DNA of 64,000 bases from Thermoanaerobaculia bacterium (GTDB taxonomy: Bacteria > Acidobacteriota > Thermoanaerobaculia > Multivoradales > UBA5704): assembly GCA_035490435.1 (NCBI GenBank), contig DATHEF010000004.1, forward strand, positions 216,044 to 280,043, in the 5' to 3' direction. The translations under genes were made by a program, and so were the position numbers. Shown here piece after piece: positions 1 through 64,000 of the stretch (within the stretch, counting starts at the first letter, position 1; each line of letters starts with the position of its first letter). Under the pieces are notes generated by a model. That model was given only the letters and a program-made list of their open reading frames with translations, had not been told where the DNA came from and made no database searches.

Positions 1-1487
1 AACTCGCGGAAGGCCTGGACCAGCTCCTCGCCGAACATGCGCGGTAGCAGCTCGCCGCGCTGCTGGCCGTCGCCGTGCTCGCCGGAGAGTGAGCCGCCGT
101 GGGCGACCACCAGATCCGCCGCCTCCTCCACGAAAGTCCGGTAGGTCCGGATCCCTTCCGGTGCGCGGAAGTCGAAGTCGATGCGGGCGTGCAGGCACCC
201 CTCTCCGAAGTGGCCGTAGAGGGCGGCGCCGAGGCCGTGGCGGGCAAGGAGGGCGAGGAGATCGCGGAGGTAGGGGGCAAGACGCTCGGGCGGCACCGCC
301 GAATCCTCCCAGCCGGGCCAGCCGTCGCCGAGGCGCGGATCGCGCGAGGTGGTCGCCACCGCGGCCTCACGCACCTGCCAGATCCTCGCCTGCTCGGCCG
401 GAGCCTCCACCAGCAGAGCCTTCGAAAGCTGGCGCGCCCGCTCCAGCGCCTCCTCCCGGCTTTCGCCGCCGAATTCGACAAGCAGCCAGGCATCCCCCGG
501 CGGGAGAAGAGCGAGCGTTTCGGGATAAGACCGGCGGGTGAACTCGTTGTCGACCAGGAAGCGGTCCATCCCCTCCAGGCCGATCGGCCCCGCCGCCAGC
601 ACCTCGGGAACGCTCTCGGCGGCGCGCACGACATCCGGATATCCCAGCACGGCCAGCACGCGGGCCTTGGGCGCCGGCGTCAGGCGCACGGTGGCCTCGA
701 GGAAGGTGACGCAGGTCCCCTCGGTGCCGGCGAGAGCGCGGGCGACGTGGAAACCCCGCTCGGGGAGGAGATCGTCCAGATTGAAGCCGGAGACCCGCCG
801 GGAGAGCTGCGGGAAGCGCTCGCGGATCAGCCCGGCGTAGCGGTCCCGCAACTCGCGCAGCCGGCGGTAGATCTCGCCGCGCCGCCCCCCGGAGCGGACG
901 ATGCGGTCGATCTCCGCCTCCGGCGTCGCTCCTACCCGCAGCCGCAGGCCGTCATAGGTGAGGATCTCCAGCTCCTCGACGTTGTCGGAGGTCCGGCCGG
1001 TGGTCAGCGAATGGACGCCGCAGGAGTTGTTGCCGATCATGCCGCCGACCGTGCACCAGCCGTGGGTGGCGGGATCAGGGCCGAAGGTGAGCCCGTGCCG
1101 TAGAGCGTCGCGGCGGAGGTCGTCGAGCACCGTGCCGGGGCGGACGCGGGCGATTCGCCGCACGGGATCGATCTCGCGCACGCCGGTCAGATGGCGCGAG
1201 GCGTCGATCACCACCGCCACGTTGCAGCACTGCCCGGCGAGGCTGGTGCCCGCGCCGCGGTGGACGATCGGAGCTCTATAACGCCGGCAGGCCGCCACCG
1301 CCGCGATCAGATCCTCGTCGTCCACCGGGACCACGACCCCGATCGGCACCTGCCGGTAGTTCGAGGCATCGGTGGCGTAGAGGGCGCGGTGCCCTGCGTC
1401 GAAGCGCACCTCGCCGCGCAGGGAGCGGCGGAGATCGTCCTCGAGAGCGGTGGTGTCGCCGGGCCAGGGATTTTCTCGTCGGATCAT
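1..1487 (-). CDS. FAD-binding oxidoreductase (GlcD / D-lactate dehydrogenase-like), C-terminal part runs off the window
   Basis: Manual minus-strand translation from ATG at 1487..1485 gives MIRRENPWPGDTTALEDDLRRSLRGEVRFDAGHRALYATDASNYRQVPIGVVVPVDDEDLIAAVAACRRYRAPIVHRGAGTSLAGQ..., a typical FAD_binding_4 (PCMH) N-terminus with RGAGTS. The frame stays open to the window edge; it is missing from the ORF track because no stop lies inside the window. Confidence 0.75.
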   Translation of the reverse strand, partial: MIRRENPWPGDTTALEDDLRRSLRGEVRFDAGHRALYATDASNYRQVPIGVVVPVDDEDLIAAVAACRRYRAPIVHRGAGTSLAGQCCNVAVVIDASRHLTGVREIDPVRRIARVRPGTVLDDLRRDALRHGLTFGPDPATHGWCTVGGMIGNNSCGVHSLTTGRTSDNVEELEILTYDGLRLRVGATPEAEIDRIVRSGGRRGEIYRRLRELRDRYAGLIRERFPQLSRRVSGFNLDDLLPERGFHVARALAGTEGTCVTFLEATVRLTPAPKARVLAVLGYPDVVRAAESVPEVLAAGPIGLEGMDRFLVDNEFTRRSYPETLALLPPGDAWLLVEFGGESREEALERARQLSKALLVEAPAEQARIWQVREAAVATTSRDPRLGDGWPGWEDSAVPPERLAPYLRDLLALLARHGLGAALYGHFGEGCLHARIDFDFRAPEGIRTYRTFVEEAADLVVAHGGSLSGEHGDGQQRGELLPRMFGEELVQAFRE

Positions 1488-1592
1488 CCGGATGGCAGGT
1501 TACCCCAGTCGGGGGCTTTCGTGTCCGTAGTATCATCGAGCAAATCCTGAATTCATGGGCATGCTCCAAGACCGTATCGGCGGGGAGGGCAG

Positions 1593-2237
1593 ATGGCGCG
1601 AAAGGTTCTCGAGATCACGCTGAAGTCCCTGACCATTCAGCACAACGGCGAGATCACACGCCAGGACGGGCACAACCTCCTGACGGTGTCGCTGATCTAC
1701 CCGTGTCCAGGCAAGCCCACGATCACCACCGTCAAGCCGCTCAGCCTCGGCGAGGGGATGACGGTCAATTTCGACGCCGCGCCCTACACCTACGCCGACC
1801 GCATCCTCTTCAAGGAAGAGGTGATCGGTCCGACCCTGCTGGTGGCGCAACTGACCGACGTCGAGGTGCTCTCCAAATTCAACAAGTTCATGGCCGGCCT
1901 CTTCTCGACTGCCTTCTCCGCGGCCTGGAACCTCTTCGCGCCGGGCGGGGGGAACCTGCTCCTGGCGGCCGCCACGCACTCGGTCGCCGCCCTGCAGCTC
2001 GACACGCTGAAGACTACCGATGGGGACCGGCTCTATGTGATCGGACGCGCCTCGCTGCCGATCGACACCGCCCAGGCGCTCCCCGCGGGGACCGTGCCGC
2101 TGATGGTGCCTAGCGACGTCAAGCGCGACAAATTCGTGTTCGCTCCCGGCAGCAGTCAGCCGACCCGGAAAGAGCAGTTCATCCTGGCGGCCGGGCAGCA
2201 GAACGGATCGATCACTTTCGGAATTCGCGAGCTCTGA
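1593..2237 (+). CDS. hypothetical protein (214 aa), no recognisable domain
   Basis: Clean ORF with protein-like composition, followed 20 bp later by a membrane-protein gene. Local GC is visibly lower (about 58-60%) than the flanks. Confidence 0.6.
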   Translation: MARKVLEITLKSLTIQHNGEITRQDGHNLLTVSLIYPCPGKPTITTVKPLSLGEGMTVNFDAAPYTYADRILFKEEVIGPTLLVAQLTDVEVLSKFNKFMAGLFSTAFSAAWNLFAPGGGNLLLAAATHSVAALQLDTLKTTDGDRLYVIGRASLPIDTAQALPAGTVPLMVPSDVKRDKFVFAPGSSQPTRKEQFILAAGQQNGSITFGIREL

Positions 2238-2256
2238 TCACTCAAGGAGGATTGCC

Positions 2257-3291
2257 ATGCTAGGTTCCATGGTTCTGGATGTCGGTATCGGCTTGGTTCT
2301 GATCTATTTCCTGCTGAGCCTGATCTGCTCGACGATCAACGAGGGTATCTCCAATTTGTTCGGCCTTCGGGCCGCGTCCCTCAAGGAAGGGCTGGATAAC
2401 CTGCTCGGGTCCGAGCTGGCGCAAGGTATCTTCGATCATCACCTCGTCAAAGGTCTGGTGCAGCAGGATGCGCTGCCCTGGAAGCGCCGGCCCTCTTACA
2501 TTCCAACCCGGACCTTCGTCATGGCGGCGCTCCACTCGCTGAACGGCCAGAATTTTCCCGCCACGGTCGACGAAGTCCGAGTGGCGGTTCAGAATGTCAA
2601 GGATGAGAATGTCCGGCGAGCTCTGCTGGCACTGATCGACGACGCCCGAGGTGATTTCAGCAAGATGAAAGACAACCTCGGAGTCTGGTTCGATCACTCC
2701 ATGGATCGGGTCTCCGGCTGGTATCGCAGAAAGATTCAGAGCTACATCCTCATCATCGCCATCTTCATCAGCTTCGGGCTGGGGGTGGATACACTCGCGC
2801 TCGTAAAGTTCCTGCGGGCGGATTCGACGCTGAGGGAATCTCTGGTTGCAGTGGCGAAGGCCGAGGTCGAGAAGCCCGCCGCGCCAACAGTGACTGACGG
2901 TGCCGCTCCCAGTCCGGGCGCGCAACCGAACGCGGCCCAGAACCTCAAGAAGGATCTGGTGAATCTCGAGACGCTCCAGACGCAGTTTTTCAATCTCAAC
3001 ATCCCGCGCTACCCGCTTTATTACTTCAAGGACCGTGTGAAGGATTGGCAGGCCGGCCAGCCGCAAGGACAGGTCGCGACGGTCGCCGCCCGAACTCCAC
3101 CCTCGCCAGGTTTCGTGGCGGTCTTGTGGTTCTGGTTCTGGCAGCACTCCCTGGGCTTCTTCATCACTTCCGTAGCTCTTTCACTGGGCTCTCCATTCTG
3201 GTTCGATCTGCTCAACAAGCTTGTGAGCCTGCGCTCGACAGGCCAGAAGCCGAAACCAGAAGCCGCGGCGATCCAGACGGTCCAGGGATAG
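2257..3291 (+). CDS. hypothetical integral membrane protein (344 aa)
   Basis: N-terminal TM ([19 protein letters not shown]), central TM ([18 protein letters not shown]) and C-terminal Trp-rich TM ([23 protein letters not shown]). RBS aaggagg upstream. Lower GC (about 55%). Confidence 0.6.
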
Positions 3292-3323
3292 GGTGGGGCG
3301 GGCGGGAGATATACTCCCCGCTC

Positions 3324-5057
<1,734 letters not shown>

Positions 5058-5081
5058 AGCGAGGGAGGAACGTCGGAGGTT

Positions 5082-5169
5082 GAGGACGCGGAAGGCGCGA
5101 GGCATCTGGAGGGTTGGCGCCGCCGCGGCGGCGCCAACCCTCCAGATCCCTCGTACCTTCCGCGTCCTC
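5082..5169. repeat. 88-bp near-perfect palindrome (long hairpin or cruciform; possible bidirectional terminator)
   Basis: gaggacgcggaagg(c/t)(g/a)cgagg(c/g)atctggagggttggcgccgccgc is followed by its reverse complement, so both strands give near-identical spurious ORFs (MRTRK(A/V)RGIWRVGAAAAAPTLQ...). Confidence 0.85.
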
Positions 5170-5215
5170 AACCCCTACCGAACCGCACTACACCGGGGCG
5201 AAAAGACCGGAGCGT

Positions 5216-5367
5216 CCGTGGCCTGCGACCTCATCCTCTGTCTCCTTCTCCTGAAGGAGAAGGAGGACGTATCTGGGCCGGCTCCTCTGCGCTTCGGCAA
5301 TGTCGCTTCAGACAGGTCCCTCCTCTCCTTCAGGAGAGGAGGACAGGAGGTGAGGTCGCAGGCCACG
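5216..5367. repeat. REP-like palindromic element (GGCCTGCGACCTCAyCCTC...CTCCTGAAGGAGArGGAGG family), two inverted half-copies
   Basis: The left arm cgtggcctgcgacctcatcctctgtctccttctcctgaaggagaaggagg pairs with the right arm ...cctcctctccttcaggagaggaggacaggaggtgaggtcgcaggccacg. A third half-copy lies at 54585..54632. Confidence 0.8.
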
Positions 5368-5439
5368 GATGCCACGATCTCGGCTGATACTCTCAGATCC
5401 CGGTTCCACCGTCGTCCGAGCGATAGGCAGCGCTGGCCC

Positions 5440-5893
5440 TCCGGATCGCGCTTTCCGCCTTCCGTGTTTCCGCATGGGCCCACGGGCTCTGCGGATGCGC
5501 CTCACCGATCTCCGAGTCCGCTTACCCGATCGCCGTGTCTTCCCGCCCGATCTCCACGTGCGCCCACCGGAACTGCGGTCGCGCCCCCTGGATCTCTGTG
5601 TGCGCCCTCTGGTTCCGCGATTGCGCCGGCTGGTTCTCTGTGTGTGCCCCCTGGAACTGCGGTCGCGCGCAAGGGAAGGCCGTGCCGGCGTGACGACGGG
5701 CTGACTCCGCTTTCCAGAGGGCTGGTGCGTGGAAGCAGAGGGCGCCAACACGAGACCAGAGGGCGCGGTCTGCCCTCAGAAGCTATGGGACGCGGCTCCA
5801 GAGGGCGCAATCGCAGCTCCAGAGGGCACACACGGAAAAACCAGAGGGCACGGTCCACCGAGCAGAGGGCGCGACCGCATCAGCAGAGGGCGC
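5440..5893. repeat. complex intergenic repeat cluster: inverted arrays of short GCGCCCTCTGG / CCAGAGGGCGC motifs
   Basis: Left arm carries gcgccccctgg, gcgccctctgg and gtgccccctgg units. The right arm carries six cagagggcgc/cagagggcac units spaced 20-30 bp. The arms are imperfect reverse complements of each other over about 200 bp. Confidence 0.8.
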
Positions 5894-5897
5894 TACG

Positions 5898-6773
5898 CTA
5901 GCGTCCTTCGATCGGTACCGCGAACTGGTCGAGCTGAGTCAGATCGCGCCGGTAGGCGGTGACCGCCACGCGGTCCGGATAGACGTCGACGACGCAGAAG
6001 TGGTTCACCTTCTCGAAGACGTCGCCAGGAACCCCGAGCTCGGGGTGCTCGCCGTCGTAGAGCGGGGCGCCGCCGCCGCCGGTGACGACGTAGGTGATGC
6101 CGTCCCTCAGGGTGCGGTAGTAGATGTGGTCGTGCCCCTCGAAGACCAGGCGGACCCCGTATTTCCTGAACAGCGGATGGAGGATCGCCTGCAAGGCCAG
6201 GATTCCGCTCTCGTCGGCGTGGGGTCCGGTCGAGAAGATCGCCTTGTGGAAGAAGGGGACGATGAGCTTCCCCTCGGACCGCGCCCTGGCGAGGTCGGCT
6301 TCGAGCCAGCGCCCCTCCTCGCTCGCCGGGTCGAGCGGCTGCTGGGTGTCGACGGCGATGAAGTGGAGGTTCCCCTTCTCGAAGGAGTAGTAGAGCTTGT
6401 TGCCGGAGAGGAACGGCTGGGTCACCCGCTGCTCGTAGTAGCCGTGGGTGCCCATGTCGTGGTTGCCGCGGGCCGGGTAGTAGGGGATCTGCCGCCGCAT
6501 GTCGCCGGTGATCTCGTCGAAGATCCGCCATTCGTCCGCGGCGTCGCCATGGCGAACGAGGTCGCCGGTCTGCAGGACCAGCGCCGGCTGGAAGCTCATC
6601 ACTCCCTTGACGATCTCGCGGTGGATGTCGTGGTTGTCGCGGGTGTCGCCATACGCGGCGAAGCGGAGCAGGGCTCTCGCCGGCGCCGGCAAGGGGTTCT
6701 GAGCCTGGGGCGTCTGGGAGCAGGCGGAGACCAGCAGGGCGAGCAGGAAGGCGAAACAGGGGGTGGGTTTCAT
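5898..6773 (-). CDS. calcineurin-like metallophosphoesterase, secreted or lipoprotein
   Basis: MKPTPCFAFLLALLVSACSQ signal/lipobox, then GDTRDNH...GNHD...GHDH metallophosphatase motifs. Start trimmed from the 791-aa ORF-track call to the Met preceding the signal peptide. Confidence 0.8.
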   Translation of the reverse strand: MKPTPCFAFLLALLVSACSQTPQAQNPLPAPARALLRFAAYGDTRDNHDIHREIVKGVMSFQPALVLQTGDLVRHGDAADEWRIFDEITGDMRRQIPYYPARGNHDMGTHGYYEQRVTQPFLSGNKLYYSFEKGNLHFIAVDTQQPLDPASEEGRWLEADLARARSEGKLIVPFFHKAIFSTGPHADESGILALQAILHPLFRKYGVRLVFEGHDHIYYRTLRDGITYVVTGGGGAPLYDGEHPELGVPGDVFEKVNHFCVVDVYPDRVAVTAYRRDLTQLDQFAVPIEGR

Positions 6774-6845
6774 CGGAGTCTCCTTGGCGGGGTAGAATAG
6801 GGCAAAGCTTCGATCTGATCCACGCGCCCGAGGGAGGAGAATCCG

Positions 6846-8150
6846 ATGCGCCGCTCCGCCGCGTTCCGTTCCGTCGCCCTGGCGACTCTGCTGCTCTTCT
6901 CCGTCTCCTGCGTCTCGACGCGGCTGCCGCCGATCTCGAGCCAGGGCGGGGCTTTCGAGCCGCTGCACGACGAGCAGATCCTCTGGGACCAGTCCCGGGG
7001 GGAGGAGAGGAAGCTCCTCGAGGACATCCGGCTCTACAAGGATCCGGGCCTCGACGCCTATCTGGAGGAGGTGGTCGCCCGCCTCAACCCGCCCGGCATG
7101 GCCTCCAATGAGGCCGTGCGGTACCGGGTGCGAGTGATCGAGGACCCCACGCTCAACGCCTTCGCCTACCCGCACGGCTCGATCTATGTCCACACCGGGC
7201 TGCTCGCGCGTTTGGAGAGCGAGGACGAGCTGGCGACGGTGCTCGGCCATGAGATGACCCACGTCGAGAACCGCCACATGCTGCGCTATCAGCGGAGCGC
7301 CCACAACAAGGAGATCGGCCTCTCGATCGCCGCCGTCACCGCCTCGGTAATCCTCGCCGGTGTCGAGGGGGATGCCCTGAATGCCGGCGACTGGGGGAAA
7401 GCGGCGGCGATCGACCTCTTCGGCAATCTGCTCGTCGGGCTCGGGCTGGATCTCGCCTTCCAGGCGTCGGTCAACGGCTACGGCCGCGGTCTCGAGGAGG
7501 AGGCGGACCTGGGCGGCTTCACCAAGCTGGCCGCGGCGGGCTACGACCTCCAGGAGGCGCCGAAGGTCTACCAGGCGCTCCTCGACGACCAGGGGGAGCC
7601 CCACCGGGCCGAGGCGTTCTTCTTCGGCAGCCATCCGCGCCTGAGCGAGCGGATCGAGGTCACCCGGCGCTATCTGGGAGCGCACGCGGCGGTGGCGGGC
7701 GTGGTGATCGACCGCGCCGGCCGGCAGGAGGCCTTCGCCCGCCACCTCCGGCCGCTGGTGCGGGAGGACGCCCGGCTCAACATCGAGATGGGGCGGCTGA
7801 TGCTCGCCGAGGCCGAGCTCCGGAGGGTGCGGGAGTGGATGCCCGAAGACCCCGAGACCCACTTCCTCAAGGGGCGGCTGCGGCTCGCCCAGTCGGTCGC
7901 CGAGCAGAGCCCGGAGGCGCGGGCGCGGCTCCAGGGGGAGGCCGAGGACGCTTTCCGCAAGGCGATCGAGCTCGACGGCGACCGCCCGGCGCCGCACCGC
8001 GAGCTGGGGCTGCTGCTGCGCGAGCGCAAGGACTTCCGCGGCGCCTGCGTGCAGCTCCGGCGCTACGAGCAGCTCGATCCGCAGGCCGACGACGCCGGGC
8101 AGATCGAGGATTCGATCGCCGAGTTGGAGGGGTTCGGCGGCTGCGGGTAG
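6846..8150 (+). CDS. M48 family zinc metallopeptidase with C-terminal TPR-like region
   Basis: Signal peptide; HEMTH (HExxH) with downstream E; Peptidase_M48-type context (LGHEMTHVENRHM). Confidence 0.8.
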   Translation: MRRSAAFRSVALATLLLFSVSCVSTRLPPISSQGGAFEPLHDEQILWDQSRGEERKLLEDIRLYKDPGLDAYLEEVVARLNPPGMASNEAVRYRVRVIEDPTLNAFAYPHGSIYVHTGLLARLESEDELATVLGHEMTHVENRHMLRYQRSAHNKEIGLSIAAVTASVILAGVEGDALNAGDWGKAAAIDLFGNLLVGLGLDLAFQASVNGYGRGLEEEADLGGFTKLAAAGYDLQEAPKVYQALLDDQGEPHRAEAFFFGSHPRLSERIEVTRRYLGAHAAVAGVVIDRAGRQEAFARHLRPLVREDARLNIEMGRLMLAEAELRRVREWMPEDPETHFLKGRLRLAQSVAEQSPEARARLQGEAEDAFRKAIELDGDRPAPHRELGLLLRERKDFRGACVQLRRYEQLDPQADDAGQIEDSIAELEGFGGCG

Positions 8151-8196
8151 CCAGTCTGGAGTAGAGTCTCCAGGACCAACTCGTTCTGGAGGTTCC

Positions 8197-10263
8197 ATGC
8201 GCAAGCTGTTCATTTGTTTCGCGATGCTGACGGCGGCCCTCCCCGCGCTGGCGGCGGACCCGCATCCGTTCAACGTCCATGATCTGGTGACGATGCAGCG
8301 GATCTCGGACCCTCAGCCCTCGCCGCGGGGGGACCGGGTCGCCTTCGTCCTCCGCTCCACGGATCTCGACGCCAACCGGGGTCGCACCGATCTCTGGATC
8401 GTCAATGCCGACGGCGGCGGCCTCGCCCGGCTGACCACCGATCCGGCGTCGGACGACACCCCCCGCTGGGCGCCGGACGGCCAGAGCCTCTACTTCCTCT
8501 CCAGCCGCTCCAAGTCGAGCCAGGTCTGGAAGTTGCCGGTCGCTGGGGACACCGTGGGCGACCCCGTGCAGGTGACCCATCTCCCTCTCGACGTCGCGAA
8601 CCTCACCCTCTCGCCCGACGGCTCGCGGCTCGCCTTCAGTCTCGAGGTCTACGCCGACTGCCCGACGGTCGCCTGCACGAAAGAGCGGCTGGACCAGAAG
8701 GAGAAGGAGAAGTCCTCCGGCCAGCTCTTCCAGGGGGATGCCGGCTTCTTCCGCCACTGGGACGTCTGGTCCTCGGGGCTGCGCAACCATATTTTCACCC
8801 TGCCGGCCTCTGGCGAGGGCGATCCGGTCGACCTCTCGCGCGGCATGAACGCCGACGCCCCCTCGCGCCCCTTTGGCGGCTCCGAGGAGTTCACCTTCTC
8901 GCCCGACGGCCGCACGTTGGTCTTCACCGCCCGCCTCGGCGGCCGCGAGGAGCCGTGGTCGACCAACTTCGACCTCTACAGCGTGCCGGCGGACGGCTCG
9001 CAGGCGCCCCGGAACCTGACGCAGGCCAACCTCGCCTGGGACACCCAGCCGGTCTTCTCGCCGGACGGCAAGACCCTGGCCTACCTCGCAATGTCCCGCG
9101 CGGGCTTCGAGGCCGACCGCTTCCGCATCCGGCTGCGCGACCTCGCCACCGGCCGCGAGCGGGTGCTCGCGGAGGCCTGGGACCGCTCGCCGGCCGGGGT
9201 CTTCTTCTCGGCGGACGGCCGCACTCTCTATGCCTCGGCCGGTGACGTGGGGCAGACGCCGCTCTTCGCCATCGACGTCGCGACCGGCAAGGTGACCAAG
9301 CTGGTGTCCCAGGGGCACGTCCATGATCCGAAGCTCGCCGGCGACCGCATCGTCTACGGCCTCGATACCCTGATCTCGCCGGTGGAGCTGTACACGGTGG
9401 GGCGCGACGGCACGGGGGTGTCCCAGCTCACCCACGTCAACCAGGAGGCGCTCGCCGCCATCCGCATGGGGGAGCCGGAGCAGTTCTCCTTCAAGGGGGC
9501 CAACGGCGATACGGTCTGGGGGTGGGTGACCAAGCCGGTCGGCTTCCAGGCGGGCAGGAAGTACCCGCTGGCCTTCCTCATCCACGGCGGCCCCCAGGGA
9601 TCGTTCAGCAACGAGTTCCACTACCGCTGGAACCCGCAGCCCTACGCGGGGGCGGGGTACGCGGTGATCACCATCGACTTCCACGGCTCGACCGGCTACG
9701 GCCAGGCGTTCACCGACGCCATCACCCGGGACTGGGGGGGCAAGCCGCTGGTCGACCTTCAGAAGGGGCTCGCCGCCGCCCTCCAGCGCTACCCCTGGAT
9801 CGACGGCACGCGGGCGTGCGCTCTCGGCGCCTCCTACGGCGGCTTCATGATCAACTGGATCCAGGGCAACTGGCCCAACGCCTTCAAGTGCCTGGTCGAC
9901 CATGACGGCACCTTCGATCAGCGGATGATGTATTACGGCACCGAGGAGCTCTGGTTCCCGGAGTGGGAGATGGGCGGCACCTACTGGCAGCACCCGCAGC
10001 TCTACGAGAAGAACAACCCGGTGAATTTCGTCGACCGCTGGAAGACCCCGATGCTGGTCGTCCACAGCGCCCTCGACTACCGCATCCCGGTCACCCAGGG
10101 GATCGCCGCCTTCAACGTCCTCCAGCGCAAGGGGATCGCCAGCCAGTTCCTCTACTTTCCCGACGAGAACCACTGGATCCTCAAGCCGGCCAACAGCATC
10201 CTCTGGCACGACACCGTGCTGACCTGGCTCGACCGCTGGCTGGGGCCCGGGGGAAGCAAGTAA
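8197..10263 (+). CDS. S9 family serine peptidase (prolyl oligopeptidase / acylaminoacyl-peptidase-like) with N-terminal TolB-like beta-propeller
   Basis: Signal peptide MRKLFICFAMLTAALPALA; propeller repeats (SPDG...); GASYGGFM nucleophile elbow (GxSxGG); D and H of the catalytic triad lie in the C-terminal alpha/beta hydrolase fold. Confidence 0.85.
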   Translation: MRKLFICFAMLTAALPALAADPHPFNVHDLVTMQRISDPQPSPRGDRVAFVLRSTDLDANRGRTDLWIVNADGGGLARLTTDPASDDTPRWAPDGQSLYFLSSRSKSSQVWKLPVAGDTVGDPVQVTHLPLDVANLTLSPDGSRLAFSLEVYADCPTVACTKERLDQKEKEKSSGQLFQGDAGFFRHWDVWSSGLRNHIFTLPASGEGDPVDLSRGMNADAPSRPFGGSEEFTFSPDGRTLVFTARLGGREEPWSTNFDLYSVPADGSQAPRNLTQANLAWDTQPVFSPDGKTLAYLAMSRAGFEADRFRIRLRDLATGRERVLAEAWDRSPAGVFFSADGRTLYASAGDVGQTPLFAIDVATGKVTKLVSQGHVHDPKLAGDRIVYGLDTLISPVELYTVGRDGTGVSQLTHVNQEALAAIRMGEPEQFSFKGANGDTVWGWVTKPVGFQAGRKYPLAFLIHGGPQGSFSNEFHYRWNPQPYAGAGYAVITIDFHGSTGYGQAFTDAITRDWGGKPLVDLQKGLAAALQRYPWIDGTRACALGASYGGFMINWIQGNWPNAFKCLVDHDGTFDQRMMYYGTEELWFPEWEMGGTYWQHPQLYEKNNPVNFVDRWKTPMLVVHSALDYRIPVTQGIAAFNVLQRKGIASQFLYFPDENHWILKPANSILWHDTVLTWLDRWLGPGGSK

Positions 10264-10289
10264 ACGATTTTTTGTTCCTTTTGAGCTCT

Positions 10290-10336
10290 GAGGGCGGCCC
10301 GCGGGCCGCCCTCAACGTTTGCAGGTTTTTTTGTTG
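10290..10336 (+). terminator. putative rho-independent terminator of the S9 peptidase gene
   Basis: GC hairpin gagggcggcccgcgggccgccctc followed by a T-rich run (gtttgcaggtttttttgttg). Confidence 0.5.
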
Positions 10337-10525
10337 AGCATTGGGGATAGTGATCCGCAAACCCCCGAAAAACGGGCTCTCGAAAAAAAGTTCGGGATTT
10401 TTGTCCCGGAAAACCCCTCAGCGGAAACGAAGGTATTAGAGGCGATATGAACAGCCGTCCCGTTCACTCGACGTGCAGGGGAGGGTCGACCCATCGCCGG
10501 CTTCACCGAAGGAGGAGGATGAGCC

Positions 10526-11956
10526 ATGTTTCCGACGACCACCATGCCCATGCCCGGCGCCTTGCGACTGAGGGCCCTGCACCCCCTGATCGAGGGGGAC
10601 GGCTCCTGCAGCCTGATCTACGACCTGGAGCGCGCGGCGGTGGTGGAGGTGCCCGAGGACCTGCAGTTCCACGTCGCCCCGGCGCTGGAGACCGGGGATC
10701 TCGACGAGGCGCTGCTCGGCTGGCTCGTCAACGAGGACCTGCTGACCAGCGAGGGGGGCGCGGGCTGGAGCGTGACCGCCGGTGCCGTCCAGCTCCCCGA
10801 GGGGGGGTGGTGGAGCCTGGGGGCGATCTACCGGATCGACGACGAGCTCCACGTCCGCATCGACCAGGCGCGCGAGGACGCCGCGCTGGAGGTGGTGGGG
10901 TTCGTGTTCAAGCAGGGCTTCGGCGCCAGCCGGGTCAAGCTGCACCTGAACTGGGGGGGCGCCTTCCCGGGGACGGCGCTGCTCGAGCGCATCGTCGTCG
11001 AGTCCTCCCGCCTGGCCGCGCTGCTGGGGCAGGAGATCGCCTTCGAGCTGACGCTCGCCGCCCGCGAGGTGACCCCCGTCCGCGCGGCATTCCTCGCCGG
11101 CTACGGTTTCCAGGTGCGGCTGCTCTGCGGCAGCTACCCGGCTCCCTACGCCGGCTTCTACGCCGATCTCCGCGACCGGGATGGGGACAATAATGGCGGG
11201 ACGTGGGAGGCGGAGGCGCCGGTGCGCCTGCTGCACGAGGCCCTGAAGGGGCGGCTGACCGTCCACTGCGTGCTCGACCGCGGCCGTCTCCTCGACCTCT
11301 GGGAATGGGCCAAGCGGACCGGCCTCCGCCACCTGGACGCGACGGTGCTCGAGGACGCCGCGTTCGGCGACGGCGCGCCGCGCCCCGGCCGCCTGCGCGA
11401 GGTCCGCAACGACCTGCTGTCGGTCTGCGACGAGATGGCCGACGAGCTCGGCGGCCAGCGCCTGCCGGTCGAGTTCAAGCCGCTGACCCGGATCGTCGAC
11501 CGCCTGATGCGTAGCGAGCCGCTCGGCCAGGCCTACGGCGAGCGCGGCAGCTTCGCCAGCAGTTTCGCCGGGATGATGATGCCGATGGCCGACGCCTGCC
11601 CGCGCTCCTTCTTCGACAGCCTCGACCTGCGCTCGCTGCCGGACCTCCCGGACGGGCTGGGGGAGGAGCCGCGGGGGGATCTGGAGATGGAGACCTCCTG
11701 TCTCGGGTGCTGGGCCCGGCACGCGTGCGGTCACAGCACCTACGTGACCTCCCCCCAGGACGACGACGCGCGGGGAGCCGCGGAGGACCGCTGCCCGCTC
11801 TGGCGGACCGAGGTCGAGGTGGCGCTCCGCTTCTACCACCGCCTCGCCCACATGGACCCCATCCAGGTCCGCCAGTTCTTCGATCAATCCCTCCGCGAGC
11901 CGGCCCCGCCGCTCGGCCGCCGCGAGGACCTCGGACACCTGAGGATGCCGTTCTGA
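10526..11956 (+). CDS. hypothetical protein with C-terminal CxxCx5C...C cysteine cluster (SPASM/twitch-like), lacking a radical-SAM CxxxCxxC motif
   Basis: Strong RBS ggaggagga; C-terminal SCLGCWARHACGHSTY...EDRCPLW; no CxxxCxxC anywhere in the N-terminal half. Composition is protein-like, whereas the overlapping ORF-track calls are R/A/G-rich. Confidence 0.65.
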   Translation: MFPTTTMPMPGALRLRALHPLIEGDGSCSLIYDLERAAVVEVPEDLQFHVAPALETGDLDEALLGWLVNEDLLTSEGGAGWSVTAGAVQLPEGGWWSLGAIYRIDDELHVRIDQAREDAALEVVGFVFKQGFGASRVKLHLNWGGAFPGTALLERIVVESSRLAALLGQEIAFELTLAAREVTPVRAAFLAGYGFQVRLLCGSYPAPYAGFYADLRDRDGDNNGGTWEAEAPVRLLHEALKGRLTVHCVLDRGRLLDLWEWAKRTGLRHLDATVLEDAAFGDGAPRPGRLREVRNDLLSVCDEMADELGGQRLPVEFKPLTRIVDRLMRSEPLGQAYGERGSFASSFAGMMMPMADACPRSFFDSLDLRSLPDLPDGLGEEPRGDLEMETSCLGCWARHACGHSTYVTSPQDDDARGAAEDRCPLWRTEVEVALRFYHRLAHMDPIQVRQFFDQSLREPAPPLGRREDLGHLRMPF

Positions 11957-12054
11957 GCCCCGCTCCGGCATCTCTCGCCCCATCTCCCCTCGGGTAGAGG
12001 CGTCCCCCTCCGGGTCGCCTCTGCCCACCCTTTTCTGATTTACTCCGGTCCATC

Positions 12055-12654
12055 GTGCCGTCTAACGCCTGGCTCCGTTTCCGCTATTCGTTCTGGGCTC
12101 CCCACTACGACCGGGTGACCAAGTTCCCGGATGAGCGGCGGCGCTCGATCGAGCTGCTCGACCTGCGCCCGGGGGAGCGGCTGGTGGTGATCGGCTGCGG
12201 CACCGGCGCCGACCTCCCGTTGATCCCTTTGGGGATCGAGGTGCTGGCGGTGGATCTCACTCCGGCGATGATCCGCCAGGCGATGGCTCACGCGCGGCCC
12301 GGGATCGAGTTCCGGGTGATGGACGGCATGGCGCTCGACCTGCCGGACGGCTCGTTCGACGCGGCGATCCTCCACATGGTGCTGGAGGTGATCCCGGATC
12401 CGGCCCGCTGTCTCGCCGAGGCCGCGCGGGTGCTCCGCGTGGGGGGGCGGCTGGCCGTCTTCGACAAGTTCCTCCCCGAGGGGGAGCGCCCCGGCCCGCT
12501 CCGCCGCGCCGGGCTCGCCCTGCTCGACTTCGTCTTCACCAGCACCAACCGGCGGATGGGGGAGATCCTCGCCCGCTCCGGGGCCCCCTTCGCGGTCGAG
12601 CGCGACGACCCTTCCGTCGGCTCCTACCGCCACCTGATCCTGCGCCGCGTGTAG
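12055..12654 (+). CDS. class I SAM-dependent methyltransferase
   Basis: VVIGCGTGADL (motif I GxGxG); Methyltransf_11/25-like; GTG start inferred from the ORF track. Confidence 0.75.
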   Translation: MPSNAWLRFRYSFWAPHYDRVTKFPDERRRSIELLDLRPGERLVVIGCGTGADLPLIPLGIEVLAVDLTPAMIRQAMAHARPGIEFRVMDGMALDLPDGSFDAAILHMVLEVIPDPARCLAEAARVLRVGGRLAVFDKFLPEGERPGPLRRAGLALLDFVFTSTNRRMGEILARSGAPFAVERDDPSVGSYRHLILRRV

Positions 12655-12679
12655 GCGCTTCGCGTGTAGGATTACCCCC

Positions 12680-13066
12680 ATGGAAAACGACGCGCGGTTC
12701 CGGGGAGCGGGTGGGACGCCGGGGGGGCTGGGAGAGTTCCTGATCGGGCTCGCCATGGCCGCCGGCGGCGCCTACCTGCTGACCCAGCAGGTCACGGTGA
12801 CGAGCGGCTACTGGAACGTCTGGGGGCACAACGCCTTCGGCCTGACGCTGCTCCCCCTCCTCTTCGGCGTCGGCCTGCTGTTCTTCAACGGCCGCTCGGT
12901 GCTCGGCTGGCTGCTGCTGGTCGCCGGCGCGGCCATCCTCCTCGCCGGCATCCTGATGAACCTCCAGATCTACTTCCAGAGCACCAGCCTGTTCAACACC
13001 CTGATCATGCTGGTCCTGCTCTTCGGAGGCCTCGGGCTGATCGCCCGCTCGCTGCGATCGCATTGA
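12680..13066 (+). CDS. small integral membrane protein (128 aa, 3-4 TM)
   Basis: Hydrophobic segments LIGLAMAAGGAYLL, LTLLPLLFGVGLLFF, WLLLVAGAAILLAGILM, LIMLVLLFGGLGLI; 25 bp downstream of the methyltransferase gene. Confidence 0.55.
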   Translation: MENDARFRGAGGTPGGLGEFLIGLAMAAGGAYLLTQQVTVTSGYWNVWGHNAFGLTLLPLLFGVGLLFFNGRSVLGWLLLVAGAAILLAGILMNLQIYFQSTSLFNTLIMLVLLFGGLGLIARSLRSH

Positions 13067-13094
13067 TACCGGCCGGCTAGAGACTTGTGGCTTT

Positions 13095-14348
13095 TTAAAG
13101 CCGCCAGAGCAGCATGGCCCCGGCGGCCAGGATGAGGGAGGCCAGCGTCACCGGCAGACCCACCCGCAGGTGCTCGCGGAAGCCGAAGCGGACGCCGAGT
13201 CTCCCCGCCTGCTCGGCCACGATCAGGTTGGCGATGCTCCCCACCAGCACCGCGTTGCCGGCGAAGGTGCTGGCGAGCGCCATGGCGTAACCGGTCGCCG
13301 GCTGCCGCCCGACGAACGGCAGCAGCAGCATGACGGCCGGCACGTTGCCCACCCCCAGCGACAGCAGCGACACCGCCACCACCAGCGCCGCCGGATGCGC
13401 GAGGTCGGCGCCCGCCGCGGCGAGGGCGCCGCGGGCGGCCTCCGTCCAGCCCGAGACCTCGAAACCGCGCCCGACCACGAACAGGCCGACGAAGAGGGCG
13501 AGGAGATGCCAGTCCACCTGGGCCAGCATGTCGCGTGTCCGCATCCGCCGGCTGGTCAGCACGAAGCCGGCGATCCCGAGGGCGGTCAGCGGCGCCGGGA
13601 CAGGGGAGAGGAAGAGGGCGATGGCCGCCGCGGTCAGCAGGATCGCCTTGGCCGCCTGCCAGCGGTGGAGCGGGATGCGCTCTGTTTCGGCAGCGGCTTC
13701 GGCGGCGGCGAGGTCGCCGGGGACGGCTTTGACAATCCTGCCCTCCGGAGCCCGGAGCCGCGGCGCTACGATCAGGTAGAGCACGCCGAGCGAGAGGACG
13801 ACCGGCGCGGCGCAGGCCAGCATGAAGGGGAGGAAGGGGAGGTGGAGGCTCTGCGCGATCAGGATGTTCTGCGGGTTGCCGATCGGGGTCAGGGCGCTGC
13901 CGAGGTTGGCGGCGCAGGCGAGGGCCAGCAGGTAGGGTAGGGGAGGGCGGCGCGAGGCGAGCAGGGCGCCGGCGAGCAGCGGGGTCAGCGCGAAGCAGAT
14001 CACGTCGTTGGTGAGCACGGCCGCGAGCAGGGCGGTGACCACGATCGTCCCCAGCAGCAGCCGGCGCGGGTCCGCCACCTGGGCGAGCCGGCCGCCGATC
14101 GCTGAATAGAGCCCCGATTGCCGGTACTGGGCCGAGAGCAGCATCATGCCGAAGAGCACGGCGAGAGTCGGCGCGTCCACCGCCTGCTTGGCCTGCTCGA
14201 CGGTGATCGCGCCGGTGGCGAGGAAGGCCACGGCCCCCAGCAGGGCGAACCCCGTGCGGTCGAGCGCCAGCCCCGGCACGCGTCCGAGGGCGAGCCCGGC
14301 GTAGGTGAGGACGAACAGGACCAGTGGGAGCAGCGGGGGGTGGCCCAT
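13095..14348 (-). CDS. ArsB/NhaD-superfamily anion permease (CitMHS/SLC13-like)
   Basis: 417 aa, about 10-12 TM, duplicated halves, typical ...GNPQNILIAQS... motif. Confidence 0.75.
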   Translation of the reverse strand: MGHPPLLPLVLFVLTYAGLALGRVPGLALDRTGFALLGAVAFLATGAITVEQAKQAVDAPTLAVLFGMMLLSAQYRQSGLYSAIGGRLAQVADPRRLLLGTIVVTALLAAVLTNDVICFALTPLLAGALLASRRPPLPYLLALACAANLGSALTPIGNPQNILIAQSLHLPFLPFMLACAAPVVLSLGVLYLIVAPRLRAPEGRIVKAVPGDLAAAEAAAETERIPLHRWQAAKAILLTAAAIALFLSPVPAPLTALGIAGFVLTSRRMRTRDMLAQVDWHLLALFVGLFVVGRGFEVSGWTEAARGALAAAGADLAHPAALVVAVSLLSLGVGNVPAVMLLLPFVGRQPATGYAMALASTFAGNAVLVGSIANLIVAEQAGRLGVRFGFREHLRVGLPVTLASLILAAGAMLLWRL

Positions 14349-14437
14349 GCGGCCGGGATCATCTCATGAGATGATGAATCGTTGCCGGCGGGCGCCGGTT
14401 CGACGAAGCCGTCACAACAAGGATCTCGGGACGTACC

Positions 14438-15295
14438 ATGCTTCGCTTTGTTGTAGCTTTGCAGGCTGAGGCCCACCCGCTGGTGGGCCGGTTCGGAATG
14501 GCGGCCGTGAGCGAGGCGCCGTTCCCGGTCTATCGGAGCGAGGAGGCCTGGCTGATCGTCTCCGGTCACGGCAAGGCGGCGTCGGCCGCGGCCACCGCCT
14601 ATCTTCACCTGATGGCCGGCGGCGCCCTGGGCCGCGCCTGGCTCAACGTCGGCCTCGGCGGCCACAGCCAGCGGAAGCTCGGCGAGGGGGTGCTGGCGCA
14701 CAAGATCTCCGACGCGGCGAGCGGCGCCTCCTGGTACCCCCAACTGGTCATCGACAGCCCGGGCCCGACCGTCCCCGTCCTCTCCGTCGAGCGGGTGGAG
14801 GAGGAGTACGCGCCCCCCTGGGTCTACGAGTCCGAGGCGGCCGGCTTCTTCCCCACCGCCTGCCGGTTCTCGGTCGCCGAGCTGGTGCACGTCTACAAGG
14901 TGATCTCCGACAATCCGGACGCCACCCTCTCGCGGCGCATGTCGAGCCGGGCCGTCGAGGCGGCGATCGCCAGCAACCTGGACCGGATCGAGGCCTTCGC
15001 CCGCGGTCTCACGGATCTCGCGCGGGAATTGGAGGCGCTGGCCGCCGAGCCGCCGGGATACCCCGAGGCCCTGGAGCGCTGGTCCTTCACCGCCGCGCAG
15101 CAGCTCCGGCTGCGGCGGCTGCTGCGGCGGCTGGCGGCGCTCGATCCCGCGAGCTCGCGCGATCCGGCCTACCTGGAATCCCTGTTCGACGGCGCCCGCG
15201 CCGAGCGGGAGGTGCTGCGCTCGCTGGAAGCGCGGCTCGCCGTCATCCCCATCCGACTGCCCCCGCCAGGAGCCGCCGCCGATGATCTACGTTGA
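14438..15295 (+). CDS. purine nucleoside phosphorylase / MTA-SAH nucleosidase family protein (PNP_UDP_1-like) with C-terminal helical extension
   Basis: N-terminus MLRFVVALQAEAHPL...WLIVSGHGKAASAAATAYL matches the phosphorylase-I fold signature. The 3' end overlaps the next gene by 14 nt. Confidence 0.6.
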   Translation: MLRFVVALQAEAHPLVGRFGMAAVSEAPFPVYRSEEAWLIVSGHGKAASAAATAYLHLMAGGALGRAWLNVGLGGHSQRKLGEGVLAHKISDAASGASWYPQLVIDSPGPTVPVLSVERVEEEYAPPWVYESEAAGFFPTACRFSVAELVHVYKVISDNPDATLSRRMSSRAVEAAIASNLDRIEAFARGLTDLARELEALAAEPPGYPEALERWSFTAAQQLRLRRLLRRLAALDPASSRDPAYLESLFDGARAEREVLRSLEARLAVIPIRLPPPGAAADDLR

Positions 15296-16322
15296 GGAAG
15301 AGATCCTGGCGCATCCGCGCACGCTGCAGATCCAGAGCCGCTTCCCGGACGCCGAGGTCGTCCCCTGCTCGCGGTACAGCGAGATCTTCAACCGGCGGGC
15401 TCAGCACTTCCGGCTGCAGAAGCGCCGGCCGTCGCTGATCCTGGCGCGCAAGCACCGCAGCTTCGTGCAGGAGGCGCCGGCGGGGTTCGGCGTCAAGGGA
15501 GCGCGGAGCTTCACCTTCTCCCACATGCACAACTGCATCTACGACTGCCGGTACTGCTTCCTCCAGGGGATGTACCGGTCGGCCCACTACGTCGTCTTCA
15601 TCAACTACGAGGACTACCAGTGGGCGATCGAGGAGCGGCTGCGGTCGCTCCCCAACGGCTCTGCCTGGTTCTTCTCCGGTTACGACTGCGACAGCCTGGC
15701 GCTCGAGCCGGTGACCCGCTTCGCGGCGAGCTTCGTGCCCTTTTTCGCCCGCTTCCCGGCCGCGTTCCTCGAGCTGCGCACCAAGAGCACGCAGATCAAG
15801 TCGCTGCTCGACATGGAGGCGCCGCCGAACGTGATCGTGGCGTTCAGCTTCACGCCCGCGGAGGTGGCTGCGTCGGTGGAGCACCTGACCCCCTCGGTCG
15901 ACCGCCGTATCCGGGCAATGAAGAAGCTCCAGGAGCGCGGCTGGCGGCTGGGTCTCCGCTTCGACCCGCTGATCTACGACGAGGGCTTTCGCGAGCAGTA
16001 CCGGCGCCTGTACGAGCAGGTCTTTGGCGCCGTTCGCGTCGAGAGCCTCCACTCGGTGAGCCTCGGCCCGTTCCACCTGCCGGGGGGGCTGTTCAGGAAC
16101 ATGGCGCGGCTCTACCCGGAGAGCCCGCTGTTCGCCGCTCCCCTCGACGAGACGGGCGGCCAGGTGGGCTACCGGCGGGACCTGGAGGAGGAGATGATGG
16201 GGTTCTGCCGTGAGGAGCTGCTGCGCCACATTCCGCCGGAGATCTTCTGCCCGGGGTTGAGCGCCCTGCCGGCGGCCCATGCCGCGGAGGCGGCTTCGCC
16301 GCTCGGCGAAGCCGCGATGTAG
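15282..16322 (+). CDS. radical SAM protein, spore photoproduct lyase (SplB) family
   Basis: CIYDCRYCFLQG (CxxxCxxC) at the canonical SPL position; MIYVEEEILAHPRT N-terminus and overall SplB-like layout. Confidence 0.75.
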   Translation: MIYVEEEILAHPRTLQIQSRFPDAEVVPCSRYSEIFNRRAQHFRLQKRRPSLILARKHRSFVQEAPAGFGVKGARSFTFSHMHNCIYDCRYCFLQGMYRSAHYVVFINYEDYQWAIEERLRSLPNGSAWFFSGYDCDSLALEPVTRFAASFVPFFARFPAAFLELRTKSTQIKSLLDMEAPPNVIVAFSFTPAEVAASVEHLTPSVDRRIRAMKKLQERGWRLGLRFDPLIYDEGFREQYRRLYEQVFGAVRVESLHSVSLGPFHLPGGLFRNMARLYPESPLFAAPLDETGGQVGYRRDLEEEMMGFCREELLRHIPPEIFCPGLSALPAAHAAEAASPLGEAAM

Positions 16323-16329
16323 CCGCTTT

Positions 16330-18261
<1,932 letters not shown>

Positions 18262-18449
18262 CTAGGGGATCTCCTCAAGAATTTGCGTGCATCATCTCAC
18301 GAGTGGCGAAAAGCCGTGCCGGGTACCCGCCGGTGAGAAGAGGATGAGGAGGCATTCTCCACCCCACGCGGCGGGCCCCGGCACGGGTACGTCATGCGGG
18401 CGTGAAGGTTGCGCTCGCACACCCTCCGAACGCCCCAGGCGGCATATTG

Positions 18450-19727
18450 TTAACGAATGTCGTAGCCGGTTAGTTCTACGTACCCGTGCCCTTGCACGGG
18501 CTTGCCGCGATGGGTCCCCGTGACCGCGACCGCCCCTTCCCAGTAGCGGAAAGAGACGTCGAGCTCCTGATCGGCGAGCAGCGGGCGGACGTCGAGGTCC
18601 AGGTCTTCGCCCGGGACGCGCAAGTGCCACCGTGCGGGGTACCCGGCGCCGCTTCGCGGGCTGCGCCACTCGCCGGAGCCCGCGATCTGGAAATCGGCGA
18701 GCGCGAGCGGCCGGGAGCCGCCGTCCGGTCCGACCGCGGTGCCGCTGCTCGCCGGATCGGCGGTGCCGTCCCGCCGGCGCAGCCGGTAGAGCATGAGGTC
18801 CGAGCCGTCCGCGAGCTGAAGGGAGAACCAGTCCCAGCCCACCTGATCCTTGCCGAGCGAGCTGGTGCTCCATTCACGGTCCATCCAGGAGGCGCCGGTC
18901 ACCGCGAAGGGCTCCCCGCCGATGCGCACCGTGCCCGCGGTCGGCATGCGGGTGAGGGAGTAGTAATAGGAGGCGTTGCCCGGCTCGGCGCTCTTGCGGC
19001 TCAAGCCCCGCTCCCCCTGGAGCACGGGAGGCTTCCCCGCCCGCAGGAGAAGATCGATCGCCACCTCCCCCTCCGCCGCGCGCAGACGCACGGGGAAGAC
19101 CGGAGCCCCTTCGGCCGTCCAGTCCTTCACCCAGACCCGGAAGGGCGTGCCCTGCGCGCCCGCGAGCCCGACGGCGTCCCGGCTCCAGCGCTCGAAGGAG
19201 TGGAACTTCTTCCCGTCGACGTCGCTCACCGTGAAGTGGGCGAGCCAAGCCTGCCGGGTGGCCCAGGCCGACGCCCGCGCGGGCATCTCCGGCGCCAGGG
19301 CCGAGCGGAAGAAGGTGAGCTGGAAGCCGAAGCGCCGTCCCTCGGCCGTCGCGAGGTTCCCCGTGTAGTACCACCACTCGGTGCGGAACTCAGGATGCGG
19401 CCCATGATCGGACGGAAAGTGGAACTCCCGCGGCGCCAGTGCCCTGGCGTACCCCCGGTCGTCGGCGCTGCGCAGGGCGCCGGCGACGGAGAGGGAGGCG
19501 CGGGGTTGGGAGGGCGGTTCTTGACAGGCGAAGAGGCAGAGGCTGGCGAGGAGGAGGATTGCTGATCGGGTCCGGAGCCGCCAAAGCCCGGGATTGAAAT
19601 CCCGGGCTACCCACGGTCGTCCTCCGGACTTCAAATATTTTTTGGGGAAGTCCCGGAAGGGACAGTCGTCGGTAGCCCGGGATTTCAATCCCGGGCTTTG
19701 AGGTCGCAACCCACCCACAGTCCACAT
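18450..19727 (-). CDS. CrtC/AttH-like lipocalin-fold protein (hydroxyneurosporene synthase family), probable lipoprotein; start uncertain
   Basis: FHFPSDHGPHPEFRTEWWYYTGNL hallmark; LLLASLCLFAC lipobox. The ORF-track Met at 19727 lies inside a MITE-like inverted-repeat element, so the true start is probably an internal or non-ATG codon. Confidence 0.7.
   Translation of the reverse strand: MWTVGGLRPQSPGLKSRATDDCPFRDFPKKYLKSGGRPWVARDFNPGLWRLRTRSAILLLASLCLFACQEPPSQPRASLSVAGALRSADDRGYARALAPREFHFPSDHGPHPEFRTEWWYYTGNLATAEGRRFGFQLTFFRSALAPEMPARASAWATRQAWLAHFTVSDVDGKKFHSFERWSRDAVGLAGAQGTPFRVWVKDWTAEGAPVFPVRLRAAEGEVAIDLLLRAGKPPVLQGERGLSRKSAEPGNASYYYSLTRMPTAGTVRIGGEPFAVTGASWMDREWSTSSLGKDQVGWDWFSLQLADGSDLMLYRLRRRDGTADPASSGTAVGPDGGSRPLALADFQIAGSGEWRSPRSGAGYPARWHLRVPGEDLDLDVRPLLADQELDVSFRYWEGAVAVTGTHRGKPVQGHGYVELTGYDIR
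19585..19697. mobile_element. MITE-like nested inverted-repeat element
   Basis: Terminal copies agcccgggattgaaatcccgggct and agcccgggatttcaatcccgggct, each itself a hairpin; inner inverted repeat tcctccggacttc / gaagtcccggaagggac around an AT-rich centre. Confidence 0.6.
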
Positions 19728-19730
19728 CCG

Positions 19731-22334
19731 CTACTCCTCCCGCAACGCCAGCGCCGGCGACGTCCGCGCCATCCTGTATGCCGGGTAGAGCCCGGCGAGC
19801 AGGGCGGCGGCGAGGGCCAGGAGCAGCGCCTGGAGGAGGACTCCGGGAGCGAGCTCCATGCGGATCGTCCAGCCGAAGGAGCGGCGGTTGATGACGTAGA
19901 TCATCACCGCCGCCAGGGTCATGCCGACCGGCAGGGAGAGCAGGCCGGCCGCGAGGCCCATCAGGCCGGTCTGCGAGGTCACGAGCTGCCAGACCTGCCC
20001 GGGGGTCATGCCGTTCGCCCGCAGCACGCCGAGCTCGCGGGCGCGCTCGAGCTGGAGCGCCATCAGCGACGAGAGCACGCCGATGAAGGCCACCAGCCCC
20101 GCCAGCAGGCGCAGGACCGAGGTGATCAGGAAGGTGCGGTCGAAGATCTCCAGCGAGATCTTCTTCAGCGAGCGGTTCGACTGGACCATCAGCGCCCGCT
20201 CGGAGCCGATCGCCGTCCGCAGCCGCTCGGCGACCCGGTCGGGGTCGGCCCCGGGCGCCAGATCCAGCGCGAAGCCGGTGAGGAACGGGTCGTTCCAGTT
20301 GCGCCGGTAGGTCGCTCCGCTCATCAGGACCACCCCCTGGTCCGAGGCGTAGTCGTAATAGACGCCCATCACCCGGAAATCGCGGTCCCCGCGCGCGGTC
20401 CGCAGGCGGATCGACGCACCGGTCCCCAGGCCGGTGCGCGAGGAGAAGGGCTCGGAGACGAGCACCGCGTCCCCGGTCTGAAACGCCGGCCAGGCTTCGG
20501 CGGGGCGCCCCTCCTTGAGCTCGAAGGTGCGGGCGAGCTTGCGCTCGCCGGCACCGATGGCGACGATGCGGACCGGCCCGGAAGGGGACGCCAGCTCGAC
20601 GCGGCGCAGGGTGTGCCCTCCCGCGATGCCCGGCAGCGCCAGCGCCCTTTGCGCCACGGCCGGATCGAGGTCGGCGCCGCTGAACCCCCCCGCCCGGCTG
20701 GGCACCGAGGCGTAGACGTCGGACTGCAGCGTCATCTCGAGCCAGCGCACCACCGTCTGCCGGAAGCTGTCGACCATCACCCCGATGCCGACCGTCACCG
20801 AGACCGCGATCACCAGGGCGGCGATGGCGACCGCCGTGCGCGAGAGGGAGGCGACGACCCCGCCGGCCGCCATCCGCCCGAGGACGCCGAGAGTGGCGCC
20901 CAGGGGCCGGCGGAGGAGCCGCATCAGCAGGACGGTGGCGACGGGGGAGAGCAGGGCGCACCCCAGGATCACGGCGAACAGCCCGACGAAGCTCACCGCG
21001 AGGTTGCGCGGCGCCAGCAGCCCGGCGCCGGCGGCGAGCAGGCCGATCCCCCAGGCGGTGACGCGCGGCAGCGAGCCGCGCAGCCGCGCCTCCAGCGTCG
21101 AGCGGAGGAGCGCCGCCCGCGGCGGTGCCTGGGTGGCCTCGATCGCTGGCACGAGCGCCGCCAGGAGCGTGGCCCCGATGCCGAGGAGGGCGCCGACGGC
21201 GAGCGTCGCGGGCGGGATCGCCAGCTCGCGCACGGAGACCACGAAGTAGAGGTCGTTGATCGTCTGCGTCACCAGCCGCACCAGCCCGCGCCCGAGGAGA
21301 ACCCCGGCGCCGAGGCCGGCGGCGGTGCCGAGCACGGCCACCGCCAGAGCCTCGCCCAGAACCAGCGTGAAGATCTCGCGCCGGGAGACCCCCAGCGCCC
21401 GCAGGGTGCCGATCCACTGCCGGCGCTGCACCACGGAAAAAGTCATCGTGTTGTAGATCAGGAAGGCGCCGCAGACCAGCGCCAGCATCGAGAGAGCGGT
21501 CAAGTTCAGCCGGAAGGCGCGCGTCATCTCCTCGGTGGTGCGCGTGCGCCCGGCTGCGGGTAGGATCTGGACGCCGGGCGGCAGCACCGCCCGCGCCCGG
21601 TCGAGCTGACGCCGGCCCGCGGCGCCTTCCTCCACGATGAGATCGATGCGGTCGATCCGCCCTACGCGCCCGAGCGTCTCCTGGGCGGAGGCGATGTCCA
21701 TCACCAGCAGATCGGCGATCGCCCGGCGGGTGTTCGCGTCTTCCGGGGCCAGCGTGCCGGCGAGCGTCAGCCGCCGCTTGATCCCCTGGGCGCGGATGGT
21801 GAACGGGTCTCCCAGGCGGAGCCCCAACTCGCGCGCCGTGCCCGCCGCCAGCACGCCGGCCCCCGGACGGGTGAGCAGCGGGCCGAGGTCGATGGCGGTC
21901 CCGCCCTGCCGCGAGCCGCCGGTGGCGCCGCCGAGATAGGAGCGGAAAGGGCCTTCCGAGAAGGGATCGACGCCGAGCAGGTGGAGCGTCCGGGCGGGGC
22001 GCACCGGCGCATTTGGGCGTCCTGGAGAAATTGGAGAGCTGGGGGGGACGCCCACCCAGCCCTCGACCACCGGCGCCGCCGCGTCGAGGCCGGCCTCCAA
22101 CTCCAGGCGACGGAAGGCGGCGTCGGGGATCCCTCCGGGGCCGCCGATCACTTGATGCGTGGCCTTGCCGGTGACCGCCTCCGTCGACAGCGTGAAGGCG
22201 CGGCTGGCGCTGGCGTTGGCGAGGCCGATCGACACCACCACCGCCACCCCGAGGGCGACGCCGAGCACCGCGAGGCCGAACTGCCAGGGGTGGCGCAGGA
22301 GGTAGCGCAGGCTGGAGCGCCAGAGGAGGCTCAT
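19731..22334 (-). CDS. ABC transporter permease, MacB/FtsX family with two FtsX domains (YbbP-like)
   Basis: 867 aa, two 4-TM FtsX modules each preceded by a large periplasmic domain; 4-bp overlap with the ATPase gene. Confidence 0.8.
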
Positions 22335-23017
22335 TCCCTCCGCTCCACCAGCCGGCAGTCCTCGATGCGGAACACCCGGTCCGCGAGCCCCACCACCTCG
22401 GGGCTGTGGGTGACCATCACCATGGTCTTGCCGGCTTGCCGGGTGAGGCGGTCGAGGAGGTCGAGCACCTGGAGGCCGGTTTCGAGGTCGAGATTGCCGG
22501 TCGGCTCGTCGGCCAGCACGAGCAGGGGATCGTGGGCCAGCGCCCGCGCCACCGCCACCCGCTGCTGCTCGCCGCCCGACAGCCGGTCCGGATAGCTGGA
22601 CGCCCGGTCCGCGATTCCCACTTCTTCGAGCAGCGCGAGCGCCGCCCGCCGCTGCTCGGGGCCGATGCGCCCCTTGAGCTCCATCGGCAGGAGCAGGTTC
22701 TCCTCGACGGTGAGGGTGGGGATGAGGTTGAAGAACTGGAAGACGAAGCCGATCCTGTCGCGGCGGAAGAGCGTCCGCTCGCGCTCGGAGAGAGAGGAGA
22801 TGGCGACGCCGTCGATCACCACCTCGCCGGAGCTGGGCTGGTCGATCCCGGAGAGCAGGTTGAGCAGCGTCGACTTCCCCGTGCCGCTGCGCCCGATCAG
22901 GACCGCGAACTCACCGCGCCCGATCGTGAGGTTGGCGTCGCACAGCACCATCCGCCGCCGGCTCCCCTCCAGGTAGTCCTTGGTGAGGTTCCGCAGCTCG
23001 ATGAGGGGGGCGGGCAT
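22331..23017 (-). CDS. ABC transporter ATP-binding protein (MacB/LolD-type)
   Basis: Walker [10 protein letters not shown], signature [15 protein letters not shown], Walker [14 protein letters not shown]. Confidence 0.9.
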
Positions 23018-23115
23018 GGCCCGGGGATGGTATCAGGCGAAGCGGGGGACCGGCTGGAGACGCCGTTGCTGGCCTGACGATCACGCGGGCTCAGATCTTC
23101 GAATAACGGCTGTCT

Positions 23116-23523
23116 TCAGAACTTCGCGCGGACGGCACTCACGAACTGAAGCAGATCGTCCAGATGATCTTTAATGATCTTCTTGACAATCGCCCCGTTG
23201 AGCCGTTCGTAACCGTGAACGATGATGTTCCGGAAGCCGACCATGTCCCGCAACGAAGCCGTGAGCTCGTGGGAGATCCAGCCATAACGGGCGAGGAGCT
23301 CGAAGAATTCACGGTTGTTGTGAGCCTCGCCCAAGCGATCGTCGGAAACGATATGGGCTGCCACGTCGAGAGCGGATTGGATTGCGATGTGCAGGGTATA
23401 CGCTGCGAAGCGAAGCTCGCGAAGATCGTCGGGAATAGCTTCGAGATGAACCAAGGTGCGCAGCTCTCCAACGCTGGTCTCGATGAGAACAAGTTTCTTA
23501 GCGACCAATTGATAATCCGTCAC
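23116..23523 (-). CDS. hepT: HepT (DUF86) nucleotidyltransferase-substrate-binding toxin
   Basis: Rx4HxY motif FRNIIVHGY; 135 aa; 4-bp overlap with the upstream MntA gene; locally AT-richer than the flanks. Confidence 0.8.
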   Translation of the reverse strand: MTDYQLVAKKLVLIETSVGELRTLVHLEAIPDDLRELRFAAYTLHIAIQSALDVAAHIVSDDRLGEAHNNREFFELLARYGWISHELTASLRDMVGFRNIIVHGYERLNGAIVKKIIKDHLDDLLQFVSAVRAKF

Positions 23524-23930
23524 CTCGGTTTCTCTCCCATTCTCCGGTACATCTTCAAATAGGGCTCCAGGTCCAGGAACTCGAATCGGGTCTTCACCTC
23601 GAAGCGGACACGTTTCGGCCGGTCCCGGTCTACGAGCAGCTTGCCGTCTCGGAGCACTCTGATAGTGAGATCCACCGGAGCGTAGTTGAGGACGACCACC
23701 TGAACGGGAACCCTGAGCAGGCTCTCGATCTCGCCTTCGAGTCGGAACCCCATTCCCTCCAGGGTGAGCGGAGGGTCCTCAAGGTAGAGAATGCCGATGT
23801 CCACATCGCTTTTTGGCCCCGCCGTCCCCCGAGCCACGCTGCCGAAGAGGTAGGCCGCGGCGATGCCTTCCCGCTCGGCGTTCGCGGCGAAGAATTCGCG
23901 GAGCCGTGCCTCGATCGCTTCAGGGTCCAT
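23520..23930 (-). CDS. mntA: MntA-type minimal nucleotidyltransferase antitoxin
   Basis: GSVARGTAGPKSDVDIG (GSx9-13DxD NTase motif). Confidence 0.8.
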   Translation of the reverse strand: MDPEAIEARLREFFAANAEREGIAAAYLFGSVARGTAGPKSDVDIGILYLEDPPLTLEGMGFRLEGEIESLLRVPVQVVVLNYAPVDLTIRVLRDGKLLVDRDRPKRVRFEVKTRFEFLDLEPYLKMYRRMGEKPR

Positions 23931-23950
23931 GACCCTAGTCTATAGGGATC

Positions 23951-25984
23951 TCAGAGGGGATGCCCCTCCACCAGCCTCGCCACCGCCGCGAGCAGCTCCG
24001 AGGCCTCCACAGGCTTGGCGACGTGCACCTGATAGCCCGCCTCCAAGGCGCGCCGGCGGTCCTCGGGGCGCGCGAGGGCGCTGACCGCGGCGGCGGGGAT
24101 GGCGCCCCCCTGGTCCGGCGGCAGGGCGCGCAGCCGGCGGACCAGCTCGTAGCCGTCCTCGCCCGGCATGCCGAGATCGCTCACCAGCACGTCCGGACGG
24201 CGGCGGCGGATCGCCTCCAGGGCCTCGGCCGCCGAGGCTACGGTCTCGACCTCGGCATCGCACTCCGTGAACACCCGTTCGAGGAGCTCGCGGGCGTCGT
24301 CCTGGTCGTCCACCACCAGCACCCGTACCCCCTTCAGCGTCACGCAGGCGTCATCGGCCGCGGCGGCGGAACCGGCGGCCGGCTGGCGGGCGGCAGCCTC
24401 TCCGGTCTGCTCGGGCGCGGTGTGCGGCAGGAGGATGGTAAAGGTCGCGCCCTTCCCCTCGCCGGGGCTCGTGGCGGTCACCGTGCCGCCGTGCAGCTCG
24501 ACGAACTGCTTGACGATCGCGAGCCCCAGCCCCAGGCCGCCGGACCTCCGCGTGATCGAGGCGTCCGCCTGCCGGAAACGGTCGAAGAGGTAGGGCGCGA
24601 ACGCCGGATCGAACCCCTGGCCGGTGTCGCTGACGCGGATCTCGACGCTGGCGGCCGCGCGCGCCAGCTCGACCCGCACCGTGCCTCCCGTAGGGGTGAA
24701 CTTGATCGCGTTCGACAGCAGGTTCCAGACCACTTGCCGCAGGCGGTCCGGATCGCCGGTGATGATGCCGTCCTCGCGGTCGATCGCTTCCACGATGCCG
24801 ATCCCCTTGGTTTCGGCGGCGAGCCGCACGGCTTCCGTGGCGCTTTCGACGACCGCGGCGAGATCGACCGCCTGCACCTCCAGGCGCATCTTGCCGGAGA
24901 TGATGCGGCTCATGTCGAGGAGGTCCGAGATCATCTGCGACTGGACGCGCGCGTTGCGCTCGATGACCTGGAGGCCCTGGTCGACCGCCTTGGGATCGTC
25001 CTTCTTCCTCTGCAGGATCTGCGTCCAGCCGAGAATGGCGTGGAGCGGCGTGCGTAGCTCGTGGGAGAGGGTGGCGACGAAATCGTCCTTGAGCCGGTTC
25101 GCCCGCTCGGCCTCGTTGCGCGCCGCCCGCTCGCTCTCCAGGAGCTGGAGCCGCTCCTCGGCGACCCGCACCCGGTCCGTGATGTCGGTGTTGATCGCCA
25201 CCGCGCCGATGACGCGGCCGTTGAGGAGAACCGGGGCCGAGGCGCCGCGGATGTGGACATCCTCGCCGGTCTCGGCGTTGCGGGCGATCACGTCCTCGAC
25301 CGCGACCTCACCGCGCAGAGCCTTGGCGAAGGAGAGCTCGTCCGGCGGCACGGGCCGTCCGTCGGTGCGGCGTATGTTGAACTTGGCTCCCAGCTCGCCG
25401 ATCCGCTCGCGGAGGTCGGCGAGCGAGGAGGCCCCGAGCTGCCGCAGGGCGTGGGCGTTGCACCGCGTGATCCCTTCAGGGGTGCCGACGTAGACGGCGT
25501 CGGGCATGCTCTCGATCACCGCGTCCAGCTCCGCCGCCCGCCGTTCGGCCACCTCCCAGGCATGGCGCAGCACCTCGGTGGCCTGCGTGCGCTCGTGGAT
25601 GTCGATGTGGAGGCCGGCCCACTCGCGGACGCCGCCGGCGCCGTCCGGAAGCGCCACGGCGCGGGAGACCATGTAGCGGTACTCGCCGTCGTGGCGGCGT
25701 ACCCGATGCTCCACTTCGTATCGAGTCCCCTGGCTGAGGGCCTGGAACCACGCTTCGCTTGTGGCGGCGCGGTCGTCCGGATGGACTGCGTCGAGCCACC
25801 CCCACCCTCGGAGCTCCTCGAAGCTCTGGCCGGTGAAGGCGCTCCAACCTGGCTGCACAGTCTCGAACTCGCCGCTCGCGGAGCGGTTCCAGACCATCGC
25901 CGCGATGGCCTCGACCAGGGTGCGGTAGCGCTCTTCGTTGTGAGGGAGGAGGCGAGGGTCGGCCGTGGAGGACCCGCTGATCAT
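23951..25984 (-). CDS. hybrid sensor histidine kinase (PAS/PAC - HisKA - HATPase_c - REC)
   Basis: H-box LSHELRTPL; N, G1/G2 boxes ([19 protein letters not shown]); C-terminal receiver [14 protein letters not shown]...D. Confidence 0.85.
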
Positions 25985-26238
25985 CGTGATGAAACTCCGA
26001 GTCAGGACAAAAAGCGCGAACCCTTCCGTGAGCCGGGTGGGTGCGGTTGGATCGACCCTTCAAACATCCGGTGGCGGGAGGACATTCCTGAAACGACCTC
26101 GGAGTTGTCCCGCAATCTCGCCAACGTGACACTCTGGAGATAACCTGACGCAGTTTTGCAGGGTTCGTCGTATATCGACGTTTATGAATGTTTTGTTTTC
26201 CGCCGTCTCTCCGACGGCGATCCTGGGGGAGAAAACCA

Positions 26239-27663
26239 ATGAGCAGAGCACTGCCCGAGCCGTGGCGCGTCAAAGTTGTCGAAAAAATTCAGCTCCTGCC
26301 GCGCGAAGAGCGTGAGCGCCTCCTGATCGAGGGGGGATTCAGCCTGTTCAAGATCCCTTCCGAGGCGGTGTTCATCGACCTGTTCACCGACTCCGGCACC
26401 TCGGCGATGTCCGACTGGCAGTGGGCCGGCATGATGCAGGGGGACGAGGCCTACGCCGGCGCCCGCAACTTCTTCCATCTCCAGGAGTCGATCCAGGACG
26501 TCTTCGGCTTCCCGGCCTTCCTCCCCGTCCACCAGGGGCGCGTGGCCGAGAACCTCCTGTTCTCGACCCTGCTGACCCGGCCGGGCATGGTGATCCCCAA
26601 CAACAGCCACTTCGACACCACCCGGGCCAACATCGAGGTCAATCACGGCATCGCGCTCGACCTCGTCATCCCCGAGGGGCGGGACGCCCAGGCCCGGCAC
26701 CCCTTCAAGGGGAACATGGACCTCATCCGCCTGCGCAAGCTGTTCGTCGAGGAGCCGGGGAACATCCCGGTCTGCATGCTGACGCTAACCAACAACTCCG
26801 GCGGCGGCCAGCCGGTCTCGCTGACCAACGTCAAGGCCGTCTCCGCGCTCTGCCGCGAGTTCGGCATCCCCTTCTATATCGACGCCTGCCGCTTCGCCGA
26901 GAACGCCTGGTTCATCAAGCAGCGCGAGCCGGGTCAGGCCGACCGCCCGGTCGCCGAGATCGTGCGCGAGATCTTCAGTTACGCCGACGGTTGCACCATG
27001 AGCGCCAAGAAGGACGGCCTCGCCAACATCGGCGGCTTCCTGGCCAGCCGCGACGAGGAGTTGCTGGAGACCCTGAAGCAGCGGCTGATCGTCATCGAGG
27101 GGTTCCCCACCTACGGCGGCCTCGCCGGGCGCGACCTCGAGGCGGTGGCGCGCGGCCTGCGCGAGGTGCTGGACGAGAGCTACCTGCGCTTCCGCGTCGG
27201 GCAGGTGGAGCGCTTCGGCGCCCTGCTGACCGCGGCCGGCATCCCGATCATGCAGCCCACCGGCGGCCACGCCGTCTACATCGACGCCAAGCAGCTCCTG
27301 CCGCACATCCCGGCGCTGGAGTTCCCGGCCCAGGCGCTGTCGGTGGCGCTCTACCGCGAGGGGGGCATCCGCGGCGTCGAGATCGGCAGCGTGATGTTCG
27401 GCAGCGAGCACCCGGAGACCGGCGAGCCGATCCCGGCGCCGATGGAGCTGATCCGCCTCGCCGTGCCCCGCCGCGTCTTCACCAACTCCCATCTGGAGTA
27501 TGTCGCGGGCGTTCTGGAGGACATCCGCGACCAGCGCCACACCCTCCGCGGCCTGCGCATGACCTACGCGCCGAAGGTGCTCCGCCACTTCTCGGCCCGC
27601 TTCGAGGAGATCCCGGCGCGGGTGGAGCAGCCGGTGGCGGTGAGGCAGGCGGTCGCGGTCTGA
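26239..27663 (+). CDS. tryptophanase / tyrosine phenol-lyase family beta-eliminating lyase
   Basis: N-terminus LPEPWRVKVVEKIQLLPREERE...FIDLFTDSGTSAMSD matches the TnaA/Tpl N-terminus; PLP-lysine region ...SAKKDGLANIGG. Start trimmed from 26188 to the Met with the GGGGGAG SD. Confidence 0.8.
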   Translation: MSRALPEPWRVKVVEKIQLLPREERERLLIEGGFSLFKIPSEAVFIDLFTDSGTSAMSDWQWAGMMQGDEAYAGARNFFHLQESIQDVFGFPAFLPVHQGRVAENLLFSTLLTRPGMVIPNNSHFDTTRANIEVNHGIALDLVIPEGRDAQARHPFKGNMDLIRLRKLFVEEPGNIPVCMLTLTNNSGGGQPVSLTNVKAVSALCREFGIPFYIDACRFAENAWFIKQREPGQADRPVAEIVREIFSYADGCTMSAKKDGLANIGGFLASRDEELLETLKQRLIVIEGFPTYGGLAGRDLEAVARGLREVLDESYLRFRVGQVERFGALLTAAGIPIMQPTGGHAVYIDAKQLLPHIPALEFPAQALSVALYREGGIRGVEIGSVMFGSEHPETGEPIPAPMELIRLAVPRRVFTNSHLEYVAGVLEDIRDQRHTLRGLRMTYAPKVLRHFSARFEEIPARVEQPVAVRQAVAV

Positions 27664-27671
27664 AGCGCGGA

Positions 27672-28430
27672 TCACCCGCCGCCGAGCAGGCCGCGAATCA
27701 GGTTGCGCTTGGAGAAATCCCCCAGGCTGGCGTAGGTCAGCAGCGCTTCGCGACCCAGCAGACGGCGGGCGATCTCCTCGACGGGAAGGCCCTGGTCCCG
27801 CAGTTCCCGGGCCTTCCCGGCCAGATCCTCCCACCACTGGATCTTGCGGGCGAGCCGCCCCTGGGCGTCTTCGAGGATGCCCGCGTGATCGCAGATCAGC
27901 AGCTCCGGCTCCAGCGCGAGCACCCGCCGGAGCGATGCGACGTGATCCCAGACGTTCTCGATCCGCCGCAGCAGCTTCACCCGCTCGTGGACGTAGAGAT
28001 CCCCTGAGAACAGCCACCGCCGCCCCTCCTCGAAGAAGGCGACGTGGTGGAAGGCGTGCCCCGGCGTCGGCACCACCCGCAGCCGGTACTCCTCCCCCTC
28101 GACCACCTCTCCTAGCGGCTCGGCGTGGAACGTCCGTGGCTGGCCGCCCCAGACGATCTTGCGGTAGAGCGGCATGCGCAGACCCTCGGCGAAGATCGGC
28201 ACCGCCCCCGCCGGCCCGAGGACCGGCAGGCCCAGCTCTTCCGCGAGCGCCGCCGCGCCGCCGATGTGGTCCTCGTGATGATGGGTGAGCAGCACCCGCC
28301 GCACCGGCCCGCCGCGGGCCCACGCCACCAGCCTGGACGCCGTCGCCGGCGGGCCGGTGTCGATCAGCAGATCCGCGAACGCGTAGGCCGACACCTCGCG
28401 GACCGGCCGGCCGAAGAGCGTCGGGGCCAT
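27672..28430 (-). CDS. MBL-fold metallo-hydrolase
   Basis: HHHEDHIGG (HxHxDH). Start trimmed to MAPTLFGRP to avoid overlap with the divergent gene. Confidence 0.75.
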   Translation of the reverse strand: MAPTLFGRPVREVSAYAFADLLIDTGPPATASRLVAWARGGPVRRVLLTHHHEDHIGGAAALAEELGLPVLGPAGAVPIFAEGLRMPLYRKIVWGGQPRTFHAEPLGEVVEGEEYRLRVVPTPGHAFHHVAFFEEGRRWLFSGDLYVHERVKLLRRIENVWDHVASLRRVLALEPELLICDHAGILEDAQGRLARKIQWWEDLAGKARELRDQGLPVEEIARRLLGREALLTYASLGDFSKRNLIRGLLGGG

Positions 28431-28545
28431 GCGGAGGCGGGTGAGGGAGTCGTGGCGGGTGGGGTGGAACACAGGGGTATTATCCACGCCCGCCGCCGGC
28501 CGGTTTCCAAAAAACGGTATAATCCGCGACCGAAGCCCCGACAAG

Positions 28546-30930
28546 ATGCGTTCCGAGATCCTCGATCCCACGAGCTACGCGTTCAACGCGTACGCGATCC
28601 CGCTGCTTGCGACCATGGTCGCGATGCTGCTCCTCGGCATCTTCGTGCTGTTCCGCGAGCGCGGCTCGCGGGAGGCCGTGCACTTCTCCCTGCTGGCGGG
28701 GAGCATCTCGATCTGGCTGATCTGTTTCTCCTTCATGTACCTCGCCGCCGTCGAGCGCGTCGCCCTGATCTGGGCGCGGTCGGCGTACCTCGGCATCTGC
28801 CTCATCCCCGGCGCGCTCTACGGCTTCGCGGTCGCGGTGACGCATTCCCGGCGCCGCTGGCTGGTGAGGGCCGGGTGGCTGCTCTCCATTGCCTTCGCCC
28901 TGGCGAGTGCCGGGACCGGCGCGCTGGTGCGCGACCTCTACCATTACTGGTGGGGTTTCTATCCGCGCTTCCGCGGGCTCGGCGTGCCCTTCCTCGCCTT
29001 CTTCTTCATCATGCTGGCGTTGAGCTTCCGCGAATATTGGCTCGACTACCGGAGGTCGAGTCCGGGGATCCACAGCCTGCGCACCCGTTCGCTGATGACC
29101 GGGTTCGCGGTCGCCTATCTCGGTTCCTTTGACTACGTCGCGGCCTACGGAGTGCCGCTCTATCCTTTCGGCTATCTGGCGGTCCTCGCCTTCATCGTCA
29201 TCGCCGCCCGTACCATCCGGCGCTACCTCCTGGTCGACCTCACTCCGGCCTTCGCCGCTGAGCAGATCCTGGCGACGGTGGCCGACCCGGTCATCGTCTG
29301 CGATTCTGGGGGCATCATCCGATTCACCAACCATGCGGCGTCGACAGTCTTCGGCTACGAGCCGGGCGAGCTCGCCGGCGCCCCGATCGAGCTTCTGGCG
29401 GAGCCGTGCATGGGCTCCTCCGTACTCCTGCTGGTGTCGGCGGGGGAGGTCGTGCGCGACGCGGAGATGGTCTTCCGCGCCCGGCAAGGGGAGCGGATCG
29501 AGGTCGGGGTTTCCCTCTCCCCCCTCGCCGACGACCGCGGGGTCGGCGTCGGCGCCGTCCTCGTCGTGCGCGACATCCGCGCCCGCAAACGCGCCGAGAG
29601 CCAGATCGCCTATCAGGCCTGTCACGACGCCCTGACCGGCCTGCCCAACCGCATGCTCTTCTACGACCGGCTCACGCAGGGGCTCGCCCGGGCGAAGCGC
29701 CATGGCGACCGCCTCGCCGTGCTGTTCCTGGACCTCGATCAGTTCAAGGTGGTCAACGATTCGCTCGGGCATGCCGCCGGCGACCGCCTGCTGATCGAGA
29801 TCGCCGGCCGTCTCCAGCGGACCCTCCGCCAGGGCGATACCGTCGCCCGCGTCGGCGGGGACGAGTTCACGTTCCTGCTCCCCGGCATCGAGCGCGGCGA
29901 GGACGCCTCGCGGGTGGCGCAGAAGATCCTCGAAGCTGTCTCCCGGCCGCTCGAGATCGACGGCCACCAGCTCTACGTCACCCCCAGCATCGGCATCAGC
30001 CTCTATCCCACCGACGGCGAGGACGCGGAGGCGCTGCTCAGCAGCGCCGATATCGCCATGTACCGGGCCAAGGACCAGGGGCGCAACGGCATCCAGATCT
30101 CCAGCCCGGCGATGAACGCGAGGTCGGTGGCGCGGCTGAGCCTGGAGCGGGATCTGCGGATGGCGATCGAGCGCGGCGAGTTCACCCTGGTCTACCAGCC
30201 ACAGGCCGGGGTGCTCAGCGGGCGGACCGTCGGGGTCGAGGCCCTTCTGCGCTGGAACCATCCGCGGCGCGGGGTGGTGCTGCCGGGCGAGTTCATCGCC
30301 ATCGCCGAGGAGACGCGGCTCATCCTGCCGCTCGGGGAGTGGGTGCTGCGGACCGCCTGCGAGCAGGCGCGGCAGTGGCGAAAGGGCGGCGGCTCCGCGC
30401 TGCGCGTGGCCGTCAACCTCTCGGCGCTGCAGTTTCGCCAGCGCAACCTGGCGCGCACGGTCCAGACGGTGCTGAGCGAGAGCGGGATCCCGCCCGGCTC
30501 CCTCGAGCTCGAGATCACCGAGAGCGCCGCCATGCACGACGCCGGGATGACGATCGGCGTGCTCTCGGAGCTCCGCGAGATGGGGGTCCGCATCGCCCTC
30601 GACGACTTCGGGACCGGGCACGCCTCGCTCTCCTACCTCAAGCGGTTTCCGCTCGACACGCTGAAGATCGACCGCAGCTTCGTCTGGGGCATCGAGAACA
30701 GCCGCCAGGACACCGCCATCATCGCCGCCATCACCGGGCTCGCCCACGGGCTGGGTCTCGCAGTTCTCGCCGAAGGGGTCGAGAGCGAGAGCCAGCTCGG
30801 CCTGCTCGCCGCCTGCGGCTGCGACGAGTACCAGGGCTTCCTCCTCAGCAAGCCGCTCGCCCCGGCGGTCGTCTCCGACTTACTCGGCGGATCGAGGCGG
30901 ACCGCCGTGCTGCCCCTCCCCCCAAGCTAG
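28546..30930 (+). CDS. membrane sensor diguanylate cyclase/phosphodiesterase (7TM - PAS - GGDEF - EAL)
   Basis: Multiple N-terminal TMs; GGDEF (RVGGDEF); EAL domain (EALLRW, DDFGTG). Start trimmed to MRSEILD. Confidence 0.85.
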   Translation: MRSEILDPTSYAFNAYAIPLLATMVAMLLLGIFVLFRERGSREAVHFSLLAGSISIWLICFSFMYLAAVERVALIWARSAYLGICLIPGALYGFAVAVTHSRRRWLVRAGWLLSIAFALASAGTGALVRDLYHYWWGFYPRFRGLGVPFLAFFFIMLALSFREYWLDYRRSSPGIHSLRTRSLMTGFAVAYLGSFDYVAAYGVPLYPFGYLAVLAFIVIAARTIRRYLLVDLTPAFAAEQILATVADPVIVCDSGGIIRFTNHAASTVFGYEPGELAGAPIELLAEPCMGSSVLLLVSAGEVVRDAEMVFRARQGERIEVGVSLSPLADDRGVGVGAVLVVRDIRARKRAESQIAYQACHDALTGLPNRMLFYDRLTQGLARAKRHGDRLAVLFLDLDQFKVVNDSLGHAAGDRLLIEIAGRLQRTLRQGDTVARVGGDEFTFLLPGIERGEDASRVAQKILEAVSRPLEIDGHQLYVTPSIGISLYPTDGEDAEALLSSADIAMYRAKDQGRNGIQISSPAMNARSVARLSLERDLRMAIERGEFTLVYQPQAGVLSGRTVGVEALLRWNHPRRGVVLPGEFIAIAEETRLILPLGEWVLRTACEQARQWRKGGGSALRVAVNLSALQFRQRNLARTVQTVLSESGIPPGSLELEITESAAMHDAGMTIGVLSELREMGVRIALDDFGTGHASLSYLKRFPLDTLKIDRSFVWGIENSRQDTAIIAAITGLAHGLGLAVLAEGVESESQLGLLAACGCDEYQGFLLSKPLAPAVVSDLLGGSRRTAVLPLPPS

Positions 30931-30944
30931 AGATCGGGTCGGAA

Positions 30945-31730
30945 TCAGTCGAACACGAGATGCTGCCGGCCGTCCGGCGTCGCGACGCTGACCGGCTCGA
31001 CGCCGAAGGCCGCGCGGACGTTCGCCGGCGTCATCACCTCCGCGGGGGAGCCGGCCGCGAGCACGGCGCCGTCGTGCATCAGCACGAGCTGGTCGGCGAA
31101 GCGCGCCGCCAGGGCCAGGTCGTGGACGACGCCGACCACGGTGATGTCCGGCGCGGCGCCGAACTCGCGCAGCTTCCGCATCAGATCGATCTGGTGCCCG
31201 ATGTCGAGGAAGGTCAGCGGCTCGTCGAGGAACAGCACCCTGCCGCCGGTCTCGGGTTGGCGCGGCTGCCAGACCTGCGACAGCACACGCGCGAAGTTGA
31301 CCCGCTGCTTCTCGCCGCCGCTGAGCGTCGGATAGCTGCGCCCGGCGAGCTCCTCGACGTCGCAGTAGCGCATGACCTCGGCCACCACCGCCGTGTCGCG
31401 CGCCGCCGGCCGGCCGCTGAAGTGCGGGTAGCGCCCCATCATCACCACCTCGTGGACCCAGAGCGGGAAGGCGATCTCGATCGCCTGTGACAGCACCGCC
31501 CGGCGCTGGGCCAGGGTCTGCTCGCCGGCGCGGGCGACGTCGGCGCCGTCGTAGAGCACCTGGCCGGACGCGGGCTTGAGCAGCCGCGAGAGCACCTTGA
31601 CGAAGGTCGACTTGCCGGCGCCGTTCGGACCGATGATCAGGTGCAGCCGCCCCGGCTCGAAGGCGGCCGAGACGCCGTGGAGGATCTCATGGCCGCCTGC
31701 CGCGTAGACGATGTCGCGCCCTTCGATCAT
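30945..31730 (-). CDS. iron-chelate/heme ABC transporter ATP-binding protein (FecE/HmuV-like)
   Basis: GPNGAGKST Walker A, LSGGEKQRV signature, FLDEPLTFLD Walker B; start MIEGRDIV. Confidence 0.85.
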   Translation of the reverse strand: MIEGRDIVYAAGGHEILHGVSAAFEPGRLHLIIGPNGAGKSTFVKVLSRLLKPASGQVLYDGADVARAGEQTLAQRRAVLSQAIEIAFPLWVHEVVMMGRYPHFSGRPAARDTAVVAEVMRYCDVEELAGRSYPTLSGGEKQRVNFARVLSQVWQPRQPETGGRVLFLDEPLTFLDIGHQIDLMRKLREFGAAPDITVVGVVHDLALAARFADQLVLMHDGAVLAAGSPAEVMTPANVRAAFGVEPVSVATPDGRQHLVFD

Positions 31731-31744
31731 CGGGTCCGTCCGCC

Positions 31745-32770
31745 TCAGAATACGTAACGCCCGCGCCGCAGCAGCGAGAGGAACACCGGCACGCCCACGA
31801 GCGAGGTGACGATGCCGATCGGCAGCTCCGCGGGCCGCAGCGCCACGCGCGCGACGAGGTCGGCCAGGGTGAGCAGCGTGCCGCCGAGCAGGGCGCTCCC
31901 CGGGATCAGGTACCGGTTGTCGGCGCCGCCGATCATGCGCAGGATGTGCGGCACGATCAGCCCGACGAAGCCGATGACGCCGGTGAACGCCGTCGCGATC
32001 GCCACCATCCCGACGTTGATGGCGAGAACCACCCACTTCAGCCGCGCGACGTTCACCCCGAGATAGGTGGCCTCGTCGTCGCCGATCAGCAGCGCGTTGA
32101 GCGGCTTGGCGTAGCGCATCGCCAGCAGCGTGCCGGCCACCGTCGCGAGCCCCACCACCCGCACCATCGGCCAGCTCGCGGCCGAGAGCGTGCCGAGGTT
32201 CCAGAAGGTGATCGAGCGCGCCTGCGGGTCGCGCGCGATGTAGGTGAGGAAGCCGATGCCGCTCAGGAAAAGCGCGTTCACGGCGAGGCCGGTGAGGAGC
32301 AGCGCGGCGACCGACGCCCGGCCCCCCGGTCCCCCCTGCGCGAGACCGAACACCAGCCCGGTGGCGAGGACGCCGCCGGCGCAGGCGGCGATCGGCAGCG
32401 CCCAGGGGCTGGCCTCGAAACCGAGCGCCGACCCGAGTACAAAGAAGAGCGCCGCGCCGAACGCCGCGCCGCTGGAGGTGCCGACCAGCCCGGGCTCGAC
32501 GATCGGATTGCGGAAGAGCGCCTGCATCAGCGTGCCCCCCACACCCAGGGCGGCGCCGACGAACAGGCAGAGCAGCGCGCGGGGGACCCGCAGCTCGGCG
32601 AAGATCCGTTCGTCCAGCGTGGCGCCGGTCCGCCCCGAGAGCAGGGCCGCGGAGGCCGACGCCATCTGCCGCCACGAGAAGTCGAGCGCGCCGAAGCGGA
32701 TCGAAGCCAAGGCCGCGACGACCATCACGGCGAGCAGCACCGCGAGCACCCGGCTCCTCCCGGTACTCAT
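31745..32770 (-). CDS. FecCD-family iron-chelate/heme ABC permease (HmuU/BtuC-like)
   Basis: 341 aa, about 9-10 TM; FecCD signature region. Confidence 0.85.
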   Translation of the reverse strand: MSTGRSRVLAVLLAVMVVAALASIRFGALDFSWRQMASASAALLSGRTGATLDERIFAELRVPRALLCLFVGAALGVGGTLMQALFRNPIVEPGLVGTSSGAAFGAALFFVLGSALGFEASPWALPIAACAGGVLATGLVFGLAQGGPGGRASVAALLLTGLAVNALFLSGIGFLTYIARDPQARSITFWNLGTLSAASWPMVRVVGLATVAGTLLAMRYAKPLNALLIGDDEATYLGVNVARLKWVVLAINVGMVAIATAFTGVIGFVGLIVPHILRMIGGADNRYLIPGSALLGGTLLTLADLVARVALRPAELPIGIVTSLVGVPVFLSLLRRGRYVF

Positions 32771-33657
32771 TTCCCTTCGTGGATCAGCTTCGCGAGCCTG
32801 GCGACGTTCGCGCCCGAGTCCGGGTTGAGGTACATCATGTCGTGCTCGACCACCCGGTAGATGCGGTTGTTCTTCGCCGCGTCGCTGGTGGCGACCCCCG
32901 GCAGCGCCTTGATCTGGTCGAGCGAGCCGCCCAGCCGGTCATAGCCGAACTCGGACATCAGGATGACGTCCGGATTCGCCTTCGCCACCACCTCGGGGGA
33001 GGCCATGCGCTCCATTCCCTTCTTGTCGATCGCCATCTGGCCGCCGGCCCAGGAGATCATCTGTCCGGCCCCGCCGCCGTCCCCCTTGCCGCCGCTGCCG
33101 ACCACCAGGTAGATGTTCGAGGCGCGGCCGAAGTGGATCACCGCCACCCGCGGCCGGTCCGTATAGCGCTTCACCTCCTCGAGCGACTTCGCGAGGTCGG
33201 CGTCGAGCTTCCGGCAGATCTCCTCGGCCTTCTCCGCCTTGTGGAAGTAGGCGCCGATCTCGCGGATCAGCGCCTTCGTGCCGTCGATCGAGTCGTTCTT
33301 CGCCGCGAACGTCTTGGTGGGGATCTTCAGGCTGGCGATCTGCTGCATCACCTGCGGCGGCCCGACGCTGCCGTCATGGATGATCAGCGTCGGCTTCAGC
33401 GACAGGATCCCCTCGGCGCTGAGCGCGCGGTGGTAGCCGACCGTCTGCACCTTCTTGACCGCCGGCGGATAAGTGCTCGAGAAGTCGACGCCAACAATGT
33501 CCTTCTCTGCGCCGAGGTCCCAGATGATCTCGTTGTACTGCTGGCCGATGACGATGATCCGCTCCGCCTGCGGGGCGGCGGCCTTCTCTTCGTTGCCGAA
33601 GCGTCCGCAGGAGGATGCCAGCAAGGTAAGGAGGGCGAACAGGGCAAGGCGTTTCAT
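32767..33657 (-). CDS. periplasmic substrate-binding protein for heme/siderophore/B12-type ABC importer (HmuT-like), lipoprotein
   Basis: MKRLALFALLTLLASSCG lipobox; Peripla_BP_2 architecture; 4-bp overlap with the permease. Confidence 0.8.
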   Translation of the reverse strand: MKRLALFALLTLLASSCGRFGNEEKAAAPQAERIIVIGQQYNEIIWDLGAEKDIVGVDFSSTYPPAVKKVQTVGYHRALSAEGILSLKPTLIIHDGSVGPPQVMQQIASLKIPTKTFAAKNDSIDGTKALIREIGAYFHKAEKAEEICRKLDADLAKSLEEVKRYTDRPRVAVIHFGRASNIYLVVGSGGKGDGGGAGQMISWAGGQMAIDKKGMERMASPEVVAKANPDVILMSEFGYDRLGGSLDQIKALPGVATSDAAKNNRIYRVVEHDMMYLNPDSGANVARLAKLIHEGK

Positions 33658-33743
33658 GGCCGGAGACTATATACCGCGGCTGCCGCGTGCCCTCGCGAAC
33701 GGTGTACCCTGGAGCCCTGAGGCGCGAGGAGAGACCGGCCACG

Positions 33744-35186
33744 ATGAGAAGCGTTTTCTGGATCGTTCTGACACATGTCCTCTGGGCGTCCGCGGGGTTC
33801 GCGGCGGCGCCCGCGCCGGCCAAGCCCGCCGAACTGCCGCGCGGAACCCTGGTCGAGAAGGTGACCTGCGCCGGCGCTCCGGATCAGGCCTACGCCCTCT
33901 ATCTGCCGTCCAACTACACCCCGGACCGCCGCTGGCCGATCCTCTACGCCTTCGACGCCCGCGCGCAGGGCCGGCGGGTGGCCGAGCTCTTCCAGCAGGC
34001 CGCCGAGACCCATGGCTGGATCCTGGTCAGCTCCTGGAACACGGCGAGCGATGGGCCGGCGGAGCCCAACTTTACCGCCATGCACGCCCTGTGGGCCGAC
34101 ACCCACGCCCGCTTCGCCATCGACGACGCGCGCGTCTATGCCGCCGGCTACTCCGGCACCGTACGCTTCGCCTGCATCCTCGCCCTCACCGCGCCGGGGA
34201 CGATCGCCGGGATCATCGGCGCCGGCGCCGGCTTCCCCTTCGGATCGCCGCCGAAGAAGGACAACCCGTTCGCCTTCTTCGGCACGGTCGGCGACCGCGA
34301 TTTCAACTACTACGAGATGAACGACCTCGACGCGGCAATGAAGGCCCTGGCCCTCCCGCACCGCATCGAGCACTTCTCCGGCCTGCACGACTGGCCGCCG
34401 GCCGGTCTCGCCATGAAAGCGGTGGCCTGGATGGAGCTGCAGGCGATGAAGGCGGGCAAGCGGGAGAAGAGCCCCGCGCTTGTCGAGTCGGAATGGAACC
34501 GCGACCGCGAGCAGGCCCGGTCGCAGGCCGCCGCTCACCCCGCGGACGCGCTCCACACCTGGTCCGCGATGGCTGCCGACTACGCCGGGCTGCGCGACGT
34601 GGCCGAGGCCGAGCGCAAGGCCGCGGCCCTCGCCGCCTCGCCGGCCTGCCGGAAGGAGCTCCGCGAGCGCGACGAGCGGGACCGCCGCGACAAGGATCTC
34701 CTCGCCCGGGCGCCGGCGATCCTGGCGCGCGCCAATCCCGGCAACGAGCCGGTGACCGCGGCGCAGATCGCCGCCGAGCTGAAGATCCCGGAGCTCAAGG
34801 TACGCGCCGCCTCGGCCGACCCGGAGGAGAGCCTCTCCGCCAAGCGGATCCTCAACACCTACCTGGGGCAGACGATGTTCTACCAGCCGCAGTCATTCCT
34901 CGAAAAGAAGGAGTACGACCGCGCTGTCTTCATGATTTCAGTGGGCGCCGAGATCCGCCCCGAGGAGCCGGGCCCCTGGGTAGAGATCGCGGCCATCCAC
35001 GCCCGCAAGGGGAAAGCCGGCCGCAAGAAGGCCCTGGAAGCCCTGCGCACCGCGGCGGACAAGGGGCTCGCCGATCCCGCCGCCCTGGACCGGGAAGCCT
35101 TCAACGACCTGCGGCAGGACGAGGAGTTCCGGCGGATCGTGGCCCAGGTGATGGGGCGCAAGAGCGCCGGTCCACCGAATAGATAG
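33744..35186 (+). CDS. secreted alpha/beta-hydrolase (esterase) with C-terminal helical/TPR-like domain
   Basis: Signal peptide MRSVFWIVLTHVLWASAGFAAA; nucleophile elbow GYSGT; divergent from the hmuTUV-like operon, so a siderophore/heme-associated esterase is possible. Confidence 0.6.
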   Translation: MRSVFWIVLTHVLWASAGFAAAPAPAKPAELPRGTLVEKVTCAGAPDQAYALYLPSNYTPDRRWPILYAFDARAQGRRVAELFQQAAETHGWILVSSWNTASDGPAEPNFTAMHALWADTHARFAIDDARVYAAGYSGTVRFACILALTAPGTIAGIIGAGAGFPFGSPPKKDNPFAFFGTVGDRDFNYYEMNDLDAAMKALALPHRIEHFSGLHDWPPAGLAMKAVAWMELQAMKAGKREKSPALVESEWNRDREQARSQAAAHPADALHTWSAMAADYAGLRDVAEAERKAAALAASPACRKELRERDERDRRDKDLLARAPAILARANPGNEPVTAAQIAAELKIPELKVRAASADPEESLSAKRILNTYLGQTMFYQPQSFLEKKEYDRAVFMISVGAEIRPEEPGPWVEIAAIHARKGKAGRKKALEALRTAADKGLADPAALDREAFNDLRQDEEFRRIVAQVMGRKSAGPPNR

Positions 35187-35271
35187 AAGCCTTCGCGATA
35201 GGACCGTTCATGCCAGCGCCTGAACCGAGAGCGCAGCCGATATTATTCTCTGTTCGGGAGATAATACGGAC

Positions 35272-35511
35272 ATGAAGACCCTGTCCCTGAGACTTCCGGA
35301 CGCCTTGGATGACCAGCTTGAATCGCTGGCTGGCAGACTGCGGACCACCAAGACGGCGGTCATTCGTGAAGCGATATCCGCCTATCTCAACGAGAACAGC
35401 CCTCCGGCCCGAGAGTCCTTTGCGTCGCTGGCTCAAGATCTCTCCGGATGGATTGAGGGCCCCGAGGATCTCTCGGTGAATCCAGACTATCTCGCTGGCT
35501 ACGGCAAGTGA
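35272..35511 (+). CDS. ribbon-helix-helix (CopG/VapB-like) antitoxin
   Basis: 79 aa, MKTLSLRLPDALDDQLESLAGRLRTTKTAVIREAISAYL RHH fold. Confidence 0.7.
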   Translation: MKTLSLRLPDALDDQLESLAGRLRTTKTAVIREAISAYLNENSPPARESFASLAQDLSGWIEGPEDLSVNPDYLAGYGK

Positions 35512-35524
35512 GGAGGAAACCCTC

Positions 35525-35653
35525 ATCGCTTGCCTGGTGCGAATGTCAGAGTTGCACCCGGACGCGGTTCTGCTGACCCTCGATTCCGATTTCAGGATCT
35601 ACCGCAGGAATCGTCGGTCCATGATTCCGACATTGATGCCCACGATCCGCTGA
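35525..35653 (+). pseudogene. remnant 3' fragment of a PIN-domain (VapC-like) toxin gene
   Basis: Frame +1 relative to the antitoxin reads ...LHPDAVLLTLDSDFRIYRRN..., resembling a PIN C-terminus. It has no start codon and no N-terminal catalytic acidic residues. Confidence 0.35.
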
Positions 35654-35715
35654 CGAGGAACTCCGGCGCGCCCGGTCTCGGATGGCCGGGCGCAAGAAAC
35701 CGGGTGAGCCGCCCG

Positions 35716-35892
35716 TCAGCAGAGAGTCGAATTGCAGAGACAGGTATCGAAACAGGCCGTGTTGGCGCCCGACCCGCATATCCAGGGGCAGGTGTCCGAG
35801 CGCCCGCCGCCGGCCTCGCGCAGGCTGGTCTTCCCGAGAGACCGCAGGGTCTCGCGGCTGAGCTCGAGCTTCTTCGGGAGTCTCTTTTTCAT
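35716..35892 (-). CDS. small Cys-rich precursor-like peptide A (58 aa) with double-glycine-type leader
   Basis: MKKRLPKKLELSRETLRSLGKTSLREAGGG|RSDTCPWICGSGANTACFDTCLCNSTLC; SD GGAGGA 9 nt upstream of the ATG. The leader and about 40 bp of upstream sequence are duplicated at 36848..36905. Not in the ORF track. Confidence 0.7.
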   Translation of the reverse strand: MKKRLPKKLELSRETLRSLGKTSLREAGGGRSDTCPWICGSGANTACFDTCLCNSTLC

Positions 35893-35961
35893 GGGGATGG
35901 TTTCCTCCTGCCCTGAACTCTACAACGGAAGTAGAATCCCGTCCCGATAAGGAGAGATCCC

Positions 35962-36411
35962 ATGCCCAAAGTTTCCCACGAACAGGCCCTTGCCGAGATG
36001 GAGAGCGTGCTCGGCATGGTCCGCGCGAACGCTGACCGGTTGCCCCCACTCGCCCTTCAGGTCGCGGACAAGCTCGAGGCCATCATCGCCGAGTTCAAGG
36101 CCGCGAGGATTGAGCAGCAGGATCTGCTCGCAAAGCGGATCTTGAAGACCGAGGAGATCATGTCCCTGATTGCCCAGGGCAACCGTGCCGCGCGCGATCT
36201 GCGGGCCTTCGTCATTCTCGCATTGGGTACGCGGCACCCGTTGCTCAAGCAGTTTGGAATCGGCATCCGCGGCCGCCGCCGCCGCAAGGCCCGGAAGGTT
36301 TCCGTGCCCACCGCCAGACCCTCCGCGGCCCGCCTGGAACCCGTCGAGCCCGCCCTGGAACCGTTCGCAGGAAGTCCGGACGATCTCCAGGCCGCCGCCG
36401 AAGGCGCGTAG
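35962..36411 (+). CDS. hypothetical helical protein (149 aa)
   Basis: RBS aaggagag; protein-like composition; lies between the two leader-peptide genes and directly upstream of the 21-bp tandem repeat block. Confidence 0.45.
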   Translation: MPKVSHEQALAEMESVLGMVRANADRLPPLALQVADKLEAIIAEFKAARIEQQDLLAKRILKTEEIMSLIAQGNRAARDLRAFVILALGTRHPLLKQFGIGIRGRRRRKARKVSVPTARPSAARLEPVEPALEPFAGSPDDLQAAAEGA

Positions 36412-36530
36412 AACGCGCCGGAGCCTCTCCGGGATGTCATGGAACCCGTCCGGCCCTGCTCGTAACGTTTTGAGCGCTGCCGACCCGAAAGGGGGGATGG
36501 CCGCCGAAATAGGGCAGCCGCCGGAGAGAA

Positions 36531-36762
36531 TGGGGGAGGCGTCCGGAGACTTGGGGGAATCGATTTTCGGAATTGGGGAACCGCCTCCGCGAGTTGGGGA
36601 AGCGGTCTCGCCAATGGGGGAGACGCCCGGAGCCTCAGGGGAAAGGGCCGCCCGAATCGGGGAGGCGTCTCCGCGCTGCGGGGAACCGTCCCGCGACTCC
36701 GGGGAGACGGCGAAACGAAAAGGGCGATCGTCTCCGTGCCTGGGGGAACCGTTCCCGGAAGA
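36531..36762. repeat. tandem array of about 10 x 21-22 bp direct repeats (consensus TGGGGGArnCG..CTCCG...)
   Basis: Units start at about 36531, 36552, 36574, 36595, 36615, 36638, 36659, 36680, 36701 and 36741. The 21-bp period equals two helical turns and seven codons. Confidence 0.8.
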
Positions 36763-36847
36763 CCCATGAGAAGCCGGTCAGCCGTCTACTCGCACGCCGC
36801 AGGGTCTCGCGGCTGAGGTCGAGCTTCCTCGGGAGTCTCTTCTTCAT
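36635..36847 (-). CDS. leader-peptide paralog B (70 aa): conserved MKKRLPRKLDLSRETLR leader fused to an Arg/Pro-rich heptad-repeat tail
   Basis: The leader DNA and upstream promoter/RBS are nearly identical to peptide A. The sequence diverges after ETLR and the 3' part is encoded by the tandem repeats (RFPQARR RSPFSFR RLPGVAG RFPAARR RLPDSGG). Confidence 0.5.
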   Translation of the reverse strand: MKKRLPRKLDLSRETLRRASRRLTGFSWVFRERFPQARRRSPFSFRRLPGVAGRFPAARRRLPDSGGPFP

Positions 36848-36907
36848 GGGGTGCTCCTCCTTTGCCCTAACTCTACACCGGACCGGACTCCAGAGCTGAG
36901 CCTTGGG

Positions 36908-37309
36908 CTAGGCGGGGACGGTGACGACTTCCAGTCCATCAATCGACTGGAAGTGTCTGGCGTTGTGGGTTACCAGAGGAAGGTGGTGTCGGACCGCGGT
37001 CGCAGCGATCCAAGCGTCTGCCAGGGAGATCGGGCGTCCCCTTCGCGACATGATTCGGGCCCACTCCCAACTCATCGCGTCATCGTAGGGGAGCACGGCG
37101 TAATTTCTGAGATGCTCCCGGAGCGATTGGACCCGATGTTCTCCCCAATTGCGGGCGAAAGGCCAGCGGTACAGCTCGGCGACTGACATGAATGAGAGGC
37201 ATAGAAGCCTTCCCTTGAGGTGCTCCCAGTAGTGCGGAGCCAGGGAATGCCCCTTCAGGAGGTAGGAAACTACGGATGTATCGACGACGAGACCTTCCAC
37301 CCTCCTCAA
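36908..37309 (-). CDS. vapC: PIN-domain toxin (VapC family)
   Basis: VVDTSVVSYLL N-terminus (first catalytic Asp), ...LPLVTHNARHFQ C-terminus; 4-bp overlap with the upstream antitoxin gene. Confidence 0.75.
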   Translation of the reverse strand: MRRVEGLVVDTSVVSYLLKGHSLAPHYWEHLKGRLLCLSFMSVAELYRWPFARNWGEHRVQSLREHLRNYAVLPYDDAMSWEWARIMSRRGRPISLADAWIAATAVRHHLPLVTHNARHFQSIDGLEVVTVPA

Positions 37310-37512
37310 TCCCGCTCCTGCCGCCAGCGAACGAGTTCCTCCTCGAATCCATCCTGAAGCTCTTCCGTGGGCCAGCCCCCGACGACCTCCTCAAGACGCT
37401 CGACCGGGCGAACGTTCTGCATCTTGGCCAGCTCCTCCAGAGTGGGGCCGGACCAGAACTCACCCGGGATTACGCCACGGCCTTTCGGGTCTTTCCTATC
37501 GTGGACGGCCAT
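37306..37512 (-). CDS. type II antitoxin partner of VapC (68 aa)
   Basis: Small acidic protein translationally coupled to the PIN toxin. Confidence 0.6.
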   Translation of the reverse strand: MAVHDRKDPKGRGVIPGEFWSGPTLEELAKMQNVRPVERLEEVVGGWPTEELQDGFEEELVRWRQERD

Positions 37513-37552
37513 CGTTTACCTCCATGGCAAGTGTAGCAGGCTGTTGGCCGAC

Positions 37553-39081
37553 TACTAGGAGCCTGCGCGCCAGGAATCCTGAGGCGAGATGTCCCCCTGC
37601 TGGGCGAGCGATCGCTGATTTCTCTAGGATGCTCTCCGTTCGAAAGAGCAGGGGGCCGAGCGGTTGGAGGAGAGCAAGTCCCGGGCGAGCTTGTCTTGGC
37701 CGGGCTTTCTCTTCTCACATCGCTTGGAGTAGCGGCCTCATCTGGCGTAAGTTCAGCGCAAGACAGACCAACGTCCATTCTCCGGACACCTTCGTCAGCC
37801 CTCTCAGGCTGAACTGCCGGAAGCCGAGCACCGACTTGATCCAACCGTTGACCGGCTCCACGATGCTCTTGCGCTTGGAGTAGCGTTTGCGCCCCTCTTC
37901 AGTTTCCAGCTTCTGCCTCATTCTTTGTGTCGCTGGGTGCCTGTCTTCGTTTGTCACCTTCGCCTTCTTGCCTTCTCGCCCCAGGGCCACATAAGCGTCG
38001 ATCCGAGAGGCCTCCAACTTCTGGAGGTTCTCCTCCGAGCGATACCCTGCATCAGCCAACACCGCCTGCGGAAACTTGCCGACGTTGGTGTGAGTCTCTT
38101 CCAACACCGGCAGCAGTTCATCATGGTCAGCACCACTCTGCGTGATCTTGGCTGCGAGGATCAGCCGCGACTCACTTTCCACCGCCAGTTGACCGTTGTA
38201 GCACTGCTCGAAGCCGGACGACGTCTTCATGATCCGGCTTTCTGGGTCCGTGAAGTTGTCCTGCTTTTTTTCCGGCGGCTCGCCGAAATCTCGCTTCGTC
38301 TTGCCCTCCTCGGCACAGGCCGGAACCGCTTTACGACCGGCGGCCTGATCCTCCGCGGCTTGGCGCGACCGCAGACGCTCAATCGCTTCCTGAATCTTGC
38401 CCAGACGCTGCTCGCGACGCTTTAGCTCCTCAGGTATCTCATCACCCGTGTTGTCCGGCCCGTACTGAGCATCCTCCTGCGCGTCCACACGCGCCGCTCG
38501 CGACGTCAACTCAACGATGTCCGCTTTCAGACGATCTTTCTCTTGCTTCATCCGCCCATAGCTCATCGCCTTGCGCTTGCTCGCCGACGCCTTCACTTTC
38601 GTACCATCCACCGCCACCGTCCCCATCCGGAGCAACCCCGCCTCCCGCGCCACCTCGATCACCTGCACAAACAGACCTTGGAAAGACAACAGGTGGCGCT
38701 GGCGAAACTCTGCGATCGTCCGGTGGGCCGGAAAGTTCTCCCCGGCCAACACCCGAAACGCCACGTCCTCCTGCAACTTCTTGGCGATTTTGCGAGAGGA
38801 AAAGACACCCGTCGCATAGCCATAGAGCAGCAGCTTGACCATCATCCGCGGATCGTACGGACTGTTGCGACGGCCATCTCCCTCGTAAGGCTCGTAGAAG
38901 GCCTTCAGATCCAGAGCATCGACCGTGTCCGACAGGAAGTACGCCAGGTGGCCCTCCGCAAGCCAATCCCGCGGCGACGGCGGAAGAAGAAGAGACTGTT
39001 CCGGAACGTAGCGACGAAAGGTCGTTGGCATACGGCTATTTTACCGCATGCCAACGATTCCTGCCGCGCAGGCTCCTAGTA
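37553..39081. mobile_element. IS1182-family (IS5-like) insertion sequence, about 1.5 kb, with 26-bp terminal inverted repeats
   Basis: Left end tactaggagcctgcgcgccaggaatc (37553..37578); right end gattcctgccgcgcaggctcctagta (39056..39081). Reverse complement matches 25 of 26 positions. A single transposase gene lies inside. Confidence 0.75.
37715..39031 (-). CDS. IS1182/IS5-family DDE transposase
   Basis: N-terminal LLLPPSPRDWLAEGHLAYFLSDTVDALDL (DUF772/InsH N-terminal motif); DDE catalytic domain in the C-terminal half. Confidence 0.8.
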   Translation of the reverse strand: MPTTFRRYVPEQSLLLPPSPRDWLAEGHLAYFLSDTVDALDLKAFYEPYEGDGRRNSPYDPRMMVKLLLYGYATGVFSSRKIAKKLQEDVAFRVLAGENFPAHRTIAEFRQRHLLSFQGLFVQVIEVAREAGLLRMGTVAVDGTKVKASASKRKAMSYGRMKQEKDRLKADIVELTSRAARVDAQEDAQYGPDNTGDEIPEELKRREQRLGKIQEAIERLRSRQAAEDQAAGRKAVPACAEEGKTKRDFGEPPEKKQDNFTDPESRIMKTSSGFEQCYNGQLAVESESRLILAAKITQSGADHDELLPVLEETHTNVGKFPQAVLADAGYRSEENLQKLEASRIDAYVALGREGKKAKVTNEDRHPATQRMRQKLETEEGRKRYSKRKSIVEPVNGWIKSVLGFRQFSLRGLTKVSGEWTLVCLALNLRQMRPLLQAM

Positions 39082-41117
39082 CAGGACTACGGTGCGGTCC
39101 GACCGGAACCGCTCGCCTGGTTTGCCCGTCTGGCTGAGGAACAGGCGGTTGATCTCGACAGCCTTGCCTTCCTGCTGGAACAGATCCCGGAGAGCAGTCT
39201 GGTTTTTCGAGAGCTAGCGGCAACTCTTTCGGCTCGCGCCGTGGAACTCGCGCGTAATCAAGATGCGCTCGAAACTCTGGCTCTGCTTCTCAACAACTTG
39301 TCCGTCCGCCTAAGCGATCTCGGCCGTCAAGAGGAGGGCCTGGAAGCCTGTGAGGAGGCGGTCAAGCTGTATCGTCAGCTCGTCTCCTCGCGCCCCGATG
39401 CCTTCTGCCCCGATCTGGCGATGTCGCTCAACAACTTGTCCATCGACCTGACAGATCTCGGCCGTTGGGAGGAGGCTTTGGCGGCTTGTGAGGAGGCGAT
39501 CAAGCTGTACCGCCATCTCGCTACCTCGCGCCCCGCCCTCCGCCCCGATCTGGCGATGCGCTCAACAACCTGTCCGGCCGCCTGAGCAATTTCGGCCGAC
39601 GGGAGGAGGCTCTGGCGGCCTGCGAAGAGGCGGTAGAGCTGTACCGCCAGCTCGGCGCTTCACGTCCCGACGCCTTTCGACCCGATTTGGCGACGTCGCT
39701 CAACAACCTGTCCAACGACTTGGGCTATCTCGGCCGTCGGGAGGAGGCTCTGGCGGCCTCTGAGGAAGCAGTCAAGCTGTACCGTCATCTCGCCACCTCG
39801 CGCCCCGACGCCTTCCGTTCCAATCTGGCTAGTGCGCTTAATAACCTGTCCGGCCACTTGAGCGATCTCGACCGTCGGGAGGAGGCTTTAGCGGCCTGTG
39901 AGGAGGCGGTAGAGCTGTACCGCCAGCTCGGCGCTTCACGTCCCGACGCCTTCCGATCCGATCTGGCGATGTCACTCAACAACCTGTCTGTCCGCTTGAG
40001 CGATCTCGACCGTTGGGAGGAGGCCTTGGTGGCTTGCGAGGAGGCAGTAGAGCTGTACCGCCATCTCGCTGCCTCGCGCCCCGACACCTTCCGGCCGGAT
40101 CTGACGATGTCGCTCAATAATCTGTTCGGCCGCTTAAGCAATCTCGGCCGTCAGGAGAAAGCTTTGGTGGCCTGCGAGGAGGCGGTAGAGCTATACCGCC
40201 AGCTCGCCACCTCGCGTCCAGACGTCTTCCGACCCTCTCTAGCGATGTCGCTCAACAACATGTCCGTCGGCCTGAGCGATGTCGGACGTCGGGAGGAGGC
40301 TCTGGCGGCCTGCAAGGAAGCGGTAGAGATCGGGCGCCATCTCGCCGTCTCGCGCCCCGACGTCTCCCGACCCGATCTGGCGATGTCGCTCAGCAACCTG
40401 TCCAACCGCCTGAGTGATGTCGGGCGTCGGGAAGAGGCTCTAGTGGCCTGCGAGGAGGCGGTAGAGATCCGGCGTCATCTCGCCGGCTCGCGCTCCCACG
40501 TCTTCCGACCCGATCTGGCGACGTCGCTCAGCAACCTGTCCATCCGCCTGAGCGATGTCGGGCGTCGGGAAGAGGCTCTGGTGGCCTGCGAGGAGGCGGT
40601 AGAGATCCGGCGTCATCTCGCTGCCGCACGCCCCGACGTCTTCCGATCCCCTCTGGCGGGTGCACTCAACAACCTGTTCGGCCGCCTGAGCGATGTCGGG
40701 CGTCGGGAGGAGGCTCTGGCCACCTGCGAGGAGGCGGTAAAGCTGTACCGCCATCTCGCCACCTCGCGCCCCGACGTCTTCCGGCCCGATCTGGCGATGT
40801 CGCTCAACAACCTGTCGGTCGGCCTGAGCGATCTCGGCCGGAAAGAGGAGGCCCTGGAGGCCTGCGAGAAGGCGGTAGAGATCCGGCGTCAGCTCGCCGC
40901 TGCACGCCCCGACGCCTTCCGACCCGATCTGGCGATGTCGCTTAACAACCTGTCTGTCTGCCTGAGTGCTCTCGAGCTTTGGGAGGAAGCCCTAGCGGCC
41001 TGCGAGGAGGCGGTCCGGACCCTTTCGCCGTACTTTCTCGCCTATCCCGCTGCATTTAGGGACCGGATGGCTATCTTGGCACGGGTCTACCTCCAATGCG
41101 CCGAGGAAGCAGGATAG
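39082..41117 (+). pseudogene. TPR-repeat (TPR_10/12-like) protein gene, 5'-truncated by the IS and carrying a frameshift near 39567
   Basis: About 14 tandem 42-aa repeats (RPDAFRPDLAMSLNNLSxRLSDLGRREEALAACEEAVELYRQLAxS). The upstream ORF 39025..39585 starts inside the IS right end and loses frame at ...DLAMRSTTCPAA, a 1-nt deletion relative to the repeat consensus. The repeats continue in another frame at 39687..41117. Confidence 0.65.
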
Positions 41118-41214
41118 GCACCCGACGCGGACCTTCTTTCACAGGTAGAAGCGTTGCTGGGCTCCTCGGGCGAACCTGACTGAAATGACAGGGCGCCCTC
41201 AGAGGTTGTCGCCC

Positions 41215-41517
41215 CTACTCCGGCAACTCGATCGTCTGCTTCTCGGGATCCGGCTGCTGCCGGTACAAGGTGACCACGAAGCCGATGAGGCCGACCCAGG
41301 CGCTGCCGGTGCGCTCGGCGATCTCGTCGGCGATCTCCTTCTTGCGGCCTTCGGAGTTGGAGATCCTCACCTTGATCAACTCGTGGTCGTCCAAGGCCTT
41401 GTCGATGATCTCGACCACCGAATCGGTGAGGCCGTTCTTTCCCACCTGGATCATGGGCTTGATGTAGTGGGCCATGCCCCTCAGGTACTTCCGTTGCGCG
41501 CCGGTCAGCTCTGCCAT
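41215..41517 (-). CDS. YhbY/CRM-domain RNA-binding protein
   Basis: LTGAQRKYLRGMAH...QVGKNGLTDSVVEIIDKALDDHELIKVRI matches YhbY. Start trimmed to MAELTGAQ. Confidence 0.75.
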   Translation of the reverse strand: MAELTGAQRKYLRGMAHYIKPMIQVGKNGLTDSVVEIIDKALDDHELIKVRISNSEGRKKEIADEIAERTGSAWVGLIGFVVTLYRQQPDPEKQTIELPE

Positions 41518-41626
41518 TTCGTCGTCTCCCTCCTGGCGCATTCTGTGGGAGAGCGGGCGCGGCGTAAAGGCGGGGGCCGCCGCGCGCCTCCTGTTTCTTG
41601 GGAGGGTGCGGCGGCCAGGGAGAGGA

Positions 41627-41935
41627 CTAGAGGTCGCCGCTGAGGGTCACCGCGAAGTTCGTGCTCGTTCCGCCGGGCGTAGCGAAGTAGTAGTTGTTGC
41701 CCGTCTTGACCTTGGACGACGGGAAGGCCGCGCCGTTCTGGATGGTGGTGACGACCGGGTCGGTGCCGCTGACGTCCTGCATGATCGAGCAGGTGGTCGA
41801 GTCCGGCATCGAGACCGTGATGTTGCCGCTGGCGGGCACCTGGAGGAACTTGAAGTTTTCGCTGGAACGGTTCTTCTGGCCGCTGAGCGGCTTGGGGGCG
41901 GAAACCTGGGCGGCGATCGACTGGTTGGTGCTCAT
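41627..41935 (-). CDS. small beta-rich hypothetical protein (102 aa), single-domain homolog of the 44844..45629 protein
   Basis: ...KTGNNYYFATPGGTSTNFAVTL and NITVSMPDSTTCSIMQ align with both repeats of the 261-aa protein; RBS ggagaatccc. Confidence 0.55.
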   Translation of the reverse strand: MSTNQSIAAQVSAPKPLSGQKNRSSENFKFLQVPASGNITVSMPDSTTCSIMQDVSGTDPVVTTIQNGAAFPSSKVKTGNNYYFATPGGTSTNFAVTLSGDL

Positions 41936-42222
41936 TGGGATTCTCCCTTGCAAGTGAATGAATCGTTTTCTGGATCGAGAGCCACGTCCTCGTGGTCTCA
42001 GCCTTGTTTTCATCTCCCGTCCTGGCCAGAACGTCGACGTTTTCCGGTAATAGCAGCCGGCGTGCCAGCCTGTGCCGGCGGCGGTTGATTTTCTAAGCTG
42101 CTGATTTGTAAAGGCTTAGAGGAAAGAAGAACCGGCGGCGGGTCGCGGAGCCTAGCGTTCCCGCGAGAGGGATCTAGCGGGTCCGCTAGAGGTCCACGGG
42201 GCGGCGTAGAATCTCCGGAGAC

Positions 42223-44847
42223 ATGACCGAACCGAACGACCGCATCGGGGCCTACCGCCTCGTCCGCCGCCTGGGCTCAGGTGGCATGGGGGAGGTCTTC
42301 CTCGCCTGGGACGGCCGTTTGGAGCGGACGGTGGCGGCCAAGCGGATGCGGCCGGACCGCGACCGCGGCGGCGCGCGGCGGGAACGGTTCCGCCGCGAGG
42401 CGCGGGCGGCGGCGCGGCTGAACCACCCCAACGTCGTCCAGATCTTCGACCTCGTGGAGTCCGGCGACGAGGCGGGGGACTGGATCGTCATGGAGTACGT
42501 TCAGGGGAGATCGCTTGCCGATCTCCTCCGGAATGGCCCGCTGCCTCCAGGAGCTGCCGTCGATCTCGCCCGCCAGGTGGCCGAGGGATTGGCCGCCGCC
42601 CATGCCCAGGGGCTGGTCCATCGCGACCTCAAGGCCGAGAACGTGATGGTCACCTCGGCCGGCCAGGCCAAGATCCTCGACTTCGGCCTCGCCCGGCCCC
42701 TGGAGTCCGGCACCGGCGAGACGCTCACCGGCGACGGCATGGTGATGGGGACATGGCGCTCGATGTCCCCCGAGCAGGCCGCGGGGGACACGGCGGATGC
42801 CCGTTCGGACCTCTTCTCCCTCGGCGTCCTGCTCTACGAGACGCTGGCTGGCCGCTCGCCGTTCCTGGGGAAGACTCCGATCGAGACCCTGCGCAACGTC
42901 ACGGGCGCTCCGCCCGAGCCGCTCGATGGCCTGCGGCCGGAGTTGCCGCCGGAGCTCATCGCGCTGGTCGCGTCGCTGCTGGAGAAGGACCCTGGCCGGC
43001 GTCCGGCGACGGCGGAGCAGGTAGCGCGGGACCTCCGCGCGCTCGCCGCCCGTCCCGAATTGTCCCCGCCCTCCGGGTGGGCGCTCCCCGCGGCCGGTTC
43101 CGCCACGGCCGAGGGGGAGATGCCGACGGTGATCGAGGGGCCGATCGGGATGCGGGGATCGTTCATCGATTCGAGGCGGTGGACGCGCCCCAGGAGGCTG
43201 GCGTGGATCGCCGCCTTCGCGGTCGCGGCCCTGGCGGTCCTGCTCGGAGTGATCGGCACGCGTCATTCCCGGAAGGCGGCCGGGCCTCTCCGGGTGGCCG
43301 TCCCCCCTCCCGCCCGTCTCGGGAACGGTGGCGAGGCGATCGATTTTGCCGCCTTCGGGATTCAGAACATCGTCCTCCGGACCCTGTCGTCCCTGGACGG
43401 CGTGACGGCGATCGATCCGTCACAGTTCCGGGAGGTCCAAGGAGGGAACCGGGAGATCGCGCGCGCGATATCAGCCGGAGAGGTGCTTGCCACGACCCTC
43501 GAAGGCAAGGGGAAGAAGGCCGAGATCTCGCTGCGCAGGATCCGGGGGAGCGACGAGGAGATTCTCTGGCAGGGCAGAGTGGAGGAGTCTCTGGACCCGC
43601 GGGATGCCTTGATGCTGGCGCGGGACGTCTCGGCGGTGCTGCGGGAAGCGTTCGAAGGCCGCGTGCCGCGGAAAGGGTCTCCGGGCCTGGAGGTGCGCGC
43701 GGCCGACTACGCCGAGTTTCTCCGCATCAAGCGGCGGGTCGAAGCGGGCCGGGGCGCCTGGGCTCCGGAGCTCGAGCGGCTGAACGCCATCCTGTCCGGT
43801 TCACCCCGGTTTCTGGACGCCTACATTCAGGCGGCCTCGCTCGCCATCTACCTCTACGAAGACTCGAAGAACCCGGCCTACCTGGAGCGCGCCCGCTCTT
43901 CCCTGCGGCGCGCCCGGCTGCTGGCGCCGGAGCTGCCGGACGTCCTGTCGATCGAGATCCGGCTTGCGGTCACCGAGGGGGACTGGGTGAGCGCGGAGCA
44001 ACTGATCGCCGAGCTCGAGCGGCTGGTTCCGGGAGACCCGCGGCCCCTGGTCCAGCGTGCATCCCTGGCGTATCAGCGCGGGCGTCTGGACGAGGCCGTC
44101 TCCTGGATGCGCCAAGTGGTCCAGCGGGTGCCGACCTGGCGCAACCTGGTGACGTTGAGCGGCTGGGAGGCCCGCACCGGGCAACTCGCGGAAGCCCGCC
44201 GGCATCTGGCCGGCGCGCTCCTCCTGGCGCCTGGAAACACCTGGGTGCTTGCCAAGATGGGCGAGGTGGAGCTCGCCTATGGCGACCTGTCCCGCGCTGA
44301 GAAGATCTACCGTGGGCTGGTGAACGCCAGCCCACAGCGCAGCGACCTCACCAATCTGGGCCTGATCCATTTCCTGCTGGGGCGCTATGAGGACGCCGCC
44401 GCCGACTACCGCCGGGCGCTTCAGATCGATCCCGGCCACATCACCGTCACTCTCGACCTCGCCGACGCCGAGCTGGCCCTGGGTCACCGGCGGGAAGCCG
44501 CCGAGCTTCACCGCCAGATCCTCGCGGCCCTGGAAGCCAAGGAGCGCGGGGCTGCCCTGCTGCCCATCGAACAGACCTTTCGCGCCCAGTGTCTGGCGTA
44601 TCTGGGGGAGAGCCGCAAAGCGGTCGACATCGCCCTGGGCGCTCTCCAGGGGAGCCCGGAGGACGCCGACGTCGTCTACCAGTCCGCCCTGGTCCTCGCG
44701 GTCTCGGGAGAGCGGGCCTCCGCCCTTTCGCTCGTGCGGAAGGCCCTCTCCCTCGGCTATCAGCCCCGGTGGTTCGGGGTTCCGGCGTTCGATTCCCTAC
44801 GCTCCGATCCGGCATTCCGCGAAATGCTCGCCGCGCGCCGGAGCTAA
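42223..44847 (+). CDS. Ser/Thr protein kinase with C-terminal TPR repeats
   Basis: GxGxxG (LGSGGMGEV), VAAK, HRDLKAENVMV, DFG, APE; TM segment after the kinase domain; TPR repeats at the C-terminus. Confidence 0.9.
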   Translation: MTEPNDRIGAYRLVRRLGSGGMGEVFLAWDGRLERTVAAKRMRPDRDRGGARRERFRREARAAARLNHPNVVQIFDLVESGDEAGDWIVMEYVQGRSLADLLRNGPLPPGAAVDLARQVAEGLAAAHAQGLVHRDLKAENVMVTSAGQAKILDFGLARPLESGTGETLTGDGMVMGTWRSMSPEQAAGDTADARSDLFSLGVLLYETLAGRSPFLGKTPIETLRNVTGAPPEPLDGLRPELPPELIALVASLLEKDPGRRPATAEQVARDLRALAARPELSPPSGWALPAAGSATAEGEMPTVIEGPIGMRGSFIDSRRWTRPRRLAWIAAFAVAALAVLLGVIGTRHSRKAAGPLRVAVPPPARLGNGGEAIDFAAFGIQNIVLRTLSSLDGVTAIDPSQFREVQGGNREIARAISAGEVLATTLEGKGKKAEISLRRIRGSDEEILWQGRVEESLDPRDALMLARDVSAVLREAFEGRVPRKGSPGLEVRAADYAEFLRIKRRVEAGRGAWAPELERLNAILSGSPRFLDAYIQAASLAIYLYEDSKNPAYLERARSSLRRARLLAPELPDVLSIEIRLAVTEGDWVSAEQLIAELERLVPGDPRPLVQRASLAYQRGRLDEAVSWMRQVVQRVPTWRNLVTLSGWEARTGQLAEARRHLAGALLLAPGNTWVLAKMGEVELAYGDLSRAEKIYRGLVNASPQRSDLTNLGLIHFLLGRYEDAAADYRRALQIDPGHITVTLDLADAELALGHRREAAELHRQILAALEAKERGAALLPIEQTFRAQCLAYLGESRKAVDIALGALQGSPEDADVVYQSALVLAVSGERASALSLVRKALSLGYQPRWFGVPAFDSLRSDPAFREMLAARRS

Positions 44848-45629
44848 CCGCCGGTTCCTCCCGTGGGGTCGAGCACGGTTCCCCGGTTGTCGATCGCCGG
44901 ATCGCCGCTGCTGATCCGGAGGATCTCGCCGCTGCCGATCCGCACCACCGAGACATTGAAGTAGTAGGTGCCGGAGATCCGGTTGTTCCCCGTGCCACGC
45001 ACCCGGTCGACGCCGGTCGTCAGGCTGGTGAACGGCCCCAGATAAGTGCTCGACACCTCGCCCTTGCCGTCGTAGCGGGTGAAGCTCACCACCGGACGCC
45101 AGGCATCCTGATCTTCGAGGGTGTTCTTGAAGACCCACTCGACCGTATCGCCGGGCTGGATGATCAACCCGATCGGCGAGACGTCGAGCGAGATCTCCGA
45201 GCCCGGCCTCGGTGTGATGGTGAAGACCTGCGTCACTCCGATCTTTTCCGAGCCGATCTTGAGCCGGCCCGCGTCGCTGCTGATCACGGCCGCTCCCTTT
45301 TCCCAGCCCGCCCCCAGACCCTTCTGGACGGCGACGCGGTAGACGAATTCAAGGGACGCCGGATCGATATCGGCCCGGCAGACGCCCCAGAGAGCGACGG
45401 CGCTCTGGCTCAGCTCCGCGAAGGGGCCGAGAAACTGCGTGCCGCCGTCCTGGGGGCGGAACTCGATCCATGGCGACCAGCCGGACGGGATGCCGAAGAA
45501 CTGCCAGACCACCCGGTCGCCCGGCTTGAGGTCCAGCGCCGGCTGGCTCAGGGTCAGGGTCGAGCTCGTCATGTCGCAATCGACGGTGATGAAGTGATCG
45601 ATGGGACCGGCCTTCTGCTCGTCTGCCAT
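44844..45629 (-). CDS. hypothetical protein with two tandem beta-sandwich (cupredoxin-like fold, no metal ligands) repeats
   Basis: Internal duplication (LKPGDRVVWQFF... / IQPGDTVEWVFK...; ...LGPF in both halves); 4-bp overlap with the kinase gene stop; divergent from the FHA-sigma54 activator gene. Confidence 0.55.
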   Translation of the reverse strand: MADEQKAGPIDHFITVDCDMTSSTLTLSQPALDLKPGDRVVWQFFGIPSGWSPWIEFRPQDGGTQFLGPFAELSQSAVALWGVCRADIDPASLEFVYRVAVQKGLGAGWEKGAAVISSDAGRLKIGSEKIGVTQVFTITPRPGSEISLDVSPIGLIIQPGDTVEWVFKNTLEDQDAWRPVVSFTRYDGKGEVSSTYLGPFTSLTTGVDRVRGTGNNRISGTYYFNVSVVRIGSGEILRISSGDPAIDNRGTVLDPTGGTGG

Positions 45630-45809
45630 GGAGGTCTCCTTGAGCCGGGCGGGATCGGCTCCCTGATGCCCGGCGGAAATTGAAGTTTTCGGCGCGCATC
45701 TCCGGATAGAGCACGGAACGTACCAGGGCGCCTCCCCCTGGATGGGACTGTCTACGCTCTCGCGGATACGCTAGAGTACACGCGGAATTACTAGACAGGC
45801 GCCCGCTTT

Positions 45810-47666
45810 TTGAATCCCTCCCTCGTCGCCCTCACCGGCCCGCTGCAAGGGCAGACATTCGAGCTGCGCGGCGGCGAGCTCGCTCTCGGCCGCCACCCCT
45901 CGAACGATCTGCGGCTGCCCGATCCGTCGGTCTCCCGCCATCACTGCGTCCTGCGCCGCACCGCCGAGGGGTGGCGGATCGTGGACCTGGAGAGCAGCCG
46001 CGGCACCTTCGTCAACGGCCTGCCGGTGCGGGAACGGGAGCTCGCCCACGGCGACTTTCTGGCGATCGGGGATTCCACCTTCCTGGTCTCGCTGCGGGAC
46101 GCCCGGGCCGGAACGCCCGAGCCGGCGGGGGACCTGGAGGATTCCGGCCTCGCCGGAGAGACCGAGATCCGCCTCGCCGTCACCGATTCCATCTACCTGC
46201 GGCGGGACCGGCTGCCGGCGGCGCTCGCCGGCCTGCTCGAGATCGCCGCCGCGCCGCCGGGCGGCTCCGCGGCCCTGGGAACCCATCTCTTGGAACGCGT
46301 TCTCGCGGCGGTGCCGGCGGAGCGGGCCGCGCTCCTGCCGGTAGAGGAGGATGGCGAGGGGCTGGCGCCGATCCACCGTTCGCCGGCCGGGGATCGCCCC
46401 TTCGCCGTCAGCCGGACGATCGTGGCCCGGGTTCTTGCCGGGCGCGAGGCGCTGCTGATCGATCGCGGGCGCGGCGACGAGGCTTCCGGCAGCGTCGCCT
46501 CCGCCGGCGTCCGCTCGCTCGCCTGCGTGCCGCTCCCGGGGCTGGCCGGCATTCTCTACGCCGACACTCTGACCTCTGGAGCGCATCTGGACGAGGAGCA
46601 CCTCCAGTGGCTGGCGGCGGCGGCCGCCCTCGCTTCCGGCCCGCTGGCCGCCGCCCTCCGCGCCGAGCGGCTGGAACGGGAGAACCAGCGCCTTCAGGCC
46701 GCCGAGCTGGGGCACGGGCTGGTGGGGGAGAGCCCCGGCCTGCGCCGGATCTACGGCGTGATCACGCGCGTGGCGCCGACGCCGTCGACCCTGCTGATCC
46801 TCGGCGAGAGCGGCACCGGCAAAGAGCTGGCGGCCCGCGCCCTCCACGGCGCCAGCCGGCGGGCGGGGAAGCCGTTCATCGCCATCAATTGCGCGACGCT
46901 CTCGGAGACCCTGCTCGAAAGCGAGCTCTTCGGCCACGAGCGGGGAGCCTTCACCGGTGCCGTGGAGCGCAAGACCGGCAAGCTGGAGGTCGCCGACGGC
47001 GGCACCCTCTTCCTCGACGAGGTGGGGGAGATGCCGCCCGCCCTCCAGGCGAGGCTCCTGCGCGTGCTCCAGGAGCGCACCTTCGAGCGGCTGGGGAGCA
47101 CGAAGCCGATCCGCGTGGACATCCGCCTGGTCGCCGCGACCAACCGCGACCTCCTGAAGGCGATCTCCGAGGGGAGCTTCCGGGCCGACCTCTATTACCG
47201 GCTGAACGTGGTCTCGATCACCATGCCCCCCCTGCGCGAGCGCCGGGAGGACATCCCGCTGCTGGCGAGCCACTTCGCGGCGCTGCACGGCCGGGACATC
47301 CGCGGACGCGAGGCGGGGATCTCGCCCGAGGCCCGGGCCCTGCTCCTTCGCTACGACTGGCCGGGCAACGTGCGCGAGCTGGGCAACGCCATCGAGCGCG
47401 CGGTCGTGCTCGGTATGGACGACACGATCCGCCCCGAGGATCTGCCGGAGACCCTCCTCGAGACCGCCCCCGCTGGCGGCGCGGGTGCGGCCACGACGAC
47501 CCAGTACCACGACGCGCTGAACGGCCTGAAGCGCCGGTTGATCGTCGAGGCGGTCCGCGACAGCGGCGGCACGATCACCCGGGCGGCCGAGCGCCTGGGA
47601 CTCCACCCCAATCATCTCCACCGGCTGATCACGACCCTCGGGCTCCGCGACGAGATCGAGGGGTGA
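45810..47666 (+). CDS. sigma-54-dependent transcriptional activator (FHA - GAF - AAA+ sigma54 interaction - Fis HTH)
   Basis: FHA ([22 protein letters not shown]...[10 protein letters not shown]); GESGTGKE Walker A; GAFTGA motif; C-terminal HTH. TTG start per the ORF track. Confidence 0.85.
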
Positions 47667-47679
47667 GAGGAGGACGGAC

Positions 47680-48099
47680 ATGACCCGCGAAGAGCTGGAA
47701 CGGGAGAACCGGGCGATCGACCAGACGTTCGCCGACTGGATGGAGGCCGGCAGGAAGGGGGACGCCGAGACCCTCGTCTCCCTGATCACCGAAGACGCGG
47801 AGTTCTGGACCCACGGCGCGCCGGCCATGAAGGGGCGCGAGGCCGCGGCCGCCATGTTCCAGGGGTTCTTCGCCGGCTACACCTACGAGCAGAGCTTCGA
47901 GACCCTGGAGCGGATCGTCACCGGCGGCTGGGCCTTCGTGCGCGGCACGGAACACAACCGGGTGACACCCCGGGGTGGCGAGACGGTCGAGATCCGCCAG
48001 CGGGCCTTCATGGTGCTCCGGCGGGAGCCGGACGGCCGCTGGCGCTACGCCCGGGGGATGACGAATCTGGAGACCCGGCCGCCGGTGGCCACCCTTTGA
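47680..48099 (+). CDS. SnoaL-like / DUF4440 NTF2-fold protein
   Basis: 139 aa; ...DAEFW...G...R.R-type layout typical of DUF4440. Confidence 0.6.
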   Translation: MTREELERENRAIDQTFADWMEAGRKGDAETLVSLITEDAEFWTHGAPAMKGREAAAAMFQGFFAGYTYEQSFETLERIVTGGWAFVRGTEHNRVTPRGGETVEIRQRAFMVLRREPDGRWRYARGMTNLETRPPVATL

Positions 48100-48120
48100 C
48101 GTGCCCTACAATGAACCCGC

Positions 48121-48525
48121 ATGGCCACCGCGAACCCCATCGTCCTCTTCGACGGCGTCTGCAATCTGTGCAACGGGTCGGTCCAGTTCATTCTCCGGCA
48201 CGATCCGGCAGCGCGATTCCGATTCGCTTCTCTCCAGTCGCCTGTGGGCCAGGAGCTGATGACCCGGTTCGGGATGGATCCCAAGCTCCTGGACAGCGTC
48301 ATCCTGGTCGAGGGGGACCGTTGGTTCAAGGAGAGCGATGCCGCGCTCCGCATCGCCCGTGGGATGAGCGGCGGCTGGAAGGCGCTCGCGGTCTTCTGGG
48401 TGATCCCCCGGCCGATCCGGGACGCCGTCTACCGCCTCATCGCCCGCAACCGCTATCGCTGGTTCGGGAAGCAGGAGACCTGCTGGCTGCCCACGCCGGA
48501 GTTGCGGGGGCGGTTTCTGGGGTGA
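48121..48525 (+). CDS. thiol-disulfide oxidoreductase DCC family protein (DUF393)
   Basis: LFDGVCNLCN (DxxCxxC) N-terminal motif. Confidence 0.8.
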   Translation: MATANPIVLFDGVCNLCNGSVQFILRHDPAARFRFASLQSPVGQELMTRFGMDPKLLDSVILVEGDRWFKESDAALRIARGMSGGWKALAVFWVIPRPIRDAVYRLIARNRYRWFGKQETCWLPTPELRGRFLG

Positions 48526-48530
48526 GAAGT

Positions 48531-48748
48531 TCGCCCGCAGGGCGGAATTTATCCAGCCTGGGGTGTTAACCCCAGGTAGGCGGCCCACCCACGTCCCCAA
48601 GCCCGCAGGGCCGGCAGAAACCTCCGTCGCTGAGGCCGCGCCGGTCCAAATTCAAATGATCTGCCGGCCCCTTCGGGGACTTGGGATTTGTGGGGCCTCG
48701 TACCTGGGGTTGACACCCCAGGCTGGATAAATTCCGCCCTGCGGGCGG
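48531..48748. mobile_element. MITE-like element with about 47-bp terminal inverted repeats and nested inner inverted repeats
   Basis: Left gcccgcagggcggaatttatccagcctggggtgttaaccccaggt; right acctggggttgacaccccaggctggataaattccgccctgcgggc (1 mismatch). Inner gccggcaga...tctgccggc and ccccaagcccgcaggg / ccccttcggggacttggg pairings. Lies between convergent genes. Confidence 0.65.
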
Positions 48749-48798
48749 TTGCCCTTCGGAATCCTGCCTCTGGAAGGCCGCCCCTGCGGGGCTGCACC

Positions 48799-49854
48799 CT
48801 ACCAGCTCCCGCTGGCCCCGCCTCCCGAGGAACTGCCGCCACTGAAGCCCGATCCCGAGCTGGAACCCGAGCCCGAGCTCGATCCCGAGCTGGAGTCGGA
48901 GGGCGGAGAGCTCGACGAGCTCCTACGGGAAGAGAACGCCCCCAATGCCGCGGCAGCTGACGACGAGGTGGTAGTGCGCTTTTCTTCCAGTCTCGCCCTG
49001 TAGCGGTCGTCGCGGTCGTCGCGGCCATCGTCGTAGGAGCGGTTCGCCCGGGTGCCCCAGGTCTCCATTCCCCCGCCCTGCGAGTAGGCCCGGAAAGCGT
49101 TCAGCCCGATGACCAGGAGCACGAGAACGCCGAACACGAGAAAGCCCACGATACCGCCCCTGGTTTCCGGCGGATCGACCGGAGCCCGAGAAGACATTTG
49201 AGCCCAGGGGGTGGGGACCGGCGCTGCCTCGGGGGAGTCGGGCACGACCGGCGCCGGCGCCTCGGCCGGAGCGTACGAGGTTGTTTCGGGGCTCGTCTCG
49301 GGAACTGTCTCCAACCCATCCACCCCGGAAAGGATGGGGGAGACATGGAGAATCCGCCGGGCGCAGGCGATGGCGCCCAGGACGATCGCCCCGGCGGGGT
49401 TCCCGGCCCGGAAGCGGGGAACCATCTCCCCCTGCATCACCGCCTCGCTCTCCCGGCGGCCCGCCTCGCCGTCCAGGCCTCTGCCGAGCACGATCTCCGC
49501 CTTGTGGTCCGCCAGGGCGGCGAAGACGAGCAGCCCGTTTTCCTTCCCGCGCTCGCCGATCCCCCAGGTGTTGAACAGGCGGGTGGCGAACTCGTGGGCA
49601 TCGACGCCGTTCGTCGAGCTCACCACCACGACGGCCATCTCGGCGCCCGTCTTCTCCTTGATCTGGTCGCCGAGCTGGTTCAGCTCCGCCAGCCTCTCAG
49701 GGGGCAGTGTGTTGGTCAGGTCGACCGCCCAGCCGGTGGGGCGGGGAGTCGGGATCTCTTCGACGGTTATTTCGACGGTAATGGCCCGCGCCGTGCAAGC
49801 GACGAGACCGAGGAGAAGGCCGAGGACGAAGCGGGAGCGATGACGAGCGTGCAT
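48799..49854 (-). CDS. TPM-domain protein (TLP18.3/Psb32/MOLO-1 family) with C-terminal TM and Ser/Gly-rich tail
   Basis: Signal peptide MHARHRSRFVLGLLLGLVACTARA; TPM phosphatase-like domain (...VVVVSSTNG...FNTWGIG...NGLLV...); TM; low-complexity S/G tail. Start trimmed from 50136. Confidence 0.7.
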   Translation of the reverse strand: MHARHRSRFVLGLLLGLVACTARAITVEITVEEIPTPRPTGWAVDLTNTLPPERLAELNQLGDQIKEKTGAEMAVVVVSSTNGVDAHEFATRLFNTWGIGERGKENGLLVFAALADHKAEIVLGRGLDGEAGRRESEAVMQGEMVPRFRAGNPAGAIVLGAIACARRILHVSPILSGVDGLETVPETSPETTSYAPAEAPAPVVPDSPEAAPVPTPWAQMSSRAPVDPPETRGGIVGFLVFGVLVLLVIGLNAFRAYSQGGGMETWGTRANRSYDDGRDDRDDRYRARLEEKRTTTSSSAAAALGAFSSRRSSSSSPPSDSSSGSSSGSGSSSGSGFSGGSSSGGGASGSW

Positions 49855-49987
49855 CGGATCCTCCTTGTCCGAGATACGCCTCCCGAGAGCCGGAAAGGCA
49901 TCTTCACTCAGAGTGTGCGGCCGGATGAAATCATTTCGCCCGGAAGCGCACAACTGGAATGGAAGAGATCCGTATAGAATCCACCCG

Positions 49988-50986
49988 ATGCCCATCGATA
50001 CGAGGACGCTCCTCAAGAAGAGCATCGCCAAAGCCATCCAATCCCCGGGCAACCTGGTGACGGGCGCGGTGAGCCTTGCCGCCTCGGCCGTGCTGTGGAA
50101 TCCGCTGCCGCTGATCCTTTGGGGTCTCGGCGCCACCGGCTGGGTGGCTCTCGCCGGGACGGGGCAGCGCTACATCCACCAGATCGAGGAAGAGGAGCGG
50201 CGCGACGCCGATCTCAAGGCGGAGAAGGACCGCGAGATCCTGCGCCAGAAGGTGGAGGCGAGCCTCGCCGAGAACCCGATCAACAACTGGATGCGCGCCG
50301 GCCTGCTGCCGGACTACATGTCCGTCTACCGGCGGCTGGCCGAGATCCGCGGCCGGGTAGGAAAGGTCCTCGCCGACCGCACCGATCTCGACGCCCTGAG
50401 CAAGGCGGGCATCGTCCAGCAGCTCGGCTACATGCTGACCGCCTACCTCAACTTCGTGCGCGAGCGGGTCGCCTATCTGCAGATCCTCGCCACCATTCGC
50501 CCCGGATCGGACACTCCGACCCTGCAGGCGGCACCCGCCGGGCCGAGCATCCCGGTGGTCGACAAGCGACGGGGCATCCAGGTCCAGATCCAGCCCGCGC
50601 GCCCCCTGGCGCCGGCCTCGCCGCTGCCGAGCGTGGAGAAGCGGCTGGCCGAGGTGGACGCCAAGGTGAAGCAGCTCGAGGAGCTGGCGCAGAAGGAGCC
50701 GGCCACCGCCCGCACCCGCCAGTTCCATATTGGCATCCTGCAGAAGCAGCGCGACCTGCTGCTCGAGTGCCAGAAGCGCGACCAGTGCGTGGATGCGCAA
50801 CTGGGTGCTTTTTCCGATGTCTTCGAAGTCATCCTGGGCCGGGTCAGCGCGTCGCAGTTCAGCGCGACCGAGGTCGCCAGCTACATGGGCACGGTGGTGG
50901 AGCAGGTCGTGGAAACCGAGCGGTTCGTCGACTCGCTGCGGCCCGCCATGGACGAGCTCATCGTAGGGCTGGGGAGTCCCGGCTGA
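49988..50986 (+). CDS. hypothetical membrane-associated coiled-coil protein, paralog 1 of 2
   Basis: Roughly 45-50% identical to the 54840..55865 product over the full length (shared N-terminal hydrophobic hairpin, EEERR coiled coil, ...EPATARTR(Q/E)FHIGIL(Q/E)KQR(D/E)LLL(E/D)C(Q/H)KRDQCV... C-terminus). Start trimmed to MPIDTRTLLKK to match the paralog's MPFLKKRTLLRR. Confidence 0.6.
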   Translation: MPIDTRTLLKKSIAKAIQSPGNLVTGAVSLAASAVLWNPLPLILWGLGATGWVALAGTGQRYIHQIEEEERRDADLKAEKDREILRQKVEASLAENPINNWMRAGLLPDYMSVYRRLAEIRGRVGKVLADRTDLDALSKAGIVQQLGYMLTAYLNFVRERVAYLQILATIRPGSDTPTLQAAPAGPSIPVVDKRRGIQVQIQPARPLAPASPLPSVEKRLAEVDAKVKQLEELAQKEPATARTRQFHIGILQKQRDLLLECQKRDQCVDAQLGAFSDVFEVILGRVSASQFSATEVASYMGTVVEQVVETERFVDSLRPAMDELIVGLGSPG

Positions 50987-51041
50987 GCCGCCGGCAAGTT
51001 GCGAGAACGTTTCGACCTGAAGGTCGAGAGGAGATAAGACA

Positions 51042-52685
51042 ATGAAGCTCACCCCCATGGGGAAGGCAATCGTCGTGTTGGCCCTGCTGGTCGCTGCGTT
51101 TTTCGCGGTCCGCCGGTTCGTCCCGGGTCTCAAGACCTGGGCCATCGGGGGGGACAAGAATGGCACGGCCGCCGCGCCCGGCAACGAGACCGTCGGCAAG
51201 AACGATTTCGACGCCCTGGGCAACGCCCCGGCCGATCCGGAGCGCGGCAAGGGCTCCGAGGGGGTCTCCCCGGCGAGCAACCTCGGCGGCAGCGGCAAGC
51301 TCGACCGCCCGCTGGTGGTGGCCATCAACACCTGGGCCGGCCACTCGCCCGGCATCGTTTTCAACAACGGCATGGATCCCAATTCCGGCTCGCAGTTCAG
51401 GAAGAAGTACGGGATGGACGTCAAGTTCGTCCTCTTCGAGGACCCGGCGACCAAGCTCGCGGCCTTCCGCAAGGGGGACGTCGACATCATGTGGGACACG
51501 GTCGACAACTGGGCCCGCGAGGCCTCGATCCTCGCCGAGCAGAACCAGAAGGCCAAGTCGATCATCATGCAGGACTGGTCGCGCGGCGGTGACGGCATCG
51601 TCTCGCTCGCCTCGATCAAGTCGATCGAGGAGCTGAAGGGGCACAAGATCGCCTGCACCCAGTTCACCCCCTCGCACTTCCTGCTCCTCTACCTGCTCGC
51701 CCAGTCCGGCCTCTCTCCGGCGGACCGCGCGTCCGTAGAGCAGGGGATCATCTTCACCCAGGACGCCCCGGCCGCCGCGGCCGCCTTCAAGGCCCGGCAG
51801 GTCGACGCCGCCGTGACCTGGGAGCCGGACCTCTCGGCCGCCGTCGAGGCGCGCGGCGCCGAGGCCCACGTCCTGGTCTCGACCGCCGCGGCGACCAACA
51901 TCATCGCCGACACCCTGGTCGCCCGGCAGGATCTGATCGACCGCGCCCCGGACACCGTGCGCGATTTCGTCCACGGCTGGCTCGAGGGGATCGAGGCGAT
52001 CAAGAACGACCCTCAGGGTTCCTACGCCATCGTCGGCAAGGCGCTGAAGCTCGACGCCGACACCATCTCCGGCATGCTCTCGGGGCTGAAGCTCACCCCC
52101 TACGCCGACAATGCCCAGTTCTACGGCCTGACCGGCGGCAAGGCGCACTTCGAGGCCCTGTTCGACACCGCCTTCATCATCTGGCGCAAGAAGGGGCTGG
52201 TGACCCGGCCGGTCGAGGCCAAGGACTGGGCGGACTCCCGCTTCCTGCAGGCGCTGGCCGCCGACTACCCCGGGCAGCAGGTCGAGGAGCCCAAGATCGC
52301 CGCCAAGGCGCCGTCAGAGAAGGACCGGGCGATCATCAACAAGCAGATCCAGATCCACTTCACCCCGGGCTCCGACGAGATCATGGCCGGCTCCTACATC
52401 GTCCTCGACGCCCTGGGGGAGACCATGACCTCCTTCGGCAACACCTACCTGCGGGTCGAGGGGAACACCGACGCGACCGGCTCGCAGAACGCCAACCTGA
52501 CGCTCTCCGAGAAGCGGGCCCTGGCGGTGAAGAACTACATCCTGCAGAGCTTCCCCAACATCCAGTCCGCCCGTTTCCAGACCATCGGCCACGGCGCGAC
52601 CAACCCGGTGGCCGACAACACCACGGAAGCCGGGCGGCAGTTGAACCGCCGGACGGATATCAAGGTGGTTCTGGCGACGCAGTAG
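51042..52685 (+). CDS. NitT/TauT-family ABC substrate-binding protein (NMT1/SsuA-like) fused to a C-terminal OmpA/MotB-like domain
   Basis: N-terminal TM/signal anchor; SsuA/NMT1-like binding domain; C-terminal ...EGNTDATGSQNANLTLSEKRALAVKNYI...NRRTDIKV is an OmpA_C-like peptidoglycan-binding signature. Confidence 0.7.
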   Translation: MKLTPMGKAIVVLALLVAAFFAVRRFVPGLKTWAIGGDKNGTAAAPGNETVGKNDFDALGNAPADPERGKGSEGVSPASNLGGSGKLDRPLVVAINTWAGHSPGIVFNNGMDPNSGSQFRKKYGMDVKFVLFEDPATKLAAFRKGDVDIMWDTVDNWAREASILAEQNQKAKSIIMQDWSRGGDGIVSLASIKSIEELKGHKIACTQFTPSHFLLLYLLAQSGLSPADRASVEQGIIFTQDAPAAAAAFKARQVDAAVTWEPDLSAAVEARGAEAHVLVSTAAATNIIADTLVARQDLIDRAPDTVRDFVHGWLEGIEAIKNDPQGSYAIVGKALKLDADTISGMLSGLKLTPYADNAQFYGLTGGKAHFEALFDTAFIIWRKKGLVTRPVEAKDWADSRFLQALAADYPGQQVEEPKIAAKAPSEKDRAIINKQIQIHFTPGSDEIMAGSYIVLDALGETMTSFGNTYLRVEGNTDATGSQNANLTLSEKRALAVKNYILQSFPNIQSARFQTIGHGATNPVADNTTEAGRQLNRRTDIKVVLATQ

Positions 52686-52736
52686 GATTTCGCAGGGACG
52701 AGGCTTGTTTCAATATCGTCCCCAAGGCGTTCTTTA

Positions 52737-52816
52737 CGTAGGGGAGGGGCTTGTCCCCTCCCGGGTGGGGGCCGGGCCGGCCTGCGCAGAGGGCGGGGAC
52801 AAGCCCCGCCCCTACG
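52737..52816. repeat. REP-like imperfect palindrome (aggggaggggcttgtcccc ... ggggacaagccccgcccct)
   Basis: About 19-bp arms separated by about 40 bp of GC-rich spacer, in the intergenic gap before the permease gene. Confidence 0.6.
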
Positions 52817-52852
52817 TTCCCTCCGCCAGCCTGAAAACGCACAAGGACCAAT

Positions 52853-53653
52853 ATGGCACGCAAGAAATCCAACTTCTTCGCCCTGCGCCAGCCGCTGCCG
52901 CGCTCGACCTCGACGGCGCTGGGGCTGCTCGCCCCGATCCTCCTGGCCGGCGCCTGGTGCCTGCTGACCTATGGCGGCTTCGTGACGCCCGACTTCCTCC
53001 CGTCTCCGACCGAGGTCTTGCGGGGCACCCTGCAGCTCTTCCTCCAGTACAACCTCTGGGAAGCGATCGGGATCTCCAGCCGGCGCATCTTCCTCGGCTT
53101 TCTCCTGGCTTCGGCGGTGGCGCTGCCGCTGGGCGTGCTGATGGGCGCGTTCGAGCCGATCAATCGCTTCTTCGAGCCGATCGTGGCGCCTCTGCGCTAC
53201 ATGCCGATCTCGGGCTTCATCGGCATCCTCATCCTCTGGTTCGGGATCTACGAGAAGCAGAAGGTGGCCTTCCTCTTCCTGGGAGTCTTCGTCTACCTGC
53301 TGCCGGTCGTGGTCACGGCCATCCGGCTGGTGCCCGAGGAGCTGGTGCAGACCTCGATGACCTTGGGCGCTTCCCGCTGGCAGGTGATCCGCACTGTCCT
53401 GCTGCCGGCGGCCCTGCCCGAGATCTTCGACTCCTTCCGGGTGATGAACGCCATCTCCTGGACGTACATCATCCTCGCCGAGCTGGTCAATCCGGGGGGC
53501 GGGCTTGGCTACATCATCGAGCTCGGACGCACCCACCAGAAAGCCTCCTGGCTGTTCGCCGGCCTGCTGGTGATCGGCGGCATCGGGCTCCTCACCGACT
53601 TCGTCATTCGTATCATCAGCTCGCTGCTCTTCCGCTGGAGGGAAACGGTATGA
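52853..53653 (+). CDS. ABC transporter permease, NitT/TauT family (BPD_transp_1)
   Basis: 266 aa, 6 TM; EAA-like loop region (...ASRWQVIRTVLLPAALPEI...). Confidence 0.8.
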   Translation: MARKKSNFFALRQPLPRSTSTALGLLAPILLAGAWCLLTYGGFVTPDFLPSPTEVLRGTLQLFLQYNLWEAIGISSRRIFLGFLLASAVALPLGVLMGAFEPINRFFEPIVAPLRYMPISGFIGILILWFGIYEKQKVAFLFLGVFVYLLPVVVTAIRLVPEELVQTSMTLGASRWQVIRTVLLPAALPEIFDSFRVMNAISWTYIILAELVNPGGGLGYIIELGRTHQKASWLFAGLLVIGGIGLLTDFVIRIISSLLFRWRETV

Positions 53654-54567
53654 GCGATCCTGAAAGCCCGCTGCCTCTGCCCACCGCGGGCGAACCGGGA
53701 ACGGTCGCCATCACCGTCCCGGGCAAGGGGGAGCCGCAGGCCCCCTCCTACCGCCACGAGCCGGAAACGGCGATGCCCAAGCTGCGGGTGTCGAACCTCC
53801 ACATCACCTACATCGACCGCACGGGGCGGGCGACCGAGGCGGTGCGGGACGTCTCCTTCGACATCGCCGACAAGCCCGGGACGGGGGAGATCGTCGTCTT
53901 CCTTGGCCCCTCGGGCTGCGGCAAGTCGACGATCCTGAAGTCGATCGCGGGCCTGCTCACGCCCACCAAGGGGGAGATCCTGATGGAGGGCAAGCCGGTC
54001 GAGGACGTCGGCCGCGACCGCGGCATGGTGTTCCAGACCTATACCTCCTTCGGCTGGCTCACCGTGCGGAAGAACCTGGAGTATGGCCTGCGTCTCCAGG
54101 GGGTGCCCAAGGAGAAGCGCCGTGCGCTCTCGGACAAGTACCTCCAGTCCGTCGGGCTGGCGGAGTTCGCCGACCGCTACCCCAAGGACCTCTCCGGCGG
54201 CATGAAGCAGCGGGTGGCGATCGCCCGCACGCTGATCAACCAGCCCAAGATCGTGCTCATGGACGAGCCCTTCGGAGCGCTCGACCCGCAGACCCGCTGG
54301 GGGATGCAGAGCCTCCTGCTCGACGTCTCGCGCACCGAGGACAACACCATCCTCTTCGTCACCCACGACGTCTCCGAGGCGGTCTACCTGGCCGACACGG
54401 TGTACGTCCTCTCCTCCCGCCCCGCGCGCATCCTGCACAAGGTGAACGTGCCCTCCTTCCCGGTGCGCGACGTGGCGCTCAAGTCGGCGACCGAGTTCCG
54501 CGCGGTGGAGAAGCAGTTGCTGGACCTGCTGTATGCGCCATCGGCGGAGGGGAAGGGGAAAGGATAG
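53650..54567 (+). CDS. ABC transporter ATP-binding protein, NitT/TauT family
   Basis: GPSGCGKST Walker A, LSGGMKQRVAIARTL signature, VLMDEPFGALD Walker B; ATGA overlap with the permease stop. Confidence 0.85.
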   Translation: MSDPESPLPLPTAGEPGTVAITVPGKGEPQAPSYRHEPETAMPKLRVSNLHITYIDRTGRATEAVRDVSFDIADKPGTGEIVVFLGPSGCGKSTILKSIAGLLTPTKGEILMEGKPVEDVGRDRGMVFQTYTSFGWLTVRKNLEYGLRLQGVPKEKRRALSDKYLQSVGLAEFADRYPKDLSGGMKQRVAIARTLINQPKIVLMDEPFGALDPQTRWGMQSLLLDVSRTEDNTILFVTHDVSEAVYLADTVYVLSSRPARILHKVNVPSFPVRDVALKSATEFRAVEKQLLDLLYAPSAEGKGKG

Positions 54568-54584
54568 GGGACGTCCGCGGCCTG

Positions 54585-54632
54585 CGACCTCACCCTCGGT
54601 CCCTCTCCTGAAGGAGAGGGAGGGCCTGTCAG
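54585..54632. repeat. REP-like element, third copy of the GGCCTGCGACCTCAcCCTC...CTCCTGAAGGAGAGGGAGG family
   Basis: Same core as 5216..5367. Confidence 0.7.
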
Positions 54633-54839
54633 AACCGGTGATGCCCGTAGGGTGTGCTGTCCTTTTCCTCCCCCCGTTCCGGGTGGAGGAAAAAATTCGG
54701 GCGTCCGGGATGATCCCCACACTTCCTCAGGACGAGATTCAATCCAGGTCCGCCCCAAGCGCGCTACAATCAACTTGGCCAAGATCTTGCTGCACGTTGT
54801 CCCCCGAAACGTGCCGGCCGGATCGAGCGCGAAGCCACC

Positions 54840-55865
54840 ATGCCTTTCCTGAAAAAAAGAACCCTGCTCCGGCGGAGCATCGCCAAGGCGCTCCAGACCC
54901 CCCTCAACTTCGTGGCCGGCGCGGCCGGCGTCGGGGCCACATGGTGGCTCCACGATCCCACCTGGGCGATCGTCTGGGGGGCGGGGGCCGCCGGCTGGGT
55001 GGTGATCGCCACCACCACGCAGCGCTACCGGCCGCGCATCCAGGAAGAGGAGCGCCGGCGGCGGGAGCTGAAGGAGGAGAGGGACCGCGAGGCCCTGCGG
55101 CTGCGGACGCAGCGGATGCTCGACGAGACCCCCTTCGATCTCTGGATCCACGCGGGCTATCTGCCGGATTACATGGCGGTCTTCGCCCGTCTGCTCGAGA
55201 TCCGCAACCGGGTCTCGCGGGTGCTGGCCGAGCGGCGCGACCTCGACGCCTTCACCAAAGAGGACATCCTCCAGCAGCTCAGCACCATGCTGACCGCCTA
55301 CCTGGGCTTCGTGCGCGAGCGGGTCTCCTACCTGCACATCCTGGCGAGCGTGCTGCCGGTGCCGGCCCCGCCCGCCGCTTCGAACTCGCTGCCGGGATGG
55401 CGGCGGGACTGGCGCCGGCTTTCGGCGCGTATCGCGCCCGCCTTCGTGCCGCCGCTGCCGAGCCTGGAGAAGCGCCTCGCCGAGGTGGGGGAGAAGATCC
55501 GCCAGATCCGCGAGCTGTCCGCCCGCGAGCCGGCGACCGCCCGCACCCGCGAGTTCCACATCGGCATCCTGGAGAAGCAGCGCGAGCTGCTGCTGGACTG
55601 CCACAAGCGCGACCAGTGCGTCGTCGCCCAGCTCGGAGCCTTCTCCGACGCCTTCGAAGTCATCCACGGCCGCCTCAGCGCCTCGCAGTTCAACGCCACC
55701 GAGGTCGCCAGCTACATGAGCAGCCTCGTCGAGCAGATCGTGGAGACCGAGCGCTTCGTGGAAACCCTGCGCCCCTCGATCGACGGGTTGATGGTGGGGA
55801 TGGATCCCGGGGTGGCGGCGCGGGTGCCGGGGGCGGGACCGGTACGGCAGGGCGGGCGGGGGTAG
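54840..55865 (+). CDS. hypothetical membrane-associated coiled-coil protein, paralog 2 of 2
   Basis: See 49988..50986; the two paralogs bracket the ABC importer operon. Confidence 0.6.
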   Translation: MPFLKKRTLLRRSIAKALQTPLNFVAGAAGVGATWWLHDPTWAIVWGAGAAGWVVIATTTQRYRPRIQEEERRRRELKEERDREALRLRTQRMLDETPFDLWIHAGYLPDYMAVFARLLEIRNRVSRVLAERRDLDAFTKEDILQQLSTMLTAYLGFVRERVSYLHILASVLPVPAPPAASNSLPGWRRDWRRLSARIAPAFVPPLPSLEKRLAEVGEKIRQIRELSAREPATARTREFHIGILEKQRELLLDCHKRDQCVVAQLGAFSDAFEVIHGRLSASQFNATEVASYMSSLVEQIVETERFVETLRPSIDGLMVGMDPGVAARVPGAGPVRQGGRG

Positions 55866-55872
55866 GGGCGGG

Positions 55873-56169
55873 TCACTCGCCTTTCGATGGGGCCGGGCGA
55901 GGGGGGTCCGGCGGCTCGTCGAGACGTGCGCCGAGCGGGTGAGGAGCGGGGAGAGGAGCCTCCAGGATCGCCTGCTCCTCCTCCCCGAGAAACCCCGCGA
56001 GCTGGGCGGCGATCTCCGACGCCCGCTCGGTTCCGAAGAGCCGATCGAACGCCTCCGGCGCCGCCTTGCGGATTCCCAGCACGGCCAGAGGAGTCGGCGC
56101 CCCGAGGTCGGCCAGCCGAGCCCGCTCCCCGGGAGAGATCCTGAGGCGATCGAGGTAATGGCTGCTCAT
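55873..56169 (-). CDS. small protein (98 aa) homologous to the N-terminal HhH-like module of the adjacent C1 peptidase
   Basis: ISPGERARLADLGAPTPLAVLGIRKAAPEAFDRLFGTERASEIAAQLAGFL aligns with peptidase residues LKPHEAALMALGFQTKEQVLGVAQAAGDDLSRFLGANITELLANLL. RBS GGAGGAG. Start trimmed from 56502. Confidence 0.55.
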   Translation of the reverse strand: MSSHYLDRLRISPGERARLADLGAPTPLAVLGIRKAAPEAFDRLFGTERASEIAAQLAGFLGEEEQAILEAPLPAPHPLGARLDEPPDPPRPAPSKGE

Positions 56170-56213
56170 CCCGTCTCCTCCCGCCCCACAGCCGGCACGA
56201 CCGGCACCTGGAG

Positions 56214-57209
56214 CTAGACGAGAGAGTACGCCTCCCGCCCGAACCAGGCAATGTACGAGTACGGGATCGTGCCGTAGCCCGTGCCGTGGTGCGAGGCGTT
56301 TCCCCAGTTGGGCCAACTGTTGCGGATCAGGAAGCGGCCACCCCCCAGGCCCGGATCCGCCGAGTCCTGGTAGCCGATCATGGTCATGGCATGACCGCCG
56401 ACGACCGTCTCCCCCGGGATGGGATTGATGATGTCGCCGGTGCTCGCGACCACCGGGTTGAGGTACCAGGAATTGAAGACCGGAATGGAGAAGGCGACGC
56501 AACTGCCTCCGGCGAGCTCGCGCTGGATGTCGACGACCGAGGTCGGCGGCAGCGCGTTGGAGGCGGTGATCCTGCGCGTCGCGGCATCCGCCTGGGCTCC
56601 CGCCGGCGGCGGCGCCTGCGCCTCGTTACCCGGAATGATGTTCGGGCTGTAGAGCCAGAGGGGGTCCTGGCAGCAGCCGTCGCTCTGGAGGACGCGGAAG
56701 GCGACGCCCACATAGGTGCCGGGAAGCGTGGGGATGCCGTCGTTCTGTTTGCAGTTCCAGTAGAGGAACTGTTCGGACATGTCCTGGAAGCTGCCCGTGC
56801 TCATCCCGCGCTGCTCGACGACGGCGAGCGAGGCGAAGGCAACGCAGGTCGACCTCTGCCCCTGGTCGCGGGGGGGCGGCAACTGTGCGAAGAGATCGAC
56901 CGACGAGGGAAGGGGCGGCGCGGCGGCGGCCATGGCGGCGACCGACGGCAGGGCGAAGGCGAACTGCGGCGCTGGAATGAGGTCGAGCGCCACCCCGAGC
57001 GGATGGGGAGTAGGCGCCTCGGCCTCGAGGCTCGACGGCAGCAGGTTCGCGAGGAGCTCGGTGATATTGGCGCCGAGGAAGCGCGACAGGTCGTCTCCGG
57101 CCGCCTGCGCGACTCCGAGCACCTGTTCCTTGGTCTGAAAGCCGAGCGCCATGAGAGCTGCCTCGTGCGGCTTGAGCTCCGGGATCTGGTCGAGGGATTC
57201 ATTGGCCAT
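56214..57209 (-). CDS. papain-like cysteine peptidase, family C1 (clan CA), cytoplasmic, with about 130-aa N-terminal HhH-like extension
   Basis: Q-x5-C-VAF (RDQGQRSTCVAFAS; compare papain QGSCGSCWAFS), GGHAMTMIGY His block, NSWPNWG...GTGYG Asn/Trp block; no signal peptide. Confidence 0.75.
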   Translation of the reverse strand: MANESLDQIPELKPHEAALMALGFQTKEQVLGVAQAAGDDLSRFLGANITELLANLLPSSLEAEAPTPHPLGVALDLIPAPQFAFALPSVAAMAAAAPPLPSSVDLFAQLPPPRDQGQRSTCVAFASLAVVEQRGMSTGSFQDMSEQFLYWNCKQNDGIPTLPGTYVGVAFRVLQSDGCCQDPLWLYSPNIIPGNEAQAPPPAGAQADAATRRITASNALPPTSVVDIQRELAGGSCVAFSIPVFNSWYLNPVVASTGDIINPIPGETVVGGHAMTMIGYQDSADPGLGGGRFLIRNSWPNWGNASHHGTGYGTIPYSYIAWFGREAYSLV

Positions 57210-57230
57210 GATGCGGTTTCTCCTTGCTTT

Positions 57231-58799
57231 TCAAATCACGGGGACCTTGAGGGTGGTGGCGATGGTCGCAGGCGTGAGCTGGGTCAGTTGCTGGCCCGCG
57301 GCGGGGATTCCGAACCCCCATAGCAGACAGACGAAGAAGTCCGCCGGAGTGCCGAAACCCGCCTTGTCGACCTGCGCGAGGTAACCGACGACGACCGTGA
57401 TGACCAGCCAGGCGACCCAGGACGCCCAGCCGATACGCTCGATGTCGATGCGCAGGCTCTCCGGCGTGGGAGGGGCCGGAGAGGCGGCCATGCCGACGGG
57501 AGCCGCCGCGGGCGGTAAGAGCGTGGCGAGGATCTGCTGAACCTGGGTGCGCGCGATGTCGGCCGACGGCGGCTGGATGTTGGCATCCAGGCGGTCGAGA
57601 GCCTGTAGGGCGCGTCCATACGGGTCGGGATCGGCCGGGGTCGGCGTCACCGGGATGGTGAGCGCGGTGACCATGCCGCCGACGATCACCTTGAGCATGG
57701 CGAGCCGGTTCCCTACGCCCGTCAGGAAGGTCTGGTAGGCGGCGGCATCACCCGCGCCGCCGAAGACCGTAGGCAGGAACCCTTGTCCGTCGAGCGCCGA
57801 GGGGCTGAGAGAGGCCAGCAGGTCGTCGAGCGCCGTCTTGGTTGCGTGGACCTGCCCGGCATGCCCGGGCGGCAAGCTCTCGAGGTCCTGGCGTAGCTTC
57901 TGGGCCGTCTGGCCCAGGGCCGCCACCGCGAAGAGCGCCCGGTCGCGCAGGATGCGCGCGCGGGCATAGACGGTGACGAACCACCCGAGCACTACTCCGA
58001 CGAGGATGCAGACGATGCCGAGGAGCTGCCATCGCCAGCTCGTATAGGAGATCTTGAGCGGCAAGGTCTCCGACTCGGGCCGGGTGTCGGCGGTCAGGAA
58101 GACGTTGCCGTCGTAGGTTCCTGGCTGTTGGAATCCGTCCTTCAGCTTGAGGAAGAGAGTGCTCCGTCCCTTCGGCAGGTCGAAAGCCGGCTTACAGAGG
58201 TCAGGCGAGTCGACGCAGAGCTGCAATTGACCGCAGTCGAACGGCATGGGGCCGTCGAGCCGGCAGAAGGCGAGCCGGACCCTCTGCGCGGGGCCTTCGA
58301 CGACCCCGAGCTGCCAGGTTCGGCCTGTAGCGCCGCGCACCGGCCAGGCGGAGCTGGAAGACTTGACGGTCCAGGCGAAGCTCTGGTTGGCGAGGACATA
58401 GGGGAGCACCCGGCTCGTCTTTCCCAGGGTCAGCTCGAGGTGCCTTTCCTGAGTGAGCTTGGGCGGAATGTTGGTGAGCTTGAGCGGAAAGTACCAGTCG
58501 CAATCGGTGGGCCCGGACGGCACCTTCAACGGCGTTTCGCCCACCGCGACCTGAGGGAGAGGTGCCGGAGCGAGATCCTTCACGGTCAGCGCCGGAGCGC
58601 ATTCCGCTTCGGCCCCTGCGACATGGACGTGGAGCAGCACGTCCGCGGTGGCCAACCCCGCTGGGAGGTACAGGGTCGGCTCGGGGAGGGAGACGGTAGC
58701 CGCCGATAGGGGCAAGCCCAGGAGCGACAGGAGAGCCGCGATCGCGGAGACGGCGATCGCCGGCATGGAGGGAAAACGGCGCGGGAGCGTAGCTGTCAT
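57231..58799 (-). CDS. hypothetical membrane protein (522 aa): signal peptide, large periplasmic domain, TM, cytoplasmic helical region, C-terminal TM pair
   Basis: MTATLPRRFPSMPAIAVSAIAALLSLLGLPLSAA signal; TM WQLLGIVCILVGVVLGWFVTVY; C-terminal WASWVAWLVITVVVGYL and FFVCLLWGFGIPAAG. Start trimmed from 59612. Confidence 0.6.
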   Translation of the reverse strand: MTATLPRRFPSMPAIAVSAIAALLSLLGLPLSAATVSLPEPTLYLPAGLATADVLLHVHVAGAEAECAPALTVKDLAPAPLPQVAVGETPLKVPSGPTDCDWYFPLKLTNIPPKLTQERHLELTLGKTSRVLPYVLANQSFAWTVKSSSSAWPVRGATGRTWQLGVVEGPAQRVRLAFCRLDGPMPFDCGQLQLCVDSPDLCKPAFDLPKGRSTLFLKLKDGFQQPGTYDGNVFLTADTRPESETLPLKISYTSWRWQLLGIVCILVGVVLGWFVTVYARARILRDRALFAVAALGQTAQKLRQDLESLPPGHAGQVHATKTALDDLLASLSPSALDGQGFLPTVFGGAGDAAAYQTFLTGVGNRLAMLKVIVGGMVTALTIPVTPTPADPDPYGRALQALDRLDANIQPPSADIARTQVQQILATLLPPAAAPVGMAASPAPPTPESLRIDIERIGWASWVAWLVITVVVGYLAQVDKAGFGTPADFFVCLLWGFGIPAAGQQLTQLTPATIATTLKVPVI

Positions 58800-58943
58800 C
58801 GAGACTCTCCAAGGAGATGCGTTCCATGAGATAGACGGCCGGCTTGGCGGATTTTCCAGGCTGGAGCCTCGCGCGCCGCCGCCTTCCGTTTCGTCGTAGA
58901 ATCCCGCGCCGGACGCCGCACCGACTTTCCAAAAGGAATCGAG

Positions 58944-59441
58944 ATGAACCTGAGACTCCTCGCCGCCGCCCTCGCCCTCTCCTTCATCGCCTGCTCGGGG
59001 AAGACGGAGGAGAGCACGGCCCCGTCGTCCGATGCCACCGCCACCGCCAGTGCTCCCGCCGCGGAGCAGGGGGCCGGGTCGGACACGTTTGCCATGCCGA
59101 CGAATCTCCAGACCACCCCGTCCGGGTTGCAGTACGCGATCGACCAGCCCGGCACCGGCCCCAAGCCGCAGACGGGTCAGACCGTGACCGTCCACTACAC
59201 CGGCTGGCTGACGAACGGCACCAAGTTCGACAGCTCGCGGGACCGCGGCGAGCCGTACCCGTTCGGGATCGGGCGTGGGGAGGTCATCAAGGGCTGGGAC
59301 GAAGGCGTGGCCGACATGAAGGTCGGCGAGAAACGGACGCTGGTGATCCCACCGGTTCTGGGCTACGGCGAGCAGGGCTCCGGCGCCATCCCGCCCAACG
59401 CAACACTGGTCTTCAAGGTCGAGCTGCTGGGCGTCCAGTAA
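58944..59441 (+). CDS. FKBP-type peptidyl-prolyl cis-trans isomerase, lipoprotein
   Basis: Lipobox LSFIACSG; FKBP_C core (GLQYAIDQPGTG...VTVHYTGWLTNGTKFDSS...PFGIGRGEVIKGWDEG...). Confidence 0.9.
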   Translation: MNLRLLAAALALSFIACSGKTEESTAPSSDATATASAPAAEQGAGSDTFAMPTNLQTTPSGLQYAIDQPGTGPKPQTGQTVTVHYTGWLTNGTKFDSSRDRGEPYPFGIGRGEVIKGWDEGVADMKVGEKRTLVIPPVLGYGEQGSGAIPPNATLVFKVELLGVQ

Positions 59442-59487
59442 GACCGCCGGTGCCGGTTCGGCGGGACCTCGCCGAGGTTCCCGAGCT

Positions 59488-59530
59488 TCGCAAAAACGAG
59501 GGGGAAGGACGGGGGCGAGGAGTCGCCCCC
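59488..59530 (-). terminator. rho-independent terminator for peptide C (possibly bidirectional, also serving the FKBP gene)
   Basis: Hairpin gggggcgaggagtcgccccc; on the minus strand it is followed by tcgtttttgc. Confidence 0.55.
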
Positions 59531-59538
59531 TTGCTACC

Positions 59539-59727
59539 TCAAACAGCCGAGCAATTGAGGTCGGTGTCGCAGGGATTGCAGTCCGAGAAATAGCAGTGTT
59601 CGGGGTAGCCACTGGCCGGCTCGGTCGCGAGCTTCTGCTCGGCGGCGAGGCCGCCCGTGACGTTGAGGCGGGCCAACGTCTCCCTGTCCAGAGTCAGCTT
59701 CTTCACCTTCTTGAGCTGCTTCTTCAC
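59539..59727 (-). CDS. small Cys-rich precursor-like peptide C (62 aa) with double-glycine-type leader
   Basis: (GTG start) MKKQLKKVKKLTLDRETLARLNVTGG|LAAEQKLATEPASGYPEHCYFSDCNPCDTDLNCSAV; SD AAGGAGG 5 nt upstream; own terminator; shares the KKL.L.RETL.RL leader with peptides A and B. Confidence 0.7.
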   Translation of the reverse strand: MKKQLKKVKKLTLDRETLARLNVTGGLAAEQKLATEPASGYPEHCYFSDCNPCDTDLNCSAV

Positions 59728-59798
59728 GCGTCCTCCTTGTGTGTGGCACCTCAGGGGTGCGGCTGAATCTTACCTCCTTTGGGGCTCCTCGATGAGCT

Positions 59799-61736
59799 TC
59801 AGTTCCCGCTCTGGTCGAGGCGCAGCACGCCCAGGCCGTTGGTCCCGGCATAGACGATCGACGGATTTCCCGGATCGACCAGCAGGCCCCCTTTGTACTC
59901 GACGCCCGGCGGCCAGAGACCCGCCAGGCTCCAGGTCTCCCCAGCGTCGGTGCTCTTGAAGACGCCGTTCTGCAAGGTCGCGGCGTAGAGCGTCGCGGGC
60001 TCGACCGGGTCGGGCGCCAGGGCGACCACAGACACGCCGGAGGGTAATCCGGTCGAGAAGGACTGCCAAGTCTGCCCGCCGTCGCGGCTCCGCGTCACCG
60101 CGGCCCCCTGGCCGCCCCAGAGGGTGCCCGCGACCAGCGGTGAGGGGGTGAAGGAGCTGGCAAGCAGGGGCTCTCTGCTCAGCGGTGTCCAAGTCACTCC
60201 GTTGTCCGTGCTCCGCAAGAGGTCTTGAAAAATCTGCGCGTAGACGGCCGAGGTGAAGGGGTCGATCCCCAGGAGCGCGTCCCTGCCAGGAACAAAAGAG
60301 AGGACGTTGCCGATGCACGACCAGGTCGCGCCCGCATCCAGGCTGCGAAAGAATGTGCAGATTGATATGTCGCAGTGGAGACCATTGATATAAGCGGAGG
60401 CGAAGACGTGGGACGGCTCCCGGGGATCGAGAGCGATCCGTCTGAACAACAGACAGGAAGAAGCGAGGGGCACGGTCCAGCGCCGGCCGCCGTTCGTGCT
60501 CTTGACGATGCTAGTGGGCGTCAAGGCGTAGACGATGTTCGGGTCGGCCGGATCGACCACGAGCGGCCGGCCTGAGGCAGGCGGGCTCGCGAGGTCACCC
60601 AGGCGCAGCCACGGCCGGCCCCGGCTGGCCGTCTTGAAGATCCCCATGGACGCTTCGGCGGCATAGAGCCGGGCCGGCTCCTGATGGTCGATGTCCATCC
60701 CGGCGATCGAGGTGGCGGCCAAGCCGGCGATGCGGACTTGCCAGGTGAGACCCCGGTCGGTGCTCAGCAGGACGCCTGCCGGGGTGCCGGCCAGCACACC
60801 ATATCCGGTTGTCTCCAGGGCATTGACGGAACCGCCGGCGAGTTGGGGAACGGGACGCGACCAGTCGCGTCCACCGTTGACGCTACGGAAGAGCTCACCT
60901 CCCGCGACGGCATAGACGATGGAGCGATTCTTCCGGTCCACGGCGAGCTCCGAAATCGTCGGCAGCGTGCCGTCGACCGCCGGCGGCAGCCCGCCCTGGC
61001 TCAGCCGCCAGGTAGCGCCGCCGTTCAGGCTCTTGAACAGCACTCTCTTGTCCTGCCGGATGCCGATGTAGAGGACCTGAGGATCGACGGGATCGACCGC
61101 GACCGCTTCGACGTGGGGAGGGGAGGGGAAGGGAGGGCTGTCGTCGATCCAGGTCTGGCCGTCGTCGGTGCTCCGCCAGAGCCCGTTGCCGGCTCCCGCG
61201 TACACCACCGTGCGCCGGCCGGTCAGCGCGAACGCGATCTTCGCGACCCCTTCCAGACCCTCGACGGCCGTGCGGGTGACGCCGCCGTTCGCGCTGCGCA
61301 GCAGGACCCCGCCCCGCACGGCGAAGACGATCGCGGCCTTGCGCGGGTGCGTCGCGACGAGCGTGTAGACGTCCGGGCTGGCGTCGAGCGCCGGCCACAG
61401 GGCACCGCCGTTCGTGCTCTTGAGGAGCCCGCGGTTGGTCGCGGCATACAGGGCCTTTCCCTGGACGTCGATGGCCAGGTCGAGAACGTTCCGGCCGAAC
61501 GCGTCGGTGGCGGCTCCCCAGCTTTGGCCACGGTCGGCGCTCTTGAAGATGCCGTAGCCCTGCTGGAGGCCGGCCAGGATCAAGCCGGGGAGCGCCGGCG
61601 AAACCGCCAGGGCCTGGACGTTGCCGCCGTCGGGCCCGATGGCGGTCCAGGGGGGCAACTGATCCGCCGCGAGCCGGGATGAGGGGAGGGGCAGTGCGGT
61701 GAGAAGCAGACAGATCGCGAGATGCCGAAAGCTCAT
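59799..61736 (-). CDS. secreted BNR/Asp-box (sortilin/GH74/Ycf48-like) beta-propeller repeat protein
   Basis: Signal peptide MSFRHLAICLLLTALPLPSSRLAA; many S-x-D-x-G-x-T-W repeats (KSTNGGALW, RSTDDGQTW, KSLNGGATW, RSVNGGRDW, STDRGLTW, KSTNGGRRW, RSTDNGVTW, RSRDGGQTW, KSTDAGETW). Confidence 0.85.
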   Translation of the reverse strand: MSFRHLAICLLLTALPLPSSRLAADQLPPWTAIGPDGGNVQALAVSPALPGLILAGLQQGYGIFKSADRGQSWGAATDAFGRNVLDLAIDVQGKALYAATNRGLLKSTNGGALWPALDASPDVYTLVATHPRKAAIVFAVRGGVLLRSANGGVTRTAVEGLEGVAKIAFALTGRRTVVYAGAGNGLWRSTDDGQTWIDDSPPFPSPPHVEAVAVDPVDPQVLYIGIRQDKRVLFKSLNGGATWRLSQGGLPPAVDGTLPTISELAVDRKNRSIVYAVAGGELFRSVNGGRDWSRPVPQLAGGSVNALETTGYGVLAGTPAGVLLSTDRGLTWQVRIAGLAATSIAGMDIDHQEPARLYAAEASMGIFKTASRGRPWLRLGDLASPPASGRPLVVDPADPNIVYALTPTSIVKSTNGGRRWTVPLASSCLLFRRIALDPREPSHVFASAYINGLHCDISICTFFRSLDAGATWSCIGNVLSFVPGRDALLGIDPFTSAVYAQIFQDLLRSTDNGVTWTPLSREPLLASSFTPSPLVAGTLWGGQGAAVTRSRDGGQTWQSFSTGLPSGVSVVALAPDPVEPATLYAATLQNGVFKSTDAGETWSLAGLWPPGVEYKGGLLVDPGNPSIVYAGTNGLGVLRLDQSGN

Positions 61737-61850
61737 GGTGGTCTCCTTGAGGGTTCGTTTCGATTCGAAGAATTTTCTAAATAGTCATACGAAGCGGAGC
61801 CACGAACCGTCACCGGAGCCGGGAGGGAGAGCGGGGGAGTCAGGACGTGT

Positions 61851-62105
61851 AGCGGGGGAGAGGGGAAAGATCTATGGAAGCCGTACAACAGCGGGGGGAG
61901 GGGTCCCCCCGCGAGGGGAGTTAAGCCCCCGCTCAGGTATACCCCTCTCCCTGGCGGGTACAGGGGCCCCCAAGCAGGGGGAGGGGTTCCCCAAGAAGGT
62001 ACAGGGGTCTCCCTGCTTGGGGAGTTAAGCCCCGCTCAGGCAGGTATACCCCCCTCCCCGGCAGGTACGGGGGTCTCCCAAGAAGGGGAGGAGTTCCCCC
62101 GCTCC
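61851..62105. repeat. about 2.5 tandem copies of an approximately 95-bp GC-rich repeat
   Basis: Recurring GGGGAGTTAAGCCCC(C)GCTCAGG..GGTATACCCC.CTCCC.GGC.GGTAC.GGGG ... CCAAG.AGGGGGAGG units directly upstream (5') of two tandem DinB-like paralogs. Confidence 0.7.
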
Positions 62106-62127
62106 GGTGGCAATCGCTCTGCGATCC

Positions 62128-62625
62128 CTACATGTTCCCTTCGTCCGCCGACGGGCCGTAGAGGGCGGGGACCGGGATGTCGTTGAGCCGCATGTAAACG
62201 GTGAGCTGGGCGCGATGGTGGATAATGTGGTTCATGACCATGGCGCGCAGCACGGCGATCCTTGGCATCGTGAAGACCACATGGTCGCCGTTGCGGAGCG
62301 TCCAGGGCTTGGACCAGTCCTCATTGCTGGCGTTCGCGATGGCCTCGCGGGCCTCGGCGCTGGTCTTGTCGAAGAGCGCCAGCAGCTTTTCGGTGGTGTT
62401 CACCTTGGGGACTTCCCCAGGCTGGGAGACGTCGAATTCCTCGGAGGCGAGGGTCATGGTGGCCCAGGAGGAGAGCCGGGCGACGTGAGTCGCCAGCTTG
62501 CCAAGGCTGAAGGACTTGGGGTGCGGCTGCCAGGTGAACTTGTCGGCGGGCATCCGCTGGAGGACTCGGCGGGTGCCCGCCATCTCCTGGTCGAATTCGG
62601 GAAGCAGGGACTGGCTCAGGTTCAT
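62128..62625 (-). CDS. DinB/YfiT-like four-helix-bundle protein (DinB_2 superfamily)
   Basis: ...MVMNHIIHHRAQLTVYMRLNDIPVPALYGPS C-terminal His-rich motif; tandem paralog of the next gene, about 60% identical. Confidence 0.7.
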   Translation of the reverse strand: MNLSQSLLPEFDQEMAGTRRVLQRMPADKFTWQPHPKSFSLGKLATHVARLSSWATMTLASEEFDVSQPGEVPKVNTTEKLLALFDKTSAEAREAIANASNEDWSKPWTLRNGDHVVFTMPRIAVLRAMVMNHIIHHRAQLTVYMRLNDIPVPALYGPSADEGNM

Positions 62626-62643
62626 GGAATCTCCTCTGAAGGT

Positions 62644-63147
62644 CTAGAAGTTGCTCTCGTCCGCCGACGGACCGTAGAGGCCGGGGACGGGGATGTCGTT
62701 GAGCCGCAGGTAGACGGTGAGCTGGGCGCGGTGATGAATGATGTGGTTCATGACGAAGCCGCGCAGCACGGCGATTTTCGGCATCGTGAAGAGCACCTGT
62801 TCGCCATTGCGGAGCGTCCAGTTCTTGAAGAACTCTTCATCGCCGGCTCCGGCCAGGGCCGCCCGGGCCTCGCCGACGCACTTGTCGAAAATATTCAGCA
62901 GGTCCTCGGTCTTCTCTACCTGGGTCGGGGCATAGGGTTTCGCGGCGAAGTCCAACTCGCTGGTGTTGAGGGTCAGGGTGGTCCAGGAGGGGAGCTCGGC
63001 GACATGGACCGCCAGACGGCTGAAGTTCATGGACTTCTCATGAGGGCCCCAGGAAAACTTGTCGGCGGGCACGCGCTCGAGGACGCGGCGGGTTCCGGCC
63101 ATCTCCTGGTCGAACTCGGGAAGAAGGGACTGGCTAATGCTCATGAG
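62644..63147 (-). CDS. DinB/YfiT-like protein, second tandem paralog
   Basis: MSISQSLLPEFDQEMAGTRRVLERVPADKF...FVMNHIIHHRAQLTVYLRLNDIPVPGLYGPS. Confidence 0.7.
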   Translation of the reverse strand, partial: LMSISQSLLPEFDQEMAGTRRVLERVPADKFSWGPHEKSMNFSRLAVHVAELPSWTTLTLNTSELDFAAKPYAPTQVEKTEDLLNIFDKCVGEARAALAGAGDEEFFKNWTLRNGEQVLFTMPKIAVLRGFVMNHIIHHRAQLTVYLRLNDIPVPGLYGPSADESNF

Positions 63148-63219
63148 GGTTTCCTCCAAAGGGTTGGTTGTTTTCGGGGATCGTAGAAGAAATCCCGTGC
63201 TGCGGCAATGGGGCGAAAG

Positions 63220-63795
63220 TTACGATCCCGAGACGTCTTCGGGGATGTCTTCAAACAGCGAGGGCTGATCGCCCGTGATCCCGTCGTAGAGCAGCCGATC
63301 CCCGGGGAGGACGCGGGCGTTGGCGTCCAGCTCGTGGGGGTTGGCACGGTTCGGGCCCAGGATATGCAATACCTGGATGCCCCGGACGACCAGGGCATCG
63401 GAGATGAGCCGGCGATGGCAGCGCCAGGGCACGGCCTCGGCGCAGAGGATAGCGACGGTCTCGCCGGCGGCACGCTGGATCAGCCGCCGCAGGGCGGTCT
63501 CGAACTCCGGGGTCTCCATGTGGTCGGCGTAGCCGCGGAAGGCTTCGACGCGCCACGCGGTATGGGGAGAGTCGGGCCGGGCGGCGCGGCGCCCCCCGAG
63601 GCCGGGCTCATGGACGTATTGGATGCCGGCACCGGCGAGCGAGGCGGCGAGGGCGTCGCGCGAGAACTGAGGGTGGCGCCGGGAGCCGGGGAAGCGCCGC
63701 ACGTCCACCAGGGTCCGCACGCCGTGCTCGGCGAGGAGGGCCAGCAGCTCTTCGATGGGGCGGGTGGAGTGGCCGACGGTGAAGACGGGCGGCAT
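63220..63795 (-). CDS. DUF488-family protein
   Basis: MPPVFTVGHSTRPIEELLALLAEHGVRTLVDVRRFPGSRRHPQF matches the DUF488 N-terminal signature. Confidence 0.7.
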   Translation of the reverse strand: MPPVFTVGHSTRPIEELLALLAEHGVRTLVDVRRFPGSRRHPQFSRDALAASLAGAGIQYVHEPGLGGRRAARPDSPHTAWRVEAFRGYADHMETPEFETALRRLIQRAAGETVAILCAEAVPWRCHRRLISDALVVRGIQVLHILGPNRANPHELDANARVLPGDRLLYDGITGDQPSLFEDIPEDVSGS

Positions 63796-63899
63796 GGGGC
63801 TACTATATCGCCTGTAAATATCGGCCCAAGAGGTTTTGTTGGGCTGGTGGAATGGAGCACGGAATCGACGTTTCAGGAGTCTCGGAGAGCCACGAATTA

Positions 63900-64000
63900 A
63901 TGCCGCTGCGGGTCATGACCTACAACATCCACCGCGCGATCGGGGTCGATCGCCGGTTCCGGCCGGAGCGCATCGTGGCGATCCTGCGTCACTACGATCC
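63900..64000 (+). CDS. endonuclease/exonuclease/phosphatase (EEP) family protein, N-terminal fragment (runs off the window)
   Basis: MPLRVMTYNIHRAIGVDRRFRPERIVAILRHYD matches the EEP N-terminus (MTYNIH). An alternative in-frame ATG at 63852 is possible. Confidence 0.5.
   Translation, partial: MPLRVMTYNIHRAIGVDRRFRPERIVAILRHYD

Follow-up and report, generated by a model that had tools for sequence, protein, structure and literature searches.

Gene-adjacent repeat arrays are familiar as the centromeres of plasmids, among them sopC of the F plasmid, which follows sopB, and the parC arrays of R1 and pSK41. Short repeated motifs also recur in bacterial RNAs: CsrB and RsmZ carry repeated GGA, the trp leader presents 11 (G/U)AG repeats to the 11-mer protein TRAP, and ToxI of the type III toxin-antitoxin systems is made up of 5.5 repeats of 36 nt. 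A further gene-adjacent, centromere-like repeat array is parS of pCXC100 (PMC3074162). The iterons of theta-replicating plasmids are repeats of 17–22 bp with a phasing of about 22 bp (PMC4980987), and abutting direct repeats of about 21 bp match, in size and phasing, what is typical of iterons and of those type I and II centromeres that lie next to the gene for their binding protein (PMC4980987, PMC5016525).

The array considered here lies in a 64-kb stretch of DNA from the Thermoanaerobaculia (the whole stretch that was analysed, called the window below), downstream of a gene for a 149-aa protein (Table 1). It is probably a cis-acting nucleic-acid element coupled to that gene, and not coding sequence. 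A literature search found no description of this element.

Table 1. Features of the array locus, with positions in the window.
Feature	Positions	Strand	Description
Peptide A, 58 aa	35716..35892	-	Intact double-glycine-type leader and 6-Cys core; divergent from the 149-aa gene
149-aa protein gene	35962..36411	+	ORF; constant partner of the array
Spacer, gene stop to array	36412..36509	+	Sequence; alignment of 7 loci
Degenerate unit 0, TAGGGCAGCCGCCGGAGAGAA	36510..36530	+	PWM score 9.6; exactly -21 nt from unit 1, in register
G-tract array	36531..36761	+	11 head-to-tail units, each exactly 21 nt
'Peptide B' ORF, 70 aa	36635..36847	-	Pseudogene remnant

A tandem array in a fixed 21-nt register

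The initial annotation had described ten tandem repeats of 21–22 bp at this place. The GGGGA series, autocorrelation and shuffles bear out that a tandem array is present there, while a position-weight scan corrects both its number and its period: units fall at 36531+21k (n=11, or 12 with the unit at 36510), and the spacing is 21 nt throughout, never 22. GGGGA starts at 36533, 36554, 36575, 36596, 36617, 36638, 36659, 36680, 36701 and 36743, and the tenth unit is degenerate, with GGGCGA at 36722. Autocorrelation is maximal at lags of 21 (0.49), 42 (0.51) and 63 (0.58). Nine GGGGA follow one another at 21-nt spacing, while no more than two did so in any of 5000 shuffles of 36401–36900, and chains of at least six GGG at this spacing are confined to the array when both strands of the window are considered. 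Run at default stringency, TRF reported only 36658–36706, since similarity between the units is only about 50%. The consensus, drawn from 75 units of seven related loci, reads T-N-GGGG-A-R-N-CG-N-C-Y over positions 0–13, followed by seven variable bases, and the plus strand of the array is 42% G and 27% C. The same position-weight scan recovered an orthologue of unit 0 in L008, L013, L015, L009 and L011.

The array is not a CRISPR, as had first been noted: its units abut, and the core of about 12 nt and the variable part of about 9 nt are both orthologous between genomes, with no unique spacers. Collapse or expansion during assembly, for which a check had been advised, is excluded, since the array sequence is identical across seven independent assemblies (ENA, JGI, Logan). 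No dispersed core-motif regulon was found in the window, where three matches lie outside the array against 3.2 expected for the window as a whole. A canonical G-quadruplex (four G3+ tracts, loops of up to 12 nt) had no match in 36401–36900, the loops being 16–17 nt long. When genome contigs were scanned for three phased GGGGANNCG units, at least 119 matches were returned, in unrelated high-GC stretches, and among the matches listed none encoded a homologue.

Conservation of the array is concentrated in the core. Core p-distances are 0.03–0.13 as against 0.16–0.48 outside it, so that the core is about 4–10 times more conserved than spacer positions within the units, which drift roughly neutrally. 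Between the window and L009, differences affect 3 of 100 core positions, 18 of 110 non-core positions and 39 of 110 third codon positions of the gene; the corresponding counts for L012 are 14 of 110, 58 of 120 and 34 of 110. This split explains how the identity of the array to the window (L008 0.94, L015 0.93, L013 0.90, L009 0.90, L011 0.87, L012 0.68) relates to that of the helical part of the gene (0.94, 0.85, 0.87, 0.74, 0.74 and 0.75, respectively). The 21-nt register is perfect over 11–13 units in seven loci. The window and L012 are separated by 72 substitutions in 11 units and by no indel, whereas the spacer adjoining the array differs by about 33 nt, and the sole change of array length in the window's clade, in L009/L011, amounts to one whole 21-nt unit.

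Linkage to the upstream gene

The helical gene noted at the outset does sit immediately upstream of the array, and its pN/pS of 0.31–0.54 identifies it as a real gene. AlphaFold models the product with a mean pLDDT of 78 (above 90 over residues 11–90) as a long coiled coil or helical hairpin, with helices at residues 6–22, 29–88 and 93–98. An arginine-rich patch, RGRRRRKARK, follows the long coiled coil within a conserved basic stretch (FGIGIRGRRRRKARK) at residues ~98–112, and the tail beyond is disordered; the 60-residue helix is thus joined by a basic patch, which is the most conserved segment. Eight close and 256 distant cluster representatives were collected, which source names place in the Thermoanaerobaculia of the Acidobacteriota.

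The protein has no match in Pfam, PHROGs, NCBIfam or PADLOC, a sequence search of the PDB gave nothing at E below 1, and fold searches returned generic coiled coils only, with no recognised DNA- or RNA-binding fold. Two candidate kinships found no support. The label 'H-NS', attached by JGI to far members of the family (P0171, P0178, P0179), corresponds to a hhalign probability of 0.6% for the family profile against E. coli H-NS, and the N-terminus of a 791-aa Metallophos ORF, found by tblastn at an E of about 0.003, reached only 13.5% probability with hhalign. A metagenome scan with the protein profile yielded two loci, one of them already known, and a search of viral contigs for relatives of the protein yielded none. 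The viral contigs also contain 55 matches to a TTGGGG-N15 pattern, for which no relation to the array is claimed.

At the DNA level, ten distinct homologous loci encoding the arginine-rich form were examined, from a family that holds 256 distant representatives, and in all ten the array is present on the strand of the gene. Every contig fetched for the close relatives (L008, L009, L011, L012, L013, L015) carries it, and its units align one-to-one between the window and these six loci; copy number ranges from 11 to 13 across loci. In the window, L008, L015, L009, L011 and L012, the array follows the gene stop by 87–120 nt on the same strand, and in L013/L014 a deletion of 154 nt fuses gene and array. 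More distant homologues (L137, L138, L139/L140 and L142; proteins 37–45% identical) have a homologous 21-nt array, with cores of the form TTGGGG(G/A)RAACGCC, inside the 3′ part of the ORF. In L139 the ORF ends within the array, and three good units lie beyond the stop. The far group is represented by a single locus, L141, whose protein has a weak basic patch and which lacks the array.

Within the spacer lie the conserved block ACGTTTTGAGCG and, near 36491, a loose G-tract unit, together with an inverted repeat, CCGGAG-CCT-CTCCGG, at 36422–36436 and a second in-frame stop, TAA at 36463–36465. The spacer is 76% identical to that of L009, and the distance from the stop to unit 1 is 120 nt in five loci; in L012 the spacer is about 33 nt shorter and barely alignable. 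Neither a sigma-70-like promoter nor an intrinsic terminator was detected in 36412..36509.

The repeats had initially been assigned to the second half of a leader-peptide paralogue, peptide B. Homology of this ORF to peptide genes is confined to 36797–36847, which covers 17 leader codons, and the remainder is out-of-frame read-through into the array antisense. In L008, L013/L014 and L015 the B position is occupied by an intact gene for a 60-aa peptide (MKKRLPRKLELSRETLRSLAKTGLREVAGG followed by RSDTCIMMCGSDANTVCFATCACTSPIQCE), with a double-glycine-type leader and a six-cysteine core like that of peptide A, whose own stop lies about 20 nt short of the array. Alignment with these intact genes shows that the window carries a 121-nt deletion (3n+1), with its junction at about 36795/36796, by which codons 19–58 are gone and the stop is bypassed; the remnant consequently runs through the array antisense to a TGA at 36635. 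The first 99 codons of a PIN toxin gene beside the RHH gene at 35272–35511 are likewise gone from the window lineage.

Peptide B with a repeat core is thus a deletion artefact. The window does contain an ORF of 70 codons that begins as a bona fide leader, as would be required if the array were the repeat-core half of a ribosomally made peptide in which leader B is joined to R(F/L/S)Pxx(R/G)(R/G) heptads, but this reading is hardly conceivable: the Cys-rich gene that was truncated by the frameshifting deletion is intact in L008, L013 and L015, a stop inside the array closes the B frame in five of the seven related loci, and the array occurs without any leader-type peptide in seven loci (L009, L011, L012, L137, L138, L139 and L142). 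From these leaderless loci it also follows that the array is associated with the 149-aa gene rather than with the peptides, contrary to the first assignment. A further proposal saw in B a decayed copy of peptide A that a DNA repeat had invaded; it was right about the decay and wrong about the invasion, as the array is older and present in loci that have no such peptide. The DNA homology of the A and B loci is limited to the upstream region and the first 17 codons. Peptide A neighbours the array in the window's subclade only, being absent from L009, L011, L012 and the distant clade, and it stands outside the conserved gene-array module.

Coding, RNA and replication readings

A plus frame and another minus frame across the repeats had been reported as open. 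Both ORFs exist (plus, 36170–36769; minus, 36057–36767), the ATG of the plus ORF being at 36530 and not 36531, but the GE-x5 plus frame is not conserved: it is interrupted by stops in four of seven loci (L015, L009, L011, L012), and its pN/pS is about 1 in the window's clade. The frame shared with the 149-aa gene is blocked ahead of the array by the TAG at 36409–36411, which is kept in six loci, and by the TAA in the spacer; continued over the array, it has a pN/pS of 1.1–2.6, with the conserved bases on wobble positions. A third plus frame, W-G-x-R-P-x-x, and its antisense partner have a pN/pS of 0.24–0.45, a value confounded by the N-CG-N-CY-N shape of the motif; this frame has stops at 36471 and at TAG 36510 in the window's subclade. 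No frame in the window's clade is both open and under amino-acid selection.

It is accordingly decidedly unlikely that part of the array is translated here, be it as a 79-codon ATG(36530)–TGA(36769) 'GE-heptad' ORF, in the Arg-rich W-G-x-R-P-x-x frame, or by recoding from the gene. Some features would suit translation. The ATG stands exactly at unit 1 and the TGA two codons past unit 11 in the window, L008 and L013, GGAGAGA occurs just upstream of the ATG, and the W-G-x-R frame combines its low pN/pS with being open over units 1–10 in seven of seven loci. Unit positions 8, 11 and 14, which are degenerate with a period of three, resemble wobble positions, and the variable tail shows a pattern of 3/8/12 among close orthologues; this marginal signal is what leaves a small probability for a translation-linked explanation. 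Against it, units past the premature stops of the GE frame in L015, L009, L011 and L012 are as conserved as the others, no more than 3 nt separate the SD-like element from the ATG, L009 and L011 lack this element, and the W-G-x-R frame offers no ATG, GTG or TTG before unit 3. Frameshifting from the gene is excluded by closure of the GE frame between gene and array in L008, L015, L009 and L011.

The distant clade, in which the array is part of an ORF, gives the same answer. For L137 and L142 the in-ORF array has a pN/pS of 0.81, with 20, 24 and 23 differences at the three codon positions, and the N-terminal domain one of 0.39, with 8, 13 and 20. Codon usage in the in-ORF array is aberrant, with five of six valines encoded by GTT (background 6%), 14 of 19 glycines by GGA or GGG (background 31%), and a third-position A+T content of 39% as against 13%, which indicates that the TTGGGGGA string is held at the nucleotide level. 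Even where the array is translated, it is the nucleotide string that is preserved rather than the peptide.

These data also bear on whether the array could be a functionless relic, the heptad-repeat C-terminal tail of a longer protein cut off here by a stop codon. Distant homologues of 210–250 aa do read through the homologous array in the frame of the 149-aa ORF, as Phi-G-G/E-x4, and end in a conserved ...AAIRAA/SLAA before the stop. In L009, L011 and L012 nothing but one TAG stands between the gene and a frame open over the whole array, and the deletion in L013/L014 fuses the two again. A relic would nevertheless be expected to decay uniformly and to gather indels, whereas the core is preferentially conserved and the register intact in seven loci; the array is closer to that of L009 than the gene is (0.90 as against 0.74), and even the translated arrays lack amino-acid constraint, their motif being kept by rare codons. 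The relic is therefore quite unlikely.

A structured RNA is unsupported. The array has no Rfam match at the gathering score, nor at E values up to 10. Its folding energy is no better than that of shuffles on either strand (z = +0.24 and -0.02), per-unit hairpins likewise do not surpass shuffles, with pairing frequencies as expected from composition, and the covariation term from RNAalifold, +0.61, signifies no net covariation. These tests speak against a structured RNA and not against an unstructured one with many sites. The array might act as RNA, in the 3′ region of the gene's mRNA or as a separate transcript, by offering 11 single-stranded G-tract sites with SD-like GGGGGA/GGAGG. Such a multi-site protein-binding or sponge RNA would be bound by the arginine-rich protein or would titrate another factor. 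In its favour, the array invariably occupies the gene's sense strand and lies inside the transcript or ORF in the distant clade, the interval between gene and array is free of any detected terminator, the arginine-rich patch resembles the ARMs of RNA-binding proteins, and a periodic protein oligomer would demand a strict register on RNA just as on DNA. Action as RNA is possible, if doubtful, an estimate that concerns RNA as the substrate as such and overlaps, where the neighbouring protein is the binder, with the explanation preferred below.

The description of the array as iteron-like holds for its phased direct repeats, the 11–13 units of 21 bp falling within the 17–22 bp range, but the Rep gene, AT-rich element and DnaA boxes are missing. 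That the array is an iteron replication origin or, in a mobile element, a partition centromere of the plasmid type is highly improbable. The units abut and have the size and phasing typical of both, the region around them is rich in toxin-antitoxin and defence genes, and, as beside partition centromeres, a small-protein gene constantly adjoins the array, in ten distinct loci. By contrast, called genes and Pfam matches include no Rep, ParA, ParM or TubZ in any locus. Within 1.5 kb there is no DnaA box at up to one mismatch and no 40-nt stretch below 37.5% GC, the lowest value within 35–38 kb being 37.5%, at 35239. The contigs that bear these loci are of chromosomal size (303 kb, 527 kb and 7.05 Mb), and viral contigs hold no relatives. 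As to the binder, centromere-binding proteins have an RHH or HTH-ParB fold, and the model obtained here is a coiled coil with a basic patch and no Pfam match. In view of the missing partner NTPase (ParA, ParM or TubZ), the module is not a standard partition system.

A candidate binding array among known systems

The preferred explanation, one of three readings that had been left open at first, is a cooperative, phased protein-binding array with the neighbouring protein as its putative binder, a joint claim for which the balance stands about even. It is suggested by the conserved short core, the free spacers, the rigid 21-nt phasing, the variable copy number and the constant adjacency to the gene. 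The 11–13 copies of the ~12-nt G-tract motif GGGGARNCGNCY, set in a fixed 21-nt register, would serve as sites, and the gene product would be a coiled-coil oligomer with an arginine-rich patch. Such an oligomer could occupy the motifs in a cooperative manner, with a protein unit for every 21 nt, and so build a periodic nucleoprotein filament on or beside its own gene. The sequences themselves show that the array exists, is old, is linked to the gene, is conserved in a non-coding manner and keeps a fixed register. We infer both the binding and the identity of the binder from the linkage, the contrast between core and spacer conservation and the register, and the complex may act in autoregulation, nucleation or anchoring.

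Double-stranded DNA is slightly favoured as the substrate over sense-strand RNA (the 3′ region of the mRNA), because 21 bp correspond to two turns of the helix, which would bring all sites onto the same face; RNA is nearly as likely, given the arginine-rich motif and the constant position of the array within the transcript. Several points count against the model. Dimeric DNA binders do not usually recognise asymmetric, G-rich motifs, arginine-rich motifs occur more typically in proteins that bind RNA, an operator downstream of its gene is atypical, and the searches gave the protein neither a recognised nucleic-acid-binding fold nor a partner NTPase.

A bolder version, speculative and rather unlikely, is a self-marking nucleoprotein module in which the arginine-rich coiled coil polymerises on 11–13 phased G-tract sites in or after its own gene. 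The sites would persist as nucleic-acid signals whether translated or not. Formed on DNA or on the protein's own mRNA, the complex could serve for nucleation, anchoring or insulation, at the border of a hot spot where Thermoanaerobaculia chromosomes take up toxin-antitoxin and defence cargo. Such a module would be partition- or silencer-like, with neither an NTPase nor a known binding fold.

Should the neighbouring protein bind the array, it would define a new nucleic-acid-binding family, of 256 cluster representatives without annotation, together with its recognition site. The locus would then also be a clean case of a cis element that is conserved as a nucleotide motif and moves in and out of a reading frame. 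For gene calling the result is cautionary, as several database 'proteins' of 180–270 aa, like 'peptide B', are array read-throughs, and one false lead is removed, there being no repeat-core RiPP precursor at this locus. The practical pay-off is modest for now.

Among described systems, the likeness to the sopC, parC and parS arrays lies in phased head-to-tail repeats beside the gene of the presumed binder, with a conserved core, a free spacer and a variable copy number. Unlike them, the present array has no ParA, ParM or TubZ, its protein is modelled as a coiled coil with a basic patch and not as an RHH or HTH-ParB fold, it is chromosomal, its G-tract is asymmetric, and in relatives it lies within the protein's own coding region. 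With the iterons of theta plasmids (PMC4980987) it shares unit length, abutting units and same-face phasing, but there is no Rep gene, AT-rich unwinding element or DnaA boxes, and the region is 68% G+C.

Of the RNA systems, CsrB/RsmZ and the trp leader resemble the array in having some 11 short, purine-rich GGA motifs on one strand, in a number that could match a protein oligomer. They differ in that the array offers no hairpin-loop presentation, covariation or Rfam match as in CsrB/RsmZ, its spacing is rigid, unlike that of CsrB, and the 149-aa protein is unrelated to CsrA or TRAP. ToxI is likewise a tandem array coupled to one small protein gene in islands rich in defence and toxin-antitoxin genes. 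The units of ToxI, however, are near-identical and lie upstream of the toxin, a beta-rich endoRNase, with a terminator between, whereas the units here, about 50% alike, follow the gene of an all-helical protein, with no terminator found and no PADLOC match.

Asymmetric direct repeats that serve multimers binding cooperatively and head-to-tail, in variable number, are also known for BldC (PMC5859096) and for regulators of the OmpR/PhoB type. Those arrays comprise 2–6 repeats in the promoters of target genes, in contrast to the 11–13 repeats at the 3′ end of the module's own gene, and dispersed copies in the window do not exceed chance. Taken together, the unannotated gene-plus-array module is, as judged from sequence, best classed with the gene-adjacent phased binding arrays, its neighbouring protein being the putative binder.

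DNA beyond the array

The DNA immediately past the 21-nt array differs in each lineage, its content being toxin-antitoxin, defence or mobile cargo. This includes a PIN toxin and antitoxin with an IS (DDE_Tnp_1), an AAA_15/AAA_21 ATPase, type I R-M, RHH/PIN, and Zn_ribbon_21-EVE-SNF2. The region is an insertion hot spot, with the array at its edge. In the distant clade, a block GTGTCTTTATACG...TCGGCGTCCAC is conserved ~100-150 nt 3' of the array, and this block is absent from the window.

Coordinates of features in the window and at homologous loci (L008, L011, L013 and L014, close relatives; L137-L139 and L142, the distant clade, where the array lies inside the ORF)
Feature	Position	Strand	Remark
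Region 3' of array	window 36908-39031; L008 6297-8047; L011 6849-10450; L137 4943-5641; L138 4795-8421		
Conserved block	L137 ~4765-4800; L138 ~4725-4765; L139 ~2950-2985; L142 aligned columns 760-800		
IS	window 37715-39031		
RHH antitoxin gene	window 35272-35511		intact
PIN toxin gene remnant	window 35528-35650	+	residues 100-140 left
Peptide pair	window 35716-35892 and 36797-36847	- (both)	
Peptide pair	L008 4753-4932 and 5825-6007		
Gene-array fusion (protein P0004)	L013 80-733; L014 67-720		
Opposed 21-nt-phased arrays	window 5500-5900		read on minus strand
Metallophos ORF, 791 aa	window 5898-8273	-	
Palindrome-rich intergenic region	window 61820-62100		upstream of ORF 62107-63186(+)
Tandem repeat, 138-nt (46-aa) unit	window 39289-41014		inside ORF 39687-41117(+)

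Other repeats in the window

A second, opposed pair of 21-nt-phased arrays, unrelated to that at 36531-36761, lies 3' of the stop of the Metallophos ORF; ~8 direct copies of GCGCCCTCTG(G/C), spaced 21-22 nt apart, are followed by ~6-7 reverse-complement copies, CCAG(A/G)GGGCGC, at a spacing of 21 nt. The palindrome-rich region is filled with palindromes of the GGGG(T)CCCC type, for which TRF returned periods of 21 and 107 nt (the 107-nt unit in 1.9 copies). The 138-nt unit is present in 12.5 tandem copies that encode TPR-like repeats (LNNLSxRLSDLGRREEAL...), and the ORF containing it adjoins the IS.

Peptides, deletions and the reach of the ORF into the array

Exclusively in the window's subclade, the 149-aa gene is flanked by a pair of small peptides, A and B, with a double-glycine-type leader, MKKRLP(K/R)KLELSRETLRSL...AGG, preceding a 6-Cys core. 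Copy B no longer survives intact in the window, having been destroyed by a 121-nt deletion. The PIN remnant, which adjoins the intact RHH antitoxin gene, shares 93% identity with its intact 140-aa counterpart in L008; since the PIN gene has been reduced to a remnant, the window lineage has undergone at least two deletions inside 1.3 kb.

For many homologues of the 149-aa protein (P0012-P0016, P0018, P0019, P0021, P0026, P0027, P0157-P0161 and P0163), the called ORF continues into the array, hence their database lengths of 180-270 aa. P0019 derives from a nanopore-polished contig, P0021 has mixed frames, and some array-reading proteins shift frame at G-runs; the C-termini of the latter may result from homopolymer errors or from genuine 1-nt slips.

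At L013 and L014, a natural 154-nt deletion has removed the protein tail and part of the gene-array spacer, joining the gene in frame with the GE-heptad reading of the array (GE-x5 repeats) to give a 217-aa product. This fusion, found in two independent metagenome assemblies, resembles the distant homologues in its long architecture.

Follow-up and report, generated by a model that had tools for sequence, protein, structure and literature searches.

A conserved four-gene unit joining a NitT/TauT-type importer, an OmpA-fused binding protein and a family of hairpin-bearing helical proteins in Thermoanaerobaculia and other bacteria

An ABC transport locus of a Thermoanaerobaculia bacterium, in which a binding protein with an OmpA-like domain is flanked by two related coiled-coil genes, raises the question of whether these genes encode a plain nutrient importer with chance neighbours or the parts of a larger envelope system. 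ORF analysis of the window (the whole 64 kb stretch of DNA analysed) shows five plus-strand genes in the order parA, SBP-OmpA, permease, ATPase and parB, with the ATPase start overlapping the permease stop as ATGA. The genes and domains, and a divergent neighbour, are as follows.

48799-49854, minus strand: membrane protein with a TPM domain and a low-complexity tail, oriented divergently to parA (Pfam TPM_phosphatase, 2e-26)
49988-50986, plus strand: parA, PAR family, 332 aa (ORF, paralogy to parB)
51042-52685, plus strand: binding protein SBP-OmpA, 547 aa (Pfam, NCBIfam, PDB sequence matches, Foldseek, anchor conservation)
51042-51131, plus strand: putative uncleaved N-terminal membrane anchor, binding-protein residues 1-30 (anchor conservation)
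51408-52016, plus strand: TauA/SsuA-like NMT1 domain, core residues 123-325 of the binding protein (Pfam/NCBIfam)
52359-52649, plus strand: OmpA-like peptidoglycan-binding domain, binding-protein residues 440-536 (Pfam PF00691)
52853-53653, plus strand: ABC permease, 266 aa, TauC/SsuC/NrtB-like type I importer fold (Pfam, NCBIfam)
53650-54567, plus strand: ABC ATPase, 305 aa, TauB-like, with an N-terminal extension of ~45 residues (Pfam, NCBIfam)
54840-55865, plus strand: parB, second PAR-family paralog, 341 aa, probably a separate transcription unit (59% identity to parA, own clade)

The two flanking genes are true full-length paralogs on the same strand, as an earlier note on this DNA had proposed; parA and parB align over their full length (59% identity, E 9e-120), and both have the N-terminal hydrophobic hairpin, the EEERR coiled-coil helix and the C-terminal FHIGIL...KRDQCV block. 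The parA N-terminus has an amphipathic helix followed by a small-residue hydrophobic hairpin with an NPLP turn (residues 20-58), then a charged helix, a helical bundle, a disordered linker (168-215) and the conserved C-terminal helical block; the AF2 model is all-helical (pLDDT 88, pTM 0.80). The hairpin is the most highly conserved segment of PAR, and because its hydrophobicity is moderate (Kyte-Doolittle 15-residue maximum ~1.7) full membrane insertion is not certain. PAR homologues form 432 clusters, those with names being nearly all from Thermoanaerobaculia. The family has no match in Pfam, NCBIfam, PADLOC or PHROGs, and a PAR profile run against all PDB sequences gives generic coiled coils only, with no family match. 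parA and parB fall in separate clades, both of them represented by orthologs in many genomes, and the split between them is old, with parB in an old sister clade. The parB orthologs often stand alone in unrelated neighbourhoods, and no conserved neighbours were found for these stand-alone genes.

The transporter genes agree with the earlier description of a NitT/TauT-type importer. The permease matches Pfam BPD_transp_1 (E 8e-18, 65.3 bits against a cut-off of 26.4) and the NCBIfam models TauC (E 1e-33), SaoP (8e-35), SsuC (1e-24) and NrtB (4e-18); the ATPase matches Pfam ABC_tran (E 3e-33) and NCBIfam TauB (2.6e-63) and NtrCD (2e-55); and the binding protein matches Pfam NMT1 (E 5e-12, 46.5 bits against a cut-off of 20.5) and SsuA_fam (4e-25), with every NCBIfam equivalog score falling below its cut-off. 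Among PDB sequences the binding protein is similar to SsuA and TauA (E ~7e-7), and Foldseek gives TauA 6ssy (E 2e-12) and SsuA 2x26 as the nearest structures to its low-confidence model (pLDDT 64). The three proteins are those of a NitT/TauT-type importer with a sulfonate/taurine-like binding fold, and the equivalog models assign it no substrate.

The fusion of the binding protein to an OmpA domain, a claim that hung on profile searches, is genuine. Its C-terminus matches Pfam OmpA (PF00691) at residues 440-536 (E 2.2e-17, 63.6 bits against a cut-off of 27.2), and solved OmpA-like domains in the PDB match it with E values down to 7e-16. D477 and R492 of the TD...RA motif (EGNTDATGSQNANLTLSEKRA) are invariant in 50 homologues and align to the same motif in 5wtp and 5u1h; in solved OmpA-like complexes this Asp and Arg contact the peptide stem. 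At the other end, residues 1-30 (MKLTPLGKxIIVVALLVAAFFSVRRFAPGL) are 76% identical between the two families of binding protein described below (types 1 and 2), which are only 22% identical in the binding domain and 31% in the OmpA domain, and this anchor motif is kept in distant loci. Because an ordinary cleaved signal peptide would lack such conservation we read the segment as an uncleaved anchor, and the binding protein is apparently fixed at each end, by an inner-membrane helix and by the peptidoglycan-binding OmpA-like domain. The disparity between anchor and binding domain also suggests that the anchor contacts a partner specifically within the membrane, although the permease, and not PAR, could be the partner behind part of this conservation.

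Across ~150 related loci the recurring unit includes a single PAR gene. The earlier note described an importer bracketed by two paralogs, and this layout is present here but is not conserved: the second paralog adjoins the module only in close relatives of the window, sometimes with 1.4-4 kb inserts between, and what is conserved is the three-gene transporter cassette with its OmpA-fused binding protein, accompanied by one PAR gene. This four-gene unit occurs in Thermoanaerobaculia/Holophagales, in Candidatus Uhrbacteria and in unbinned contigs, with PAR identities down to 26-35%; loci with the same four genes at this level of similarity to parA are L075, L076, L158 (Candidatus Uhrbacteria), L159 and L160. 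In the 74 loci recovered with PAR as the seed, every full-length PAR gene of the parA clade or more distant adjoins one of two paralogous cassettes. The type 1 cassette, that of the window, encodes SBP-OmpA, permease and ATPase, and type 2 has a permease of 262 aa, an ATPase of 275 aa and a ~600-aa binding protein that likewise carries an OmpA domain. Between the two types the binding proteins share 27% identity across the whole sequence (E 8e-32), the permeases share 25% and the ATPases 38%. The converse search, seeded with the binding protein alone, covered 80 metagenome loci, ~45 of which have enough flanking sequence to be informative; an adjacent PAR HMM match is present in 38 of these, and no PAR was detected beside the cassette in ~6-7 (L122, L132, L135, L143 and L155, with a weak match in L117). 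On the tree of the parA clade, genes beside type 1 cassettes are interspersed with genes beside type 2 cassettes, indicating that PAR stays in place while the cassette is exchanged.

Other genes also lie near the unit. Matches to TPM are found directly upstream of the module in ~17 loci with cassettes of both types, and the TPM-domain protein is a recurrent neighbour outside the core. Genes for sigma-54 activators are near the module in the window (45810-47666) and in L160, and in one relative (L001) genes for sulfite reductase, PAPS reductase and CysG lie ~2 kb away from the cluster.

We hold with moderate confidence that the locus encodes a four-component envelope system and not a plain nutrient importer with chance neighbours. 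An ordinary importer of sulfonate, taurine or something similar, with its binding protein incidentally tethered to the wall and PAR either dispensable as a regulator or engaged in some unrelated task at the membrane, would account for the standard NitT/TauT-type character of all three transporter parts, for TauA and SsuA being the nearest structures, and for the ability of parB to exist away from any transporter; such OmpA fusions also already carry a generic NCBI name ('ABC transporter substrate-binding/OmpA family protein'), and the sulfur genes of L001 would fit as well. However, that sulfur-gene neighbourhood is not conserved in other loci, including the window, and the adjacency of PAR and cassette persists to 26-35% PAR identity, across phyla, in four gene orders and with two cassette types. 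The binding protein is also exceptionally conserved (~87% identity where PAR has ~75%), with its anchor helix under unusual constraint, and we consider the ordinary importer unlikely.

A published operon bears on what the four components might do. In an analysis of phage-shock and ESCRT-like operons, Ravi et al. 2024 (mSystems, PMC11237479) report an operon of PspA, PBPB+OmpA, permease, ABC ATPase, TM+Snf7 and AAA+, exemplified by OGG56892.1 of Candidatus Handelsmanbacteria, in which the AAA+ is a double AAA+ and the TM+Snf7 slot is labelled 'membrane-anchored divergent Snf7'; the account consists of one sentence and one table row, without a family definition or an experiment. By operon position PAR corresponds to this 'divergent Snf7' protein. 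The equivalence is based on L076 and L097-type loci, which have the published gene order and whose PAR proteins match the window family (phmmer E 5e-45 for P0139, and HMM matches). Extended operons in the order X, PspA, binding protein with OmpA, permease, ATPase, PAR and AAA+ are present in at least 15 loci, and an AAA+ gene follows PAR in 20 distant loci. The earlier note did not recognise the family, which holds insofar as Pfam and NCBIfam have no model for it, but its slot does have a published name. The importer plus PAR system of acidobacteria was noted computationally in 2024, and the window contains a variant form of it.

Following Ravi et al. 2024, PAR could be a polymerising protein of the ESCRT-III/Snf7 type, with membrane remodelling or repair as the primary function, PspA and AAA+ encoded elsewhere in the genome, and the ABC cassette in an accessory role, providing or sensing a solute. 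The frequent divergent TPM-domain neighbour, present in the window too, is of a type listed among the PspA partners in that study (PMC11237479). The sigma-54 activators near the module are also in keeping with such a role. The classical psp operon is sigma-54 dependent. In hhalign, PAR residues 290-318 align to both ESCRT-III and PspA, but this single helix is the sole local match and is not significant; the probabilities of PAR against ESCRT-III/PspA are 0.4-0.5%, in a test that lacks power because the control comparison of PspA with ESCRT-III also failed (1.8%). Homology is likewise unsupported by Pfam, PDB-sequence and Foldseek searches: the remote PAR members scanned at E<=10 have no Pfam match to Snf7 or PspA_IM30, neither is among the 25 of 75 families listed for a 36-member PAR Pfam scan, and Foldseek of PAR gives nothing at E<0.8. 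Moreover, tblastn with the L097 and L055 proteins finds no PspA, AAA+ or X homologue in the 64 kb window, and PspA and AAA+ are absent from all parA-clade loci. We judge it improbable that remodelling by an ESCRT-III-type PAR is primary. The refuting outcome named in the earlier note, that the paralogs map to a known family unrelated to transport, is half borne out: the literature label is one of membrane remodelling, yet genomic linkage to this transporter is the strongest fact about them.

For the four-component system that we favour, the domain content, the paralogy, the conserved linkage of four genes and the conservation of the anchor are observed, and we infer the following arrangement. 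The permease and ATPase would form a NitT/TauT-type importer whose TauA/SsuA-like ligand domain is suspended between the membrane helix and the OmpA-like domain, and PAR (parA) would be a fourth subunit or dedicated regulator. The small-residue hairpin of PAR would be embedded in the inner membrane and most likely pack against the binding protein's equally conserved anchor helix; the helical domain of PAR would lie beneath the membrane, where it could touch the ATPase or form a scaffold. The module probably serves envelope or membrane homeostasis by coupling solute uptake to the state of the membrane or wall, because fuller versions elsewhere add PspA and a double AAA+ ATPase; since the window has neither these nor X, the link to envelope stress is extrapolated from distant relatives. 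A bolder proposal, which we regard as very unlikely, is that the doubly tethered binding protein and PAR together sense the gap between membrane and wall, mechanically or by occupancy: the anchor helix would relay ligand binding, or altered periplasmic width or turgor, to the PAR hairpin, and PAR would in turn activate or silence both the ABC ATPase and an ESCRT-III-like scaffold under the membrane. If true, this would be an undescribed coupling of wall state to membrane repair extending from Acidobacteriota to Patescibacteria.

The non-coding parts of the locus contain several conserved or repeated elements.

49975-49981, plus strand: -10-like box TAGAATC, 6 nt before the parA ATG (upstream conservation)
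52736-52816, no strand assigned: long palindrome forming a REP-like hairpin, within the 167 bp that separate the binding-protein and permease genes (two inverted arms)
54572-54637, no strand assigned: dispersed REP-like repeat with hairpin TCCCTCTCCT/AGGAGAGGGA, after the ATPase gene (inverted repeats, further copies)
54759-54794, plus strand: parB upstream signals, CGCGCTACAATC (-10-like box) and then TGGCC-N7-TTGCTG (ortholog conservation)

In 19 orthologous parA upstream regions the TAGAAT core is invariant and GTAGAATCC nearly so, and boxes of the TAGAATC type also precede other ORF starts in the window. We infer that the parA box may act as a promoter, and its position 6 nt from the ATG implies a leaderless or near-leaderless transcript. 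A single transcript from this box probably covers parA and the three transporter genes, with the REP hairpin internal to it, after the binding-protein gene; this hairpin has a predicted RNA fold of -94 kcal/mol (z -5.6), and in relatives the other REP type of the locus fills the same gap. parB would be an older, independently transcribed spare paralog. Of 17 parB orthologs, some of them stand-alone, 14-16 keep the signals upstream of it, though the spacer varies; the TGGCC-N7-TTGCTG sequence (GG-N10-GC) is sigma-54-like or may be a 5'UTR element, and a sigma-54 pattern scan of the window as a single sequence is not above chance. The repeat after the ATPase gene has further window copies at 5213-5266 (plus) and 5304-5369 (minus), three in all where none is expected by chance. 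This REP-like element before parB had been taken as a sign of duplication; it is a real repeat, but because it is dispersed, occurring also in other intergenic sites of related genomes, it is no evidence for duplication, and the parA/parB split is old.

Four known systems offer comparisons. E. coli TauABC and SsuABC have a permease and an ATPase of the same type, and TauA 6ssy and SsuA 2x26 are closest to the binding domain, but the window proteins are ~20% identical to these with all equivalog scores under the cut-offs; TauA and SsuA are soluble periplasmic proteins with neither the (putative) membrane anchor nor the OmpA domain of the window protein, and TauABC and SsuABC lack a fourth membrane component. 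MotB, Pal and YiaD share the C-terminal OmpA-like domain with its TD...RA motif, and in MotB it follows an N-terminal inner-membrane helix, such that the window protein would similarly bridge membrane and wall. Here, however, a complete solute-binding domain separates the helix from the OmpA domain, no acidic residue is conserved in the anchor, and the system has no MotA/ExbB/TolQ-type partner. In the mal operon of E. coli the malE-malF REP hairpin raises expression of the binding protein relative to the membrane parts, and a strong palindromic repeat likewise separates the binding-protein and permease genes of the window; the repeat sequences are unrelated. The operon of Ravi et al. 2024 shares the OmpA-fused binding protein with an N-terminal signal/TM segment, the permease, the ABC ATPase and a TM-anchored helical protein, and distant relatives of the window PAR occur in the exact published seven-gene order. 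The window differs from it as a reduced form without PspA, AAA+ or the X gene, with an NMT1/TauA-like type 1 binding domain (27% identical to the common type) and with two PAR paralogs.

The module lies in DNA of ~68% G+C whose nearest relatives are soil MAGs of the Thermoanaerobaculia (Acidobacteriota), and contains the following features:

49988-50986 (+): parA, open reading frame
51042-52685 (+): SBP-OmpA, open reading frame for a 547-residue binding protein with a C-terminal OmpA domain
52736-52816: palindromic REP-like element, arms GGAGGGGACAAGCCCCTCCCCTACG and GGCGGGGACAAGCCCCGCCCCTACG, in the 167-bp gap between the SBP and permease genes
52853-53653 (+): permease, TauC-like, open reading frame and NCBIfam match
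53650-54567 (+): ATPase, TauB-like, open reading frame and NCBIfam match; its ATG overlaps the permease stop
54840-55865 (+): parB, open reading frame

Over their whole length, the paralogous parA and parB proteins, members of a family of membrane-hairpin helical proteins referred to here as PAR, share 59% identity (E 9e-120). The permease resembles TauC and the ATPase TauB, with scores below every NCBIfam equivalog cut-off. An earlier note had described a NitT/TauT importer with an OmpA-fused binding protein between two paralogs, and each particular of this five-gene layout is borne out by the open reading frames, the 59% paralogy and the domain profiles. The 55 bp between parA and the SBP gene and the overlap of the permease and ATPase genes are compatible with a single operon. 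Directly downstream of parB, on the opposite strand, is a papain-family (C1) cysteine peptidase gene (56214-57209, -), for which no link to the module was seen.

When the window proteins were placed on 74 loci retrieved with PAR as query, PAR adjoined one of two paralogous ABC cassettes in every case, stand-alone parB orthologues being counted apart. The window carries the type 1 order of PAR, SBP-OmpA, permease and ATPase; in type 2 the permease has 262 residues and the ATPase 275, and they are accompanied by PAR and an SBP of ~600 residues, which has an N-terminal helix as in type 1 and a C-terminal OmpA domain. The two types of SBP share 27% identity over their full length (E 8e-32), and the permeases and ATPases are 25% and 38% identical respectively. 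There are four kinds of gene order for PAR and its cassette, and the same four genes are kept where PAR is only 26-35% identical to parA (L075, L076, L159, L160 and the Candidatus Uhrbacteria contig L158). In the converse test, a metagenome scan seeded with the type 2 SBP alone, a PAR profile match is adjacent in 38 of the ~45 loci with enough flank and was undetected in six or seven. The conserved unit is four genes, and the linkage of PAR to the cassette is far above chance adjacency; by this rule several hundred proteins that are now 'hypothetical' or wrongly named could be annotated. Within the parA clade of the PAR tree, genes beside type 1 cassettes do not group apart from those beside type 2 cassettes (L002 pairs with L003 as its sister, for example), which argues that the cassette is swapped while PAR stays put, with the same DCC1-like or TPM genes upstream of it. 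We also note that L003/L004/L005 (14572-16323) have PAR, SBP-OmpA, permease and ATPase followed by a type 2 SBP; the presence of both SBP kinds beside one transporter suggests a single translocator serving two binding proteins. An additional SBP of ~455 residues, seemingly without an OmpA domain, is encoded in L039, L040 and L042 (~9025-10400).

Three parts can be recognised in the SBP: an N-terminal hydrophobic helix with neither a lipobox nor an obvious cleavage site, a domain of the NMT1/SsuA/TauA type (Pfam NMT1 5e-12; SsuA_fam 4e-25), and an OmpA-like domain whose similarity, first proposed by inspection, survives profile searches (Pfam 2e-17; solved OmpA-like domains, best 7e-16). A TD...RA motif in the OmpA domain is invariant among the SBP homologues. 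Residues 1-30 (MKLTPLGKxIIVVALLVAAFFSVRRFAPGL) show 76% identity when the type 1 and type 2 families are compared, as against 17% in the linker, 22% in the binding domain and 31% in the OmpA domain. The anchor version LTPxGK...FF..R.F.P is kept in the loci with 26-35% PAR identity and in other gene orders, so local recombination cannot explain its conservation. To our knowledge, cleaved signal peptides do not show such conservation, and the segment is most simply read as a transmembrane helix that is retained and has a specific partner. The structure model of the SBP is poor (pLDDT 64), and a ligand prediction from it was dropped for low confidence; its nearest structural neighbours are TauA, SsuA and ThiY, a likeness that would define the fold class only. 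PADLOC matches the OmpA domain only, as ZorB/MotB, and a defence-system reading of the locus was rejected for that reason. We found nothing specific on OmpA-fused binding proteins in the literature.

The PAR family comprises 432 clusters at 90% identity, nearly all of them Thermoanaerobaculia where named, and 80 clusters at 50% identity. A profile search adds remote members, the distant ones lying in bins labelled Candidatus Uhrbacteria, Patescibacteria or plain 'bacterium', and another profile run gave mostly the same close relatives. The family had not been recognised in the earlier note, and parA and parB have no match in Pfam, NCBIfam, PADLOC or PHROGs; among the matches listed for 36 diverse relatives there is likewise no Pfam model of PAR, making this a sizeable family without any database model. 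JGI records name some members 'plasmid stabilization system protein ParE', 'MarR family transcriptional regulator' or 'YebE', which look like annotation errors. From 36 sequences AlphaFold2 gives a confident, all-helical model (pLDDT 88, pTM 0.80), with a short amphipathic helix, a hydrophobic hairpin, a highly charged helix and a bundle, followed by a disordered linker (residues 168-215) and a second conserved helical block. The hairpin (residues 20-58) has two hydrophobic helices rich in small residues (Gly/Ala/Ser) on either side of a near-invariant NPLP turn, and is the best-conserved segment of PAR; its hydrophobicity is only moderate. A LemA-like reading, prompted by the TPM neighbour, was set aside on the lack of a LemA Pfam match and a different architecture.

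The parB genes form a clade separate from, and sister to, that of parA. They adjoin the cassette only in the nearer relatives of the window, sometimes behind inserts of 1.4-4 kb, and in at least nine other genomes parB orthologues stand alone among unrelated genes (Rce1-like, EcsC, DUF5996, DoxX and a kinase), with no conserved partner found among the neighbourhoods compared. The interval separating parB from the ATPase gene is a hot spot of variation: L008 (12608-14859), L017 (12540-14596), L047 (4709-6162) and L011 (7343-11495), which are otherwise collinear relatives, have inserts there. The sequence 3' of the ATPase gene is a short dispersed repeat with three copies in the window where none is expected, and in relatives it recurs in further intergenic gaps, among them the one between the SBP and permease genes, where two copies form an inverted pair. 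A recent REP-mediated tandem duplication is rejected on the evidence of the separate old clades, the stand-alone parB genes and the dispersal of the repeat, which is uninformative as to the origin of parB. Of the earlier interpretation, then, the importer, its OmpA domain and the paralogs stand, and the REP-like element as a sign of duplication does not; nor does the bracket as a conserved feature, since synteny shows a four-gene unit and the bracketing arrangement is lineage-specific rather than a design principle.

The regions upstream of parA share, in 19 cases, a TAGAAT box within GTAGAATCC whose TAGAAT core is invariant; in the window the box ends 6 nt before the parA ATG. TAGAATC/TACAATC boxes occur at 35932, 42207, 49975, 54765 and 58897, all on the + strand and each before an ORF start, two of them 6-9 nt from the ATG (42223 and 49988; the box lies 9 nt before the ATG at 42223). 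Because TAGAATC precedes other ORFs as well, it is read as a local -10 element, suggesting that leaderless mRNAs are frequent in this organism; we infer that the parA transcript is one of them. A scan for the sigma-70 consensus found no two-hexamer promoter. Upstream of parB is CGCGCTACAATC followed by TGGCC-N7-TTGCTG, conserved with a variable spacer in 14-16 of 17 orthologues including stand-alone ones, which could be either a -10 box with a 5'UTR element or else a sigma-54 promoter of the GG-N10-GC form. Counts of the sigma-54 pattern in the window alone are not above chance, and the sigma-54 reading would draw its weight from cross-species conservation only. The gene at 45810-47666 (+), 2.3 kb upstream of the module, encodes a sigma-54 enhancer-binding protein whose N-terminal domains are FHA and GAF-like; it is conserved in that place only in the closest relative (L008), and a different sigma-54 activator is divergent beside the cassette in L160; these may be relevant to the parB motif, although they are suggestive only. 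The palindrome between the SBP and permease genes is predicted to fold strongly as RNA (-94 kcal/mol, z -5.6), and in relatives the gap is occupied by the other REP type. Its placement resembles that of the malE-malF REP of E. coli, and by this analogy it may raise expression of the SBP over that of the membrane parts. Two matches to the Acido-Lenti-1 RNA motif (Rfam; 48531-48576, -, and 48703-48748, +), inverted with respect to each other, separate the DCC1-like gene from the end of the TPM gene; their scores of 29.3 and 33.3 bits (E 1.7e-3 and 1.4e-4) do not reach the gathering score of 37.

In ~20 of the more distant loci these four genes are part of a longer cluster, the full order being 'X', PspA/IM30 (Pfam 1e-16), SBP with OmpA, permease, ATPase, PAR and an AAA+ protein of ~590 residues. 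Two small families of uncharacterised ~215-250-residue proteins (L075 2461-3126, L076 350-997 and L158 3642-4382; L097 3880-4563 and L055 5303-6490), in which a coiled coil comes after an N-terminus of low complexity and which have no Pfam match, are repeatedly encoded directly upstream of the PspA or SBP gene in distant loci; they are the counterparts of what Ravi et al. (PMC11237479) call 'X(s)'. The divergent upstream neighbour in the window and ~17 related loci is a TPM-domain membrane protein, and TPM-domain proteins are listed as PspA partners (PMC11237479). The window paralogs belong to the family that Ravi et al. list as TM+Snf7, an assignment made by operon position only. PAR could be ESCRT-III-like, which would link solute transport to bacterial membrane remodelling, a connection so far proposed only from gene neighbourhoods (PMC11237479). 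We consider this rival mechanism unlikely, as no sequence-profile or fold comparison supports it: the remote PAR members scanned match no Snf7 or PspA profile at E<=10, neither is among the matches listed in the 36-member Pfam scan, and no ESCRT-III chain is among the fold matches. Alignment of PAR by hhalign gives a probability of 0.4% with the PspA proteins of related loci and 0.5% with four approximate ESCRT-III sequences, the latter comparison having no power since the control pair, PspA with ESCRT-III, reaches only 1.8%. The sole local match in both places the PAR helix at residues 290-318 opposite the ESCRT-III 'IDKVDExMDEI' region and is not significant. On these profiles PAR is not filed as an ESCRT-III member.

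The one robust property of PAR is its obligatory linkage to an unusual ABC importer, the SBP of which is apparently fastened to inner membrane and wall. We marginally favour a four-component system in which a TauABC-like importer, with its SBP apparently fixed to the inner membrane and peptidoglycan, acts with PAR, its dedicated subunit or regulator in the membrane. Because the permeases differ greatly between types, PAR is shared and interchangeable, and the hairpin is its best-conserved part, we infer that the hairpin packs against the SBP anchor helix, a concrete candidate contact within the membrane. Less firmly than we hold the four-component reading, we suggest that the system's role is probably in envelope homeostasis and not in scavenging nutrients, because PspA and the AAA+ ATPase join it in fuller versions; on this reading the window has a reduced form, in which parB is a spare paralog under separate control. 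The PAR family and its association with ABC genes have already been noted, computationally and briefly (PMC11237479), and the locus is a variant of that noted but uncharacterised system. The published seven-gene operon is reduced here to a four-gene core found across phyla and, if PAR is a subunit or regulator, this would be one of the rare cases where a fourth, dedicated membrane component belongs to a type I importer.
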